64,000 nt of DNA from a virus, in IMG/VR virus record IMGVR_UViG_3300009788_000088. One strand, 5' to 3'. The translations under genes and the position numbers were made by a program. The notes beneath the pieces are model-generated. The model was not told the origin of the DNA and did no database searches. It worked only from the letters and a program-made list of their open reading frames with translations. Below, one piece after another: positions 1-64,000 of the stretch; position 1 is the stretch's first letter; every line of letters begins with the position of its first letter.

Positions 1-72
1 CCCGACCGAACCCCCAATAGCAACACCAATCCTTATGTTTCTTCACCCCTAATCTTTTATCAGTGTTAGTTG

Positions 73-579
73 TCATCCCATTCCCCAATTCACCGTTTGT
101 TTGGCCCAATGGGGTCGGCCAATTTCCATATACTTCCCAGCGTACCACCAGAAGAATCTCTCCCGTTTATAAGACTCATTCGGGTAGAGTCCGGAACCAA
201 ACGGTTCGATAATGGCATAAACATAACTGTATTCAAAGATATCCATATGGTTCCCCAGAACACACTCAATAGCATCTGCTTCCGTATCAAAATATCCCGG
301 AGTTCGCTGATCCATCAACAGTGTTCCAACACATTCTCCTTTGCGGGGACCATAAAGAATGTATACGGGTTTATAGCCGATGGTAGTGACGAACCACTTC
401 ACGCCCTCATCATCGAATATGTATTTAGGATATTTCTTCAAGAGCCAGCTAAGGGATTTCTGGAGACGTGCCACCTTGTCTTTCAAATCTTTGGCGTCTG
501 TGTTATACGCCCGGACCACATCCCCAGCCTCTGTCAGAACGAAGGTCAATTGTTTCTGGAGCCATGACGGAATTTTCAT
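73..579 (-). CDS. hypothetical protein
   Basis: ORF; start moved to MKIPSW (GAGGTG SD) because the upstream part overlaps tRNA-Thr. Confidence 0.65.
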   Translation of the reverse strand: MKIPSWLQKQLTFVLTEAGDVVRAYNTDAKDLKDKVARLQKSLSWLLKKYPKYIFDDEGVKWFVTTIGYKPVYILYGPRKGECVGTLLMDQRTPGYFDTEADAIECVLGNHMDIFEYSYVYAIIEPFGSGLYPNESYKRERFFWWYAGKYMEIGRPHWAKQTVNWGMG

Positions 580-597
580 AATCACCTCAAAATAAAA

Positions 598-674
598 TGG
601 AGCCGGAGACAGGACTTGAACCCGCAACATCCGCATTACAAGTGCGGCGCTCTACCAATTAAAGCTACTCCGGC
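598..674 (-). tRNA. tRNA-Thr(TGT)
   Basis: Cloverleaf GCCGGAG/CTCCGGC, anticodon arm CCGCA-CT-TGT-AA-TGCGG, encoded CCA. Confidence 0.95.
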
Positions 675-862
675 CTTTCGTTTCTAATATAATTTTCAGA
701 ACCAACATCTTGAGCATCTCTGAAATGGTTGGCTAGATTTTCAGACCACTCTTCCCATTTCCGGCGTTCATCCATCTGTCCAGCTTGATTCCCGATGGAG
801 TACCCAGAAGCCCAGCCAGCCAGCAATCCAGTGATAAGCGCCAACCATATCCAGAACGCCAT
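665..862 (-). CDS. small membrane protein
   Basis: N-terminal hydrophobic helix, GGAGG SD, downstream of TATAAATA. Confidence 0.65.
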   Translation of the reverse strand: MAFWIWLALITGLLAGWASGYSIGNQAGQMDERRKWEEWSENLANHFRDAQDVGSENYIRNERPE

Positions 863-880
863 GATAAACCTCCAAGTAAA

Positions 881-888
881 TATTTATA
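881..888 (-). promoter_or_regulatory. T4-type late promoter TATAAATA
   Basis: Exact gp55 consensus, intergenic. Confidence 0.6.
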
Positions 889-1623
889 TCAAATTAATAA
901 TTGAATCAACATTGGAATTTCCTGTACTCCCCCTATTGGAGACGTTGGAATGTCAACTCCAAGCACTCCACCAAAAAATGCATCACCCTGATTGTAACAC
1001 ACGGGGTCCAAATTTGTTATAGTGTTATACCACTCTTGATACTTTTTATCATGTATCAAATCAAGGTGTCCCAACCAGACACAAAACTCTTGGAATGTCC
1101 TTTTGGTGATCCCCAGATAATCCTTGGAGATATCGTACTTGCCGTGTTCTCTTTCCCGGTGATAGGTAAGAGCCTTTTGGGTCCGGGCGCTCACCACTGA
1201 ACGAATCTCATCACCGTCTGGGTCAATCTCCCACGTGTCACACCATATATCTTCCCCGTCATCGACAATGCCGTGTTCCTTCAGCACGTCAGCTACTATA
1301 TCACGCCACGGGTTCCCACCGATACCTCCGAAGAACCGTCTATTGTATCCCCGGCCATACCGATAACTCCCCACTACGAAGATGGTATTCTGAGGGCCAC
1401 GTTTAGCATGAATTTCAAATCCACCGACAGTCAGATCACCCGCATTGATGTGGGCGATAGTCGGGTGTATATAATCCATGCCTTCAGTCCACATCTTCTT
1501 ATTGGACAGGTAGACCCAATTCTTGTAGATACGCAAAACTGTTCCACGAGGATTCTTAATCCAACCCACACCGGACTGTCCTTTATGATCAAAAGCTACT
1601 GTTGCCCAATTTGATAAAGCCAT
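889..1623 (-). CDS. hypothetical protein
   Basis: 244 aa ORF in packed operon. Confidence 0.75.
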   Translation of the reverse strand: MALSNWATVAFDHKGQSGVGWIKNPRGTVLRIYKNWVYLSNKKMWTEGMDYIHPTIAHINAGDLTVGGFEIHAKRGPQNTIFVVGSYRYGRGYNRRFFGGIGGNPWRDIVADVLKEHGIVDDGEDIWCDTWEIDPDGDEIRSVVSARTQKALTYHREREHGKYDISKDYLGITKRTFQEFCVWLGHLDLIHDKKYQEWYNTITNLDPVCYNQGDAFFGGVLGVDIPTSPIGGVQEIPMLIQLLI

Positions 1624-1624
1624 C

Positions 1625-1960
1625 TTACCACTCCTTTGGTATCAAGAATTCAATATGCCTCCTTAGACCCTCCTTACGGTGAGCGGACAGGGCACTCTTG
1701 TTGACCCTTTTCAGAATACTCTCCAGAGCTTCCTTATCCCGCACTAACTTCTCCACCTCGTCTGGATGTTTGGAACACTGAGTTTCAATTTCTTCTCGTT
1801 TGAAGTTTGGTACATATTTTATTTTGGCACCACACTTAAACTTGACATGTTCAAACTGTTCGCCAGAGCAATGGGTAGAAGATACATACAACCCCTGTAC
1901 CTCTGCGCCGCAGATTGGACAACGCTCATAATTAAGATGCTTCAACGGCCACATTTTCAT
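1625..1960 (-). CDS. hypothetical Zn-ribbon protein
   Basis: CPICG and CG motifs; GGAG SD before MKMWPLK. Confidence 0.65.
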   Translation of the reverse strand: MKMWPLKHLNYERCPICGAEVQGLYVSSTHCSGEQFEHVKFKCGAKIKYVPNFKREEIETQCSKHPDEVEKLVRDKEALESILKRVNKSALSAHRKEGLRRHIEFLIPKEW

Positions 1961-1962
1961 AA

Positions 1963-2322
1963 TTACTCCTTCCGTGGAAGCAACTTGTAAAAGCCCCAAA
2001 ATTCTATCAAGGTGGCCTCCGTCACCTCTTTCCATTTAATATGAGGACAATGAGTTTTTAGGATACGGCGAATAAGAGCATAATGATCATCATCCATCGT
2101 GGCCGCAATAGTCTGTCCAGTATACCACGTGTTGGAATCCTGACCATAATTTCTACCAGTCTTGCGAGACCATTTCTCTTCCCGGCCATCCTTTATGGTC
2201 ACAATCATGGCCTTCGTAAGACGGACCACTTTTGTAAGTCTGGTAGGGCCGTGGTAGTGATCGTGGATCGTCACCTTATCCCCAACCTCAAGGTCTTGGA
2301 TATTCTCTTCAGCTTCCCACAT
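1963..2322 (-). CDS. hypothetical protein
   Basis: ORF with GGAG SD before MWEAEE. Confidence 0.65.
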   Translation of the reverse strand: MWEAEENIQDLEVGDKVTIHDHYHGPTRLTKVVRLTKAMIVTIKDGREEKWSRKTGRNYGQDSNTWYTGQTIAATMDDDHYALIRRILKTHCPHIKWKEVTEATLIEFWGFYKLLPRKE

Positions 2323-2324
2323 GG

Positions 2325-2690
2325 TTACTCCTTCTTTGAACATGCTTTAACATGGCGATTAAAATTTGCCACTGGTCCCCGAAAATTGTATCGCTGACCG
2401 TTTCCCCAATATCCCACTATTCTCCCTATTCCTTTATTTTTATAAAATGCTGGAAACGTTTTTTTGCAGTGAGGACAGACATAACCAAATAACGGAATTT
2501 CTTTATCTTCCAGTATCACGATTTCCGCTTCGGGGTCAATATGATCCTCACAAATCATGTTTGAGTTTCCGTCATATGGATAATGGTCAGGACCACAAAG
2601 ATATATTTTATCAGCCGGAAAATCTTTTCGGCAAACATAACACGTGGCGTCCTCTTCCGCCGGAAAAATTATGAAAGGTAAGAGGTTCAT
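2325..2690 (-). CDS. hypothetical Cys-rich protein
   Basis: CxxC pairs; packed operon. Confidence 0.6.
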   Translation of the reverse strand: MNLLPFIIFPAEEDATCYVCRKDFPADKIYLCGPDHYPYDGNSNMICEDHIDPEAEIVILEDKEIPLFGYVCPHCKKTFPAFYKNKGIGRIVGYWGNGQRYNFRGPVANFNRHVKACSKKE

Positions 2691-2698
2691 AAATTCAT

Positions 2699-2866
2699 TC
2701 AGACGCCACCAACGACATCCAGTTCCTCTTCTACCGAAAGGTCTTCCCTTTCATCATGTGCCTCATCTTCTCGGCGTAAACATTCCATGCAATCCGGGTC
2801 AGCATAAGGGTCTGAATCATCGAACCCAAGGTCAGCCCCACAACAGCAACATGTTAATCTAGCCAT
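2699..2866 (-). CDS. small acidic Cys-rich protein (55 aa, MARLTCCCCG...)
   Basis: Read manually; GGAGG SD; below ORF-track cutoff. Confidence 0.55.
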   Translation of the reverse strand: MARLTCCCCGADLGFDDSDPYADPDCMECLRREDEAHDEREDLSVEEELDVVGGV

Positions 2867-2878
2867 GATAAACCTCCC

Positions 2879-3217
2879 TTATTTGTCTTTAAATTCCTCA
2901 ACCAGTTTCTCTACCTCTTCGTACCAACCGGGAACAGTATAAAATAATCTGATTGCAGATGTTTCTACTGGAAACGTTTTGAACAACCGCATAAGATTTC
3001 CACTATCTGCCCGATGGACGTTATCAAAAAAAGCCATCCAAAAACCACCAAACCGTCCTGTCTGCCATTTATAAGCGATCTCTTGTTCTGGTTCAAGGAA
3101 TGGATACTTCCTATCAGTTAAACAATAAGGCTCATAATGACCAGCTTCAGTTTCAGCCCTATGCCTGATATCTTCAGTCATATAAAACACCGCCAACGTA
3201 GCCTCGTCTTTGCTCAT
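2879..3217 (-). CDS. hypothetical protein
   Basis: AAGGAG SD, directly after a sigma70 promoter. Confidence 0.65.
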   Translation of the reverse strand: MSKDEATLAVFYMTEDIRHRAETEAGHYEPYCLTDRKYPFLEPEQEIAYKWQTGRFGGFWMAFFDNVHRADSGNLMRLFKTFPVETSAIRLFYTVPGWYEEVEKLVEEFKDK

Positions 3218-3242
3218 TATACTATCTCCTTTCAACATCTAT

Positions 3243-3270
3243 AATGTAACACATTAAGGGATAGTGTCAA
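3243..3270 (-). promoter_or_regulatory. early sigma70-type promoter TTGACA-16-TACATT-ATAGATG
   Basis: Matches the repeated early promoter at 57.5-59.8 kb. Confidence 0.6.
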
Positions 3271-3315
3271 GGAGAAATATATATAAGAAACGTGAATAGA
3301 TTTTGAATAGAAAAG

Positions 3316-3391
3316 TGGTCGGAGTAGGAGGATTCGAACCTCCGTCCCATGGCCCCAAACCATGCGCTAAACCAGTCTCAGCTATACTCCG
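3316..3391 (-). tRNA. tRNA-Pro(TGG)
   Basis: Cloverleaf, CATGG-TT-TGG-GG-CCATG, CCA. Confidence 0.95.
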
Positions 3392-3506
3392 ACATATTTA
3401 CGAATAGAAATGTGAATAGATTGTGCATAGTAACTCCTAACCCACAGGAGTTACTATGCTAGATTGGCCCCAGTAGTAAAGGATGCCTACGTTAAGGGTG
3501 TACGTC

Positions 3507-3731
3507 TTATGCTTTAAGCAACGACCCCAGCCCAAAACGCAGGACTTTCTTATGTGAGAAAGCGAATTCAAACTCAATTTGCTCTGGCTGTCTGAAAAAC
3601 AATTCAGCCATTTTTTCCACAGCGCACGGGCCACAAGGTTCTATAATGGGTTCATCCTGTCTTACCCGAAAAACCTCATAGGTCGTTTTGCATTCTGGAC
3701 ATTTCGCTTTCTGGTTCATTAAAAACGCCAT
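3507..3731 (-). CDS. hypothetical Zn-ribbon protein
   Basis: CPEC...CGPC; GGAG SD. Confidence 0.6.
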   Translation of the reverse strand: MAFLMNQKAKCPECKTTYEVFRVRQDEPIIEPCGPCAVEKMAELFFRQPEQIEFEFAFSHKKVLRFGLGSLLKA

Positions 3732-3750
3732 CTACGTCTCCAAAAATAAT

Positions 3751-3823
3751 TGGTGGAGCGATAGGGAATTGAACCCTAGTTCCTCTGAGTGCAAATCAGC
3801 GATCCAGTCCCGCTGGCCGCCCC
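3751..3823 (-). tRNA. tRNA-Ala(TGC), reduced D arm
   Basis: G3:U70, A73, CTGA-TT-TGC-AC-TCAG, T loop, CCA. Confidence 0.85.
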
Positions 3824-3840
3824 ATATATACCTTCTACAA

Positions 3841-4269
3841 CTATTTATCTTCGTAGGAGAGAAATACCTTTCTACTCATCGAGACAATCTCTCCAACAGT
3901 CTTTTCCATTTCCACCATAGTATCCCTTGATGGTTGCAATTTATGGTGGAAAATTTTCTTGACCAATTCGTGTATCATCTTCCGACCACTATAACAGGCC
4001 AGACAGTAACGAGTGATAGACGGCGCTTCTGTAATATCACTCGGATTCTGTGGGATATCTTCTTCTATCTGCATGGCCGCTGGGGTAAATCCACATAGAT
4101 CACATTGTGGAACAGGAATGGAATATGTGGTAATGTCTTTATCAGCCACCGCCGGGTCTATCACGATAATCTCTTCCCCCACACTTACAGGAGAAGCCGG
4201 ACAATCTCCCCAATGCCCCCCAAGTTTTTTACCTTTACATTTTTTAGACCCATCACAGTCCATTTTCAT
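3841..4269 (-). CDS. hypothetical protein
   Basis: 142 aa ORF, CxxC motifs. Confidence 0.6.
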   Translation of the reverse strand: MKMDCDGSKKCKGKKLGGHWGDCPASPVSVGEEIIVIDPAVADKDITTYSIPVPQCDLCGFTPAAMQIEEDIPQNPSDITEAPSITRYCLACYSGRKMIHELVKKIFHHKLQPSRDTMVEMEKTVGEIVSMSRKVFLSYEDK

Positions 4270-4504
4270 TTATTTCCTTTTCATCAAGACGGGAAAGAAA
4301 AATTCCAATGCGATCCTCCAAACGCTCAGCATCGCTTTTATGAGCAAGCGTGTTATGAGGGGTTTGTGTTATATATTCATAAAAAATCTCATCCCACAAT
4401 TCTTTATAACATTTCATTCTTAATCCTCCTTTTCACCATCCGGTGAAAATCATGTTTTGGGTGAAATTTCATCAGAAGATGGTTTAATTTCAACCACCCC
4501 CTCA

Positions 4505-4792
4505 TTAGTTCAACATCGCTCCCTTTGGAACATTAAGACTTTCTAATAGTTCCGTATTTTGATCTTGCATGTCAACTATAGTGCCGGGAGATGGGTGTTT
4601 ATCCGGTCCATCCCATTTAAGAACAAGGATGTGAGTCCCGTTATTCCAGACAACAAACGGATATACACCCACCATCACAACAATTCCCCGTTGTATCGGA
4701 ACAAGATGAGAGACCGCCAAAATCATTGCCTGTTCGTGAATAGTCAAATCGTGGGTCACTTCTTTTATTTGAAGAGTCTTTTCTCCAGTCAT
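4505..4792 (-). CDS. hypothetical protein
   Basis: ORF with overlapping start/stop. Confidence 0.55.
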   Translation of the reverse strand: MTGEKTLQIKEVTHDLTIHEQAMILAVSHLVPIQRGIVVMVGVYPFVVWNNGTHILVLKWDGPDKHPSPGTIVDMQDQNTELLESLNVPKGAMLN

Positions 4793-5031
4793 AAATCAAC
4801 CTCAAAACAGTATAACTTAATATGCGAATTTTCTGGTTCGCCGGGTTGGACGTAAAATTCTAGCCGCTCTACCTCATACTTCCGAATGATACCTTTGATG
4901 TTCACGAGAAGCCGTTCTCCCGATTTCGGTAAAACGGATAGATGAAAAGTGGATATGGGAGCATTCCCATCCATCAAAAAAACTTTTATCATACCGTTGA
5001 TCCTTCTTGAAAGTCTGGACTCTTTCTCCAC
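4789..5031 (-). CDS. hypothetical protein
   Basis: ORF; start uncertain. Confidence 0.5.
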   Translation of the reverse strand: MEKESRLSRRINGMIKVFLMDGNAPISTFHLSVLPKSGERLLVNIKGIIRKYEVERLEFYVQPGEPENSHIKLYCFEVDL

Positions 5032-5504
5032 CCCGATGGTTCATGTTTCAACCTATTCCCCGTTTGATCAATAAAAGATGCCTGATCCTCATCCCTCAGA
5101 GGTTCCATGGCTTTGTGCATCCTCATAATGATATCAAAAAGATCGGAGTTATCACCTTCCTTGGCCCGTGCAATACAAACCTCCAAAGGCACATCAAAGA
5201 CCGCCCAGATAATCCGAGGGTGCATCATACGCCACATGATCCGGCGCTTCTCTGTGGTGTTAGTAGCATCGATAATAACTCCCCGGTGTCCAGCTTCATA
5301 CAGGGCACGGGTCATAGTCTGGGCGATACCCCACACCATAGGTTCAGCATCCCCATAAAAAGCTTGACCGTGAAGGGCCAACCGGATAGCGTCCGGGTTG
5401 ACGATAGCGTATCCTTTTTCCTTGGCCATCTTTTTGGCCCATGTGGATTTACCGCTCCGGGGGAGACCAATGGTCACTATCATAAGGGTTGACGGGTCAA
5501 TCAT
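4989..5504 (-). CDS. P-loop kinase, polynucleotide 5'-kinase-like (AAA_33; PseT kinase domain only)
   Basis: GLPRSGKST Walker A, D-x-I-R, IIDATN, C-x-x-R motifs. Confidence 0.8.
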   Translation of the reverse strand: MIDPSTLMIVTIGLPRSGKSTWAKKMAKEKGYAIVNPDAIRLALHGQAFYGDAEPMVWGIAQTMTRALYEAGHRGVIIDATNTTEKRRIMWRMMHPRIIWAVFDVPLEVCIARAKEGDNSDLFDIIMRMHKAMEPLRDEDQASFIDQTGNRLKHEPSGWRKSPDFQEGSTV

Positions 5505-5938
5505 TCAAATATTCCCGGCGTAATGAATCGAATTTCTAACCACATATTAAGAAACCTCGTAGCTTCATGAGCCGCATAAACATAATGCAATTCTTCTAAG
5601 CTTTGAACGATAAGCACCAGAACAGGAGTTCTCCCAGTCATACCTGTATAATGAATTATCCGCCCAAACCCCTCTTTCCATTCGTAAGCCCATACTAATT
5701 CAATAACCTCTGATTCGGTTATAATGTCAATCTGACTTTGATCTATAAGAACGGCTCCCACCCCCACTTCTTGATCAGTATAATCCGTAATTAACCCGGC
5801 GTATGCATCCCGGTAATTATCTTTAGTATACTGAAGAGTTTCGACAGTCTCTCCCGATTCCGGGGTATTGGCTATGACCGGAACAGCGAAGACCAAAGAA
5901 AAGGCCAATACTAACAGGATAATACTCAACTTTTTCAT
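5501..5938 (-). CDS. secreted hypothetical protein
   Basis: Signal peptide MKKLSIILLVLAFSLVFAVPVIA; AGGAGG SD. Confidence 0.7.
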   Translation of the reverse strand: MKKLSIILLVLAFSLVFAVPVIANTPESGETVETLQYTKDNYRDAYAGLITDYTDQEVGVGAVLIDQSQIDIITESEVIELVWAYEWKEGFGRIIHYTGMTGRTPVLVLIVQSLEELHYVYAAHEATRFLNMWLEIRFITPGIFE

Positions 5939-5959
5939 AACAACCTCCTGTGAATTATA

Positions 5960-6034
5960 TGGTCCCGGTGATTGGATTCGAACCAATGTGCCCCGCCTTA
6001 TCGGGACGGTGCTAAGCCGCTTAGCTACACCGGG
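5960..6034 (-). tRNA. tRNA-Ile(GAT), C33 variant
   Basis: Cloverleaf, CCGTC-CC-GAT-AA-GGCGG, CCA. Confidence 0.85.
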
Positions 6035-6267
6035 CGACTGTTCTTCCAACATGAGTGGGGATAAAAACCCCAACACCCACATTCTTGGATACCGAATTTG
6101 TATTTCATTTCCTCACCATACTGTTCTTCAATCCAAACCTTTATCTGTTCACCTAGTTCATTCATCATTATAAAAAACAGTTCTTCCTTAATATCCATAT
6201 TATAGATGGTTTTCTGTGTCTTGTCAAAGACTTCAGTATTGAACTTAACCGTTCCAATGAATTCCAT
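6025..6267 (-). CDS. hypothetical protein
   Basis: 80 aa ORF between tRNAs. Confidence 0.5.
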   Translation of the reverse strand: MEFIGTVKFNTEVFDKTQKTIYNMDIKEELFFIMMNELGEQIKVWIEEQYGEEMKYKFGIQECGCWGFYPHSCWKNSRPV

Positions 6268-6283
6268 GTGAATTCCTTATATT

Positions 6284-6358
6284 TGGTGAGTCTGGTAGGG
6301 CTTGAACCTACGGCATTCTGGGTGTAAACCAGATGCTCTCCCACTGAGCTACAGACTC
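6284..6358 (-). tRNA. tRNA-Val(TAC)
   Basis: Cloverleaf, TCTGG-TT-TAC-AC-CCAGA, CCA. Confidence 0.95.
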
Positions 6359-6361
6359 GTT

Positions 6362-6437
6362 TGGTGGGACTGGCTGGTATTGAACCAACTACGCCCTGAT
6401 CTTCAATCAGGCGCTCTACCGTTTGAGCTACAGTCCC
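6362..6437 (-). tRNA. tRNA-Phe(GAA)
   Basis: Cloverleaf, CCTGA-TT-GAA-GA-TCAGG, CCA. Confidence 0.95.
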
Positions 6438-6638
6438 ATTATTGCACCAACATAAAATATGTTTGGTGTGTCAACCTTATTAACAAATATGAAAACCCGT
6501 TTCGACAATTCCTTTGAACCTCTCCAGTAAAGTTTGGGTGTGGTCCAACCAACAACGGTGGAAATCTGTGGTTTAATAAAGGGATTGTCATTTTTGGATA
6601 TAACATCATAATCTGTCCTTTTGGATCATATATTAACC

Positions 6639-6667
6639 ATTATAGCAGTTAATGGTTAATATGTTAC
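6639..6667 (-). promoter_or_regulatory. putative middle promoter GTAACA-17-TATAAT
   Basis: One of five RTAACA-N17-TAnnAW copies; overlaps a 13-bp inverted repeat (6630-6662). Confidence 0.55.
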
Positions 6668-6735
6668 TCATTATCTTTTGACATCATTCGCAGTAAGTAC
6701 CAGTAAAACTAGGTCTTACAGCAATTATTGTCAAG

Positions 6736-6811
6736 TGGTAGGGGTGGCTGGATTCGAACCAGCAACTCTTGAGTTTTGAACCCAATGCCTCTGCCGTTGG
6801 GCCACACCCCC
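6736..6811 (-). tRNA. tRNA-Leu(CAA), short variable loop
   Basis: TTGGG-TT-CAA-AA-CTCAA, A73, CCA. Confidence 0.9.
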
Positions 6812-6814
6812 TTA

Positions 6815-6892
6815 TGGTACGCCTCCCCGGAGTCGAACCGGGAGTCAACAGATTTTAAGTCTGTTTGCGATTGCCAATTAGCATAGAGGCGC
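6815..6892 (-). tRNA. tRNA-Leu(TAA), short variable loop
   Basis: ACAGA-CT-TAA-AA-TCTGT, CCA. Confidence 0.9.
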
Positions 6893-6963
6893 ATAATGAT
6901 ACTTTTATTGTGCATTAAGCAACTATTCTATAGCTTATGTCCTATAAAAGCGACATTATATTT

Positions 6964-7038
6964 TGGCGACTCAGAAGGGAATTGAACCCTCATACACTTG
7001 CTCGACAGGCAAGCGACCTACCAATGGTCCACTGAGCC
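6964..7038 (-). tRNA. tRNA-Asp(GTC)
   Basis: CTTGC-CT-GTC-GA-GCAAG, G73, CCA. Confidence 0.95.
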
Positions 7039-7041
7039 AAT

Positions 7042-7116
7042 TGGGGTAACCGTCCAGAGTTGAACTGGAATCATCCGGGTCACAGCCGGACACTCTACCA
7101 TTGAGTTACGGCCACC
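7042..7116 (-). tRNA. tRNA-His(GTG)
   Basis: TCCGG-CT-GTG-AC-CCGGA, G-1:C73, CCA. Confidence 0.95.
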
Positions 7117-7152
7117 ATTAATGGGGTAATGAAATGTCTAAATAGGGTAATA

Positions 7153-7758
7153 TCACCCCTCCATTACCTCCTTTTCGAAAGTTCTGACGGCCAAGTCACT
7201 ATTCGTGATCAAATACTTGGACGCTTCATCATAATAATCCATCGTGGTGCAGACAACCTCCGATACCCCTGCGTTGATGATCTCAATCAAACAATCCTTA
7301 CAGGGAACCGGGCAATTTATATACATCGTGGTATCTAAAGTTGCGCTACCATTTTTAGCCGCTTGAATAAGTGAATTTCTTTCAGCATGTCCGGCTACAC
7401 AGTATTCAAGACCTTCCCCGGACTTGAAACCAAAGAAGTATCTGGGACATATTAGATCATCTGGATCAGGACCGTAGTCCATCTCACAGACCTTATTTTC
7501 AACCATGGGGTCAATATGATACCGTTCCGAACAAACTGGAACTCCGACTGGGGGACCATTATACCCAGTTGAAACAATGGACTTGTCACGGGTCAGCACT
7601 GCTCCAATTTTCCGGGAGAGACACTGGGAATTACTACCCACAGCATCGGCCACACGCAGGAAATACCCATCCCACCGTACTTGCTTCAGCCGTGCCCGTT
7701 CTGCCCGTTTAGCACCATAATCTCCATCTGGTCCCGGTCCATAAACTACTGTATGCAT
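7153..7758 (-). CDS. cd: dCMP deaminase
   Basis: STGYNGPP, HAERN and PCxxC zinc-deaminase motifs. Confidence 0.92.
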   Translation of the reverse strand: MHTVVYGPGPDGDYGAKRAERARLKQVRWDGYFLRVADAVGSNSQCLSRKIGAVLTRDKSIVSTGYNGPPVGVPVCSERYHIDPMVENKVCEMDYGPDPDDLICPRYFFGFKSGEGLEYCVAGHAERNSLIQAAKNGSATLDTTMYINCPVPCKDCLIEIINAGVSEVVCTTMDYYDEASKYLITNSDLAVRTFEKEVMEG

Positions 7759-7921
7759 TATGATTTCTCCAATGGTTTGTTTTTCAATTGTATTTCCTCA
7801 GAATGACTTTTCCAATCTTCCCCTCTTAAATACTTAGCGGCTATCAACTGTCCCAACCATTGAGGACGATTAATAATCTCCCTAAGAACTTCCTCCATTT
7901 CTATTATTTTTTGTTTAGACA

Positions 7922-8503
7922 TTATCCCTTTCTCCTGAAACACCCTAACGCAAATTCACTGTTCGGTTTCCATCCCAGATAGAACTCCCAATACTTTCCC
8001 TTCTTGTTCCTTGCGGTTTGAAAACTGATGAATGGAAGAGCGATAGCCCACCGTTCTCCGGGTAGAGGCCACATGGTATCCTTCCCGTTCCAATCCTCTC
8101 CTGTCCAGCCCCGGTTATCTCCTCGTTCCCTTGTCCACCAATCCCGTTTGTCCCAGAACCCAAGGACGTACCTGTCAAGATTACAGGTTGGGTTCCTCCA
8201 TCCCCACGCAATTTTTCGAAACCACTGGGGCCACGTCGGATGGAACCAGTCATTTTTTACTGGCGTTCCATCGGCGGGAATGGCGTACACAGGGTCATCA
8301 TCGTTAAGCATCCACCACCACGGATTAATTTTCTGCTTCCATGTAACGGGTGCTTTTGATTTCCGGTAATAATCCTTGGGCCACTCAGACTTACCGTGAG
8401 CAAGATTCACCCCAAGGAAAAACAGAACCACTATGGCCAGAATGATGGGAACCTTCCAAACCATAACCCCTAAAACTCCGAACATTATTAGTCTACCTAT
8501 CAT
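7922..8503 (-). CDS. Trp-rich membrane-anchored protein
   Basis: Hydrophobic N-terminus, WxWRNP motif; start moved clear of tRNA-Arg. Confidence 0.65.
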   Translation of the reverse strand: MIGRLIMFGVLGVMVWKVPIILAIVVLFFLGVNLAHGKSEWPKDYYRKSKAPVTWKQKINPWWWMLNDDDPVYAIPADGTPVKNDWFHPTWPQWFRKIAWGWRNPTCNLDRYVLGFWDKRDWWTRERGDNRGWTGEDWNGKDTMWPLPGERWAIALPFISFQTARNKKGKYWEFYLGWKPNSEFALGCFRRKG

Positions 8504-8521
8504 AACATATCCTTTCAAAAA

Positions 8522-8598
8522 TGGAGCCCCCGGCAAGATTCGAACTTGCATTCCGTCTGGTTCGTAGCCAGATGCGTTCTCCATTACGCAACGGAGGC
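8522..8598 (-). tRNA. tRNA-Arg(ACG)
   Basis: TCTGG-CT-ACG-AA-CCAGA, CCA. Confidence 0.93.
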
Positions 8599-8662
8599 TT
8601 GTATATTTTCATACAAGAACTTGTATACATCAATACAAATTCTTGTATGGCTGTATAAAAAA

Positions 8663-8738
8663 TGGAGCGGATAGAGAGATTCGAACTCTCGCATAAGAGG
8701 GTGGAAGCCTCTCGCCTTAGCCGCTTGGCCATACCCGC
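8663..8738 (-). tRNA. tRNA-Gly(TCC)
   Basis: AGAGG-CT-TCC-AC-CCTCT, U73, CCA. Confidence 0.95.
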
Positions 8739-8906
8739 TAAACTGTGTTTTTCGTAGCATGGGCAGTATTGATAACCATCGAAGCATCAAACCATCTCAA
8801 GTCTTGGCTCTTAGTTAATTCAACCCCAGAAGCCTCAATTTCATGAAGGATGTCGCTTAATGATTCTGCCGCCTCTAATAAGGTCATCAAAACCTCCGAT
8901 ATTATT

Positions 8907-8980
8907 TGGTAGGGGCACAGAGAATCGAACTCCAGTCAGAGGGTTAAAAGCCCACTGCTTTGCCACTAAGCTATACCCCC
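8907..8980 (-). tRNA. tRNA-Lys(TTT)
   Basis: GTGGG-CT-TTT-AA-CCCTC, CCA. Confidence 0.93.
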
Positions 8981-9010
8981 ATATATATTATAACATATCC
9001 ACCGAATAAA

Positions 9011-9289
9011 TCATCTCTCATCAATTTTATGAATACACTCAAACCCAACCCCCTTCTTTGCCAAATTTTGATAATACTCCGGAGCAGGGGGGATTTTCAA
9101 AAAACGTTCTCTTCCCAATAACCTCATCTCAGCATCATATGTTTTCGAAAAATCTTCAAAGGCTTCTTCAGGAGTATCACCTTGTCCGACAATATCTCTC
9201 TGAAGACCCTGTGCCGCAAAAACCCCATCCTCTTCCAAAAGAATGAAAGTTACTTGAGTGTCTTCATCCATTTGTATAAAGTTAATCAT
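9011..9289 (-). CDS. HicB-like fold protein
   Basis: EEDGVFAA...GQGDTPEEA pattern of the HicB N-terminal domain. Confidence 0.55.
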   Translation of the reverse strand: MINFIQMDEDTQVTFILLEEDGVFAAQGLQRDIVGQGDTPEEAFEDFSKTYDAEMRLLGRERFLKIPPAPEYYQNLAKKGVGFECIHKIDER

Positions 9290-9538
9290 TTCTACCGCCC
9301 ATGATATTTCACTTTAAAAAACTCATCTTTATCAACAATCACATGATCCCGTGGAATATTATAACTGTTTTCCATCATTGGGTGAGTATGAAGTTGATCG
9401 ATAGCCCACAATAAATCCTTATATGTTATAGGAGCAACACGAGTTATCATAAAACATCGATAACATAACCACACATTTAATTCCTGACGATACCAAAGCC
9501 CTAATACCTTTTCACAACATTCACATGATTTGTTCATA

Positions 9539-9994
9539 TTATGTTCCCATCCCTTCACCATCCAGCCACTTAAATTCTTCTACTGATAAATATTCTTGAC
9601 ACCCCACACAATAAGTGCCCCCATAAAATTTAGGGTCTCTTGCATGAGTTTCGGCAAGTTCTGAGGTCATTTTTGTTATAGTACCACATCCATTCATCTT
9701 ATCCAAGCCTTTTTGTGTCCAGAACCTTCCACAAATCGGGGATTCACTTTCAGGGTATTCTTCATATTTAACATACCCACATCCTTTGTGTCGTTCCAAT
9801 TCATCCTCATCAAGATCACGAAGAGAATATTTTGGTTGTTTTCCAGAATGAATATATGAATGACGCAAAGGGCGAATAAAACCCTTGGCTCTTTCTTTTT
9901 TGGATAAGACCAAATGAACTTCGTCTTGTCCACCTTCTTCAGAACCCACACCTTTTTTCAACCGTGGATCATTCGGGTCTGTTGTTAATGTCAT
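9539..9994 (-). CDS. hypothetical phage protein
   Basis: 151 aa ORF, AGGAG SD, CG and CxxC motifs. Confidence 0.7.
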   Translation of the reverse strand: MTLTTDPNDPRLKKGVGSEEGGQDEVHLVLSKKERAKGFIRPLRHSYIHSGKQPKYSLRDLDEDELERHKGCGYVKYEEYPESESPICGRFWTQKGLDKMNGCGTITKMTSELAETHARDPKFYGGTYCVGCQEYLSVEEFKWLDGEGMGT

Positions 9995-10003
9995 GATAAC
10001 TCC

Positions 10004-10420
10004 TTATCCTCTGGTAGCCTGAAACATTGCCCACTTCCTTCTACAATTCTTACAGCCGCATTCCCCTTTACATTCCATGGGACAGTCTTCTTTACAACCA
10101 CATGATTTGCTTCCTTCTGGCCGCCAACACCCCTCCATATCATCCCACTCCATCCCGGAATGTACATCCTTGAATCCCTCTTCACAGTCATCACATACCA
10201 GATAACAAATATCAGACTCGTTATCTTCTACGTAAACCCTCCTGTGATCATCACAGTAATACTTCTCACACGAATAGATGTCCTCTCCGTGCATATCTCC
10301 GCAGACGTAGGCTAGACCCCTATCTATCACCTTTTCACAGTCAGGGTGGTCACAGATAGCTGTAAAGCTGTAACCAATCATCCTGCCCTGTGAATCGATC
10401 CCACAATTACCCCATCCCAT
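10004..10420 (-). CDS. Cys-rich hypothetical protein
   Basis: Multiple CxxC; packed operon. Confidence 0.6.
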   Translation of the reverse strand: MGWGNCGIDSQGRMIGYSFTAICDHPDCEKVIDRGLAYVCGDMHGEDIYSCEKYYCDDHRRVYVEDNESDICYLVCDDCEEGFKDVHSGMEWDDMEGCWRPEGSKSCGCKEDCPMECKGECGCKNCRRKWAMFQATRG

Positions 10421-10784
10421 CAGTTTTTCTCCTGACTCCTTGAAACCCAGTTATTTTCGGTGGAGAATCAATCGCATGGAATTCACAGGATCGTTGAATA
10501 TATTTCCCCGGCGGCCACTCCTGTCCAGTAGAAGAACATTCAAAACCTTCTGGCCAATGTTTCATAGCCTTGACCTCTGTCCATCCCTTCATCTCTCCAT
10601 CATGAACGATATAACACTTATCCCCCGGCCGCATTTTCTTCGGGAAATTCGCAACACGGAAGTTGGCAACATCCCCGTTGGCATGAGCGTCTTCCAGTTC
10701 CTGAATATACTCATCCCAATTTACCTTCTTTGGAATGGTTATCATCCAGTCATTGAACTCTTGGACAGCCTCATTGAATCTCAT
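10407..10784 (-). CDS. possible PUA/EVE/ASCH-like protein
   Basis: KMRPGDKCYIVHDG motif; MRFNEA N-terminus. Confidence 0.45.
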   Translation of the reverse strand: MRFNEAVQEFNDWMITIPKKVNWDEYIQELEDAHANGDVANFRVANFPKKMRPGDKCYIVHDGEMKGWTEVKAMKHWPEGFECSSTGQEWPPGKYIQRSCEFHAIDSPPKITGFQGVRRKTDGMG

Positions 10785-11221
10785 TTTTCACTCTCTGTTA
10801 TCTCATACCCATCTAAAGTTATAAATGTGTGCCAGCCACACCCATGAGGACAGATTATACTGGGCGTAACTTTACCCTTATTATCAATCAAATGAGTATC
10901 ACCAATAGATATTAACTTTAAACAAATAGGACACCCAAGAAATAATGTTTTGTTTTTAAACCACTCCCCATGTTTTGGTGGGAATGATTCAGCTTTAATC
11001 ATTCTCATATTGTTTATTACTTGTAACTGTATTTGTAACTTATGCCCCTTTGTACAAACAGCGGTTAACACAGGCACTCTGAGTTTTGTAAACCCAAGAA
11101 ATGTCCCATCTTTAATTATTATTTTAGCTCCACAATACTGACAACCCAATATCTCACTCCTGTTCCTGTTCCTGTTCCCGGCACCTATCCATATAATCCT
11201 GATAATATCCATCTGTTCCAT
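10781..11221 (-). CDS. Zn-binding hypothetical protein
   Basis: CQYC, CPIC, TPSIxCxxGCGWH. Confidence 0.55.
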   Translation of the reverse strand: MEQMDIIRIIWIGAGNRNRNRSEILGCQYCGAKIIIKDGTFLGFTKLRVPVLTAVCTKGHKLQIQLQVINNMRMIKAESFPPKHGEWFKNKTLFLGCPICLKLISIGDTHLIDNKGKVTPSIICPHGCGWHTFITLDGYEITESEK

Positions 11222-11295
11222 GCGCTACATCTCCGTAACACATGGAACAGGAACTACCCTGACCCTCTGGAATCGGTTGACCACATGAAGTACAG

Positions 11296-11490
11296 TTAGG
11301 CATTGCGTGTCTCCTTTATAACTCTTTTAATCAACGGTCCTTTATCGCAATAATCACAAAATTCAAAGGTACTATCTGAAGGCATATATTTAACCCCAGT
11401 GTCTCTACAACGTTTACAATCACAATTACAAATACTGATCTTAGGTCTGCCATAATAAATATTGTAAAGAAGCCCACCGAACTTTTTCAT
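11296..11490 (-). CDS. small Zn-finger protein
   Basis: CxxCxDTG...CxxC; AGGAGG SD. Confidence 0.55.
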   Translation of the reverse strand: MKKFGGLLYNIYYGRPKISICNCDCKRCRDTGVKYMPSDSTFEFCDYCDKGPLIKRVIKETRNA

Positions 11491-11506
11491 TCTGCCTCCT
11501 TATATC

Positions 11507-11578
11507 TGGCGGGAAGTGAAGGAATCGAACCCTCTCCTACGGCTTTGGAGGCCGTTTGGTCACCATGACCTACAACCC
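11507..11578 (-). tRNA. tRNA-Trp(CCA), atypical
   Basis: ACGGC-CT-CCA-AA-GCCGT, G73, CCA; small D loop and two U.U mismatches in acceptor stem. Confidence 0.8.
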
Positions 11579-11581
11579 TTA

Positions 11582-11690
11582 TGGTGCGGCATCCCGGAGG
11601 AATCGAACCTCTCGACTTCACCACCCTTCCGTTTAATGGTCACCCTCAGTTACATCCGGAATGCTGAAGGCGAAGGGAACGGTACTCCGC
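11582..11690 (-). ncRNA. tRNA-like ncRNA (T arm and ACCA end, no anticodon arm)
   Basis: GAGG-TTCGATT-CCTC, ...CCGC-A-CCA, internal 10-bp hairpin. Confidence 0.7.
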
Positions 11691-11698
11691 ATAATTTT

Positions 11699-11774
11699 TG
11701 GTTGGCCCGGTAGGACTTGAACCTACTCCCTTCCCGTTATGAGCGGGACGCTCCCCCGGTTGAGCTACGGGCCA
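11699..11774 (-). tRNA. tRNA(CAT), elongator Met or Ile2
   Basis: TCCCG-CT-CAT-AA-CGGGA, paired 1:72, CCA. Confidence 0.88.
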
Positions 11775-11775
11775 A

Positions 11776-11851
11776 TGGAGCGCCTACAGGGATTCGAACC
11801 CCGATTTAGAAGGGTAGAAACCTCCCGCCTTTTCCATTAGGCTATAGGCGC
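11776..11851 (-). tRNA. tRNA-Arg(TCT)
   Basis: GGAGG-TT-TCT-AC-CCTTC, A20, CCA. Confidence 0.9.
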
Positions 11852-11856
11852 AAAAC

Positions 11857-11944
11857 TGGAGGAAGGAGTGGGATTCGGACCCACGGAGGTGTTACCCTCT
11901 CTAAGTTAGCAACCTAGTGCTTTAGACCACTCAGCCACCCTTCC
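11857..11944 (-). tRNA. tRNA-Ser(GCT)
   Basis: CTAGG-TT-GCT-AA-CTTAG, long variable arm, CCA. Confidence 0.92.
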
Positions 11945-12253
11945 TCAATAAGCACAATCTTGAAGAACCAATTTATCCATACACACCAATTGACCATCAG
12001 TGAATCTGGCGGCGTATTCATACCATTTAACATCATGATTGGTATAAAATCGAATAATACCATGATATTCAGTGTCATGCCACTTAAATCCAATTGAACA
12101 TGCTATCTTTTCCATGAGTCGTCCGGACTTGGTTATCCGATGTAAAGTCAGGAGATTATCCAAACTTTTCGTCTGGAAAGTTCGTTGTGCATCTTTCGGA
12201 AACTCTGGAAGAGGTACACCCTCTTCTACCAGTATGTTGTCATACATCCCCAT
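11945..12253 (-). CDS. hypothetical phage protein (MGMYD...FQTKSL...)
   Basis: GGAGG SD; ORF. Confidence 0.65.
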   Translation of the reverse strand: MGMYDNILVEEGVPLPEFPKDAQRTFQTKSLDNLLTLHRITKSGRLMEKIACSIGFKWHDTEYHGIIRFYTNHDVKWYEYAARFTDGQLVCMDKLVLQDCAY

Positions 12254-12431
12254 CGGGGGCCTCCGTTTTCTGTTGGAACAAACCGGTTCCTTTTTCGTAC
12301 CGTTTAACAATGCCCACTGAACGTTCAATGGCTTGATTCCAAGCCTCATCCGCATATGTGCGTGGTCTCAACACCTTCCCGGCATTCATCTCTGCTATCA
12401 TTCCCTCATATTCCATTTTATCATCCATCAT
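12240..12431 (-). CDS. hypothetical protein
   Basis: ORF with GAGGTG SD. Confidence 0.5.
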   Translation of the reverse strand: MMDDKMEYEGMIAEMNAGKVLRPRTYADEAWNQAIERSVGIVKRYEKGTGLFQQKTEAPDGDV

Positions 12432-12773
12432 GATTCACCTCATCGGGTTCAACTGAACGATAGTAATTCCTCCACATGCAGGACATTCCCATCCTTCGCC
12501 ACCCCGAAGTGAAATTACTGGTTCGGGGGTGACTACCTCTTTCTCACAATGTACACAGGTGTATATCAGATGTTTCAACTCAACACCACCCCCGTCTCTC
12601 TTACCTCCAACCATGTTAAAAAATCTGGTATCCGAAGCAGACACCATTTGTGGATGCAAGACTCAGAGCAAAATACTGGAAGAGGATCACGCTCTTCAAC
12701 AAGATAGCGCTCAATAATACTATACCAATGCCTTTCGTTCCCTATTGGTCCCCTGCATTGTGTACAAATATTA

Positions 12774-13064
12774 TTACCCAGTAAAGTTACCATGCTCATC
12801 ATCCAATAGACCAATAAAGCCGTTTTCCGTGCCTTTCTGGTCTTCATACGGAGCGGCCACCATCCGATAAAGTTCCAACATGGCCATAACCACATCTCCG
12901 ATAATGTTCCGGAGATGTGTATATCTGACAGAACCGTCCTTGAGAAGTCTATGCCAGAGCCGGGTCATAGCATAATTCAGAAGACCGGGACCGTTGATAA
13001 GACGGGCAAGCTCATCTATCGTTTCATCAATCTTGATCCGAAGTTGAGGCTCAATGTACGGCAT
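12774..13064 (-). CDS. hypothetical phage protein (MPYI...GLLNY...ELYR...PYED...ENG)
   Basis: Motif pattern common in phages; function unknown. Confidence 0.7.
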   Translation of the reverse strand: MPYIEPQLRIKIDETIDELARLINGPGLLNYAMTRLWHRLLKDGSVRYTHLRNIIGDVVMAMLELYRMVAAPYEDQKGTENGFIGLLDDEHGNFTG

Positions 13065-13133
13065 TTTCCTTTCCTTTCTTTTTGCGCCGGAATACCGGTA
13101 AACCCCCCGCTCCGACTACATACCCGAACCAGC

Positions 13134-13589
13134 CTATCGAACCACACCCGTTAGAGACGCCGGGTTTGACGGGGGAACCATCGTAGGAGGGATGGCGACA
13201 AAAAGTTCTGGAGAATATATGGATTGGTTTCCATAAGTATCAATAGCCGTCACCGCAACATAATAATACGTTTCCACTTCAGATTCTGGAACGGTCAATG
13301 TATACGTGGCTCCGGTCCCCACTGGCGCAACAAAGTTATCATATTGCCAGACAGTATATCCAGAATAATCACACCCTCCAGTTTCACCTGTTGGCATTTG
13401 CACTGGTGATGACATTGGTGGCCGGGGTGATACTCCCCACCACACAATATAACCAGCCAAATCACCGATAAGGGTTTCGTTACAATTTGTTGTAACTTCT
13501 GCCCAGTTCAAATCGATTTCTCCAGCAATCGCTGGACTTGTAAACATCACCATAACCAATAATAATACCCACACCATCAATTTCTTCAT
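13134..13589 (-). CDS. secreted fibronectin type III-like protein
   Basis: Signal peptide; L-x-W, DLAGY, YYVAVTAIDTYGNQS Fn3 pattern. Confidence 0.75.
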   Translation of the reverse strand: MKKLMVWVLLLVMVMFTSPAIAGEIDLNWAEVTTNCNETLIGDLAGYIVWWGVSPRPPMSSPVQMPTGETGGCDYSGYTVWQYDNFVAPVGTGATYTLTVPESEVETYYYVAVTAIDTYGNQSIYSPELFVAIPPTMVPPSNPASLTGVVR

Positions 13590-13612
13590 TTCAAACTACC
13601 TCCAGTTAAAGG

Positions 13613-13696
13613 TGGAAGAAGGTAAAGGAATCGAACCTTCGGGTGTAACCCCGGCAAGGCTTTCAAGGCCCATTATCCCCATGGATGCTACCTTCT
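13613..13696 (-). tRNA. tRNA-Ser(TGA), probable 8/4 fold
   Basis: 8-bp acceptor AGAAGGTA/TACCTTCT, D tetraloop, variable arm, 4-bp T stem, CCA. Confidence 0.8.
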
Positions 13697-13989
13697 ACAA
13701 CATCTTCCGCAAATTTTTTCGCAAGGGTCACGCAATACCTCTTGCTGTATCTCTTACTCCGAAATGACCGGGAATACATCCGGCCTTTCCAGATAAAGTC
13801 CAATCGGGTCACTGAGAAATTTGGGTAAGTATAGGCCATGACCTCTACGTATCCGTGTGGAGTAATCACCGTCCCATCCAGATAAGTGTCCATCAGGTCA
13901 TCCCTGTTACCATTCCTATATGTCCGGGTCTCAATACATCCACGAACACGGCCAACATCCCAATTATCATTCCAAATTTCTATACCCAT
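13663..13989 (-). CDS. hypothetical protein
   Basis: ORF coupled to the exonuclease stop; 3' end overlaps tRNA-Ser. Confidence 0.55.
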   Translation of the reverse strand: MGIEIWNDNWDVGRVRGCIETRTYRNGNRDDLMDTYLDGTVITPHGYVEVMAYTYPNFSVTRLDFIWKGRMYSRSFRSKRYSKRYCVTLAKKFAEDVVEGSIHGDNGP

Positions 13990-14609
13990 TACTTCAACCT
14001 TGCCAGTCCCGCCCGGAATACCCGGATGGTATTCCACGCATCTTCAATGGCGTCATGGATTGTCCCAGCTTTAATCTCCGCTCTCTTCATACAATCTAAC
14101 AGAGACGGCGGTACTTCATCCGTGGGCTCTATCCAGAGAGTCGTGGGGTCCATGACACGTCTATGCCACGTGCTCCGGGAAACGTTACACTGATTGACCA
14201 AAAACGGAACATCAAATGTTCCCACATTCTTTCCTATAATCGGAATGGGGTTAGGGTTCGTCACTGGCAAGGGAAGTCGTAGATTTATAGCCAACCACTG
14301 CTTCAGGTTTTCCCCAGCTTGTTTAGGACTTTTCACGAACTGTTCAAAATCCTCAAGGTAATCATCCAGTCTACCTTCGTTATGCCATCTGGACAGTCTC
14401 TCAATACGCTTGATGAGATCGGCGTTCATAGCCAATGCCGTTGGGCTTCCTGTGATTTCCTCATAATGTATAAGGATGTGTATTCGGGGAAGGTCTTCCA
14501 CTGGAATCTCTGGCTTTTGAAGGTCATCGATTACGGCCCCGATGGAAAGAACTGAATGCAACTTCGTGTCAAGCCCGGTAGTCTCAATATCCAACGATAC
14601 GTACTTCAC
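13989..14609 (-). CDS. DEDDh 3'-5' exonuclease (DnaQ-like)
   Basis: LDIETTG, N-x-x-x-FD, HDAIEDA motifs. Confidence 0.85.
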   Translation of the reverse strand: MKYVSLDIETTGLDTKLHSVLSIGAVIDDLQKPEIPVEDLPRIHILIHYEEITGSPTALAMNADLIKRIERLSRWHNEGRLDDYLEDFEQFVKSPKQAGENLKQWLAINLRLPLPVTNPNPIPIIGKNVGTFDVPFLVNQCNVSRSTWHRRVMDPTTLWIEPTDEVPPSLLDCMKRAEIKAGTIHDAIEDAWNTIRVFRAGLARLK

Positions 14610-14628
14610 ATGAACCTCCTTTTTAAAA

Positions 14629-14704
14629 TGGTACGGGTGGTAGGAGTCGAACCTACAAAATCTGGTTCCTAAGACCAGCGCCTATGCCGTTCGGCCACAC
14701 CCGC
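14629..14704 (-). tRNA. tRNA-Leu(TAG), short variable loop
   Basis: CTGGT-CT-TAG-GA-ACCAG, CCA. Confidence 0.9.
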
Positions 14705-14812
14705 TTAATTATGCCAACCACAGTCATTACATTCGTGGCGTTCGTAATCACTATTATACCATACTGCATGATAACCACAAGCCGGACATTTCATGACTGC
14801 TCCTTTTAAAGT

Positions 14813-14888
14813 TGGTGACCGCACGGGGAATCGAACCCACGATTGTCAGGGTGAAAACCTGATAGCCTAACCGTTAGCTGATGCGGCC
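14813..14888 (-). tRNA. tRNA-Glu(TTC)
   Basis: TCAGG-TT-TTC-AC-CCTGA, CCA. Confidence 0.92.
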
Positions 14889-14889
14889 A

Positions 14890-15093
14890 TTATCTCATAA
14901 ATTCAAAGTGTCCTTGCGCCTCAAAAAAGGCGGCTGTTTCCGGGGGAACGATATCCCCCCTTTTTTGATGCATCCTGATGTGCTGAACTGCTTCCGCAGT
15001 AGACTGAAAATCCAACACACAGGTTAAACAATGAATAACCAATTCTGATGTAGTGGGGTTATCCCCCTGAATTATGTTAACCTCTTCTTGCAT
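14890..15093 (-). CDS. hypothetical protein (C2H2-like)
   Basis: CxxC...HxxxH; AGGAG SD. Confidence 0.5.
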   Translation of the reverse strand: MQEEVNIIQGDNPTTSELVIHCLTCVLDFQSTAEAVQHIRMHQKRGDIVPPETAAFFEAQGHFEFMR

Positions 15094-15143
15094 GAACCGT
15101 TCTCCTAAAGTACCACTTTTCGTTACAGTACGTAAATGAATGG

Positions 15144-15234
15144 TGGTGGAGAGGGGAGGATTTGAACCTCCGTGTTTACCCAGTGGGACCAGATTTACAG
15201 TCTGGCGCAATCAACCAAACTCTGCCACCTCTCC
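15144..15234 (-). tRNA. tRNA-Tyr(GTA)
   Basis: CCAGA-CT-GTA-AA-TCTGG, variable arm, CCA. Confidence 0.95.
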
Positions 15235-15243
15235 ATAAAAGTT

Positions 15244-15457
15244 CGTGATAGTGTGCCGGATTCTCACCGGGGAGCATCGCCTATTTAAGTAATTGCCGTC
15301 TACCGTATGGTCACCGACAGCACTTCGGCTCTGGGCCGGGATAGCTCTCCAATTTATTTAATTTTGGTGGAACACTGAGCGCTCTTAATATGTGCGATGA
15401 AAGCAGAGCAAGCACCGCAAGCCATTTTTATTCGCTCCATGGCTCCACACTATCACG
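15244..15457 (-). ncRNA. unknown structured RNA, about 214 nt
   Basis: 12-bp closing helix CGTGATAGTGTG/CACACTATCACG, adjacent CCGG-TGAGAAT-CCGG T-loop, several internal stems. Confidence 0.75.
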
Positions 15458-15479
15458 GGACATCCAAAGACGCCCCATT

Positions 15480-15707
15480 TTACAGAGTGACACCTTGCTT
15501 CACAAGATAATCACCCAACGGCTTACCTTTCTTATCCAACCAGTCAACGACTCGTTGGCGAATCCTTTCCTTGCGGGTGGCGGCCATACGGCGGCCACCG
15601 TTCAAGTCAGCAAGAAGTTCTTCACTGAAGCCCTCTTCGATATGCTTGAACTTGGTAAGGATATAGGCATTGGCAAGCTGTTTGTCTGTTGCACCTTTTT
15701 CAGACAT
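15480..15707 (-). CDS. hypothetical protein
   Basis: AGGAGGT SD. Confidence 0.6.
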   Translation of the reverse strand: MSEKGATDKQLANAYILTKFKHIEEGFSEELLADLNGGRRMAATRKERIRQRVVDWLDKKGKPLGDYLVKQGVTL

Positions 15708-15733
15708 GATACTACCTCCTAATGAAAGGGGGT

Positions 15734-16138
15734 TTAGTTTCCCCCCATTGGTAAGGAAGGGTCGCTCTCCTTATCATCAGGATTGGAGTTCTGGTTTCCA
15801 CCCTCCTCATTACCCTCTCCGGGAAGATTTTCACTCCCAGTCGGTTCCGTGGATTCTTCTTCCTCTGGGGGTGAAAGCACTTCATCTTCCCGTGCTTTCT
15901 CATACGTTTTCATGAAAAAATTCACCTGACCCAAAGGCCGTTCAATTGCCTTGCGGACGTGATGGGGCAAAACCTCACCAAATCCTGTGACAGCCTCAAC
16001 TGTCTCTGCAAGAGCTTCCGTAATGTTTGCAAGAGCTACCACCTTTAATTCAGTGTTCTCTTCCAGAACATCATCCACCAACTGCTTCACTTGCTCCATG
16101 ATATTTTCCTCCTTGTTAAGAGCATAATAATGTTTCAT
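15734..16138 (-). CDS. hypothetical protein with acidic tail
   Basis: AGGAGGTG SD or internal start at MEQVK. Confidence 0.6.
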   Translation of the reverse strand: MKHYYALNKEENIMEQVKQLVDDVLEENTELKVVALANITEALAETVEAVTGFGEVLPHHVRKAIERPLGQVNFFMKTYEKAREDEVLSPPEEEESTEPTGSENLPGEGNEEGGNQNSNPDDKESDPSLPMGGN

Positions 16139-16149
16139 GACTAAACTTC

Positions 16150-16460
16150 ACCTCCTATTGGATAATAAGGAAGGAGGCCCAACCCCGTAGCCACCTAAGC
16201 GGCCATTTCTACAGGTGCGTTGGCACTTGTAAGAGTGGGCTTGATTAACGTGGGCCAGCCCACCCACGGGTCTTCCAGCATACCTCATCCGCCATGTCGA
16301 AACCATTTCACCCCCACCCCTCCATATCCCGGAAGTCTTATTGAGTCTCCGCTAATGAGGCGTCAGCGTCTCACTAGGATACAGAGGGGTGGAGGTGCTG
16401 AGAATCGAACTCAGGTCCACAACGTTTCAGTATACCTTCTGTGGCCGAAGCCACGGCGAC
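16150..16460 (-). ncRNA. ssrA: tmRNA, circularly permuted (two-piece)
   Basis: T arm and CACCTCC-A-CC precede GGGGGTGAAATGGTTTCGAC; G3:U; PK1; tag frame 16224-16195 ANAPVEMAA-stop. Confidence 0.92.
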
Positions 16461-16507
16461 CAACATTGATTGAATGTCTACTGCATAGACATTCATGAGG
16501 TAAATCC

Positions 16508-16666
16508 GAATCCATGTAGGCTTCTCCAGCGAAACTGAAGGAAGCAAAAGTTAGCATCTTTTTTAACAGGCCCAGCTTCCAACCCCCTGCTATTGTTTAG
16601 GACGGCCTACAACAAAGCGCCTTATTGTAGGATAGTATTGCTCCGCTGGAGAGCCTACATGGATTC
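16508..16666 (-). ncRNA. unknown structured RNA, about 160 nt
   Basis: 23-bp closing helix with one bulge; internal 12-bp hairpin. Confidence 0.7.
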
Positions 16667-16672
16667 AAAAAC

Positions 16673-16802
16673 GGTGGGAGGTGGGGTTCGAACCCACATT
16701 AGCAAAATGGCCAACCCTTACTTCCTATTCCAGAGACACTCCTTTCATGACAGTAATTTGCTGTCCCTACTCTCAGTATCCCACTTTTTGGATGACTCCC
16801 AC
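16673..16802 (-). ncRNA. tRNA-like RNA with expanded anticodon domain
   Basis: 7-bp acceptor GTGGGAG/CTCCCAC, D arm, GTGGG-TTCGAAC-CCCAC T arm, no encoded CCA. Confidence 0.75.
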
Positions 16803-16812
16803 ATAAATTAAA

Positions 16813-16934
16813 TTCAAAGTTGGTTACCAGCACTGGCCTTCTGTCTCTTTAGGCTAGAAGGTGCACTCAGATAAGGTGGGAAGCTATCCCACTAACCGGC
16901 TTAACCCTGCCCTCAGTTAGAAACCAACTCTGAA
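16813..16934 (-). ncRNA. unknown structured RNA, about 122 nt
   Basis: 13-bp closing helix TTCAGAGTTGGTT/AACCAACTTTGAA, two internal hairpins. Confidence 0.65.
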
Positions 16935-16937
16935 ACT

Positions 16938-25052: not shown

Positions 25053-25132
25053 CAAAATGAAGCCCCTGAATAATGACAAATCAGGGGCTTCTGTGGGCTT
25101 TTAGACCCGTGAAAGGAGGTAGCCGTATAGCT
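25053..25132 (-). ncRNA. candidate late sRNA containing an anti-Shine-Dalgarno sequence
   Basis: Late promoter 25138-25145, GGCTACCTCCTTTC, then terminator; no ORF. Confidence 0.55.
25054..25091 (-). terminator. intrinsic terminator
   Basis: GAAGCCCCTGA/TCAGGGGCTTC stem then ATTTT. Confidence 0.7.
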
Positions 25133-25137
25133 ATAAG

Positions 25138-25145
25138 TATTTATA
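25138..25145 (-). promoter_or_regulatory. late promoter TATAAATA(CTTA)
   Basis: Exact consensus. Confidence 0.8.
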
Positions 25146-26015
25146 TTATTTCTTCTCTCCCCAAGATACTTTAAGCCATTCCTGTTCTAATTTTCTCATA
25201 GTGACTTTATCGGGGAAAGCATCCTGATAATATTTTCCTTTGGTAAGTTTGAGTGTTTTTATGATATCCTTACCGATAGGATTCCTTAAAGGAGCGGTGA
25301 TAAATGAAGCCCCCACCTTCCGGAGTTGTTTCAATTCAACCTCTACCTGTGGGTTAGTTGGATCACCCAGATCAATCATGGCATCAACCTCTTTAAAATG
25401 CTTACCGAAAAGTTTATCATATTTTCCAGTCAAAGCCATTTTGTTGATTTGTTCCCACGTATCCCGAAGCATTTTTTTATCAACTGTCCGGTAACGTTCT
25501 TCATTCCTCTTTAACGAAGTTTCAAGGTCCACGTTAATGAACACCCCAGATACGTCATATCCAATCTTTTCTAAAAACTCTTTTTGTTTATTGAGGCGGC
25601 CGGGGTTTTTCCCGGTTCCATCAATGATGATAGGAAACATTCCATTAACCCAGAAAGCAAATCGCTTGGACGTGAGAGGTTTCACCCTTTGCTCTCTATA
25701 ATCCCGAATTTCTGGGCGATTCATATAATCCGCCGTAAAAACCTTCCCCAACTTCCCAGCCTTCACATCCCGCATAAGCTGAAGTACCTGACGGGTATCA
25801 GCCAAGTGATTAGGATTTCCGGTGATATAGTTGTTGAACAAAACCATTTCAAAAATATCATCAGAGTTAAGCGTTACCGCTCCCATACCCCCAAACATCT
25901 TACTAGAGAAAAAAGATTTTCCAGACCCCGGAGCACCTACCATAAAAACGGCCTTGAACAGATTCTTATCATTGATGGACTCTGTATAAAATTGTGAAAA
26001 AGTTACCAGTTCCAT
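25146..26015 (-). CDS. Zeta-toxin-like P-loop kinase, probable internal head protein
   Basis: GAPGSGKS, NSD, IIDGTG, RNxxR; TFSQFYTES N-terminus. Confidence 0.7.
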   Translation of the reverse strand: MELVTFSQFYTESINDKNLFKAVFMVGAPGSGKSFFSSKMFGGMGAVTLNSDDIFEMVLFNNYITGNPNHLADTRQVLQLMRDVKAGKLGKVFTADYMNRPEIRDYREQRVKPLTSKRFAFWVNGMFPIIIDGTGKNPGRLNKQKEFLEKIGYDVSGVFINVDLETSLKRNEERYRTVDKKMLRDTWEQINKMALTGKYDKLFGKHFKEVDAMIDLGDPTNPQVEVELKQLRKVGASFITAPLRNPIGKDIIKTLKLTKGKYYQDAFPDKVTMRKLEQEWLKVSWGEKK

Positions 26016-26016
26016 G

Positions 26017-26535
26017 TTACACTCCTTCGGGGGTTGGGGTGTTAAACTCTTCCCAAATTCTTCTAGCCAACTTTAGTGCCTTATCATACCCGGTCTGTTT
26101 CTTCAGACCTGTGAAATGGTTAGAACGGGGTATCGTTTCCCAATTTCCATAATGCTTCTTCCGGTTGACCATCATCTTTACCTGTGCTGGGTCATACCTG
26201 AGAGTTTTCTTCTCATCAACACCCATTAAAACATAATATGCTAATTTGTTGAGTGATTTCTGATATTGTTCCGGGATGGTCAAATCTACAATCTTAGCGT
26301 TCCAACCTTTCCCTATCTCAACCCACCCGTGGTTAATTCTCATACCACTGGGACCAAGCATGGTCACCTGTCCGTTAACAAGAGTCATTTTCTTATGGTC
26401 ATCGAAATGCGATATCATATACATGACGGCGCACTCAAAACACTGACCAAGCCACCTCTTCTTAGACTTCAATTCTCTTTTTATATCATCCTTGTAAAAG
26501 GATGGTACGGCTGAGAAGGCTTCCCTTAATTTCAT
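26017..26535 (-). CDS. putative papain/transglutaminase-fold protein
   Basis: GQCFECA...HGWVE...IVDLT (Cys-His-Asp). Confidence 0.5.
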   Translation of the reverse strand: MKLREAFSAVPSFYKDDIKRELKSKKRWLGQCFECAVMYMISHFDDHKKMTLVNGQVTMLGPSGMRINHGWVEIGKGWNAKIVDLTIPEQYQKSLNKLAYYVLMGVDEKKTLRYDPAQVKMMVNRKKHYGNWETIPRSNHFTGLKKQTGYDKALKLARRIWEEFNTPTPEGV

Positions 26536-26801
26536 GCGGCTTGTCTCTTCCAACCCACCCCACCCATTTTAGTCCTGATGTCAGCCGCAATATTTTTTTC
26601 TTCAGGAGTTTGGGGATCACGCCTACCAAGCAAAAACTCCATGGCAAAATCAACATACTGCTTAGGAAGTTCTTGAATATACTGTTTCATTACATCTGAA
26701 AGTTTAAACGGGGTCGTCCAACTCTTCCCAGACCCCTTTCCACGAGATTGGTTTTTAGGCTTCTTGCCACGAGCTTCTTTGATAAATTCAGAGAATCGCA
26801 T
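26532..26801 (-). CDS. probable internal head protein
   Basis: MRFSEFIKEA capsid-targeting-like N-terminus. Confidence 0.6.
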   Translation of the reverse strand: MRFSEFIKEARGKKPKNQSRGKGSGKSWTTPFKLSDVMKQYIQELPKQYVDFAMEFLLGRRDPQTPEEKNIAADIRTKMGGVGWKRQAA

Positions 26802-27050
26802 TTAATCCTCCTTAACAATGTTTACAAAAAGGTCCATCTTCAGAAGGACATCAAGTTCCTTCATCTTGATAGAGAATTCCTTTTCCTTTTCTTCGTCTGT
26901 TAGGACATACTGTTCATCTACCGTTGTCACGATATACTTACCGGGTTCAATCCTATCCCCCGTATCAGATGAATAAAAGGATTTAAAATTTATAATAGTC
27001 CCGTCTGAAATCGCTTCTTCGTTCAGTTCTACCGCATTGTAAAATTTCAT
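26802..27050 (-). CDS. probable internal head protein
   Basis: MKFYNAVELNEEA N-terminus. Confidence 0.55.
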   Translation of the reverse strand: MKFYNAVELNEEAISDGTIINFKSFYSSDTGDRIEPGKYIVTTVDEQYVLTDEEKEKEFSIKMKELDVLLKMDLFVNIVKED

Positions 27051-27748
27051 TACAGATTCCTTTTATTACCAATAGCAAAACCAAATGACATTGCCATATC
27101 AATGAGTTTTCGAATTGGTAAATCAATCATAAGAACATGAGTCATGATATCCGGATCGATAAGCATAGCCGACAGATACCTATGATGTCCATCAATGAGA
27201 TGACCACTCTTACTGACCACGGACACAGACCTGTTTTCAATATTACTTTTGCGGGTTGCTATACCTTCATCCTTGGCTACCCTCATGGCTATATCTAAAT
27301 ATATCTGGGACTGGATAGGAGTTATATCCTTGACCTTCATCTTCGTCCGTATTACCTTTATCTGATCATCTTTAATAGAACCATCTTTTAAACCACGCAT
27401 CAAGAACTTCCCGGCCGATGCCGCCGTGAACATATCCGGGAACAAATTTTTCTGATCAGTGCCCGGAGCAAACGGTTTCTTATGGTCTATACGTCCAGCT
27501 TCAATATCCTTCTTAAACCGTGGGGTATCCACTGTGTTAACAACTGGCATATCTTTACGCTTGGTCCAACCCTTCTTAACCTTACGGTTAGCCAGTTGCC
27601 AATTCTGTTTGAAATTGATAATCTCTTTCTCAATATCCATACCAACAGAATTTAGGTAAGTTACCACTTCCTGATAACTCATTTTCCCAAAGTCATATTT
27701 CCCGGCGGTATGACTCGCTCCGACCTTGACAGCCTCGTTGAATTTCAT
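27050..27748 (-). CDS. ParB/Srx-like domain protein, probable internal head protein
   Basis: PIQSQI...IDGHHRY; MKFNEA start; late promoter upstream. Confidence 0.7.
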   Translation of the reverse strand: MKFNEAVKVGASHTAGKYDFGKMSYQEVVTYLNSVGMDIEKEIINFKQNWQLANRKVKKGWTKRKDMPVVNTVDTPRFKKDIEAGRIDHKKPFAPGTDQKNLFPDMFTAASAGKFLMRGLKDGSIKDDQIKVIRTKMKVKDITPIQSQIYLDIAMRVAKDEGIATRKSNIENRSVSVVSKSGHLIDGHHRYLSAMLIDPDIMTHVLMIDLPIRKLIDMAMSFGFAIGNKRNL

Positions 27749-27785
27749 TTAAACAAACCTCCGGTAAAGGTGTTAGTATTACAAG

Positions 27786-27793
27786 TATTTATA
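27786..27793 (-). promoter_or_regulatory. late promoter TATAAATA(CTT)
   Basis: Exact consensus. Confidence 0.8.
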
Positions 27794-27802
27794 ATGTTGG
27801 GG

Positions 27803-29386
27803 TTAAATTGTGCCTTTGAAGGAATACTTGAATCCCTGCTTGTTATAAATCGCAAGTCTGTCCTCAAAATGTCTAGTCCCAAAGGAGGTGATTCCAAGAT
27901 TATCCCAAATGTCAATCAAAATGGCCCGATCCTTGTTATCATACAATCGGATACCCCGGCCAATAGACTGAACTACTCGGATACTGGACTTGGAGGGAGT
28001 GGCAAACATGACATGGTGGAGATTAGGAATGTTGATCCCGGTGCTAAACGTTTCATAAGATGCTACCAAGATATTGTTGGTGGTCTTTTTCATCAGATCA
28101 ATGATCTTCTGGCGGACCTCTTGATCAATCTTCCCACATACAAATAAAACGTTACGATCCGGGAACTTCATGTTTAAATATTCATGAAGGTTTTTACCGT
28201 GTTTGTTGCCGCTGAACAGGACAAGAGTGTTCGTATCTTGAGTAACATAATTACTCAAAACCTGATAAATTTTTGGGAACCTGTAAGGGGGTAACTCTTC
28301 TCGGAGAAATTTATATTCTTGTCGATAATTCTTGACAAGTTTCCGACGATACGCTACTATAGTATTCCTGTACTCAAATTCATAAGCATCAATTTCCAAC
28401 GGAACCACATGGCCTTCATCCATCATCTCTTTCATAGTAGTTCCGGTAAACTCCGGTCCAATGAATCCGATAATGTTCTGGCGGGTTAATTCATCCTCTG
28501 GAAATGTCCCAGTCAAACCATAACGAAAACTGGCATTCGACATAAGTTTAAGCATATCAGTGATAGCGGATGATTCTTTAGACCCAATATGAACTTCATC
28601 TACCATCACACAATCAACCTGACGGAAGAACTCTGGGTTGCCCTTGTTAATAATCCACTTCCCGGTTTTCTTCTCCCGGCGCTCAGTTGGTATAAATGAC
28701 TGTAAACTCTGCCACGTGGATACAACGATATTACTCATATGTTCCTTGGGATTCCCAAAGAATATCTTATGAAGTTCCCTATCATACCCATAGTCATAAA
28801 AATCCCCAGCCATCTGATTAACAAGATTGATTGTGGGCACTATGATAAGAGTTTGACGTTTCGTTATCTCCATGTAATTAGCCACAGCGTACATGACAGC
28901 CGATTTACCAGAGGATGTGGGAAGGGATATCGCACGGCGCTTGTTCCGGAGCATCTGATAGATAGCCTCATACTGATAATGTCGAACATCAGCATCACCC
29001 GGAAGATGAATCCCTAGACCATCCACATAGGCCAGAATGTCTCTCCGGTCTATGGGCATATGGTCCGCCGCTGGAAGCTCTATAGAGAACTTACCCAATC
29101 TGGCGAACTCTATCAGACGATCACGCTGACCAATAGGAAACAAACTTTGTTTAAAACTATACAAAGAAACGAAGCCATCCCAGATTTTGGCCTTGTACCG
29201 GGGCATATGCTTGTAATCAGGCGGACGCCAACTCATCCACTCACGAAGTGATTCCCGGATACCACGCTCAGCGTTTACCCGATAATAGACTTCGTTGTAT
29301 TTAATAACCTTTATATCAGGGGGCAATTTCGTCTGGGAGATCAATCCCAACCTTGCGTAGAATGTCCCTTGCCTGTTGCCCACCAT
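27803..29386 (-). CDS. uvsW: UvsW SF2 helicase (true start possibly TTG at 29326)
   Basis: PTSSGKS, DEVH, GLTGT, QSIGRGIR, WDG N-terminal motif. Confidence 0.93.
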   Translation of the reverse strand: MVGNRQGTFYARLGLISQTKLPPDIKVIKYNEVYYRVNAERGIRESLREWMSWRPPDYKHMPRYKAKIWDGFVSLYSFKQSLFPIGQRDRLIEFARLGKFSIELPAADHMPIDRRDILAYVDGLGIHLPGDADVRHYQYEAIYQMLRNKRRAISLPTSSGKSAVMYAVANYMEITKRQTLIIVPTINLVNQMAGDFYDYGYDRELHKIFFGNPKEHMSNIVVSTWQSLQSFIPTERREKKTGKWIINKGNPEFFRQVDCVMVDEVHIGSKESSAITDMLKLMSNASFRYGLTGTFPEDELTRQNIIGFIGPEFTGTTMKEMMDEGHVVPLEIDAYEFEYRNTIVAYRRKLVKNYRQEYKFLREELPPYRFPKIYQVLSNYVTQDTNTLVLFSGNKHGKNLHEYLNMKFPDRNVLFVCGKIDQEVRQKIIDLMKKTTNNILVASYETFSTGINIPNLHHVMFATPSKSSIRVVQSIGRGIRLYDNKDRAILIDIWDNLGITSFGTRHFEDRLAIYNKQGFKYSFKGTI

Positions 29387-29525
29387 CTACCATCAATGGA
29401 GGCGTTTGATAGACTTGACCGGGAATGACTTTGGCCGGAGTGAAATGGGGTTGCCAGTTGTTCCGATCCCCATAAAATTTTAAAATTTCAACCAATAGAT
29501 TTGTTGTCGCCGTATCAATATCCAT
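29316..29525 (-). CDS. hypothetical protein
   Basis: AAGGAG SD. Confidence 0.55.
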   Translation of the reverse strand: MDIDTATTNLLVEILKFYGDRNNWQPHFTPAKVIPGQVYQTPPLMVDGGQQARDILRKVGIDLPDEIAP

Positions 29526-29536
29526 AACAATCTCCT

Positions 29537-29962
29537 TTAAATAATTCCTCCGCCAGCTTCAAATTTCTTCACACCTATCTCTGCTTTAATAAACCATATC
29601 CATCCGTCTAAAGTTTCAGTCTGGTTCTCTACGAATGTCATTTCTGTTTCTAAGAGATTGGTAGCATATTGTTGTTCTCTAACTGGTTCACTTCCTGCTA
29701 CAAATAATTTAAACTCATCTTGTGCCCCAAGTCTAAGAGGAGAGTTGGTTTTAAAATGTTTATGTGTTTCCATCTTCATCCTATCCAACTGTTTCTTTGA
29801 TTCGAAGAACTTTCCTTTCTTCAGAACGAATAGGGAAACTAGCTCATATCTTAACTTCAACAATCTTTCATATTCATCAATCAGGATTGTTCTATCAACA
29901 TTAAGCTTATCTTTCAAATATGGTTGAAGTTCGTTCATGGTTGTTGGAATTGATATTTTCAT
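29537..29962 (-). CDS. uvsY: recombination mediator UvsY
   Basis: Helical 141 aa, C-terminal KKFEAG, next to uvsW. Confidence 0.75.
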   Translation of the reverse strand: MKISIPTTMNELQPYLKDKLNVDRTILIDEYERLLKLRYELVSLFVLKKGKFFESKKQLDRMKMETHKHFKTNSPLRLGAQDEFKLFVAGSEPVREQQYATNLLETEMTFVENQTETLDGWIWFIKAEIGVKKFEAGGGII

Positions 29963-30045
29963 TTAACCTAATCCTTTTTTTTTTTCAAAAGTCCCGTACC
30001 AGAATATAAGTAGGACAATCTTTAATTCTAAACCTGTTATGGAGC

Positions 30046-30074
30046 ATTATACACAAAACCCAAAAAAATGTTAT
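30046..30074 (-). promoter_or_regulatory. putative middle promoter ATAACA-17-TATAAT
   Basis: Upstream of uvsY/uvsW. Confidence 0.6.
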
Positions 30075-30075
30075 C

Positions 30076-30120
30076 AAAAAAATGCCCCCAAGAATAGAAA
30101 GGTTCCGGGGGCATTTTCTT
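30076..30120. terminator. intrinsic terminator
   Basis: AAAATGCCCCC/GGGGGCATTTT stem flanked by A/T runs. Confidence 0.7.
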
Positions 30121-30141
30121 ATCAATTCGGGTGATATAGGA

Positions 30142-30513
30142 TTATTTTTCCTCTTCCTCTTCCTCTTCCTCTTCCTCATCCTCACCGTTTTTAGCATCTT
30201 TACCATTTTCCTTCTTCTTTTCCCCGATGTCCGGCTTGTCCTTGTCGGCATCTTCGCCGTCATCATCCTTCTCATCCTTTTCTTTCGCCTTGAATTGTTC
30301 GATGAGTCTGTTGATGTCGGAGATGTCTCGGCCTTCTTTAAGACCCAGCTTTGATTTGACAATTTTCGTGACGGTTCCATAGAACTTTTCGGATTCTTTG
30401 GATTCGTCATACGTTTTAGCGGCGGCTGTCTTAGCCTGTTCGTAATATTGCTCCGCTTTCTCCAGTGGTACTCCCGCCTTCTTCGCTAGGGCGGCTAGGG
30501 CTGGTGCTGGCAT
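30142..30513 (-). CDS. late protein with acidic tail
   Basis: AAGGAGGT SD; poly-Glu C-terminus. Confidence 0.7.
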   Translation of the reverse strand: MPAPALAALAKKAGVPLEKAEQYYEQAKTAAAKTYDESKESEKFYGTVTKIVKSKLGLKEGRDISDINRLIEQFKAKEKDEKDDDGEDADKDKPDIGEKKKENGKDAKNGEDEEEEEEEEEEK

Positions 30514-30525
30514 GATTATACCTCC

Positions 30526-31002
30526 TTATAATGGTTCCTGTGCGATTTCGAAATAAGAATATGAGAACGTGACAGTTCCAACGAAGACCGCCGTGTCCCG
30601 GTTATCCAACTGAAGGTCTGATAGTTGGGTGGGGTGAAGGTCAAAGAATCTGATTATGGTTAGAATGTTATTTTTATTACTATTGATAAACAGGTTTGCT
30701 GTGGTAGTTTTCGTCAAATCTCCATCCAAGTCGGCTGGGTTAACTGTACCATGCATCCATTTAAAAATTTCCAGATATGTTCCAATTCCTTCATCTACAT
30801 TATATTCCAAGGTTAGAGGACTGAAAGTCATTCTATCACCCGGAGCGGAGAACGTTCCCATTCTACCCGGCACCTTGACTTCAGGAAGGTCCACGCCGGG
30901 TAAGTTGACACTAACAATCCATATATTGAGCTTATCAAATTCGTTTGCTATGAATCGGTAATTTTGTCGGCTCTGACGGTCTAATTGATTTATTATGGAC
31001 AA
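30526..31002 (-). CDS. 3: tail tube terminator gp3-like
   Basis: VNLPG, PGD, F/YxVDE, YLEIFKWM, tube fold; divergent from gp2. Confidence 0.8.
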   Translation of the reverse strand: MSIINQLDRQSRQNYRFIANEFDKLNIWIVSVNLPGVDLPEVKVPGRMGTFSAPGDRMTFSPLTLEYNVDEGIGTYLEIFKWMHGTVNPADLDGDLTKTTTANLFINSNKNNILTIIRFFDLHPTQLSDLQLDNRDTAVFVGTVTFSYSYFEIAQEPL

Positions 31003-31020
31003 GGTGATTCTCCTTTGAAG

Positions 31021-31047
31021 TATTTATAACATCAGAGAATATAAATA
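31021..31047. promoter_or_regulatory. divergent pair of late promoters
   Basis: TATTTATA at 31021 (minus) and TATAAATA at 31040 (plus). Confidence 0.85.
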
Positions 31048-31072
31048 CTTAAAACTGTTATGATAAGGAGGA

Positions 31073-31810
31073 TTGATGCCCCCAAGACCAACGCCGAAGC
31101 CCCGCAGGAAATATGAGGCCCGGTATGTACAAGACCTGTCCAAATTGGGCAAATTTTTGGATCAGTCTATTGAATTCGTCGATAAGGCAAATCAATGGTA
31201 CACAAACATAGTTCTGGGCAATCGTAAACAGGTCAAGCCTTCACGGGTTACCCTGAGCAATATGTATTATTTTAAATACTTTGCAAAATATTATCATGAC
31301 GTGCGGAATGCTGATGGCACCCCACGGCTTCCATATTACGATCAGAACCCGCTCAGCATTATTATTGACTTCGATCCGAAGCATCAATTGTTCCTTGGAA
31401 TGAACGTTCATTACATTGCTCCAAGGAGGCGGTATGATTTTATTTATGATGCACTCCGGGTGAACGGGGCCAATATTTACACTCAGAAGCCTATCAATAT
31501 TCCATATGTGTGGGTCAAGCAGAGACATGCTGACCTTTTGGTAATGACTCATAAGTACATTCCCCAGAGGATGTCTCAGATAACCCGTATTCCACTTCTG
31601 GAATGGGAGAACGCCATTTATCTGGATAGTCCGAAGTGGATTGGAGCCACACAGAGCGAAGTTCTTATGCAAGCAAGACGCCAGCGGGAGAAGGTTGGGG
31701 TCAGAAGAAAGAGGAAGTTGGAGAAGCCGCCGGGAAGACCAACAGAACCAAAACGCCGTCCGACCGGAGCCCGTGGTACGAAGCGCCGTACTGTTAAAGG
31801 TACACGTTAA
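31073..31810 (+). CDS. 2: DNA end protector gp2
   Basis: YxAKY...LPYYDxxP...GxNxHY. Confidence 0.88.
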   Translation: MMPPRPTPKPRRKYEARYVQDLSKLGKFLDQSIEFVDKANQWYTNIVLGNRKQVKPSRVTLSNMYYFKYFAKYYHDVRNADGTPRLPYYDQNPLSIIIDFDPKHQLFLGMNVHYIAPRRRYDFIYDALRVNGANIYTQKPINIPYVWVKQRHADLLVMTHKYIPQRMSQITRIPLLEWENAIYLDSPKWIGATQSEVLMQARRQREKVGVRRKRKLEKPPGRPTEPKRRPTGARGTKRRTVKGTR

Positions 31811-32334
31811 TGAAATTAGATAATCCATATCCATTCGATAGAAGTAGTCAGGGTAACTCCAAGAATTGGGGGAGGCGTAGAGTCGCCGCCAAGTACAGTG
31901 GAGATATGACTTTTGAAATCTTCTTCAAGGCTGGTCCTATTGATTTGGTTGGTACGGTCGCTATGGAATTTCTGTTTGGACTCAAGCTAGGTCACATCTA
32001 CTATCACGAAGTTGGTGTCCGTGGAAATGGAAGGTGGGATCGAACCAAGTATAATGGACAAGGAGTAGCCATCAGGGTTTATTCTACCATTATATCATTC
32101 ATGAATTTTATAAGTGAAAAGGAAGAGGTTGACGCTTTCCATTTCACTGGCCGGGACGTGGCTCAACAAAACATCTTAGATAATATCGTGGCGGAAACTG
32201 AGGTTCACTGGCCGGGATTTGTGTTCGTGGATTCATTAATTATATCCAATGGAGATAAAGTTTACCTTATGTGTAAAGAATCAATCATGAAAAACCAACA
32301 ATCGAATCTTCTGGAATACGTGGAGAACATGTAA
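31810..32334 (+). CDS. hypothetical protein
   Basis: Translationally coupled ORF. Confidence 0.65.
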   Translation: MKLDNPYPFDRSSQGNSKNWGRRRVAAKYSGDMTFEIFFKAGPIDLVGTVAMEFLFGLKLGHIYYHEVGVRGNGRWDRTKYNGQGVAIRVYSTIISFMNFISEKEEVDAFHFTGRDVAQQNILDNIVAETEVHWPGFVFVDSLIISNGDKVYLMCKESIMKNQQSNLLEYVENM

Positions 32335-32825
32335 TGGGGTTGAAGAGGTTTAAACAATTCATTATTGAACAGGATGTTCAGAAGGTTGGAAAATTCCGTA
32401 TTACATCTGACATCAAACATCTAAGTCGGGGTGAATGGGATGTTATGCTCAAGGCCGCCCGGATTGTTGGCCAGAAGCTTAAAGGAAAGATCAAGGTTGT
32501 GGCCAGTGGGGATATCATCATAGGATACCCCGAAGATTACATCCCGGAACAAAAGCAACATAAGACTGTCTATGGTGGTGTTTACGTGGTGAAGGATGAT
32601 AAAATTGTTATCTTCCAACATTACCTCCGTGACGTGAATTCACTGGTAGAACTCCTTCTCCATGAGCTTGGTCATAGACATTGGCACAAGTTTCTTGGAG
32701 CTAAAAAACGGGCATACTGGCAAGAGGCACATGGCAGTGAACGTGCGGCCCGTGAAGAATATGCTAATCAATTTGCAGATAGTATGAGAGGTGGTTTTAC
32801 ATTTAGTGGGGTTGTGAAGTCATAA
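32334..32825 (+). CDS. putative zincin metallopeptidase, probable internal head protein
   Basis: HELGH plus EEYA; KRFKQFIIE N-terminus. Confidence 0.65.
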   Translation: MGLKRFKQFIIEQDVQKVGKFRITSDIKHLSRGEWDVMLKAARIVGQKLKGKIKVVASGDIIIGYPEDYIPEQKQHKTVYGGVYVVKDDKIVIFQHYLRDVNSLVELLLHELGHRHWHKFLGAKKRAYWQEAHGSERAAREEYANQFADSMRGGFTFSGVVKS

Positions 32826-32829
32826 CGTT

Positions 32830-32837
32830 TATAAATA
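32830..32837 (+). promoter_or_regulatory. late promoter
   Basis: TATAAATA before portal. Confidence 0.8.
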
Positions 32838-32866
32838 TTTAAAAGATCGACAATAAAGGGAAAATT

Positions 32867-34498
32867 ATGTCCGGATTACTCCGTAAGATGATGTTCAAAT
32901 TTAAAGGTAGTACCCGTGCTGATGTGGTCTCCCAGACTACAGAGGTGGGGTTTACTGAAGAAGAACTGAATCTATATGCTCCACCTGAGTGGCATACATT
33001 CCGCCAGACCATGGGTGGAATGACCACAAAGACCAACAAAATCAATTACCCGAAACTCATCAAGACATGGCGGCAAATGTCAGAGATGGCAGAGGTTGAA
33101 GATGCTATTGAAGAGATTACTAATGAAGCTGTGGTGATGGATGATGAACGGGATATCATTGATATCACTTTCACCGAAGATGACAAAAACAAACTCTCCG
33201 AAGAAGATAAGAAAAAGATCGAATTGGAGTGGGGCCGTGTCAAGAAGCTTTTAAGTATTAACCGTAAGTTGGATGAACTCTTCCGACAGGCTTATATTGA
33301 TGGTGCCTTATATTTAGAGAATGTTTATTATTTGGATGATCTCAAGAAGGGTATTATCAAACTCAACCTTCTGGCTCCCCACCACATGGAAATTTTTTAT
33401 GATCAGGATGGGAGACGGTATTTCAAGTATACACCAGTGGCGGACAACAAAGCCACGGCCGCTTACCGTCGGGAAGATTCCTACATTCTCGATGATAATT
33501 TAGTTACTTTCGTGTCCATGGGATATTGGAACATTGATAAAACTGTTCCTTTATCCTTCCTGAATAGGTCTGTTCGTGTTGCTAACCAGTTGAGGATGAT
33601 GGAGGATGCTCTTGTCATTTACAGGATGGTTCGGGCACCTGAGCGGAGAGCTTTTTATATAGATGTTGGAAAGATGCCCAAAGCGAAAGCCGAACAACAT
33701 ATTCAGAATCTAGCAAACAAATATCGCAACACAAAAATTTACAACACGTCTACAGGGGAAATAGAGACGGCCAAGTTGACATTAGCCGCAGTTGAGGATT
33801 TCTGGCTTCCTCGACGTGAGGGTAAGGGAACTGAGATTGAAACTCTTCAGGGTGGACAAGCTCTTGGTGAGACGGATGATATTGTATACTTCCTTAAGAA
33901 GTTATACAAGACTTTAAAGGTTCCTAGCGGCCGTCTGAGTGCAGAATCAATTTTTGTGGGTTCACGGACTACAGAAATTACCCGTGAGGAATTACGGTTC
34001 TATAAGTTCATACAAAAACTTCGTCGTATGTTCAATATTGTATTCATAGACATCATCAAGAAGAACCTTATTATCACTGGGAAGATGTCACAACATGATT
34101 GGAATAAAGTAGAAGACTTTATTACATTTGACTGGGCATCTGACAACCGCTTCAGTGAGATGACAAAACTAGAGGTCATGACAGAACGGATGAATGTGGT
34201 CTCAAGTGCGGATGGGTATTTAGGACGTTACTTCTCCAGACAGTATATTATGATGGAACTTTTAAATTTTACAGAAGAAGATATCAAAGAAATGGACGAG
34301 CAAATTGAACAGGAGATTAGCGATGGTTGGATTGAAGGAGCGAGTCCTGATGATGAAGATGGAGGAGGGTTTGATGAACCTGAATTCAAGTCCGATAAAC
34401 CACCACCCGGTCAACAACCGCAAGAAATAGAACCCACACCAATAAGTCCCCCGCCGAAAGAACCCGAAAAAAAGGCGGGGGGTAACCAAGGAGGCTAG
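32867..34498 (+). CDS. 20: portal protein gp20
   Basis: RAPERRxFYIDVG, EDFWLPRREG, ITREEL. Confidence 0.97.
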   Translation: MSGLLRKMMFKFKGSTRADVVSQTTEVGFTEEELNLYAPPEWHTFRQTMGGMTTKTNKINYPKLIKTWRQMSEMAEVEDAIEEITNEAVVMDDERDIIDITFTEDDKNKLSEEDKKKIELEWGRVKKLLSINRKLDELFRQAYIDGALYLENVYYLDDLKKGIIKLNLLAPHHMEIFYDQDGRRYFKYTPVADNKATAAYRREDSYILDDNLVTFVSMGYWNIDKTVPLSFLNRSVRVANQLRMMEDALVIYRMVRAPERRAFYIDVGKMPKAKAEQHIQNLANKYRNTKIYNTSTGEIETAKLTLAAVEDFWLPRREGKGTEIETLQGGQALGETDDIVYFLKKLYKTLKVPSGRLSAESIFVGSRTTEITREELRFYKFIQKLRRMFNIVFIDIIKKNLIITGKMSQHDWNKVEDFITFDWASDNRFSEMTKLEVMTERMNVVSSADGYLGRYFSRQYIMMELLNFTEEDIKEMDEQIEQEISDGWIEGASPDDEDGGGFDEPEFKSDKPPPGQQPQEIEPTPISPPPKEPEKKAGGNQGG

Positions 34499-34500
34499 TT

Positions 34501-34680
34501 ATGAAAAAAAGAGAAATGCTTAAACACGTCGTTAACGGAGAGATGTCCGATTTTAAGGATACCTTCAATCAGGAAGTTGATTCCAGAGTTGGGCAGGAAT
34601 CTGCCATGATTCGGGATAATGTAAGAGCAGAGTTTGGTAACGCTCCGGCTGGCGATGGTGGCAACGGAGAAGATGAGTAA
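34501..34680 (+). CDS. 67: prohead core protein gp67-like (59 aa)
   Basis: Small acidic ORF directly after portal; read manually. Confidence 0.55.
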   Translation: MKKREMLKHVVNGEMSDFKDTFNQEVDSRVGQESAMIRDNVRAEFGNAPAGDGGNGEDE

Positions 34681-34686
34681 AAGTAT

Positions 34687-34694
34687 TATAAATA
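34687..34694 (+). promoter_or_regulatory. late promoter TATAAATACTTAAAA
   Basis: Consensus before sheath. Confidence 0.85.
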
Positions 34695-34728
34695 CTTAAA
34701 AACCAGCCCAAGTTAAAGGAGAAGAGTA

Positions 34729-36591
34729 ATGCCCAACATTATTTCACCCGGAGTATATATTTCGGAAGAAGACCTGTCGGCCGTAACCCCGGCGGTTCCG
34801 GCTTCCGTAGGTGCGTTTGCGGGACTCTTCGCCAAGGGACCAGTGTTCACTCCAGTTCTAGTCACTAATGAACTGGAATTTGTTGATATTTTTGGAACTC
34901 CAAGCAATGCGAATTATGATCATTTTTATACTGTTTGGAATTTTCTTCAGTATGCGGGAGCGATTTACGTGGTCAGGTGTGTTGACCCGGATACCGCTTT
35001 GAACGCTGGGATGGCTGTCCAATCTGACAGTGTTTCTGTAGTCCTTTTGGTTGATGATGCTTCCGTTCATGATGTAGGGGATACCCTTACCGGAAGTGAT
35101 TCAGGAGCCACAGGAACTATTGATGTGATTGACGGGAACTACATTGATGTAACCATCCTGACACTGGCATTTGAAGACGGCGAAACTGTTACGGATGATA
35201 ATGGAGCGGATACTTCTATTATCCAAACAATCCTTATGGCGAATACCCAGCATTCGGCGTATATCGAAGACCTTGATAGTTATGATGATGCTGAAGTGGT
35301 TGGTGATGTGCTTCATATCTATTCCAAATATCCCGGCATTGAAGGCAACGATTACAAAGTTGCCATCGCAGGGCCAACCAACCTGTCAGAAGCAATTGTT
35401 CTGGGTGGAACCCAGACATTTGCGGATGTTTTAGAAGAGATACCATCAGCGGCTAAAAACGAATACGCTGTACTCGTTTTAACATCAACTGATGACATTG
35501 TTGAAAAATTGGTTGTGTCGTTGACCCCACAGAATACCAATGACAGGGGAGATGTAAATTACATTGACGCCTATCTTCGCAATAATTCCAGATACCTCAC
35601 CGGATACAAGAATGCCAATGTCGATTTTGTAGAAGACGTGTTGGTACAATCTGTTGCAATGGCTGGCGGAGATGATGGGGTTGCTGGCATCGCTGATGGT
35701 GATTATATGAAGGGGTACGATTTATTTGCTAATACAGAGCAAATCGATGTAACCTTTACTATCGCCGGTCCCCATACATCAGATACGATGCATGATTACA
35801 TCACTCAAAGTGTAGTTGAAATTGGTAAGTTGTCCGTAGCCTTCCTTGACTGTCCGAAATCGGATGTTGTTGGAACAGCGCTAATAGACAGCGCCAGACT
35901 CACTGCTCTGAAAACTACTTATGATGATCTTGACAGCAAGTATGCCTTCCCTCTGACCAACTGGAAGAATCAGTACGATAAGTGGAATCAGGAATATCGT
36001 TGGATTCCGTTGGGCGGGGACATTGCTGGCCTCTGGGCACAGAGTGCTGTTGAGAAAGAGCCGTGGTTCGCAGTTGGAGCCTTCGATGCTCAAATTAAAA
36101 ACGTTAACAAACTGGCATGGAATCCAGCACAAGCATACAGGGATCAACTGGCTGTTGCAAGGCTGAACGCCATCACAACATTTGCTGGACAAGGAACGGT
36201 TATCTTCAGTCAGAGAATCTTGACTGGTACAGCTTCAGCGCTGAACAGGATGAACGTGCGTATGCTTCTTATCTACATTGAGAAAGCCCTATCCAAATCA
36301 CTTCCAGCGTTCTTGTTCAAACCGAATGATAGTTTCTTGAGAAGTCAGATTTCTGCTCTTGTTATCTCCTTTATGAACGATATTGAAGGTCGTAGAGGGG
36401 TCAATGACCCAGAGGGTGGAGAAGCTTTCCGTGTGGTATGTGATACCACAAACAACACTCAAGAAGTTATCGACAACCAGCAAGTTCGTGTAGACCTTCT
36501 TCTGAAGCCCACACAGGCGGCGGAATCAATTCTGCTTAACGTTGCGGTTACCAGAAGTGGTGCCAGCTTCGATGAAATTGTAGGCCGTTAA
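34729..36591 (+). CDS. 18: tail sheath gp18
   Basis: SPGVYxxExD, GxFxKGP, RMNVRxL, VVCDxTNNT. Confidence 0.95.
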   Translation: MPNIISPGVYISEEDLSAVTPAVPASVGAFAGLFAKGPVFTPVLVTNELEFVDIFGTPSNANYDHFYTVWNFLQYAGAIYVVRCVDPDTALNAGMAVQSDSVSVVLLVDDASVHDVGDTLTGSDSGATGTIDVIDGNYIDVTILTLAFEDGETVTDDNGADTSIIQTILMANTQHSAYIEDLDSYDDAEVVGDVLHIYSKYPGIEGNDYKVAIAGPTNLSEAIVLGGTQTFADVLEEIPSAAKNEYAVLVLTSTDDIVEKLVVSLTPQNTNDRGDVNYIDAYLRNNSRYLTGYKNANVDFVEDVLVQSVAMAGGDDGVAGIADGDYMKGYDLFANTEQIDVTFTIAGPHTSDTMHDYITQSVVEIGKLSVAFLDCPKSDVVGTALIDSARLTALKTTYDDLDSKYAFPLTNWKNQYDKWNQEYRWIPLGGDIAGLWAQSAVEKEPWFAVGAFDAQIKNVNKLAWNPAQAYRDQLAVARLNAITTFAGQGTVIFSQRILTGTASALNRMNVRMLLIYIEKALSKSLPAFLFKPNDSFLRSQISALVISFMNDIEGRRGVNDPEGGEAFRVVCDTTNNTQEVIDNQQVRVDLLLKPTQAAESILLNVAVTRSGASFDEIVGR

Positions 36592-36607
36592 TTAAAGGAG
36601 AAAGATA

Positions 36608-37144
36608 ATGGCAAGTAAAAACTCAATTGAAAGGTTCAAGGCCCAGTTTGGGCCGGGGGCACGTCAGAACCTCTTCGAAGTCATTTTCCAGCTTCCTCCG
36701 GGGCTATCAGTTCCGGGTGATGCGGCCACGGGTGAAACACTGAGCTTTATGGTGAAGTCTGCGTCTATCCCGAATATGAACATTGCTCCCATTGATGCGG
36801 TTTACCATAGGGGGATGAAAATTCGTCTATCCGGAGACCCCACTTTTGCGGAGTGGCCATGTGGGTTCTGGCTTGACAAGAAGTTCGGTGCATATAAGAC
36901 GATGCTTTCATGGATGCACCTTGTTCGTGATCCCGTAACCAACGTTGCTTCAGAGCCACAGCTTTACAAAGGTGGAGCCGAAGTCCATCAACTGGATGAG
37001 GCTGGAGAAGTTCTTTATAGTGTTCAACTGAATGGCCTCTGGCCGACAGATATCAGCGAAGTCGCTTATGATACTTCAGCGGAAAGCACTATCGAAGAGT
37101 TCAACGTGACTTACGCATATGATTACTTCTTCCCGCTAGACTAA
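36608..37144 (+). CDS. 19: tail tube gp19
   Basis: GARxNLF, GDxTF, WPTDIS, IEEFxVT. Confidence 0.93.
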   Translation: MASKNSIERFKAQFGPGARQNLFEVIFQLPPGLSVPGDAATGETLSFMVKSASIPNMNIAPIDAVYHRGMKIRLSGDPTFAEWPCGFWLDKKFGAYKTMLSWMHLVRDPVTNVASEPQLYKGGAEVHQLDEAGEVLYSVQLNGLWPTDISEVAYDTSAESTIEEFNVTYAYDYFFPLD

Positions 37145-37157
37145 GAGGTGAGGCCAT

Positions 37158-37865
37158 ATGGCGTTTAATCTCTTAGAATTGGCCCGATTCTCAGTTCTTG
37201 TGCCCGTGGACCTAGCCCGATTTGGGCTGACACGGGCACATCATTTTTCATTTCATATTGACGTGTCCCCAAGCGTGTTAAAAATGGGGTCCACAAATTT
37301 CGAATATCTAATGAAACGTCATATGGATGAACTGAGATGGAAGGCTTTACAGTCCTCTGCCATGCATTTGGTACAGGGGGTCTACTGTAAAGGTGTGTCT
37401 GTTCCATCCATTAATTTAGAGACAGAAAAGCAAAGGATTAATAGCCGTATCCGCACGGTTGCTATGATGAAGAGTTATGATACCCTGAATGTGGATTTCT
37501 TCCATGATAGGGATGGGGCTCTCCGTCGTTTTATGTATTGGTGGATGTTCGCTATTGATCAGAATGATTCTAATCCTTACCGACTGTTCCCGAATGAATA
37601 TAAATCTACAATGCGGATTGTTATTTATAATGATTATCAACAACCAGCGGTAGAGATCATTTTTGAGGGATGCTTTCCTTCAGTTTTGGGTGATCTTCCA
37701 TTGGCCCATGCTAGTGAGAATGAATTTGCGTCCTTCCAAACAACTTTCGATTATGACCGTTATGTCTATAAAGAGCACGGTATGGTAACACCCGGAGGAT
37801 TATCAGCACTTCTCCGGACTGCCATTCCACCCCCCTCATCATTAACCGCTCTCCTTAAAAAGTAA
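37158..37865 (+). CDS. 54: baseplate-tail tube initiator gp54-like
   Basis: Tube-like fold, CxxVSVP, FP...L...F/Y; synteny. Confidence 0.7.
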   Translation: MAFNLLELARFSVLVPVDLARFGLTRAHHFSFHIDVSPSVLKMGSTNFEYLMKRHMDELRWKALQSSAMHLVQGVYCKGVSVPSINLETEKQRINSRIRTVAMMKSYDTLNVDFFHDRDGALRRFMYWWMFAIDQNDSNPYRLFPNEYKSTMRIVIYNDYQQPAVEIIFEGCFPSVLGDLPLAHASENEFASFQTTFDYDRYVYKEHGMVTPGGLSALLRTAIPPPSSLTALLKK

Positions 37866-37870
37866 AACAT

Positions 37871-37894
37871 ACCTCCCGAAATTGGGGGGTTTTG
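37871..37894 (+). terminator. intrinsic terminator
   Basis: ACCTCCC/GGGGGGT stem plus T run. Confidence 0.55.
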
Positions 37895-37896
37895 TT

Positions 37897-37904
37897 TATA
37901 AATA
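37897..37904 (+). promoter_or_regulatory. late promoter TATAAATACTTAAAA
   Basis: Consensus. Confidence 0.85.
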
Positions 37905-37929
37905 CTTAAAAAACAAGGAGTAGTGAGTT

Positions 37930-38223
37930 ATGTTTTCTAAAATTGATTTAACCAAGATACCTAGAATATTAATCGCCAAGTATGTGGGTGCTACGCTTGC
38001 TCATGGATTTGGTATAGGTACGTTTTGCCTCTTTGGGTTTATGGGCTTCGGGAATATGTGGGGGTATCTTACTTCGGGAGAAAATTTTATTGAACTTAGT
38101 TTTAATGAAGCGATTACTGCTTTAGTCGTTTTGGTCTGTTGTATGTTTATTATTGTTTGTACTGGGAGTATAGTGGATGATCTATGGGTTAAAATTGTTG
38201 AAGCGAATAAAAAGGAGGGTTAA
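37930..38223 (+). CDS. two-TM late membrane protein (holin candidate)
   Basis: Two hydrophobic segments, charged C-terminus, late promoter. Confidence 0.45.
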   Translation: MFSKIDLTKIPRILIAKYVGATLAHGFGIGTFCLFGFMGFGNMWGYLTSGENFIELSFNEAITALVVLVCCMFIIVCTGSIVDDLWVKIVEANKKEG

Positions 38224-38225
38224 TC

Positions 38226-38927
38226 ATGTCTTTACCAAAACATGATGTGAATTTTTTTGAAGAGAGTTTATTATCAAATCCTGATAAAATTGTCAGGTAT
38301 CGCCCGTATACTACGAAGGAGGAAAAAGAATTCCTTCTAGCCGTGGAGACGGAAGAAGAAGATAAGATCATGAGTGCTGTAGAAAGTATTGTCCGTAATT
38401 GTGTTCAGGACGTGGATGTGGATAATGAGATGACTCCCGTGGATACGAACTATCTTCTTATTCGTATTCGTCAAAAAGGTAAAGGGGATATTATAGCTTT
38501 CGCATGGAAATGCGAAGAGTGTCAGGGGATCAATCGAGACACGCTGGACACGAACGAAGAATTGGAATTCAGGATAGCGGACCCTGACCCTATCCAATTG
38601 GATGATTGGACCGTTAATTTGAAATGGCCGACCAATGGTTTGGTCAGCAAACTCAAAGGGATTTCAGAGATAGAACGTAATTACAAAGTGCTTGCTTACT
38701 CCATCAAGAACATCGTGGAGGGGGAAACTGTCAGTGATGAGTTTACCCCGGATGAAATTCAAGAGTGGGTAGAGAATCTTCCACCGAAGCTTTTTGAGAA
38801 GTATACTAAAGAGTATGGTCAGAAGTCTCCACGTATTATTGTAAATAAGATAGTGAAGTGTGGACACTGTGAAGCCAAGGAAAGAGACCTTGCGCTGGAG
38901 GAAGCGGCCGCTTTTTTTCTCTCCTAG
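38226..38927 (+). CDS. 26: baseplate hub assembly protein gp26-like
   Basis: MSLPK, YRPYxxKEEK, IRxKxxG, two CxxC, ends FFLS. Confidence 0.85.
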   Translation: MSLPKHDVNFFEESLLSNPDKIVRYRPYTTKEEKEFLLAVETEEEDKIMSAVESIVRNCVQDVDVDNEMTPVDTNYLLIRIRQKGKGDIIAFAWKCEECQGINRDTLDTNEELEFRIADPDPIQLDDWTVNLKWPTNGLVSKLKGISEIERNYKVLAYSIKNIVEGETVSDEFTPDEIQEWVENLPPKLFEKYTKEYGQKSPRIIVNKIVKCGHCEAKERDLALEEAAAFFLS

Positions 38928-39112
38928 CCTTTAGTGGTGATATTACATTAAAGGCGCTGTATGAAATCATACACACTCTCCAATTCTGGGCAGGACTTCA
39001 GCTTGGTGATATCATGGAGATGTATCCATTTGAACGAGAGATTTATCTGAACCTCTATATTAAGTCTGAAAAGGAACGCCAGAAGGCATTAGAAGAAGGA
39101 GCTAAAAAATAA
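38912..39112 (+). CDS. 51: gp51-like segment in the -1 frame, likely reached by frameshift
   Basis: ...LYEIIHTLQ...MYPFEREIYL...; no upstream start; T7 slippery run. Confidence 0.7.
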   Translation, partial: FFSLLAFSGDITLKALYEIIHTLQFWAGLQLGDIMEMYPFEREIYLNLYIKSEKERQKALEEGAKK

Positions 39113-40686
39113 TGGCAAGAGCAGATGACACCGCCAGAGCGAATATGGCAAAAGAAGCCGTGGCCGCCTTTAAGCCTGTTGCTGAAGAGATGAGCAATGC
39201 TATCAAACAGTCTGTGGGTGATATGAGCAATGCTGTGAGAAATTCTTTTGGTGTTGTGGCGGAAACTTCTAAAGAAGAACTGGGTTTGGTCCATGATTTT
39301 GCGGCCGCTAAAATTAAATCTCTTGCCAATTTGTTCACCGGGCCATTGGCAGAGTCCGTTAAAGCTGTGTTGGGTTTGGGTGCTGAGAAAGATGAGGGGA
39401 ACGAGGCGGATCAACAGACAGCCATGGCTACCAAAGAAACGGTAGAAGAAGTCAAGAAGGCCCACGTTGAACGTAAGAAACAAACGCCTGTCTTTACCCG
39501 TATCTGGGAAGAAATGCGAATGATGCGTAGATTTTTCGTAGATGACTTTCAAGATACACAGGAAGCAATCAAGGAAGCTGTTCAGGCTTCTTCAGATTCC
39601 TTAGAAGCCGCTATATCAGGTGCCGGGGGTGAAGAGCCGGGTAAGAAGAAAAATCCTCTCCTAGAAGCTCTGGGGGGTATATTGGGTGGAATGTTCGGTC
39701 CCATCACTATTCTTCTATTGGCGGCTGGAGCATTTGCGCTTGCTATGGCTTCAGAGTTTGTAATTGAGGTAAAGAAAAATCTAAAAATACTTTTTGGTTG
39801 GGTACTAAAACCCTTCGCTAAGATACTTGTCTTTATTAAGGAATCCAAATTTGGACAGATGATATTGAAAGTGTTCAAACCAGTTACCCGATACTTCGAT
39901 GATATATGGAAACTTCTATCAAGGGTTGGGGGTCTTATCGCCAAGAACCCGGTAGTTGCCCGGATGTTGAAATTGGGTGGCGGCCTTGGAAAATTCCTTG
40001 GAAAGATATTTTTACCTATTACTATTCTTATGACAGCATGGGACGCTATCTCAGGATTTATGGCGGCTGAGGGAATTTTTGGTGAAGGGGCTGGACTTAT
40101 TCAGAAGATGGAAGCGGCTATTGGTGGTATTATTTCAGGACTCACTTTTGGTTTGTTGGATGGTGAAACTGTTGCCAAGCTTATTGAAAATACCAGACAA
40201 AAGTTTATAGCTGGGTGGAATAACGTTCTTGATACTATCAAAGAGTTTTGGTCATTCATTACAGACGGAGAACTCCTAAAGACCATGAAAGATTTCATGA
40301 AAACGGTGTGGCACGATTACATCATGGAACCGGTTAAACAATTTTTCATCACCATCAAGGATGCTCTGGCCAGCGTACTGTTGTGGGTAGGGGAAAAACT
40401 GGATTTTGTTCCGGGTATTGGTGCGAGTATCAAAGATTTTGCTTCCGCTATGAAAGCTGATGTTACGGCGGCCCGTGGGGTTATGGCTGAAGAAGCTCAG
40501 GCTATAAAGATTGCACGGGGAGCCCAAGCAACCGGGGCACAGACAGAAATGCTGGCGGGGCCGGGACTTTTTGCTCCAGTGAGTACACCACCTATTAATG
40601 TGCTTCAACAAAACGCATCTGCTCCCACATTCATGACGCAGGGATTTAATAGTCAAGACGAAATGTGGTCATCTCTTGGACCGTAA
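39112..40686 (+). CDS. tape measure / hub protein (gp29-like)
   Basis: Helical Ala/Gly-rich, hydrophobic core, periodic Trp/Phe; synteny. Confidence 0.7.
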   Translation: MARADDTARANMAKEAVAAFKPVAEEMSNAIKQSVGDMSNAVRNSFGVVAETSKEELGLVHDFAAAKIKSLANLFTGPLAESVKAVLGLGAEKDEGNEADQQTAMATKETVEEVKKAHVERKKQTPVFTRIWEEMRMMRRFFVDDFQDTQEAIKEAVQASSDSLEAAISGAGGEEPGKKKNPLLEALGGILGGMFGPITILLLAAGAFALAMASEFVIEVKKNLKILFGWVLKPFAKILVFIKESKFGQMILKVFKPVTRYFDDIWKLLSRVGGLIAKNPVVARMLKLGGGLGKFLGKIFLPITILMTAWDAISGFMAAEGIFGEGAGLIQKMEAAIGGIISGLTFGLLDGETVAKLIENTRQKFIAGWNNVLDTIKEFWSFITDGELLKTMKDFMKTVWHDYIMEPVKQFFITIKDALASVLLWVGEKLDFVPGIGASIKDFASAMKADVTAARGVMAEEAQAIKIARGAQATGAQTEMLAGPGLFAPVSTPPINVLQQNASAPTFMTQGFNSQDEMWSSLGP

Positions 40687-40696
40687 GGAGTAACAA

Positions 40697-41614
40697 ATGC
40701 CACAGATAGATAAATCCCAATCAGCCCCAAAATCAGCTTCCCCGGATAATTTTGGTAGTCTGGAATACCCTAAAAATGTTTATGAACATGGGTCTACTCT
40801 TACATTAATCCCTACAGTTCGACACGTGGAATTTAACAAAGAAAAGTTGAATGATTCTAAAATACAAACCACGTCCAAAGGAGCTATACATTTACCAATT
40901 CCCCCGGCTCTCAGTGAAACCATTAACAACGAGTGGGAGTCAGCACTAAACACCAACAGTATAGCTGAATTGATTGTGGCTCAGGTTGGTGTAAAGTTAT
41001 CAGACGCTCTGGGTATGTTTGGACGTAGGGCTCAAGTAAACTCCGGGATATCTAATGTCAACGCTGATATTGTTCAATTATATAAGGGATCACAACCCAG
41101 AGAATTTCAATTCCAATGGACTCTTTTACCAGAATCTCAAGAAGAAGCTCTTGAAATTCGGAAAATAATTAAGGCACTGAAATATTATTGTTCACCATCT
41201 TTAGCGGAAGGCACCAAAATTGTTAAAACTATAGCGGCGTTAGCGGATTCTGTTACTCATCTTAAAAGAGTGGTTAAAGATGGTGTTCAGAGATTTCCCG
41301 GTCCCGGTGGAGAGGAAGTAGAGGGAGGGAAAGAACCTACTCCAATAATTCGTAACGAAAATATTAATCTATCCTTTTTATCATATCCCGCAACTTGGGA
41401 TATCCAAATTGAATATCAATCTCCATCTGGGGGCAAGGTTAAAATTTTTGAAATTCTGCAATGTGTTAACACTGCCTTGACTATCACTTACAATGAGGGA
41501 GATTCTTTTAATTTCTATCGGGATGGAACTCCTATAAAAATTAGTATTGATTCAACTTGGAGAGAGACTCGAATTTTTACCACGGATAAGCTGGAAAGTT
41601 CAGCCCTGTATTAA
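40697..41614 (+). CDS. 48: baseplate tail tube cap gp48
   Basis: LPIP, REFxFxWxLxPxSxxEA, DGTP. Confidence 0.85.
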   Translation: MPQIDKSQSAPKSASPDNFGSLEYPKNVYEHGSTLTLIPTVRHVEFNKEKLNDSKIQTTSKGAIHLPIPPALSETINNEWESALNTNSIAELIVAQVGVKLSDALGMFGRRAQVNSGISNVNADIVQLYKGSQPREFQFQWTLLPESQEEALEIRKIIKALKYYCSPSLAEGTKIVKTIAALADSVTHLKRVVKDGVQRFPGPGGEEVEGGKEPTPIIRNENINLSFLSYPATWDIQIEYQSPSGGKVKIFEILQCVNTALTITYNEGDSFNFYRDGTPIKISIDSTWRETRIFTTDKLESSALY

Positions 41615-41623
41615 GGAGAAATT

Positions 41624-42055
41624 ATGGCTATTGATTATTTTCAGCTATTCCCAGATATAGAAATTGATGGGGTTACTTACAAAAATCTCTTTAATAAATA
41701 TCAAGTGAACAGGCGTTACGTTCAAGACGTGACATTTTATTATGAGTACACGGTACAGGATGGAGATAGGTCCGACATCCTTGCATATCAGTTTTTCGGA
41801 AATGCTAAGTGGTGGTGGTTGATTCTTTTGTTTAATGATATTAATGATCCGTTTTTTGGTTTTCCTATGACAGAGGAAGAGCTTAAAGATACCCTTACCC
41901 TTGTAATAGCAGAAAATCCCACTGCTGACCCAGTAGAAGTTGAAGCGGCTATAAGGGAAGAGAATGAATTAAAGAGGACTATTAAAGTTCCCCGTGCTGA
42001 GTTTGTGTATGAGATTATTGCATCTATTAAGAAAGACTTAGGTATCACTATATAA
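41624..42055 (+). CDS. 53: baseplate wedge gp53
   Basis: YF..FP, DGDRxDxLA, WWLILLxNxIxDP, NExKRxIK. Confidence 0.9.
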   Translation: MAIDYFQLFPDIEIDGVTYKNLFNKYQVNRRYVQDVTFYYEYTVQDGDRSDILAYQFFGNAKWWWLILLFNDINDPFFGFPMTEEELKDTLTLVIAENPTADPVEVEAAIREENELKRTIKVPRAEFVYEIIASIKKDLGITI

Positions 42056-43278
42056 TGTCATTCGAATCAACTAATATAATCATCGAAGAGTTCAAGATTC
42101 TCAAGGACGATAAGGAAATTTTCTTGACTCCAGAAGAAGTTCTTGCTTTCGAAATATTTGAATCTATTACAGCCCCGTTTATTACTGGTCGGATAATCAT
42201 CACCCACCGTAAGGGTATTGAGGAATTGCTTCCTATTACCGGGGATGAGATTATTATTTTAAGGTTCCAGAGCCGGGGAAGAGAAGATAATCCAGACCCG
42301 ATTAATGATTTACGTCTCCGGGTATTTGCTGGGAGAGAAGAGACCATAGGGTCTGATAGACAGAATTACCAGAGAACGTTTAAGCTGTTTGTGGCTGATG
42401 AGCAATTTGTTAACTCAATTAACAAAGAGTACAGCCGAAGTTTCAAAGAACAATCTGTATCAAAAATAGTACAACATATTGCTGAGAAGATGATAGGTGT
42501 AACTATGTCTCATGTAGAAGAGACAAAGTATGACACCAATTACATCATGTCATACGTGACCCCTCATCAGGCTATCATGGATTTATCATTCTCAGCATCT
42601 TCAATCAGTCATGATGATGGAGGGTATGTATTTTTCCAGAATACAGAAGAAGGGTATAAATTTCAATCCCTATCATCATTATTTCAACAGAAACCAACTA
42701 TGCGATTGGTTCCCAATGCTCAAAACCCCCTATACGAAGGGAACGTTCAGCGTTGGGAACGTCTTATAGATTTTGACATACTGAGAGCTATTAGAGAACG
42801 AACCATTGGGTTTACTATGGTGGGCTGGAACAAGTTTACTAAAGCGATTGTCACGGAGAAAATATCATTTGATGAGTTCTTCGAACGAACGGTGACACTG
42901 GGAGCGGTGGCCCCGCTCTCCCCGGAGAGGATAAATACTCAAGCGGTTATGCTCAGGCAAGGCGGGGATGATAAATGGTTCCACGTTGCTGGCCGGGACC
43001 GGATGAAGAAGAGCATGATTAAACAGAGTCGTTTGAAAATTAGTATGCAAGGTACGTCGAAATTATCAGCCGGACAGGTGGTTGATTTTTATATAGATTC
43101 TCAAGATAGTTCAGAAATGGAAAACCAGAAACTTACTGGGAAATATTTGATCGAGTCTATAAACCACATCTGGAGTGATATTCAATATCTACAGGTGATG
43201 ACCATTATTAGAGACTCTTATTTTACTTTATCGAAAGGTAATTTAATACGTACTTCTAAAAATGTGGGCGTGGGATAA
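42055..43278 (+). CDS. 27: baseplate hub gp27-like
   Basis: IFES...G...LPIxGxE, FFQN, GKYLI..IxH; synteny. Confidence 0.7.
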   Translation: MSFESTNIIIEEFKILKDDKEIFLTPEEVLAFEIFESITAPFITGRIIITHRKGIEELLPITGDEIIILRFQSRGREDNPDPINDLRLRVFAGREETIGSDRQNYQRTFKLFVADEQFVNSINKEYSRSFKEQSVSKIVQHIAEKMIGVTMSHVEETKYDTNYIMSYVTPHQAIMDLSFSASSISHDDGGYVFFQNTEEGYKFQSLSSLFQQKPTMRLVPNAQNPLYEGNVQRWERLIDFDILRAIRERTIGFTMVGWNKFTKAIVTEKISFDEFFERTVTLGAVAPLSPERINTQAVMLRQGGDDKWFHVAGRDRMKKSMIKQSRLKISMQGTSKLSAGQVVDFYIDSQDSSEMENQKLTGKYLIESINHIWSDIQYLQVMTIIRDSYFTLSKGNLIRTSKNVGVG

Positions 43279-43316
43279 TAAATACTTAAAACCAAAGACT
43301 TAATAAGGAGATTAAC

Positions 43317-44428
43317 ATGTCTGCTATCATTGAAAACACCGCAAGGGTGGAAAAGGCGGAAGTTTTTGTAGAAGATACCATCAAAGATGTCGCCAACCAC
43401 AGTGTCTATATGGCCTTGTCCCGTGTGCTTGCATGGGGTGGAGAGCCAACCCCCGATGTTCCGGATGGTGGTCGGGATGAAGAGTGGGGATTCTTCATCA
43501 GACATTTGCTATGAAAAAAATTGTTGCGGCAAATGTCAAATATTTGGTCGATGATCCGACAGCATATGACACTGGGGAAGTGGATTCGTATGTGTGGTTG
43601 ACTGTTCCTGATGCATCCGCATACGATGATGCTGAAACGGTCACCGGAACGGGAGGAGCGTCCGGGACTGTCAAATGGAGACTTTCTGGTGGGTCTATGA
43701 TTGGAAAGACCAATGAATTGGTTGTACTACCGATCTCTGGAACGTTCCTTCTTGGGGATACCATCACGGGTGGCACATCTCTGGAGGCTCAGCCTTTGGT
43801 TCTGGACCCAGTGACACGGACATTATTCCGGACAACGTATTGGAAGGATATTAATTATAATCATCTGCACCTTGTGTTTGGTCCATCAAACCCAGCCTTG
43901 ACCAACGACTTGACGGAAATAGCAATAGGTGATACAATTGAAGATTCTGTTGATTCCGGCATTACTGGGCGGGTTATTTGGAAAGAGCAATATGAAATCG
44001 TCGGGGCGGATGATACCACCCGGTATTTCTTCCTAACGGTAGTCCCCCTGACAGGTGACTGGACTACAGCCGCCAGTGTCATTGAATCTTCAGTGGGGGT
44101 TACACCATACCCCATTAAGTATCAGCGGTCAAGAATATACGCTGATGAGGCCAATTTCGTTTACATGACTGCCACGTTCGGCATTACCTTTCCAATAGGA
44201 TTGAGCTTCCGCCAAGTAGGGATTCTACAAGACCCGACTGAATCTGGAGGTGGTCTTGCAACAGATTCTGAATACTCAGACCCCGGACCAACCAGCCATG
44301 GTCAGAACAACTGGTATCTGGAAACGGGGTTTGATGAATCCGGAAAGTTGGTGTATTTGGACAACAGAACTCCGGTCACACGGGTGGCTGACCAGAGCGA
44401 AATCATTTCCGCAATCATCGAATTCTAG
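43317..44428 (+). CDS. 8: baseplate wedge gp8-like, split by a frameshift near 43486
   Basis: ORF 43317-43514 gives the N-terminus; -1 frame continues AMKKI...FRQVGILQDP...SGxLVYLDNRxPxTRxxDQxE..IEF. Confidence 0.75.
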
Positions 44429-44437
44429 GAGTAAGAA

Positions 44438-47400
44438 ATGTCTGATTCTATTCTTGTTCAATATTTTGACGATGCAGAAACCCAATTATCCAAGGGTTAT
44501 ATTAGGGTTCTGTTCAAGCCGGGAGTTCCGGTCCAGACACGAGAGTTGAATAACATCATTTCTTATGTACAGGATCAAGTGGCTAAAGGCTTCAGCGCCA
44601 TCTGGAAACGGAACGCTGTTATTAAAGGTTGTGACTGGTACATCGCCCAAGATGATAAATTCTACATCAATGATGGGTTTATCTTCTGGAATAATTATCT
44701 TCTTCAAATATCCAACCTGTTACCGGTCACAGTGGACCCAACAGATACAGAGGTCGGATTTTATATCAAGATGTACAGTATTGGTGTGGAAGGTTCGTCT
44801 GCTGACAACCCAGCGGAGTATGGTCCGGATAATGATCTTGGTGACAATGCTTCCGGGTTTACGAACGTTGGAGCCGAAGGCGCTGATAGACTTTTGGCTG
44901 TTGTTCAAATGGCAAGGAGAGCTTCCAGCGATAACCTATACGATTCTGATGATACTCTGATTAAAGCCTTCGTTGATCTTGATGATACTGAAGGGTACAT
45001 CACATTCAAAAAGGTGAACAATATTGAGGTAACAGAGCCGGAAACATCGTCTTATTCTGACATTGGACGGGATATGGCTCAAAGGACTTTTGATGAATCC
45101 GGGAACTATGTTGTGGATGGTATGGAGGTATATATTGATGAAAACGATCCCGAATCAGATGGAATTATCAACGATATTACCATCGGACTTCGTGCTGGAG
45201 TTGCTTATGTCAACGGTTACAGAATTGATGCCGCAACTGACGTTGCTATCGAACGTGTTACTGTATCCACCGAAACTTCACTTTGGAACATCCCTCTTAT
45301 CATTACCCCCTATACCATAACAGGCGATTTTGCTCACATGGTACAGGTGGAGGATGATTTTATTTATCAGGGGGCTACCCCGGCGGATATCGCAGTATTC
45401 CAACCTCAATTAATCCACTTTCTTCATGAGACCACTTCAAATGTTTCTGGTATCATTGATATGGATTTTGGGGCCGATAGAGAAGTGGTAGACATCCTCG
45501 GAATTTATGATAACACCGGGGCGTGGGTATCATCCTATACATGGGATTCTGGCGGTGACCAAATCACCGGACTTGCGGCGTCTCAGACATTCTATATCAT
45601 GTATTACTTTGAGCGGGTGGATGGTATCGAACGCACGGTTTATGACTTTGCTCAGGATGTAAACTTTCCTGATAGGTATCATTATGATTTTGATATCGCT
45701 GACCCAGTTGACAAACCGTATTACAAAACTAGATTAGTGGTCATCAAAACTCCAACAGATGTATTAGTTGAAGATACGGTGTATAATGACGGAACCTATG
45801 ACTTTTATGTCATCAAGGTTGGGGCGCTGGGACAGGCTGGTTGGTATCTGGTTAATGTACACTCTGATGGAGACTTAACACCCGGAGCCGCTGGAACCGC
45901 AGACTTGACAGGCGCTACGTTTATGTGGCTGGGAAGTAATACGGCCACAACATACACGGACGTTGACGGGATTTACTGGGGAGCTATTTCAATCGACAGG
46001 ATTGATTATTCAGACTTTATCTCTTCGGTTAATCGTGGGTTCCTTGTTGATGGGAATATTCGTCTTTCCTATAATTACGTTCTTGGAAGAACTGATGGAA
46101 TTTACCTTAACTCAGATGGAATTCTGGCTGTGATTCAGGGCATTCCTATCAAAGCTTCTGTTACGAACTTCCCGAATATTAATGATACGACTATGCAACT
46201 TATGGGGTTGGTAAAACAATGGCCCAATATTGAGGTAGCGGGGGTCCGGGAGGTTTTAACTGACACTGAACAAATTGCAACCAAGCGCCTGACTATGCAA
46301 GAAATAAATGTTATAAAAGGTCGGGTAGATGACCTTGAAGAAGATATTGCCACTCTTGCGCTGGAGACTCAGACTAAAGATGAAAATTTCTCATCAGCGC
46401 TCCGAGGAATTCTGGTTGATAACTTTGACAACTTTGACCGGGTTAATTTAGGGAGGTCTGATACTCACTTCGCTCTGGACCTTGATGAGAATACGGCCAG
46501 TCTTCCTATCAACAGGGGAATCTCGGTTGATGATGATGACATCTTCGAATCCAATCCAACCCTGACAGGTGTAGTCACTGAAACAGAATCAGAATTCTGG
46601 TATCTGGACAGGCTTCCGGTTAATGATGTTACTCGTGTTGAAGTAACCAACATTACTGGGCTTCAACTTTTGAACGGTTATGTTCAGTATAAAAAATCAG
46701 CCGGACGTGTTTGGACAAGACCAAACAAAGATCATTGGATATCCAATATTGTGCGGTGGAGGTCTACTATCACACGTGAAACTACGGTATGGGTCCAGAA
46801 CAGTAACTTTTCGTGGACGTGGCGTAATGGCCAAGGCTGGATACAACAAAGAAACGCACAGCGATCACCCATTGAACGAATCCGTATTCTGAAAAGATGG
46901 GAACGGGTTCTTCCTTTCTGTCGTCCACTCCGTCTCCAGATGAATATTTTGAACTGGATATACATGCCTGATCTTGTAACCCAGACACAATTCTTTGTTC
47001 GGGCATACATTGATGATAAACCAATGGAAATGATCTCCCGTAGTTCGGGGGTTTACCATCAAACAGTTCCGGCTAATGGAACTTTACAAGAATATATATT
47101 TATTCCAACTGGGGTGAATCAAGGACGTAAAAAGATTGTTTTCCGGGCATACGCTGATTCAGGTGATGCGGCCGCCGGGAACGCTAATTTCTTCGCTGAG
47201 AGAAATCAATCATACGATTCTCGTGGCAAGGAACGTATCACTATTGCCAGACGTATGCGCACGGTTTTTGTTAATCGGGTACGATCTGACAGGGACGGTG
47301 GAGATGACCCACTGGCACAAGGTTTTATCTTTGATGAGCCTGTCACACTGACTAAGGCCACGGTTTACCTGTTCAATACAGGGAACTTAAATTTGGATAG

Positions 47401-48544
47401 CGCAGTTACCTCAGCCTTCCCGGTCCATGTATCCATTGGGAACATGATTGCTGGATTGCCCGGAGATGAAATCTGGGCAGAGAAGACTTTGCCTCACACT
47501 CTAATCGATTGGAGTTATTATGACCAAGGGTCAAATCAGTATATTCTAAATCCTGTTGAGATTGAGTTTCCGGAACCCGTTTATATTCCAGCCAAGACCC
47601 CGTTCTGTATTACTCTCCTGAGTGACAGCACGGACTATACAGCCGCTATTGCTGAGCTTGGGTCACTGGACCTCAACACCCAGAAGACTGTGGAGCTTAA
47701 CCCGTATCTGGCCGGAACACTGTTCGCTTCTTCGAACAACGTTACATGGACAGCTTTCCAAGATCGTGATATTACCATGAAGATTTACGTGGCAGATGAA
47801 TTTGTGGGCTCCGGGGCAAACACGGGAACGTTGGAATTCGCTCGTATTGATACATGCTCACGCTTCCTATTCGCTTCAGAAATCTTTGTGCCGGACGGGA
47901 CTGATCTTCAGTTTCAATTCAAATATCATCGGGACTCTGATGGAGTCTGGACAGAGTGGGAGAATTTTGAGCCGAATCAAGAACTTGATTTGAATGAAAT
48001 GGCACGTGAGGTCCGGGTGCTGGTTACAATGATTTCTCTGGACGGAAGCCATACGCCACTCATGTCCAAAAACCATAGCTTTATCACATCCAAGTACATC
48101 GCCCAGACCGCCGCCGCCGCTCCGTTGACATTACCCACGGATGCTGGAACCGCTGAGACATCCCTTGGATTGGTTACCCGACTCACGGAAAATATTGGAG
48201 CCGCTGGAGCCGACAACTATTTGAGCGTGAAATGTATTGTGGATGTGTATCTTCCGAATCCAACAAATGATGATGTCCGGCCATGTTTCGCTTATGTTGA
48301 TCCTACTACGGAAATTGAAGCGTGGGTTGGAAATGATTTCTCAGGCGGAGCCAGTGGGGATGTGACTATGGAAGATATCTTGGAGGGGTGGAAACGATAT
48401 ACCTTCCAGTTCAATACCACCGGACTGGCCGGAAAGAACGCTACCACTTTTAGAGGAAAGATAGCTTTCCTTGCGGATATCAACGGACAAAGTTCCCCGA
48501 AACTTCAAAACCTCCGGTGGATTCTACAAGCCGCCCAACCGTAA
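44438..48544 (+). CDS. DUF4815 / VrlC-like virion structural protein
   Basis: YFDD, VLFKPG.VQxRELN, AxRTFDESGNY, DPLAQxF, GxLFxSSN..TWT. Confidence 0.88.
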   Translation: MSDSILVQYFDDAETQLSKGYIRVLFKPGVPVQTRELNNIISYVQDQVAKGFSAIWKRNAVIKGCDWYIAQDDKFYINDGFIFWNNYLLQISNLLPVTVDPTDTEVGFYIKMYSIGVEGSSADNPAEYGPDNDLGDNASGFTNVGAEGADRLLAVVQMARRASSDNLYDSDDTLIKAFVDLDDTEGYITFKKVNNIEVTEPETSSYSDIGRDMAQRTFDESGNYVVDGMEVYIDENDPESDGIINDITIGLRAGVAYVNGYRIDAATDVAIERVTVSTETSLWNIPLIITPYTITGDFAHMVQVEDDFIYQGATPADIAVFQPQLIHFLHETTSNVSGIIDMDFGADREVVDILGIYDNTGAWVSSYTWDSGGDQITGLAASQTFYIMYYFERVDGIERTVYDFAQDVNFPDRYHYDFDIADPVDKPYYKTRLVVIKTPTDVLVEDTVYNDGTYDFYVIKVGALGQAGWYLVNVHSDGDLTPGAAGTADLTGATFMWLGSNTATTYTDVDGIYWGAISIDRIDYSDFISSVNRGFLVDGNIRLSYNYVLGRTDGIYLNSDGILAVIQGIPIKASVTNFPNINDTTMQLMGLVKQWPNIEVAGVREVLTDTEQIATKRLTMQEINVIKGRVDDLEEDIATLALETQTKDENFSSALRGILVDNFDNFDRVNLGRSDTHFALDLDENTASLPINRGISVDDDDIFESNPTLTGVVTETESEFWYLDRLPVNDVTRVEVTNITGLQLLNGYVQYKKSAGRVWTRPNKDHWISNIVRWRSTITRETTVWVQNSNFSWTWRNGQGWIQQRNAQRSPIERIRILKRWERVLPFCRPLRLQMNILNWIYMPDLVTQTQFFVRAYIDDKPMEMISRSSGVYHQTVPANGTLQEYIFIPTGVNQGRKKIVFRAYADSGDAAAGNANFFAERNQSYDSRGKERITIARRMRTVFVNRVRSDRDGGDDPLAQGFIFDEPVTLTKATVYLFNTGNLNLDSAVTSAFPVHVSIGNMIAGLPGDEIWAEKTLPHTLIDWSYYDQGSNQYILNPVEIEFPEPVYIPAKTPFCITLLSDSTDYTAAIAELGSLDLNTQKTVELNPYLAGTLFASSNNVTWTAFQDRDITMKIYVADEFVGSGANTGTLEFARIDTCSRFLFASEIFVPDGTDLQFQFKYHRDSDGVWTEWENFEPNQELDLNEMAREVRVLVTMISLDGSHTPLMSKNHSFITSKYIAQTAAAAPLTLPTDAGTAETSLGLVTRLTENIGAAGADNYLSVKCIVDVYLPNPTNDDVRPCFAYVDPTTEIEAWVGNDFSGGASGDVTMEDILEGWKRYTFQFNTTGLAGKNATTFRGKIAFLADINGQSSPKLQNLRWILQAAQP

Positions 48545-48729
48545 TGAAGGAACGAAGAGATAGTAATAGCAGTATGATTATCTTCACTCCCGGACCACGG
48601 GAGTTGGAAGAGAAACGTATCGCTGATAGAGTAGACCGCATGGAGAAGATTCTGGAGCTTATTATGAACGATATGGGTCTCTCAGAGGAACACAAACAGA
48701 AATTGAGGGGTCAGACCACCAATGGCTGA
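48544..48729 (+). CDS. small coiled-coil protein
   Basis: Coupled ORF after the DUF4815 gene. Confidence 0.55.
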   Translation: MKERRDSNSSMIIFTPGPRELEEKRIADRVDRMEKILELIMNDMGLSEEHKQKLRGQTTNG

Positions 48730-50044
48730 TAAAATCACCGCACGGGCCACATTTCGGGCTCAGAGGAACCTTATTAATGAGATGGTTGATTATAAAGCCG
48801 ATCTTGATGATACCATCGCTAACGGTGGCCGTCTGATTATCGCTCAGGCTCCTGATAATCCACCCCTGACCAGAGCGCTTCAACCCCAGAAAGGAACGGG
48901 GACGGATACAGGAACGTATTTGATTGTCAAGGTTTATATTGGAGACCTTGGGGATCAAATAGTCAAAGTACCAGCCGCAGATTGGATTTCAACTACACGG
49001 ATTAATGAAATTGAAGTATATAATGACGCCGACCAAATAATAGTTCCCGAAACGGGTCAGATTCTTTATCTCCAACTTGATAATGATCCAGAAGCTAAAG
49101 TACCCGGAGTCAAATATATTACCCCTGAAGGTCCATCCGCAAATATTTTAACTCTATCAGGATATCCAGAGTTGATTCGTTCTACTGCTGATGGTCTTTA
49201 CCATGTTTATAAGTTTGTGTGGAATTCTACCAAGTGGGTGCTTCAACCAATTGGTGGTATGGCCGCACCTAACAATTACATACACCGAGTCAAAAGTTTT
49301 GAATTTGTGTTATCGGCTGGGGGTGGAGTCAGGACTATTAGTTGGATTGATACTGGATATGATAAAACATATGTAACAGTATCAACCACAGATGGAATGG
49401 CATATACTATTTTAGATATAACAGGCACAACAACTGATGGTCAACGAATAGCTCTCCATATACAATCACCGAATATTACTTTACAACATACCTCCGATGG
49501 ATTTTGGCAATCTGGAGGGGCTGACATATTAACCAAAACCGGAGATGTGTTAGAATATATTTTTGATGATTCTGTCAGTATATGGAAATGTATCGGGATG
49601 TCACGGTCTGTTTCCGGTGGTAACCCCAAAGCATTGTATACTGGTTTTGCCGGACCAATTTCCATGTCTTCTAATAATGCGTGGGTATATCCGGATTCGG
49701 TTGGTGGGTCGGTCGTGTATATAGACCCTCCCATAATCAAAGCGTCTACATTTGGATTCATTCTTCCTGTGGGATACTATGCCAAGATGTGGATTAACGG
49801 AACAATTTCGATGGTACAAGCCGACCATGTAATTCGTTTAAGTAATAATGGTGGTTCACCATTCTTTGAAGCAAACGTGTCTCAAAGTAAATATGTATAC
49901 TCTTCGGCTCCTTTTAGTATTGAATCCCCCCCTTTCTTAGTGACATCGGATAATGAAATCAGGTGGGGATTTAAAGAATTTGATGAAACAGGAAATGTTT
50001 TTGTTACTCATCTTGCTTGTGAGGTTTTAGGTTATGACGGATAA
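48722..50044 (+). CDS. tail fibre / spike protein 1
   Basis: Shared TF..QR..IN N-terminus; beta-rich. Confidence 0.65.
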   Translation: MADKITARATFRAQRNLINEMVDYKADLDDTIANGGRLIIAQAPDNPPLTRALQPQKGTGTDTGTYLIVKVYIGDLGDQIVKVPAADWISTTRINEIEVYNDADQIIVPETGQILYLQLDNDPEAKVPGVKYITPEGPSANILTLSGYPELIRSTADGLYHVYKFVWNSTKWVLQPIGGMAAPNNYIHRVKSFEFVLSAGGGVRTISWIDTGYDKTYVTVSTTDGMAYTILDITGTTTDGQRIALHIQSPNITLQHTSDGFWQSGGADILTKTGDVLEYIFDDSVSIWKCIGMSRSVSGGNPKALYTGFAGPISMSSNNAWVYPDSVGGSVVYIDPPIIKASTFGFILPVGYYAKMWINGTISMVQADHVIRLSNNGGSPFFEANVSQSKYVYSSAPFSIESPPFLVTSDNEIRWGFKEFDETGNVFVTHLACEVLGYDG

Positions 50045-51917
50045 AATATTAGACGGCGACAATTTTGAAATTCAACGTACTAAAATCAATCAACAGGTTG
50101 ATGAGAAGGGACAACTCACTGCTATAGGTGGAAGACTGAAAGTTGCTCAAGGTTGGAGTCAGCAACGTCTGGTAGAAGCTACTGGCGTAGCTATGAATGG
50201 TACTACATTAGAATATAATGATGACGGTAACCTCCTTATCGTTACAGCTATTGCAGGAAATTTTATTTATGATATTGAACAAAAGTCTACTGGAGAAACA
50301 GATGCACGGTTAATTGTTGTCCGATTTGAGACAACTGGATTTATTACCCCTAGATTCGGCAACCTTGTCATGCCAGCAAATTACGGATCAGAAGGAAGTG
50401 GGGCCGCTATAATAAATATCGTTCCCGGTCTTGAGTTAGTCTTTGTGGAAATTTATATAAGCCCCGGAGTATCCCAGTTCCATTTTATAGGAACGAACAT
50501 TCCAGAGAAATTCGCACAGGGGTCTAGTACATATTCCGTTGGTGATGCCGGATCACCGTGGAACATCATCATATCATATGATTATAATATCCATCATGTA
50601 ACCATTACAGCGGATGATAAAACGTTTACTGGGTTTGGTAACCCAACAACTGGCGGGGAAGCATACACCAACCGTGGAACTGTTCACTTTATTGTGTTGG
50701 ATGAGGCGTCTAAATCATTAACAGTTATAAACTCATCAACTTTACAACTTCCAGAAGGTCGGGATTTTATTCTTCAGCCGGGTGATGTTGCTTCATTCCT
50801 TCAGATTAATGAATCAACCGATACTTTTGTTTTGTTGGGAAAATCATCAACACAACTCCCACCAACAAAATCTGTTGTAATACAAGATGGTGATTTGCGA
50901 ACCGTATCTGATGCTACTTATGAACCTTTCTTTGCTGGAAATGCAACTATAAAATATAATTACGAATCATCATATATTGCAGGACCAACACAAATAAAAA
51001 TCCCTGACGGGGTGACTAAAGCTAGATTTGGGGTATTGGTTTATGCTCCCAGTACAACACAACTTGAGCCACACGTTTATGGATTCAGGTTGCTTAAAAA
51101 TTATGCCAAATTTACACCAGAAAATGTTGGGACTTTAGGAGAAACAGTAATTGTTGGGAATCCGTCTGGGAATTACTTGTCTCGTGCTGTGACATGGCTT
51201 AATCAAACTATTTTTTCTGTAGGCCCAGTAACATATCTTCATTTCAAAATTGATTCCGTGGTGGGTAATTTGGCGGCGGCTGGTGATTTGAAAATTTATG
51301 GATATGATGAAACCAAATTAGGATCATATTATAATCCAATCGTTACAGCTAATGATACTATAACGATTGCAAACGCCGATATTGTTCCGGGAATTTTTAG
51401 TTTTAATGCGCCGATTGTTGGAGCTATAGATGAAGGGGAATATGCAAGTTACTTGTTTGATTTTGAAAATGATCCGGGTGTTGGGAATTATGTAAGATTA
51501 GTAGCGGCAAATGCCGAAGAACTTGGCGCAATATTTCCAACTGAGAGTGGAACCGCAAATGGATTTTTTCTGGGTAATCAACACCCAAATATTTCAACAT
51601 TACGATCTATCAGAGACAATATTAATGGACCCGTTTCAGTAGATAATGACTGGAACCAAACACTTGATGGAGAAGATTCTGATTACCCAATATGGATAGC
51701 AATACAAGAGTTTAATTCTACTCAAAACGTGATTTTGTCAGAAGCGACTTTTGGTGATGGACAGGTGGACCCTGATCACAATCTTTTAATGACAACACCA
51801 ACAATTCCGGTATCAGAGGGTGATACGTATTCTTTAGATTCTTATTTTGGTGGAGAACCAGACGGAGACCCGCCCAAAAATCAAATTAAAGAATTCTGGA
51901 TGGAGATTATAGAGTAA
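50034..51917 (+). CDS. tail fibre / spike protein 2
   Basis: DNFEIQRTKIN N-terminus; beta-rich, lower GC. Confidence 0.65.
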   Translation: MTDKILDGDNFEIQRTKINQQVDEKGQLTAIGGRLKVAQGWSQQRLVEATGVAMNGTTLEYNDDGNLLIVTAIAGNFIYDIEQKSTGETDARLIVVRFETTGFITPRFGNLVMPANYGSEGSGAAIINIVPGLELVFVEIYISPGVSQFHFIGTNIPEKFAQGSSTYSVGDAGSPWNIIISYDYNIHHVTITADDKTFTGFGNPTTGGEAYTNRGTVHFIVLDEASKSLTVINSSTLQLPEGRDFILQPGDVASFLQINESTDTFVLLGKSSTQLPPTKSVVIQDGDLRTVSDATYEPFFAGNATIKYNYESSYIAGPTQIKIPDGVTKARFGVLVYAPSTTQLEPHVYGFRLLKNYAKFTPENVGTLGETVIVGNPSGNYLSRAVTWLNQTIFSVGPVTYLHFKIDSVVGNLAAAGDLKIYGYDETKLGSYYNPIVTANDTITIANADIVPGIFSFNAPIVGAIDEGEYASYLFDFENDPGVGNYVRLVAANAEELGAIFPTESGTANGFFLGNQHPNISTLRSIRDNINGPVSVDNDWNQTLDGEDSDYPIWIAIQEFNSTQNVILSEATFGDGQVDPDHNLLMTTPTIPVSEGDTYSLDSYFGGEPDGDPPKNQIKEFWMEIIE

Positions 51918-53200
51918 TGCCAGAACCTATTTACGTACAGGCAACAGATACAATAGAAATCCAACGAACAAAAATCAATGACCTTGTGGATTGGAAGGCG
52001 GACCTTGATCCGGCCACAAGTAAGCTCGTTCCAGCCCAATTTCCAAAAATGATTGTGTCCGGGGTGGTTACTGTCGGGGTAGATGATTTATCAGTTAACA
52101 TGGACATTAGTTCTATCAGTGATGGAACAGCAAGTTTTCTTCGGGTCCAACAGACAAGTGGATTTAATCAGTTTCTTGTAAAAACTACTTTTATTAATGA
52201 TACAGCGCCGATAGGAACACAATTTGATATGATGTTTATATCCAGTGGTAGGATCAGATTTAATTTTGCGACTGGGAACATTTATCGACCAGCATCACCA
52301 AACACCAGTATATCAGCGGCCTCTGGACAAATATTAACTTTCAGAAAGACAGCCGCAGATTATTGGGAGCTTATTAGCAATTCAGAACCTACTAATATGC
52401 CAATGGCTATCGGTGGTCCGGGAAGTCTGGGAGGAACCCCGGCAAATTACATGGACTTGACACCCGGACAAAAATATTACAAATACGGAACTTTCACAAC
52501 TCTTGCGGGATTTTATCAAAGTCCTCATTTCTTCTTTCAGAAGGGCATGACTGTTATCTTGGAAATTATTGGAGCCGGGGGAGATGTAATTACTCATAAT
52601 AGTTCTAGCCTTATTCTTCCATATGGAAATGATATTACCGTGGCAACTGGAGATATTTTTGAGTTTATGTTTGTGGACTCATCAAGCAATGTATGGCAAT
52701 TGGTAGGGAGTAATAAGAAATTCGTTGCGCCTTTATCAATTGGAGCCGGGGGAGATAACAGCGCCCTATCGGTAGCAAATGACACAGAAATTGAAATTCC
52801 TACGGGTGGTGGTGGCGGCGGGTCTGTTTTCTTTCAAGAAGGAATCGTAGTATTTAATTCTCCATCGGATAATTACATTTATGTTCCGAATGTTAAAAAA
52901 TTCCGGGCTTATGCTGGGGTGTTGTGGAATATCCCGGCTACTACCAATCCATCAACATGGAGATGGCTCCATCTTGATTATTATGACGGAACTCCTAGCC
53001 TTGAAAAACGATTCTCCGTGGCTCAGAGAAGTGGGGATAATGATAGTGGCCAACAAGAGTGTGGACAACACATTGTAACCCCACCTTTAGACGGGACCAT
53101 TAATGGAGGCGCTTACATCAAGGGCGTTATGAAACAGAATTCTGGGGTTGCTTTAAACTCCTTATCTTGTTTCCTTGCTATTGAAGTCATTGAATTCTAA
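51917..53200 (+). CDS. tail fibre / spike protein 3
   Basis: DTIEIQRTKIN N-terminus; beta-rich. Confidence 0.65.
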   Translation: MPEPIYVQATDTIEIQRTKINDLVDWKADLDPATSKLVPAQFPKMIVSGVVTVGVDDLSVNMDISSISDGTASFLRVQQTSGFNQFLVKTTFINDTAPIGTQFDMMFISSGRIRFNFATGNIYRPASPNTSISAASGQILTFRKTAADYWELISNSEPTNMPMAIGGPGSLGGTPANYMDLTPGQKYYKYGTFTTLAGFYQSPHFFFQKGMTVILEIIGAGGDVITHNSSSLILPYGNDITVATGDIFEFMFVDSSSNVWQLVGSNKKFVAPLSIGAGGDNSALSVANDTEIEIPTGGGGGGSVFFQEGIVVFNSPSDNYIYVPNVKKFRAYAGVLWNIPATTNPSTWRWLHLDYYDGTPSLEKRFSVAQRSGDNDSGQQECGQHIVTPPLDGTINGGAYIKGVMKQNSGVALNSLSCFLAIEVIEF

Positions 53201-53241
53201 CGTCTCCCGTTATGAGATAAAGACACGTGGAGTGAAACGAT

Positions 53242-53249
53242 TATAAATA
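53242..53249 (+). promoter_or_regulatory. late promoter TATAAATACTTAAAA
   Basis: Consensus. Confidence 0.85.
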
Positions 53250-53289
53250 CTTAAAAGTTTACATTTCACATTCAATACAAGGAGAGAAG

Positions 53290-53829
53290 ATGCCCCCAGA
53301 ACAGGATGTCTTAATAGCTATACAAACGGAACTTTCGGGTGTTAACGCAACAGTGGGAGCATATGGTGAGCGTCTAGGAAAAATAGAGGACGCAATTATT
53401 ACGTTGGCCGCAACACAGGAGCGTGTTAATAATATTGCTGATGATTTGAAGTCCCGTGAATTGGCATTGCAAAATTTTCAGAACGCTATCTGGGAAGAGA
53501 TACGTAGATTAAACAAATACAATTCTGAGATGTTGGAAAAGGTTACGATCTTATCAGTTAGATCAGAAGACAATGCCAAGAAAGTAGATACGCTTGAAAA
53601 ATTTAAAAATGATGTCAATCCCCAGATAAAGGAGAATACTCGTTTTCGGGGATGGGGCGAGAAATTGGTGTTTATTGTAGTAACGGCCATCGTTGTGGGT
53701 GTCGTTGGAACTGTTATATCATTTAATAATTCGCAGACTTTAAGTCATAGGGACATTGCTAAATTGTTGGATGGTAGAACCCCAGTAGTGGAATTAGAAC
53801 AAAACAACGTAGAAAAGGATACGAAATGA
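53290..53829 (+). CDS. coiled-coil protein with C-proximal TM helix (lysis accessory candidate)
   Basis: Heptads then one TM segment; late promoter. Confidence 0.55.
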   Translation: MPPEQDVLIAIQTELSGVNATVGAYGERLGKIEDAIITLAATQERVNNIADDLKSRELALQNFQNAIWEEIRRLNKYNSEMLEKVTILSVRSEDNAKKVDTLEKFKNDVNPQIKENTRFRGWGEKLVFIVVTAIVVGVVGTVISFNNSQTLSHRDIAKLLDGRTPVVELEQNNVEKDTK

Positions 53830-54158
53830 AAGGATTCAGGGAATATGTAAAAGAGTCTACGTTGTCCGCTGATGTGCCACAAGCCGTAGGCCAGATTACC
53901 CCATCAAATAAGAAGACGGAGAAGAACACTACGGAGATGATTAAACGTGTTCCAGCTTTGCCGGGTGGTACTTTTGCCGGTGGACCTTACTTTGAAGTGG
54001 ACCTTGATACCTTTACCAAATGTCAAAACGGTAAACCCCCACGGAAGTGGTGGGACACATCAACAAAGACCACGGGGATGAAACAGTTTGTTGAATCGAA
54101 TCCGAAGCAATCCCCTGTCTGGATAAAATGGAAAAACTATTACCATAAGTTGAGGTAA
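53826..54158 (+). CDS. probable internal head protein
   Basis: MKGFREYVKES N-terminus. Confidence 0.6.
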   Translation: MKGFREYVKESTLSADVPQAVGQITPSNKKTEKNTTEMIKRVPALPGGTFAGGPYFEVDLDTFTKCQNGKPPRKWWDTSTKTTGMKQFVESNPKQSPVWIKWKNYYHKLR

Positions 54159-54160
54159 TT

Positions 54161-54397
54161 ATGAAATTTAAAAATGTTAACGAAGCTCAGATGAATATCA
54201 AGAGCGAATTAGAGAATTTTATTCGTGATCACCTTTCCGGGACCAATAGGTCTGTCAAGGGTAATATGCTATGGCAGACAGTATCCCAGACTATCAAAGG
54301 CGCTACTAAAAATCTTTTTGACCAAGCATGGCAAGGTCTTATTGATGATGGCCTTCTTGTCCCAGCCGGGGGTAATACTTACAGGTGGGAGAGGTAA
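54161..54397 (+). CDS. probable internal head protein, winged-helix-like
   Basis: MKFKNVNEA; LIDDGLL...Y pattern. Confidence 0.5.
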   Translation: MKFKNVNEAQMNIKSELENFIRDHLSGTNRSVKGNMLWQTVSQTIKGATKNLFDQAWQGLIDDGLLVPAGGNTYRWER

Positions 54398-54403
54398 ATA
54401 AAT

Positions 54404-54427
54404 AGGGGCTCCAGAATTAGAGCCCCT
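54404..54427. terminator. terminator between convergent late and early units
   Basis: AGGGGCTC/GAGCCCCT hairpin. Confidence 0.65.
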
Positions 54428-54463
54428 TCCTAATAGCGGATCATTCAGACCCGTTGCCAGTAA

Positions 54464-54757
54464 TCATACTCCCCGATTAAGTTCCGCCACTGCCGCTTTA
54501 ACCAGATGTTTTTCTGTGGGGCCATACTCTTTATAGAGGTTTATCACCACCGTATTCCCGGCGATGTAAGCCGCTTCTCTGGCCTTTTCGGAGTGAAGAG
54601 CTTCTATTGCCTCGTCACATGCCTCAACTGTATCCATTTCATCCAGAGATAATTTCATCGAATCTCTGAAAGACTTTGTAACAGCATCCTGAATACGGTC
54701 CTTGATGCTCTCCACCTCCATCTTCCGCCGCAATTTTCGTTGGGCTCTTTTGCTCAT
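54464..54757 (-). CDS. early hypothetical protein
   Basis: AAGGAGG SD. Confidence 0.65.
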   Translation of the reverse strand: MSKRAQRKLRRKMEVESIKDRIQDAVTKSFRDSMKLSLDEMDTVEACDEAIEALHSEKAREAAYIAGNTVVINLYKEYGPTEKHLVKAAVAELNRGV

Positions 54758-54996
54758 ACCGGAACCTCCTTTGCGAGATTACAAAGTGCGATGGTGAGTT
54801 CTTTCCGACACTCCACAACAATCTCCAGAATATCAGTACACAGACGGACGGGAGCTATAGGGACATCATCATTAATCTCCAGAATATCAGCCTCTACTCC
54901 CGAAGCACTGAGAATAGAACCCATAATGTTAAGAGCCCACATTCCAGTTTTAACTACATCAGCAACAACTTCTTTGCTATCACCTGTTATAGCCAT
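54754..54996 (-). CDS. early hypothetical protein
   Basis: AAGGAGG SD. Confidence 0.6.
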   Translation of the reverse strand: MAITGDSKEVVADVVKTGMWALNIMGSILSASGVEADILEINDDVPIAPVRLCTDILEIVVECRKELTIALCNLAKEVPV

Positions 54997-55011
54997 AAGA
55001 TTTGCCTCCTT

Positions 55012-55410
55012 TTATTCAATTACGAAATAGGGTACTGACCCCGGAAAGACAGACCACGTTGATCTCGGCAAACAGTAACTTACCTTATCGATGGCCATGC
55101 CCAACATCATTAAGTCCTCAGCGTTGGTCTGCTGTCCCCAAAGCTTCCCTTCTTTATCAAAGGGGGCGTTGAGGAAGGTATACCCACCCCCACTCTCCTT
55201 ATGGAACTCAATGGGAAGTTGGTTAAGGAGATCAATAATATTCTCCCTCTGCTCATCAACTTTCTCTGGACTAAACCCCGCAGTCTTGACGATTCCTTCA
55301 ATGACGGTAGAGCGTTTCCATAACTCATCACGGGAAAATTCCTTTATTTCCTCATCAATCCACAAACACTTCTTAAATACTTCTGTTACATTCTCTGTGG
55401 TCAATTTCAT
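55012..55410 (-). CDS. early hypothetical phage protein
   Basis: Start MKLTTENV; LxQLP..F...GGG, W..FPG.VPY. Confidence 0.7.
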   Translation of the reverse strand: MKLTTENVTEVFKKCLWIDEEIKEFSRDELWKRSTVIEGIVKTAGFSPEKVDEQRENIIDLLNQLPIEFHKESGGGYTFLNAPFDKEGKLWGQQTNAEDLMMLGMAIDKVSYCLPRSTWSVFPGSVPYFVIE

Positions 55411-55420
55411 GATTGCCCCC

Positions 55421-55711
55421 TTAGATTTCGTAAACAACCACGTAGGCCGGGTTTGCCCACTCAACATAAAAACCCCGCTTCTCCAGATAGGCAGAAAGCG
55501 CTGGGTGGACGCCGAAATCCCAGTCACGGGGTGCCTCGTAATAATCAACCACCGACATCGGACCTTCGCCTTTGTAAGAACACCAACTCTCCCCGGTGAT
55601 CCTGACTTCATCATCAACATCAAAGGCTATCGGATACCCTTTATCATGCTCAGGAAACATCTTGTTAACAGCCTTGACTAGACTGTCTCTGGTTTTCGTG
55701 GGAAGGCTCAT
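55421..55711 (-). CDS. early hypothetical protein
   Basis: AAGGAG SD. Confidence 0.65.
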   Translation of the reverse strand: MSLPTKTRDSLVKAVNKMFPEHDKGYPIAFDVDDEVRITGESWCSYKGEGPMSVVDYYEAPRDWDFGVHPALSAYLEKRGFYVEWANPAYVVVYEI

Positions 55712-56040
55712 AGTGGGTCTCCTTTCAACCTCTTGGGGAAATTGGGACCAACTGTCACAATGTACTCTGACCAGAATTTGGAGCCGCCCCAGCCAACATG
55801 TCTCCCGAATTTGTAAACCGGGAGGCCCGTTAAACTTCGTGACTTCTTTTCCACCTTTACCCAGCCTATTCTCTCCAAGAACTTCAAAGACTTCAGGCCA
55901 CGTTTGCCAATATCATAATCTGCCCAGACGTACCGTCCACCGCAGTGAGCTATCATCAGGGGGATATGGACTTCCCACTCCAACACAGTTTTCTTTCTCA
56001 GCCGGGGAGGTGATCCGATTGTTCTCTTCCATTCTTTCAT
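55708..56040 (-). CDS. early basic hypothetical protein
   Basis: GGAG SD, coupled ORF. Confidence 0.6.
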   Translation of the reverse strand: MKEWKRTIGSPPRLRKKTVLEWEVHIPLMIAHCGGRYVWADYDIGKRGLKSLKFLERIGWVKVEKKSRSLTGLPVYKFGRHVGWGGSKFWSEYIVTVGPNFPKRLKGDPL

Positions 56041-56051
56041 AATGTCTCCGT

Positions 56052-56282
56052 TCAGTAACCTTCTATGTTAGCGGTCTTTAACAGAATCTCAACAGCTATT
56101 CGTTCCAGTGGGTTCAGCTTCTCACCCAGTGCGGCCGCTGTAATTTTCGTTTCAAGACAATCAATGGCTTCGGTGATTTCGTCCAACGGGTAGTACCCCA
56201 TATCTCCACCAACCTCCAGCTTGACAAGTGGGGCCGTTCCTCTTGGCACCAAGCTTTCTTTCAGGGCTTTTATCACGTCCAT
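56052..56282 (-). CDS. early hypothetical protein
   Basis: AAGGAGGT SD. Confidence 0.6.
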   Translation of the reverse strand: MDVIKALKESLVPRGTAPLVKLEVGGDMGYYPLDEITEAIDCLETKITAAALGEKLNPLERIAVEILLKTANIEGY

Positions 56283-56295
56283 TAGATTTACCTCC

Positions 56296-56610
56296 TTACC
56301 AACTTACGTGAATGATGTAGGTGCCGTTTTCGATGATACCCTCATCCCGAAGGAAGAGCATAATTTTTGACAGGTTGTAATTGCCTTTGAATCTTCCGGC
56401 CATCATTGCCTCAGCTATCCTGTCCGAATCCCACGGCTCCATGAGCTTCCAGTCTTCTCGGATGTGGTAGACAACGTGCATATCGTTCCGAAGCTCTTCA
56501 TCCGCAACCATCTCATACGTGATGCCCAGAGCCTTCTTAATGAGTTTATCCAATTCGTAATAATCAACCCTGAATACTGGGGCTGTTAGGGGTTTGAATA
56601 TTTTATCCAC
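56296..56610 (-). CDS. early hypothetical protein
   Basis: AGGAGG SD. Confidence 0.65.
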   Translation of the reverse strand: MDKIFKPLTAPVFRVDYYELDKLIKKALGITYEMVADEELRNDMHVVYHIREDWKLMEPWDSDRIAEAMMAGRFKGNYNLSKIMLFLRDEGIIENGTYIIHVSW

Positions 56611-56618
56611 GACGCCTC

Positions 56619-56936
56619 CTAGAAATCCTCTATCAACTTGCAGGACACGTAAAGCTCTTTCTTGGTTGCATACTTGGGCTTTACGAAATCATATGCGGCT
56701 CTGGCCATCCATGGCTTACCGGAAACCACAACCGTTCCGGTTTCAGCATCGTGGAGTTCCCAGCTTTTAATCCAGCCATGGGAATACTCACCACGCTTGA
56801 CATAGAAGTCAGAGCGGACAGCCTTGCACTCCCTACCTTCGTAGGTGATTGTCTTCAACTTCATGACAGCCTTGCCAGCCTCTTCTATTTTTTTCAGCTT
56901 TCTTGCCGCCACAACAAAAGGATTCTCTGTCATCAC
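56619..56936 (-). CDS. early hypothetical protein
   Basis: Coupled ORF. Confidence 0.6.
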   Translation of the reverse strand: MMTENPFVVAARKLKKIEEAGKAVMKLKTITYEGRECKAVRSDFYVKRGEYSHGWIKSWELHDAETGTVVVSGKPWMARAAYDFVKPKYATKKELYVSCKLIEDF

Positions 56937-57484
56937 ACTTCCTCCAGCTTCATCAGTTTTTTCAGAGTCCGTGCATAACGCTCAGTCCTTCTAACATCCT
57001 CAACCGTTATCGTCTTCATCCGAGTCAGGTCCATGTTGTGAATAAGATCATATTTCTTAACCACCTTTGCGATGGGCTCTACTGAGAACCGTTTGAAGTA
57101 ATCGTTCCAACTTTCACCGGGCCTTCGTGTCACACCGTCCACTCCATCAACCACATCCGCCGAGAAAATTTTCGCTAAATCCTCCAAAGTGGTCTCCGTA
57201 TCCTCAACAACATCATGAAGAAGAGCAACCGCAAGCATCTCATCTGACACAAAATTTGTCTCATATTCCAACATCAAGTTGGCCACTGCGGTGGGGTGTT
57301 TCCAGTATGGAACGTCAGATTTGTCAAGCACCCCAGCGTGAGCTATCATCATCAGCCTCTCCGCCTTTAGGACAACCTCTCCGGCCTTGTGGCCACCACC
57401 CATGGCGACCAGCCGCTTGGCCTCTGAGAAGGAAACTACCGCTCCCGTCTCAAATAGTGTTTTTATTAGAATATCATTTCTCAT
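56933..57484 (-). CDS. SpoT/Mesh1-like HD hydrolase (small alarmone hydrolase candidate)
   Basis: AH...PY..HP, ALLHDVVEDT, VK..D..HN motifs. Confidence 0.8.
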   Translation of the reverse strand: MRNDILIKTLFETGAVVSFSEAKRLVAMGGGHKAGEVVLKAERLMMIAHAGVLDKSDVPYWKHPTAVANLMLEYETNFVSDEMLAVALLHDVVEDTETTLEDLAKIFSADVVDGVDGVTRRPGESWNDYFKRFSVEPIAKVVKKYDLIHNMDLTRMKTITVEDVRRTERYARTLKKLMKLEEV

Positions 57485-57500
57485 TACTACCTCCACCTAT

Positions 57501-57529
57501 AATATAACCTTTTTAATGGAGTGTGTCAA
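57501..57529 (-). promoter_or_regulatory. early promoter TTGACA-17-TATATT-ATAGGTG
   Basis: Repeated consensus followed by GGAGGT SD. Confidence 0.85.
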
Positions 57530-57537
57530 GAAAATAC

Positions 57538-57924
57538 TTACAGTTCTATGAAGCCAAGAATATCTACGATGTGAGCTACACCATCTACAACAATTACATC
57601 ACCAACACTCATGGATGTGTGACTAGTACCAGCACTCCTGATGATGTATCTGGCTTCACCCCATGGGCTCCAAATATGGCCCTGCATGTTCATAAAGACG
57701 TTCTCCAAAGTCAGATCAACCTCACCCAGCTTGGCGTGTGTTTCTTCCAGTGTTTCAAGAGTGGGAAGTAGACCCCGCCTTTTTAAACCAGACAGATCAC
57801 GGAGAGCCTTAAAAAAGAACTCAGTTTTAGCGAACCATATCTCGGTGGTCCCCGGCTCCAAGTTAGGAGCATCTGTAAGTTCCTTGTATGCTTTTACGCC
57901 TTTTGGTAAGGGTGCCAGTGCCAT
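57538..57924 (-). CDS. YodL-like protein
   Basis: LExVF...HTSMSVGDVIV motif. Confidence 0.6.
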   Translation of the reverse strand: MALAPLPKGVKAYKELTDAPNLEPGTTEIWFAKTEFFFKALRDLSGLKRRGLLPTLETLEETHAKLGEVDLTLENVFMNMQGHIWSPWGEARYIIRSAGTSHTSMSVGDVIVVDGVAHIVDILGFIEL

Positions 57925-57935
57925 GACTATCTCCT

Positions 57936-58178
57936 TTATAGTTTATCGATTGCTTTGGCGGCGGCCTCTGCGGAACCAAAGGTTCTAATCTTTCCGGTCT
58001 CATTCCGAAGAACCTTATTGGACAGAAAGACTGCCCAAGGTCGTGTGGTGTTAGGATTGTAGTTTATTCCCCAACCACCTTTTGACCGCATAATTTTAGC
58101 GGAACCGTAAGAGTAACTTCTTACCCAACGACGATTCCTCATTCCGGCCAAGTCCAAAACTTCTAGGGTCTTTTTCAT
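57936..58178 (-). CDS. early hypothetical protein
   Basis: Coupled ORF. Confidence 0.55.
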   Translation of the reverse strand: MKKTLEVLDLAGMRNRRWVRSYSYGSAKIMRSKGGWGINYNPNTTRPWAVFLSNKVLRNETGKIRTFGSAEAAAKAIDKL

Positions 58179-58471
58179 ATCAGATCACCTCTTTCATCTA
58201 TCACACCATCCACAACCAGTTTATCGAAAGCTTTGTCACAGGCTCTACACTCACCACTGTATCCACCACCAATACGATAATCAAGAAGTTCTGTGTCTGG
58301 GTTTGGAACCCGCTTGCCACACAGGGTCTTTTTTGGAGTTTTTGACCAGTCTCCCCACGTTTCCCCCGTGGCGTCAAAAGCGTGTCCTATTGTCCAACGG
58401 CCATGAACCGTCTTCCTACGTTTCCGGTAGGGAGCCGATATCCAAGAAACACCTTTAATCAGAGTCTTCAT
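58175..58471 (-). CDS. early Zn-binding hypothetical protein
   Basis: H...TLCG...CxxC. Confidence 0.6.
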   Translation of the reverse strand: MKTLIKGVSWISAPYRKRRKTVHGRWTIGHAFDATGETWGDWSKTPKKTLCGKRVPNPDTELLDYRIGGGYSGECRACDKAFDKLVVDGVIDERGDLI

Positions 58472-58686
58472 CCGTGATACCTCTTTGAGTACGTTGTAAC
58501 CTCAACAAAAACTATTCTACCCAAGTTATCCCGAAGGATGGCCATATTCTCTCTTAACCACTTATCCAGTTCACAATCCCACCTCTTACAGAAGTTGGTG
58601 ATGGTTCGTTTGACACCGCCCGGAGAGACTATTTTTCTTTCCAGAACATTATCGTTACCATCTATGAACAAGATCAGCTTCATCAC
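58468..58686 (-). CDS. early hypothetical protein
   Basis: GAGGT SD. Confidence 0.55.
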   Translation of the reverse strand: MMKLILFIDGNDNVLERKIVSPGGVKRTITNFCKRWDCELDKWLRENMAILRDNLGRIVFVEVTTYSKRYHG

Positions 58687-58801
58687 AACCTCACCAACAC
58701 TATGAGCGATACAGGTTCCGTGGAAAACAGTAACCTCAGAGCAGTCCGAGGACCAAACGTTCTGAGAACCAAAATCACGTGTCGTCTTGTTATCACGCCT
58801 A

Positions 58802-59032
58802 TCATGTCAGTTCCTCTATTGTTACGTCTGTCAACCAAGTAACAAAGCTGATGACAATTTTGCCTTTATTGAAAGACCCCAAGTTATCTTCGCTCAAGGT
58901 GTACCATCGAACAGTGCCAGTGCCGGGGTGTTTGTAAAGATACCATTTTCGGCGGCCCCTGACTGTTTCGGTCATTACATACTCACGGGGCTCTCCGAAG
59001 GGGTGGTAGTTACCTTTTACCAAGACTTTCAT
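58802..59032 (-). CDS. early hypothetical protein
   Basis: Coupled ORF. Confidence 0.55.
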   Translation of the reverse strand: MKVLVKGNYHPFGEPREYVMTETVRGRRKWYLYKHPGTGTVRWYTLSEDNLGSFNKGKIVISFVTWLTDVTIEELT

Positions 59033-59184
59033 TTCTCAAGTTCCTTCAAGCATTTGAAGCATACATCGTACTCACTGTAGACGGCCAACTTCCTGTCTTC
59101 CCATTTGTAAGCTCTTTTGAATTTCTTTCTTCCACAGAGAGCCGCTGTTTTGTCTTTCTTAACTATGTGAAGAACAGTTCCCAT
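59029..59184 (-). CDS. early small Zn-binding protein (51 aa)
   Basis: Read manually; H...ALCG...CFKC; first ORF after promoter. Confidence 0.6.
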   Translation of the reverse strand: MGTVLHIVKKDKTAALCGRKKFKRAYKWEDRKLAVYSEYDVCFKCLKELEK

Positions 59185-59203
59185 GAATACTACCTCCACC
59201 TAT

Positions 59204-59232
59204 AATATAACCTTTTTAGATGAAGATGTCAA
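59204..59232 (-). promoter_or_regulatory. early promoter TTGACA-17-TATATT
   Basis: Repeated consensus. Confidence 0.85.
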
Positions 59233-59237
59233 CTATA

Positions 59238-59375
59238 TTAGTTAGATTTTTCGGGTGGCGGTACAGGCGGCAACGGGGGTGGTGCATAGACCGGAATCCG
59301 TGTGGATTCGTAGGCGGCTTCTTCTCTTTTGCGCTTTTCTTCTAATGCTATCAATAGTGCGATATTCAATTTCAT
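59238..59375 (-). CDS. early small Pro-rich protein (45 aa)
   Basis: Read manually; own promoter and GGAGGT SD. Confidence 0.6.
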   Translation of the reverse strand: MKLNIALLIALEEKRKREEAAYESTRIPVYAPPPLPPVPPPEKSN

Positions 59376-59391
59376 GACTACCTCCATCTAT

Positions 59392-59420
59392 AATATAACT
59401 ATTATTCGCAACAATGTCAA
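59392..59420 (-). promoter_or_regulatory. early promoter TTGACA-17-TATATT
   Basis: Repeated consensus. Confidence 0.85.
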
Positions 59421-59643
59421 GGAAAAACAACATAAAATTTTCTGACATTTTTGAATAGAAGGGAGCCGGAGATTTTGTCTCCGGCTAGGGGGTGGGAAAG
59501 GGGAACTTGTGTGGGTGGGTCGGGTCGGGACTGGGGGCAGAGGAAAGATTACGCCACAGACGCTAGAAGTGCCGCCTTCACTTCAGCCCGTTTCGTGGCA
59601 AAGGAAAGGAATGTTAAAACCAGTTTCAGCATGACTATCTCCT

Positions 59644-59763
59644 TTAGACAGCCCAGCCTTTGGCCGGGGCAGGGGTAAAAAGTTTTTCGAAAGCGGTAAA
59701 AATAAATCCTGCTGGCTTCCAAAAGAAGAACTCTCCGAAACGGTCAACCCAACAATCTTTCAT
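59644..59763 (-). CDS. early small aromatic-rich peptide (39 aa)
   Basis: Read manually; AAGGAG SD after promoter. Confidence 0.45.
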   Translation of the reverse strand: MKDCWVDRFGEFFFWKPAGFIFTAFEKLFTPAPAKGWAV

Positions 59764-59797
59764 CTTTGTTTTTCTCCTTTCATCTCTCTTCATCTAT

Positions 59798-59826
59798 AAT
59801 ATAACCATTTTTGCCTTCTGTGTCAA
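59798..59826 (-). promoter_or_regulatory. early promoter TTGACA-17-TATATT
   Basis: Repeated consensus. Confidence 0.85.
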
Positions 59827-59850
59827 GTAAAATACATATAAAACTTTCTT

Positions 59851-59879
59851 ATAACAAAATTTAGTTCTTATGGTAATAT
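59851..59879 (+). promoter_or_regulatory. putative middle promoter ATAACA-17-TAATAT
   Basis: Upstream of rnh/gp41 operon. Confidence 0.6.
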
Positions 59880-59901
59880 GACTAAACATTGGAGGATTGG
59901 T

Positions 59902-60120
59902 ATGAGATGTTTAGAAAGAGTTAAAGAAGTGAAAAAATATCTACAAGGTCGTGAGATGAATACGCACGATTTAACCCTGTATTGGGGGCTCATGGCGGAG
60001 ATTGAACATATGGCTGAACATATTCAGTTATTAAAGGAAATAGCTGAAGAGGGGGTAATGTTAGATTCAAACAAAGTAAACGACACTTATGCCCATATAT
60101 TGGAAGGAGCACACTCATGA
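59902..60120 (+). CDS. hypothetical protein
   Basis: GGAGG SD before MRCLER. Confidence 0.55.
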   Translation: MRCLERVKEVKKYLQGREMNTHDLTLYWGLMAEIEHMAEHIQLLKEIAEEGVMLDSNKVNDTYAHILEGAHS

Positions 60121-61028
60121 TGAAAGCACCGCCGCCCAAAACGTTTGACATTGGGGTGTGGGATTTATCTCATTTGTTCCATCGTATTGTTCACGAGAAC
60201 GTGCCAGACCTTGAGGATAATGGGTACACGAACTTCGCCCTGCTCCGACATCAGATGTTGATGAGCATTATAGCTGGCCGAAAAAATCACGGCGTGAAAA
60301 AGATAGTTCTTGCCTGTGACTCTATGTCCGGTTACTGGAGAGCAAAGGAATACCCGCATTACAAGGGGTATCGTGCTATCAAGAGGAAAGAGAGTCCTAT
60401 CCCGTGGAAATTAGTCAATAACTTCTTCAAGGAGTTCAAGCAGGAGATTCGAAAAAACTTCCCGTGGAGGATAATTGAAATTCCACAAGCTGAGGCGGAT
60501 GATGTTATCGCTACTATCTGTATCCGCTGGGGTATTGAAAAGAATATCCTTATCGTGGGGTCTGATAAAGATTTCATTCAGCTTCATCGTTACGCCGGGG
60601 TGTACCAGTATGATCCCATCAAACGGGAGTATCTATTGGACAACGATCCGGAAGTTGAGCTTCAGAAGAAGATTCTCCAAGGGGAATCCAAGGATGGGGA
60701 TGGTATCGGGAATGTGTTGATGTCTATGGATGATTGCCATAATTGGCTTTTTAAAGAAGTCCGCAAAAAGCCGTTCGGAGACAAGGCGTCTGACAAGGTG
60801 TTGGTTCAAGGCGTCCCGGAGTGGTTGAAGGAACAGGGAGAGGAAGTTCAGGAGAACTATGAGCGGAACAAAAAGCTGGTAGACCTCCGTTATGTTCCGG
60901 AAGAATTGATGAGAGAAGTTTTATTATCTTTCCGCACAGAAGTTGGTAACAAAGATAGTATGGCTCTGTTAGAATACTTGGGTAGGTCCAAACTTCGTGT
61001 GGTTGCTGAGAACATAGCGTTCATTTAA
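60117..61028 (+). CDS. rnh: T4-type RNase H (5' nuclease)
   Basis: YWR, YKxxR, EADDxIA, SDKDFxQL, DGIxN. Confidence 0.93.
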   Translation: MMKAPPPKTFDIGVWDLSHLFHRIVHENVPDLEDNGYTNFALLRHQMLMSIIAGRKNHGVKKIVLACDSMSGYWRAKEYPHYKGYRAIKRKESPIPWKLVNNFFKEFKQEIRKNFPWRIIEIPQAEADDVIATICIRWGIEKNILIVGSDKDFIQLHRYAGVYQYDPIKREYLLDNDPEVELQKKILQGESKDGDGIGNVLMSMDDCHNWLFKEVRKKPFGDKASDKVLVQGVPEWLKEQGEEVQENYERNKKLVDLRYVPEELMREVLLSFRTEVGNKDSMALLEYLGRSKLRVVAENIAFI

Positions 61029-61043
61029 ACAATTAGGAGTGGG

Positions 61044-62462
61044 ATGGAAAATTTAATCGTTCATGCGGTGGTCGCTGATCCAGCGTTCGCTAGAAGGGTA
61101 TTGCCTCACCTACCGCATACAGCATTTGACAAAATTGAGAATCAGGAACTGTATCTCATCATCAAGGATTATTATATTCAGTATGAGAAACTTCCTACGT
61201 GGGAAGTCCTGAAACTTGAGGTAGAACAAAAATGGAAAGGTGACGATACCAAGAAGAATTTGTCCATTGCCGTGCTGGAACATATTCAAGATATTCATAC
61301 CCAGACAATCCCTGATTACGATTTAGAATGGCTCGTTGACAAGACAGAGGCTTGGGCCAAAAATCAAATCCTATTCAATTCCATGATTCAAAGTGTTCGT
61401 ATTATCAAAGGTGAAGAGAAAGGTGACCGTTCCGGTATTCCTTCTATAATTCAAAAGTCCTTGGGTTTTGAGTTCGATACAAGTATTGGGCATAACTATT
61501 TAGAGGACTGTGGGGAACGGTTTTATGATTACCAAAACAAAGAAGATCGTCTCCCATTCGGGATGAAGTATTTCGATCTTACTACTAACGGTGGTATCCC
61601 CTTAAAAACTATGTGGCTCTGGGTAGCTGATACGGGTGTGGGCAAAACTCTTACAATGTGTCACTTTGCGGCTCATTGGTTTAACGCTGGATACAATGTT
61701 CTGTATGTGACAGCGGAAATGCCAGAGAGGTGGATTGCTCGGAGGATGGACGCTAACCTCATGCGGATGAATATTAACCATTTGGAAGGTGTTGAGAAAA
61801 GTAAATACTTTGGTAACATGAAAGCTTTGTACGAAGATGTTCATCAAAGGTACGGCAATTACATGTACATCAAGGAGTATCCAACATCCAGTGCTAGTGC
61901 TGGGGATGTTAGAATTTTGCTTTCTGAATTGGAGATGAAGAAAGGATTTAAGCCGGATGTGGTGATGGCTGATTATCTTGGCAACTTTAACCCTGATCGG
62001 ACCTACTTACAAGGTGAGGGTGGATATAGCCGGGGCAAAGCTGTAGCGGAAGAATTCCGGGGATTGGGTGGAGAGTTCAATACCCGTATCATGACAGCCC
62101 ATCAGCTTAATCGGGAAGGTGGCCGGATATCTGATCCCGGTAAGGAACACCTTGCGGATTCATATGCTATCGTTCAGACAGCGGATGCCGCTTGTTTCCT
62201 TATTTACCCCAAGAAAAATCCAGTGGAGAAGATGAACAGATATTACGTCAAGATGGAGAAGAATAGGTTCAACAGTAGATCAGAATACCCTGAATTCAAG
62301 ATAGGCGTGGACTATCCAGAGATGAGGTTGTATGATGTTGACGATGCCACCTCTGAGGATACTAACGCTATGAGGTTTAATAAAGCCCCAGATTTTGAGG
62401 GTCATGTGGACGGTGACCCCCTCAAAACTCTTTTCACTAATACCCCCGCCGACAAAAGTTAA
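61044..62462 (+). CDS. 41: replicative helicase gp41
   Basis: TGVGKT, EM, KEYPT, DYL, AEExRG, QLNR, KNR. Confidence 0.95.
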   Translation: MENLIVHAVVADPAFARRVLPHLPHTAFDKIENQELYLIIKDYYIQYEKLPTWEVLKLEVEQKWKGDDTKKNLSIAVLEHIQDIHTQTIPDYDLEWLVDKTEAWAKNQILFNSMIQSVRIIKGEEKGDRSGIPSIIQKSLGFEFDTSIGHNYLEDCGERFYDYQNKEDRLPFGMKYFDLTTNGGIPLKTMWLWVADTGVGKTLTMCHFAAHWFNAGYNVLYVTAEMPERWIARRMDANLMRMNINHLEGVEKSKYFGNMKALYEDVHQRYGNYMYIKEYPTSSASAGDVRILLSELEMKKGFKPDVVMADYLGNFNPDRTYLQGEGGYSRGKAVAEEFRGLGGEFNTRIMTAHQLNREGGRISDPGKEHLADSYAIVQTADAACFLIYPKKNPVEKMNRYYVKMEKNRFNSRSEYPEFKIGVDYPEMRLYDVDDATSEDTNAMRFNKAPDFEGHVDGDPLKTLFTNTPADKS

Positions 62463-62506
62463 CATGTATTAATTACTCCACTCCGATTGATACATGTTAA
62501 TTTCAT

Positions 62507-62534
62507 AAGGCCCCCAATTCGGGGGCCTTTTCTT
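62507..62534 (+). terminator. intrinsic terminator
   Basis: AAGGCCCCC/GGGGGCCTT stem plus T run. Confidence 0.8.
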
Positions 62535-62542
62535 TATAAATA
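62535..62542 (+). promoter_or_regulatory. late promoter TATAAATACTTAAAA
   Basis: Consensus. Confidence 0.85.
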
Positions 62543-62564
62543 CTTAAAATCAAGGAGGAAATGA

Positions 62565-63581
62565 ATGAGCGAAATCTTAAAGGATTTCAACGGATTCTTC
62601 TCCGGTGTTGTTGAGGATAATAATGATCCCCTCAAAATGGGCCGTTGTCGTATTCGTGTGTTGGGAATCCATACCTCATTAAAACAACATGGAGATACAG
62701 AAGGTATACCAACAAATCATCTCCCGTGGGCTGAGCAAGCTTCTCCAATTCCTCTAAATTCTGGTTGGGGACTTTCATCAATCCCCGAACAAGGAACGTG
62801 GGTATGGGTCTTTTTTGATGGAGCAGACCCGTGGAAGCCCGTGTATTTCGCTGGACGGCCGGGTATTAATAATGCCCCAATCAACACGGCTGAAGGCTTT
62901 ACAGACCCAGACGGCGAATTTCCAACACCGGAGTACAATGGGGAAAGTGATGTCAACAAGTTAGCCCGTGGTGAAGTAGTTGGCCGAATGGTGGTTCATA
63001 CCGAACCTGAGACTGAGGCCGCCCCAGAATATCCGAACAATCATGTTTTACAAATTGGCAATCACATTGTAGAGATTGATAACACCAATGGCAAGGAACG
63101 GATTCGTATTAAACATATGTCGGGGACGGAGACAGAGATATTCCCAGATGGTCGTAAAGTAGACCTTATTATTGGAAATAACTATCGTATCGTGAAAGAT
63201 GGAGAAATCGTTTACGTTCAAGCTGACAAGGACGTTACAATTCAAGGGAGTCACAAAGAGGACATTGCTGGGGATGAAACAAGAAGCATCCAAGGGAATC
63301 GCAAGGAGAACATTGGGGGCACTCTTGTAATTGAGGTGTCTGGCAACGCTACCATTAAAGCTCCTACGGTGACGTTAGATGGAGATGCTGTTGTGACTGG
63401 CAAGTTGGATGTAGCTAAGAACGCTACCGTTGGTGGCACTATGGCAATAACCAAATCTATGACAGCGGATGGTGGGAAAACGAAAGCAAGTGGTGGTAAT
63501 CTGGAAGTCTCTGGCACGTTGAAAGCCGCACGTGGGGATCATGGACACCCACATAGTGATATCGACGGCCATTCGCACTAA
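62565..63581 (+). CDS. 5: baseplate central spike gp5 (no lysozyme domain)
   Basis: GVVEDxxDPLxxGRxRxR OB fold, YPxN, VxG beta-helix repeats, His-rich tip. Confidence 0.92.
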   Translation: MSEILKDFNGFFSGVVEDNNDPLKMGRCRIRVLGIHTSLKQHGDTEGIPTNHLPWAEQASPIPLNSGWGLSSIPEQGTWVWVFFDGADPWKPVYFAGRPGINNAPINTAEGFTDPDGEFPTPEYNGESDVNKLARGEVVGRMVVHTEPETEAAPEYPNNHVLQIGNHIVEIDNTNGKERIRIKHMSGTETEIFPDGRKVDLIIGNNYRIVKDGEIVYVQADKDVTIQGSHKEDIAGDETRSIQGNRKENIGGTLVIEVSGNATIKAPTVTLDGDAVVTGKLDVAKNATVGGTMAITKSMTADGGKTKASGGNLEVSGTLKAARGDHGHPHSDIDGHSH

Positions 63582-63600
63582 ATACTTATAGGTAATAAAT

Positions 63601-63993
63601 ATGGCCGAAATACGAACTTATCATTTTTCAGATATCAGCAAGCGATTCACTCCAAACGCTTATCGAGACATCTCTATTAAAAAAGATGAAGATGCCGTTA
63701 AAGAATCTGTGCTGAATATCTTACTCACAAACAAATTCGAACGTCCAGACCGACCCGAATTTGGTTGTGGGATTCGTGGTCTTCTATTCAAAGAACTTTC
63801 CCGGAAGACAGTGTTTGCGTTGGATAGAATTATTCATGAACAGTTGACAAGATGGGAGCCCCGGATTGATATCCGATTTCTGAGCATTGATCCGGATTAC
63901 ACGAACCAAGGATATAGAGTTCGATTAGTAGTTAATATCATCGGAACTACCCGGACAGTTGAACTAAACTTTTTCCTTGAAAAGATACGATAA
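63601..63993 (+). CDS. 25: baseplate wedge gp25
   Basis: AVKxSxxNILLT..ERP..PEFG, WEPR. Confidence 0.93.
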   Translation: MAEIRTYHFSDISKRFTPNAYRDISIKKDEDAVKESVLNILLTNKFERPDRPEFGCGIRGLLFKELSRKTVFALDRIIHEQLTRWEPRIDIRFLSIDPDYTNQGYRVRLVVNIIGTTRTVELNFFLEKIR

Positions 63994-64000
63994 GAGGGAC

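Follow-up and report, generated by a model that had tools for sequence, protein, structure and literature searches.

On the minus strand of a phage genome, an RNA element of ~210 nt (15244-15457) lies between a small open reading frame, ORF75, and a tRNA-Tyr gene. The sequences compared here indicate that it is a real, conserved, non-coding and structured RNA of a narrow phage lineage, represented by three variants. We consider it probable that the element is the gene for a stable, structured, non-coding passenger RNA of ~190-215 nt carried in a phage tRNA operon, and we class it as a new family among RNAs of a known kind, the stable RNAs of phage tRNA operons. It is the conservation of the feature, not its folding energy, that shows it to be real. 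All positions refer to the window, that is, the whole stretch of 64,000 nt that was analysed (IMG/VR record IMGVR_UViG_3300009788_000088). An earlier note on this DNA had described a discrete structured RNA at this place, a description borne out by the conservation of the element and by its lack of coding capacity.

The RNA element in its tRNA array

The source virus is an uncultured, distant T4-like myovirus, as judged by PHROG matches to a T4-type portal, a tail sheath, a gp46-like SbcC protein and a DnaB-like helicase. Its portal protein is ~36-41% identical to those of T4-like cyanophages, with no closer relative. Positions 598-18688 of the minus strand hold 25 tRNA genes (25 called by ARAGORN, 23 by Rfam) and a permuted tmRNA (16104-16479, minus strand, called by both), all on the same strand. 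Within this array, the gene order on the minus strand is ORF75 (15707-15480), a hairpin, the RNA, 10 nt and tRNA-Tyr (15234-15144); the RNA starts 23 nt past the ORF75 stop codon and ends 10 nt ahead of the tRNA. No terminator-like site was detected on either side of the RNA, towards ORF75 or towards tRNA-Tyr. [quoted passage not shown] Given this upstream promoter and the lack of a terminator between them, ORF75, the RNA and tRNA-Tyr are probably co-transcribed. Another promoter-like site, at 15505-15477, was rejected, being weak (9/12) and absent as a conserved feature in the two diverged relatives of the locus (L009 and L007, see below).

At least five further units are found at 16500-17800 (minus strand), between tRNA-Cys, tRNA-fMet and the tmRNA, where they are set almost end to end. 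Each is terminally closed by its own 10-24-nt terminal inverted repeats (17799-17680, 17663-17281, 17145-17033, 16934-16813 and 16666-16508, all minus strand). On the strength of these repeats and their arrangement, we read this region as an 'RNA island' of uncatalogued structured RNAs. The hairpin that precedes the RNA element (P0) does not recur ahead of the other island units.

ORF75 (minus strand) encodes 75 residues, is led by a Shine-Dalgarno sequence and belongs to no known family. A low-confidence model (pLDDT 58) makes its product all-helical, and a protein atlas gave no informative look-alike. Neither ORF75 nor ORF67 has relatives outside these phages.

Conservation, relatives and coding capacity

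Relatives of the locus were sought using ORF75, ORF67 and the downstream RNase T-like exonuclease as anchors. The version of the RNA present in the window was assembled without any change in three other samples (L003, L004 and L005), and two diverged variants were recovered from other metagenomes, one in two ENA assemblies (L006/L009) and one in a 6,988-nt Logan contig (L007). Both diverged variants show the identical synteny of ORF75, hairpin, RNA, 10 nt and tRNA-Tyr. Across all collections searched, the distribution of the RNA comprises these three variants only.

With the variable linker excluded, the RNA core differs between the window and L007 at 10 of 177 aligned positions (5.6%), versus 16 of 38 four-fold degenerate sites of ORF67 and ORF75 (42%; Fisher p = 7e-8). 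The RNA core thus evolves several times slower than neutral sites, and having changed far less than the four-fold sites, it must be regarded as a functional element. Identity between the window and L007 amounts to 90% in the 3' domain of the RNA, 74% in tRNA-Tyr, 73% in ORF75, 86% in ORF67 and 66% in the exonuclease gene. About 75 unpaired core positions, including the 13-nt loops, are almost invariant. The linker alone accounts for the largest gaps. Core indels are few and mostly map to loops or junctions; one deletes the middle pair of the closing helix in L007. The L007 RNA is only ~190 nt long because the linker that follows hairpin P3 shrinks from 47 to 20 nt.

The sole internal open reading frame has 28 codons, beginning with an AUG in hairpin P2. 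It is shifted by a 1-nt insertion in L007 and reaches a different stop in L009. The element is therefore non-coding, and a protein-coding reading was rejected on account of the L007 frameshift.

Several features of the neighbouring genes were also noted. The tRNA-Tyr gene (15144-15234 vs L007:381-472) stands at only 74%, whereas tRNA-Glu is 89.5% and tRNA-Leu 92% identical; tRNA-Tyr either evolves unusually fast or was replaced. The interval from tRNA-Glu to tRNA-Leu is occupied by an unlisted 29-codon open reading frame (14705-14794, minus strand) that has the Shine-Dalgarno sequence AAAGGAG and whose stop abuts tRNA-Leu. Its product has the CxxC...CxxC pattern of a zinc-ribbon mini-protein, and the conserved L007 counterpart differs from it by 8 amino acids. 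After tRNA-Leu, inside the tRNA array, lies a gene for an RNase T/DEDD-type 3'-5' exonuclease (13989-14609, minus strand), which in L007 appears to be split into two open reading frames by a frameshift or an assembly error. Homologues of this exonuclease (33-40% identical), some of them labelled oligoribonuclease, are common in large phages, and in at least one further IMG/VR contig (L069) the gene sits among tRNAs and a permuted tmRNA.

The RNA at 15244-15457 had no match in Rfam 15 at gathering scores, in agreement with the statement of the earlier note that no family was recognised; lowering the threshold to E <= 10 gave chance-level matches only. The tRNA family (RF00005) was discarded since neither ARAGORN nor Rfam made a call at 15244-15457, even at E <= 10, and tmRNA likewise, its sole ARAGORN and Rfam call being the gene at 16104-16479, with no match within the RNA at E <= 10. 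The end pairs of the RNA are G-C, U-A and G-C, so that it has no G3.U70, and it carries neither a CCA nor a conserved tag reading frame. The best non-tRNA Rfam match, to the preQ1-II riboswitch (RF01054), reached 24.2 bits (E = 0.09) against a gathering score of 47 and was rejected; it covers P2 and P3, and the aligned CAUAUUA (J2-3) is not conserved in L009 or L007.

Homologue searches returned nothing beyond the three variants. In INPHARED (50,697 phage records), blastn found tRNA-Tyr or chance matches only. Pattern scans of IMG/VR yielded nothing relevant, the 22 matches of one scan all lying inside unrelated coding sequence and the other scans being empty, while a metagenome pattern scan gave 14 matches, all due to chance, and scans of genome contigs gave 0 matches and 7 chance matches. 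As protein anchors in IMG/VR, ORF75 and gp46 gave no locus, and the exonuclease loci were not syntenic. One distant exonuclease homologue, from a collection of 5.8 billion proteins, is located outside any tRNA array. A covariance model of the RNA (R1) found nothing elsewhere in the window, in five whole IMG/VR records or in 900 kb around 80 IMG/VR exonuclease homologues, and with filters off it gave no significant match in the T4 tRNA region. Among RNA sequencing runs, none was listed as containing the stretch.

Fold and alternative pairings

The stems listed in the earlier note, among them (U)GCGGUG/CAUCGC(A), CGGC/GCCG and (U)GCUGUC/GACGGC(A), are all present at 15244-15457 on the minus strand, and RNAfold recovers them with a minimum free energy of -73.1 kcal/mol (z = -3.5 vs shuffles). 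The same helices are recovered in L007, but the relatives fold only weakly better than their shuffles (z = -2.1 for L009 and -1.0 for L007), which calls for caution. In the three-sequence alignment, 99.4% of pair cells are standard pairs, and the seven one-sided changes are all compatible with pairing (C-G to U.G or A-U to G.U). No compensatory double change occurs in this alignment among the 51 pairs of the RNA itself, so that the fold rests on thermodynamics and on transitions that keep the pairs. The adjacent 91-nt tRNA-Tyr shows at least 4 compensatory pairs in the same three genomes; hence, we attribute the missing covariation to unusually strong sequence constraint, not to low divergence. 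A lack of stem covariation, which the earlier note had proposed as grounds for refuting the structure, was thus formally found, but in three near-identical sequences it amounts to a lack of variation and not to a disproof. The secondary-structure model is a plausible fit to these data.

The earlier note had also proposed a 12-bp closing helix. In the window, CGUGAUAGUGUG (15457-15446) indeed pairs with CACACUAUCACG (15255-15244) as a perfect 12-nt inverted repeat, which by our estimate would alone be expected by chance about once per 64 kb. The twelfth pair, C15457-G15244, is A.A in L007, and therefore the conserved closing helix, P1, has 11 bp (5' strand GUGAUAGUGUG, 15446-15456; 3' strand CACACUAUCAC, 15245-15255; minus strand). 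Ten P1 pairs are invariant, one changes from G-C to G.U, and the middle A-U pair is replaced by a bulged G in L007. C15457 can alternatively close the upstream hairpin P0 (15457-15476, minus strand; GGGGCGUC-UUUG-GAUGUCCC), which is kept in all three variants, begins 3 nt past the ORF75 stop codon and abuts P1. P0 shows the only true compensatory change, from U-A to G-C in L007, along with one change from C-G to U.G. This hairpin may protect the ORF75 mRNA at its 3' end, or else form the 5' part of the RNA.

Inside P1, all on the minus strand, two hairpins with 13-nt loops follow each other. P2 (15419-15445; GAGCCAU/AUGGCUU) has undergone three one-sided changes, each of which keeps pairing; the 5' part of its loop L2 (GGAGCGAAUAAAA, 15438-15426) is invariant, and L007 has a 1-nt loop insertion. 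In P3 (15394-15418; GCGGUG/CAUCGC) the stem is invariant in the three variants and the loop L3 (CUUGCUCUGCUUU, 15412-15400) has one change (G to A, in L009). The variable linker (15353-15393) contains two small predicted hairpins, neither of them conserved. Measured from the end of P3 to the invariant UUGGAGAGC block, it spans 47 nt in the window, 37 nt in L009 and 20 nt in L007, and gaps occupy 27 of the 33 columns aligned between the window and L007. The invariant junction block J (UUGGAGAGCUAUC, 15340-15352) comes next; its GAGC and AUC would form the 5' strand of a nested helix, P4, or alternatively its AGAGC would pair with loop L3. The stem of P5 (15326-15338; CGGC-CCAGA-GCCG) is invariant, while its loop differs in sequence and length in both relatives. 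The P6 arm (15287-15325) combines AAG/CUU, GCUGUC/GACGGC, an asymmetric internal loop (GGUG opposite A) and ACC-AUAC-GGU, and it shows one change from G-C to G.U and one loop U to C. The GAU-GCUC segment (15272-15278) supplies the 3' strand of P4 or, read as GCUCC, that of the proposed pseudoknot. P7 (15256-15270; CCGG-UGAGAAU-CCGG), with an invariant stem, abuts the P1 3' strand without a spacer, just as the earlier note had it. The U-rich 10-nt spacer (GAACUUUUAU, 15235-15244) is the 5' leader of tRNA-Tyr, and its UUUUAU is retained in all variants. In the working fold, P1, P2, P3, P4 and P7 meet in one junction, with neighbours 0-2 nt apart except at the linker, and P4 closes a three-way junction bearing P5 and P6.

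K-turns are built from a C-stem, a 3-nt bulge and tandem sheared G.A and A.G pairs, and are kinked in three dimensions. The P6 internal loop reads like such a motif (GUC-GGU-GA-CC ... GG-UA-GAC) and can be written with a G.A followed by an A-U pair. The P6 arm contains the 9-mer GUCGGUGAC, which occurs three times in the island within 3 kb (15310-15318, 17640-17648 and 18329-18337, minus strand) where 0.23 copies are expected; three copies were reached in 0 of 100 shuffles. The 9-mer can be drawn as a K-turn-like stem with a GGU bulge and a G.A both in the RNA and at 18329, and the copy in the 383-nt unit sits in the closing helix of that unit. It may represent a shared protein-binding module, or chance. 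A stretch of the P6 arm (15303-15322, 20 nt) is 75% complementary to 15572-15591, inside the coding region of ORF75, which is probably coincidental.

The hairpin P7 had been described as a T-loop arm. The T-loop pattern consists of five nucleotides in which U1 pairs with A5 and position 4 is a purine. The first base of the P7 loop is U in the window and in L009, where UGAGA fits this pattern, and A in L007, where AGAGA departs from it; P7 is at most a candidate T-loop. In L007, P7 can be written as CCGGA-GAGAA-UCCGG, with a 5-bp stem and a GAGAA loop of the GNRNA pentaloop type, which may resemble phage boxB. ORF75, which in every case immediately precedes the RNA, encodes an arginine-rich helix (RRMAATRKERIRQRVVDW) conserved in L007. 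As a speculation from these sequences, this helix might bind P7 in its boxB-like GNRNA reading.

Both parts of the long-range pseudoknot put forward in the earlier note exist, namely, the P2 loop beginning with GGAGCG and the UGCUCC just before the CCGG arm, but the pseudoknot itself is no more than a candidate. Complementarity between L2 and the 3' segment is at chance level, being reached by about 30% of shuffled loops (p about 0.3); L2 GGAGC(G) and pre-P7 (U)GCUCC are both invariant and hence do not covary; and an equally good nested rival exists. Four invariant segments are in fact mutually complementary: GGAGC in L2, GCUCU in L3, GGAGAGC in J and GCUCC before P7. They can be paired as two pseudoknots, L2 with the pre-P7 segment and L3 with J (scheme A; summed duplex energy -18.3 kcal/mol), or as the nested P4, J with the pre-P7 segment, plus an L2-L3 kissing interaction (scheme B; -17.0 kcal/mol), the two being equal within about 1 kcal/mol. 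RNAfold prefers the nested P4 in two of the three variants (window and L007), and a C-to-U change in L009 turns one P4 pair into U.G without loss of pairing, which weakly favours P4. Elsewhere in the window, targets complementary to L2, L3 or J were found at chance level only.

Possible role and comparison with known phage RNAs

For a passenger RNA, the following processing can be proposed. The RNA would be transcribed with the neighbouring genes and tRNAs as a single precursor. RNase P cleaves at tRNA 5' ends; by cutting there at tRNA-Tyr, it would leave a 10-nt tail (GAACUUUUAU) on the RNA, which exonucleases would shorten as far as P1. The 5' end of the RNA would arise from a second cut, at the border of P0 and P1, after which P0 would cap the ORF75 mRNA. 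With its ends paired and stacked on the T-arm-like P7, the product would resist exonucleases. The P1 and P7 stack measures 15-16 bp and ends without CCA, whereas the tRNA acceptor/T minihelix has 12 bp; for this reason, recognition of the RNA's own 5' end by RNase P is speculative. Considering that ~75 unpaired core positions are near-invariant, the loops are argued to be the working surface: the single-stranded blocks L2, L3, J and the pre-P7 segment may engage in tertiary contacts or serve as binding sites for a protein, of phage or host, with affinity for tRNA-like shapes.

What such an RNA would do in trans, as a scaffold or a decoy, is purely conjectural. In one rather doubtful version, a five-way junction of cloverleaf order would act as a tRNA-shaped ribonucleoprotein scaffold or decoy whose almost invariant loops bind a specific partner, which could be the arginine-rich ORF75 product, a host tRNA-directed enzyme or a defence nuclease, or else the RNA would form an RNA-only assembly, with the complementary loops (L2/L3; J with the pre-P7 segment) pairing between molecules as in ROOL and GOLLD. 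As the variants number only three and are closely related, the role may also be specific to the lineage or cis-acting. In the cis-acting case, the element would be a module for processing or stability that shields the 3' end of the ORF134-ORF75 mRNA after the RNase P cut and insulates the folding of tRNA-Tyr. The placement of the RNA, 23 nt past the ORF75 stop codon and 10 nt before tRNA-Tyr with no terminator among the three, its paired-end elements P0 and P1, and the co-occurrence of ORF75 and the RNA in every locus found all speak for this module. A stable hairpin would suffice for such a task, however, and P0 by itself would already be protective, yet the unpaired core is almost invariant against 42% neutral change, and we consider a purely cis-acting module unlikely.

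The near-equal duplex energies of schemes A and B, the conserved U-run after P1 and the weak preQ1-II match over P2/P3 would suit a bistable or ligand-sensing switch in which two exclusive pairings gate P1 and read-through into tRNA-Tyr and ORF67. This is a good deal less probable, given that the preQ1-II score is far under the gathering score, with its CAUAUUA not conserved, that the U-run has no hairpin directly before it and no regulated open reading frame starts there, that complementarity of such size is at chance level, and that a riboswitch would be unexpected between an open reading frame and a tRNA within an array of similar closed units. It is more improbable still that the RNA is self-cleaving or otherwise catalytic, the ribozyme-like option of the earlier note, and frees itself from the precursor. 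Its compact multi-helix junction with invariant joining segments could be that of a ribozyme, and island units set end to end need some means of separation, but host RNase P, RNase E and RNase III are enough for known phage tRNA precursors; no Rfam ribozyme family matched, even at E <= 10, and no structural signature of a ribozyme was found. We give the least credence to a reading without present function, in which a tRNA- or tmRNA-like gene is decaying or the fold is due to chance. The order of its arms is cloverleaf-like (closing helix, two hairpins, large variable region, T-arm-like hairpin) and the island holds other remodelled tRNA-like units; against this, the core is conserved far beyond the neutral rate, and more than the neighbouring functional tRNA-Tyr, and it gives no tRNA or tmRNA signal at E <= 10.

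The preferred reading, a passenger RNA of the tRNA operon, has its closest parallel in phage T4, whose tRNA gene cluster encodes species 1 RNA (rnaC, 139 nt) and species 2 RNA (rnaD, 119 nt). In T4, a precursor of ~1.75 kb yields the species I and II RNAs along with the eight tRNAs of the phage (PMC2330249), and the roles of species 1 and 2 are still unknown (PMC3014915, PMC9697503). Like rnaC and rnaD, the RNA described here is non-coding, is encoded by a T4-type myovirus within a tRNA cluster, on the same strand as the tRNAs and a few nt from one of their genes, and has no Rfam family. Folded in our analysis, rnaC is closed by a terminal helix whose 3' strand is immediately preceded by a T arm (CCGGG-UUCGAAU-CCCGG), with hairpins inserted between, a layout shared by P1 and P7. 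No sequence or covariance-model similarity connects the RNA with rnaC or rnaD (blastn and model R1), so homology was not found. Moreover, rnaC has a canonical UUCGAAU T-loop and the 7 + 5 bp geometry of a tRNA, whereas P7 has a UGAGAAU or AGAGAAU loop and forms, with P1, a stack of 11 + 4-5 bp; the RNA is also larger and has both a five-way junction and an additional three-way domain. By analogy, the best reading is that it works like T4 rnaC in layout and context, as a separate family.

Other comparisons are more distant. ROOL and GOLLD are large, ornate RNAs of phages and prophages, often encoded close to tRNA islands and themselves without a known function (bioRxiv 10.1101/2024.12.08.627333), and the RNA resembles them in being phage-encoded, beside tRNA genes and elaborately folded in a conserved manner; they differ in their size (about 580 to over 800 nt, vs ~200 nt here), in their presence in Rfam, where the RNA has no match, and in forming multimeric cages. 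With tRNA and the tRNA-like domain of tmRNA, the RNA shares the paired ends stacked on a hairpin with a 7-nt loop and the cloverleaf-like order, here with a very large variable region, but it lacks a CCA, a 7-nt anticodon loop, G3.U70 and a conserved tag frame, and its stack is 15-16 instead of 12 bp. A hairpin with a pyrimidine-rich 13-nt loop able to pair with a purine-rich downstream segment recalls preQ1-II, from which the RNA is set apart by half the gathering score, a non-conserved J2-3 and the lack of a Shine-Dalgarno sequence or start codon to sequester.

The small stable RNAs of the T4 tRNA cluster have gone fifty years without a known function, and ROOL and GOLLD show that an RNA encoded by a phage close to a tRNA island can be an intricate molecular machine. 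The RNA described here is a further, compact family of ~200 nt that is conserved in sequence more tightly than the adjacent functional tRNA, which argues for a sequence-specific job and not for mere structure. An island with several such units makes a good test bed for the roles of the passenger RNAs of phage tRNA operons. If the scaffold or assembly reading is true, the RNA and its neighbours would constitute a phage 'RNA island' that combines several functional RNA classes not described before.
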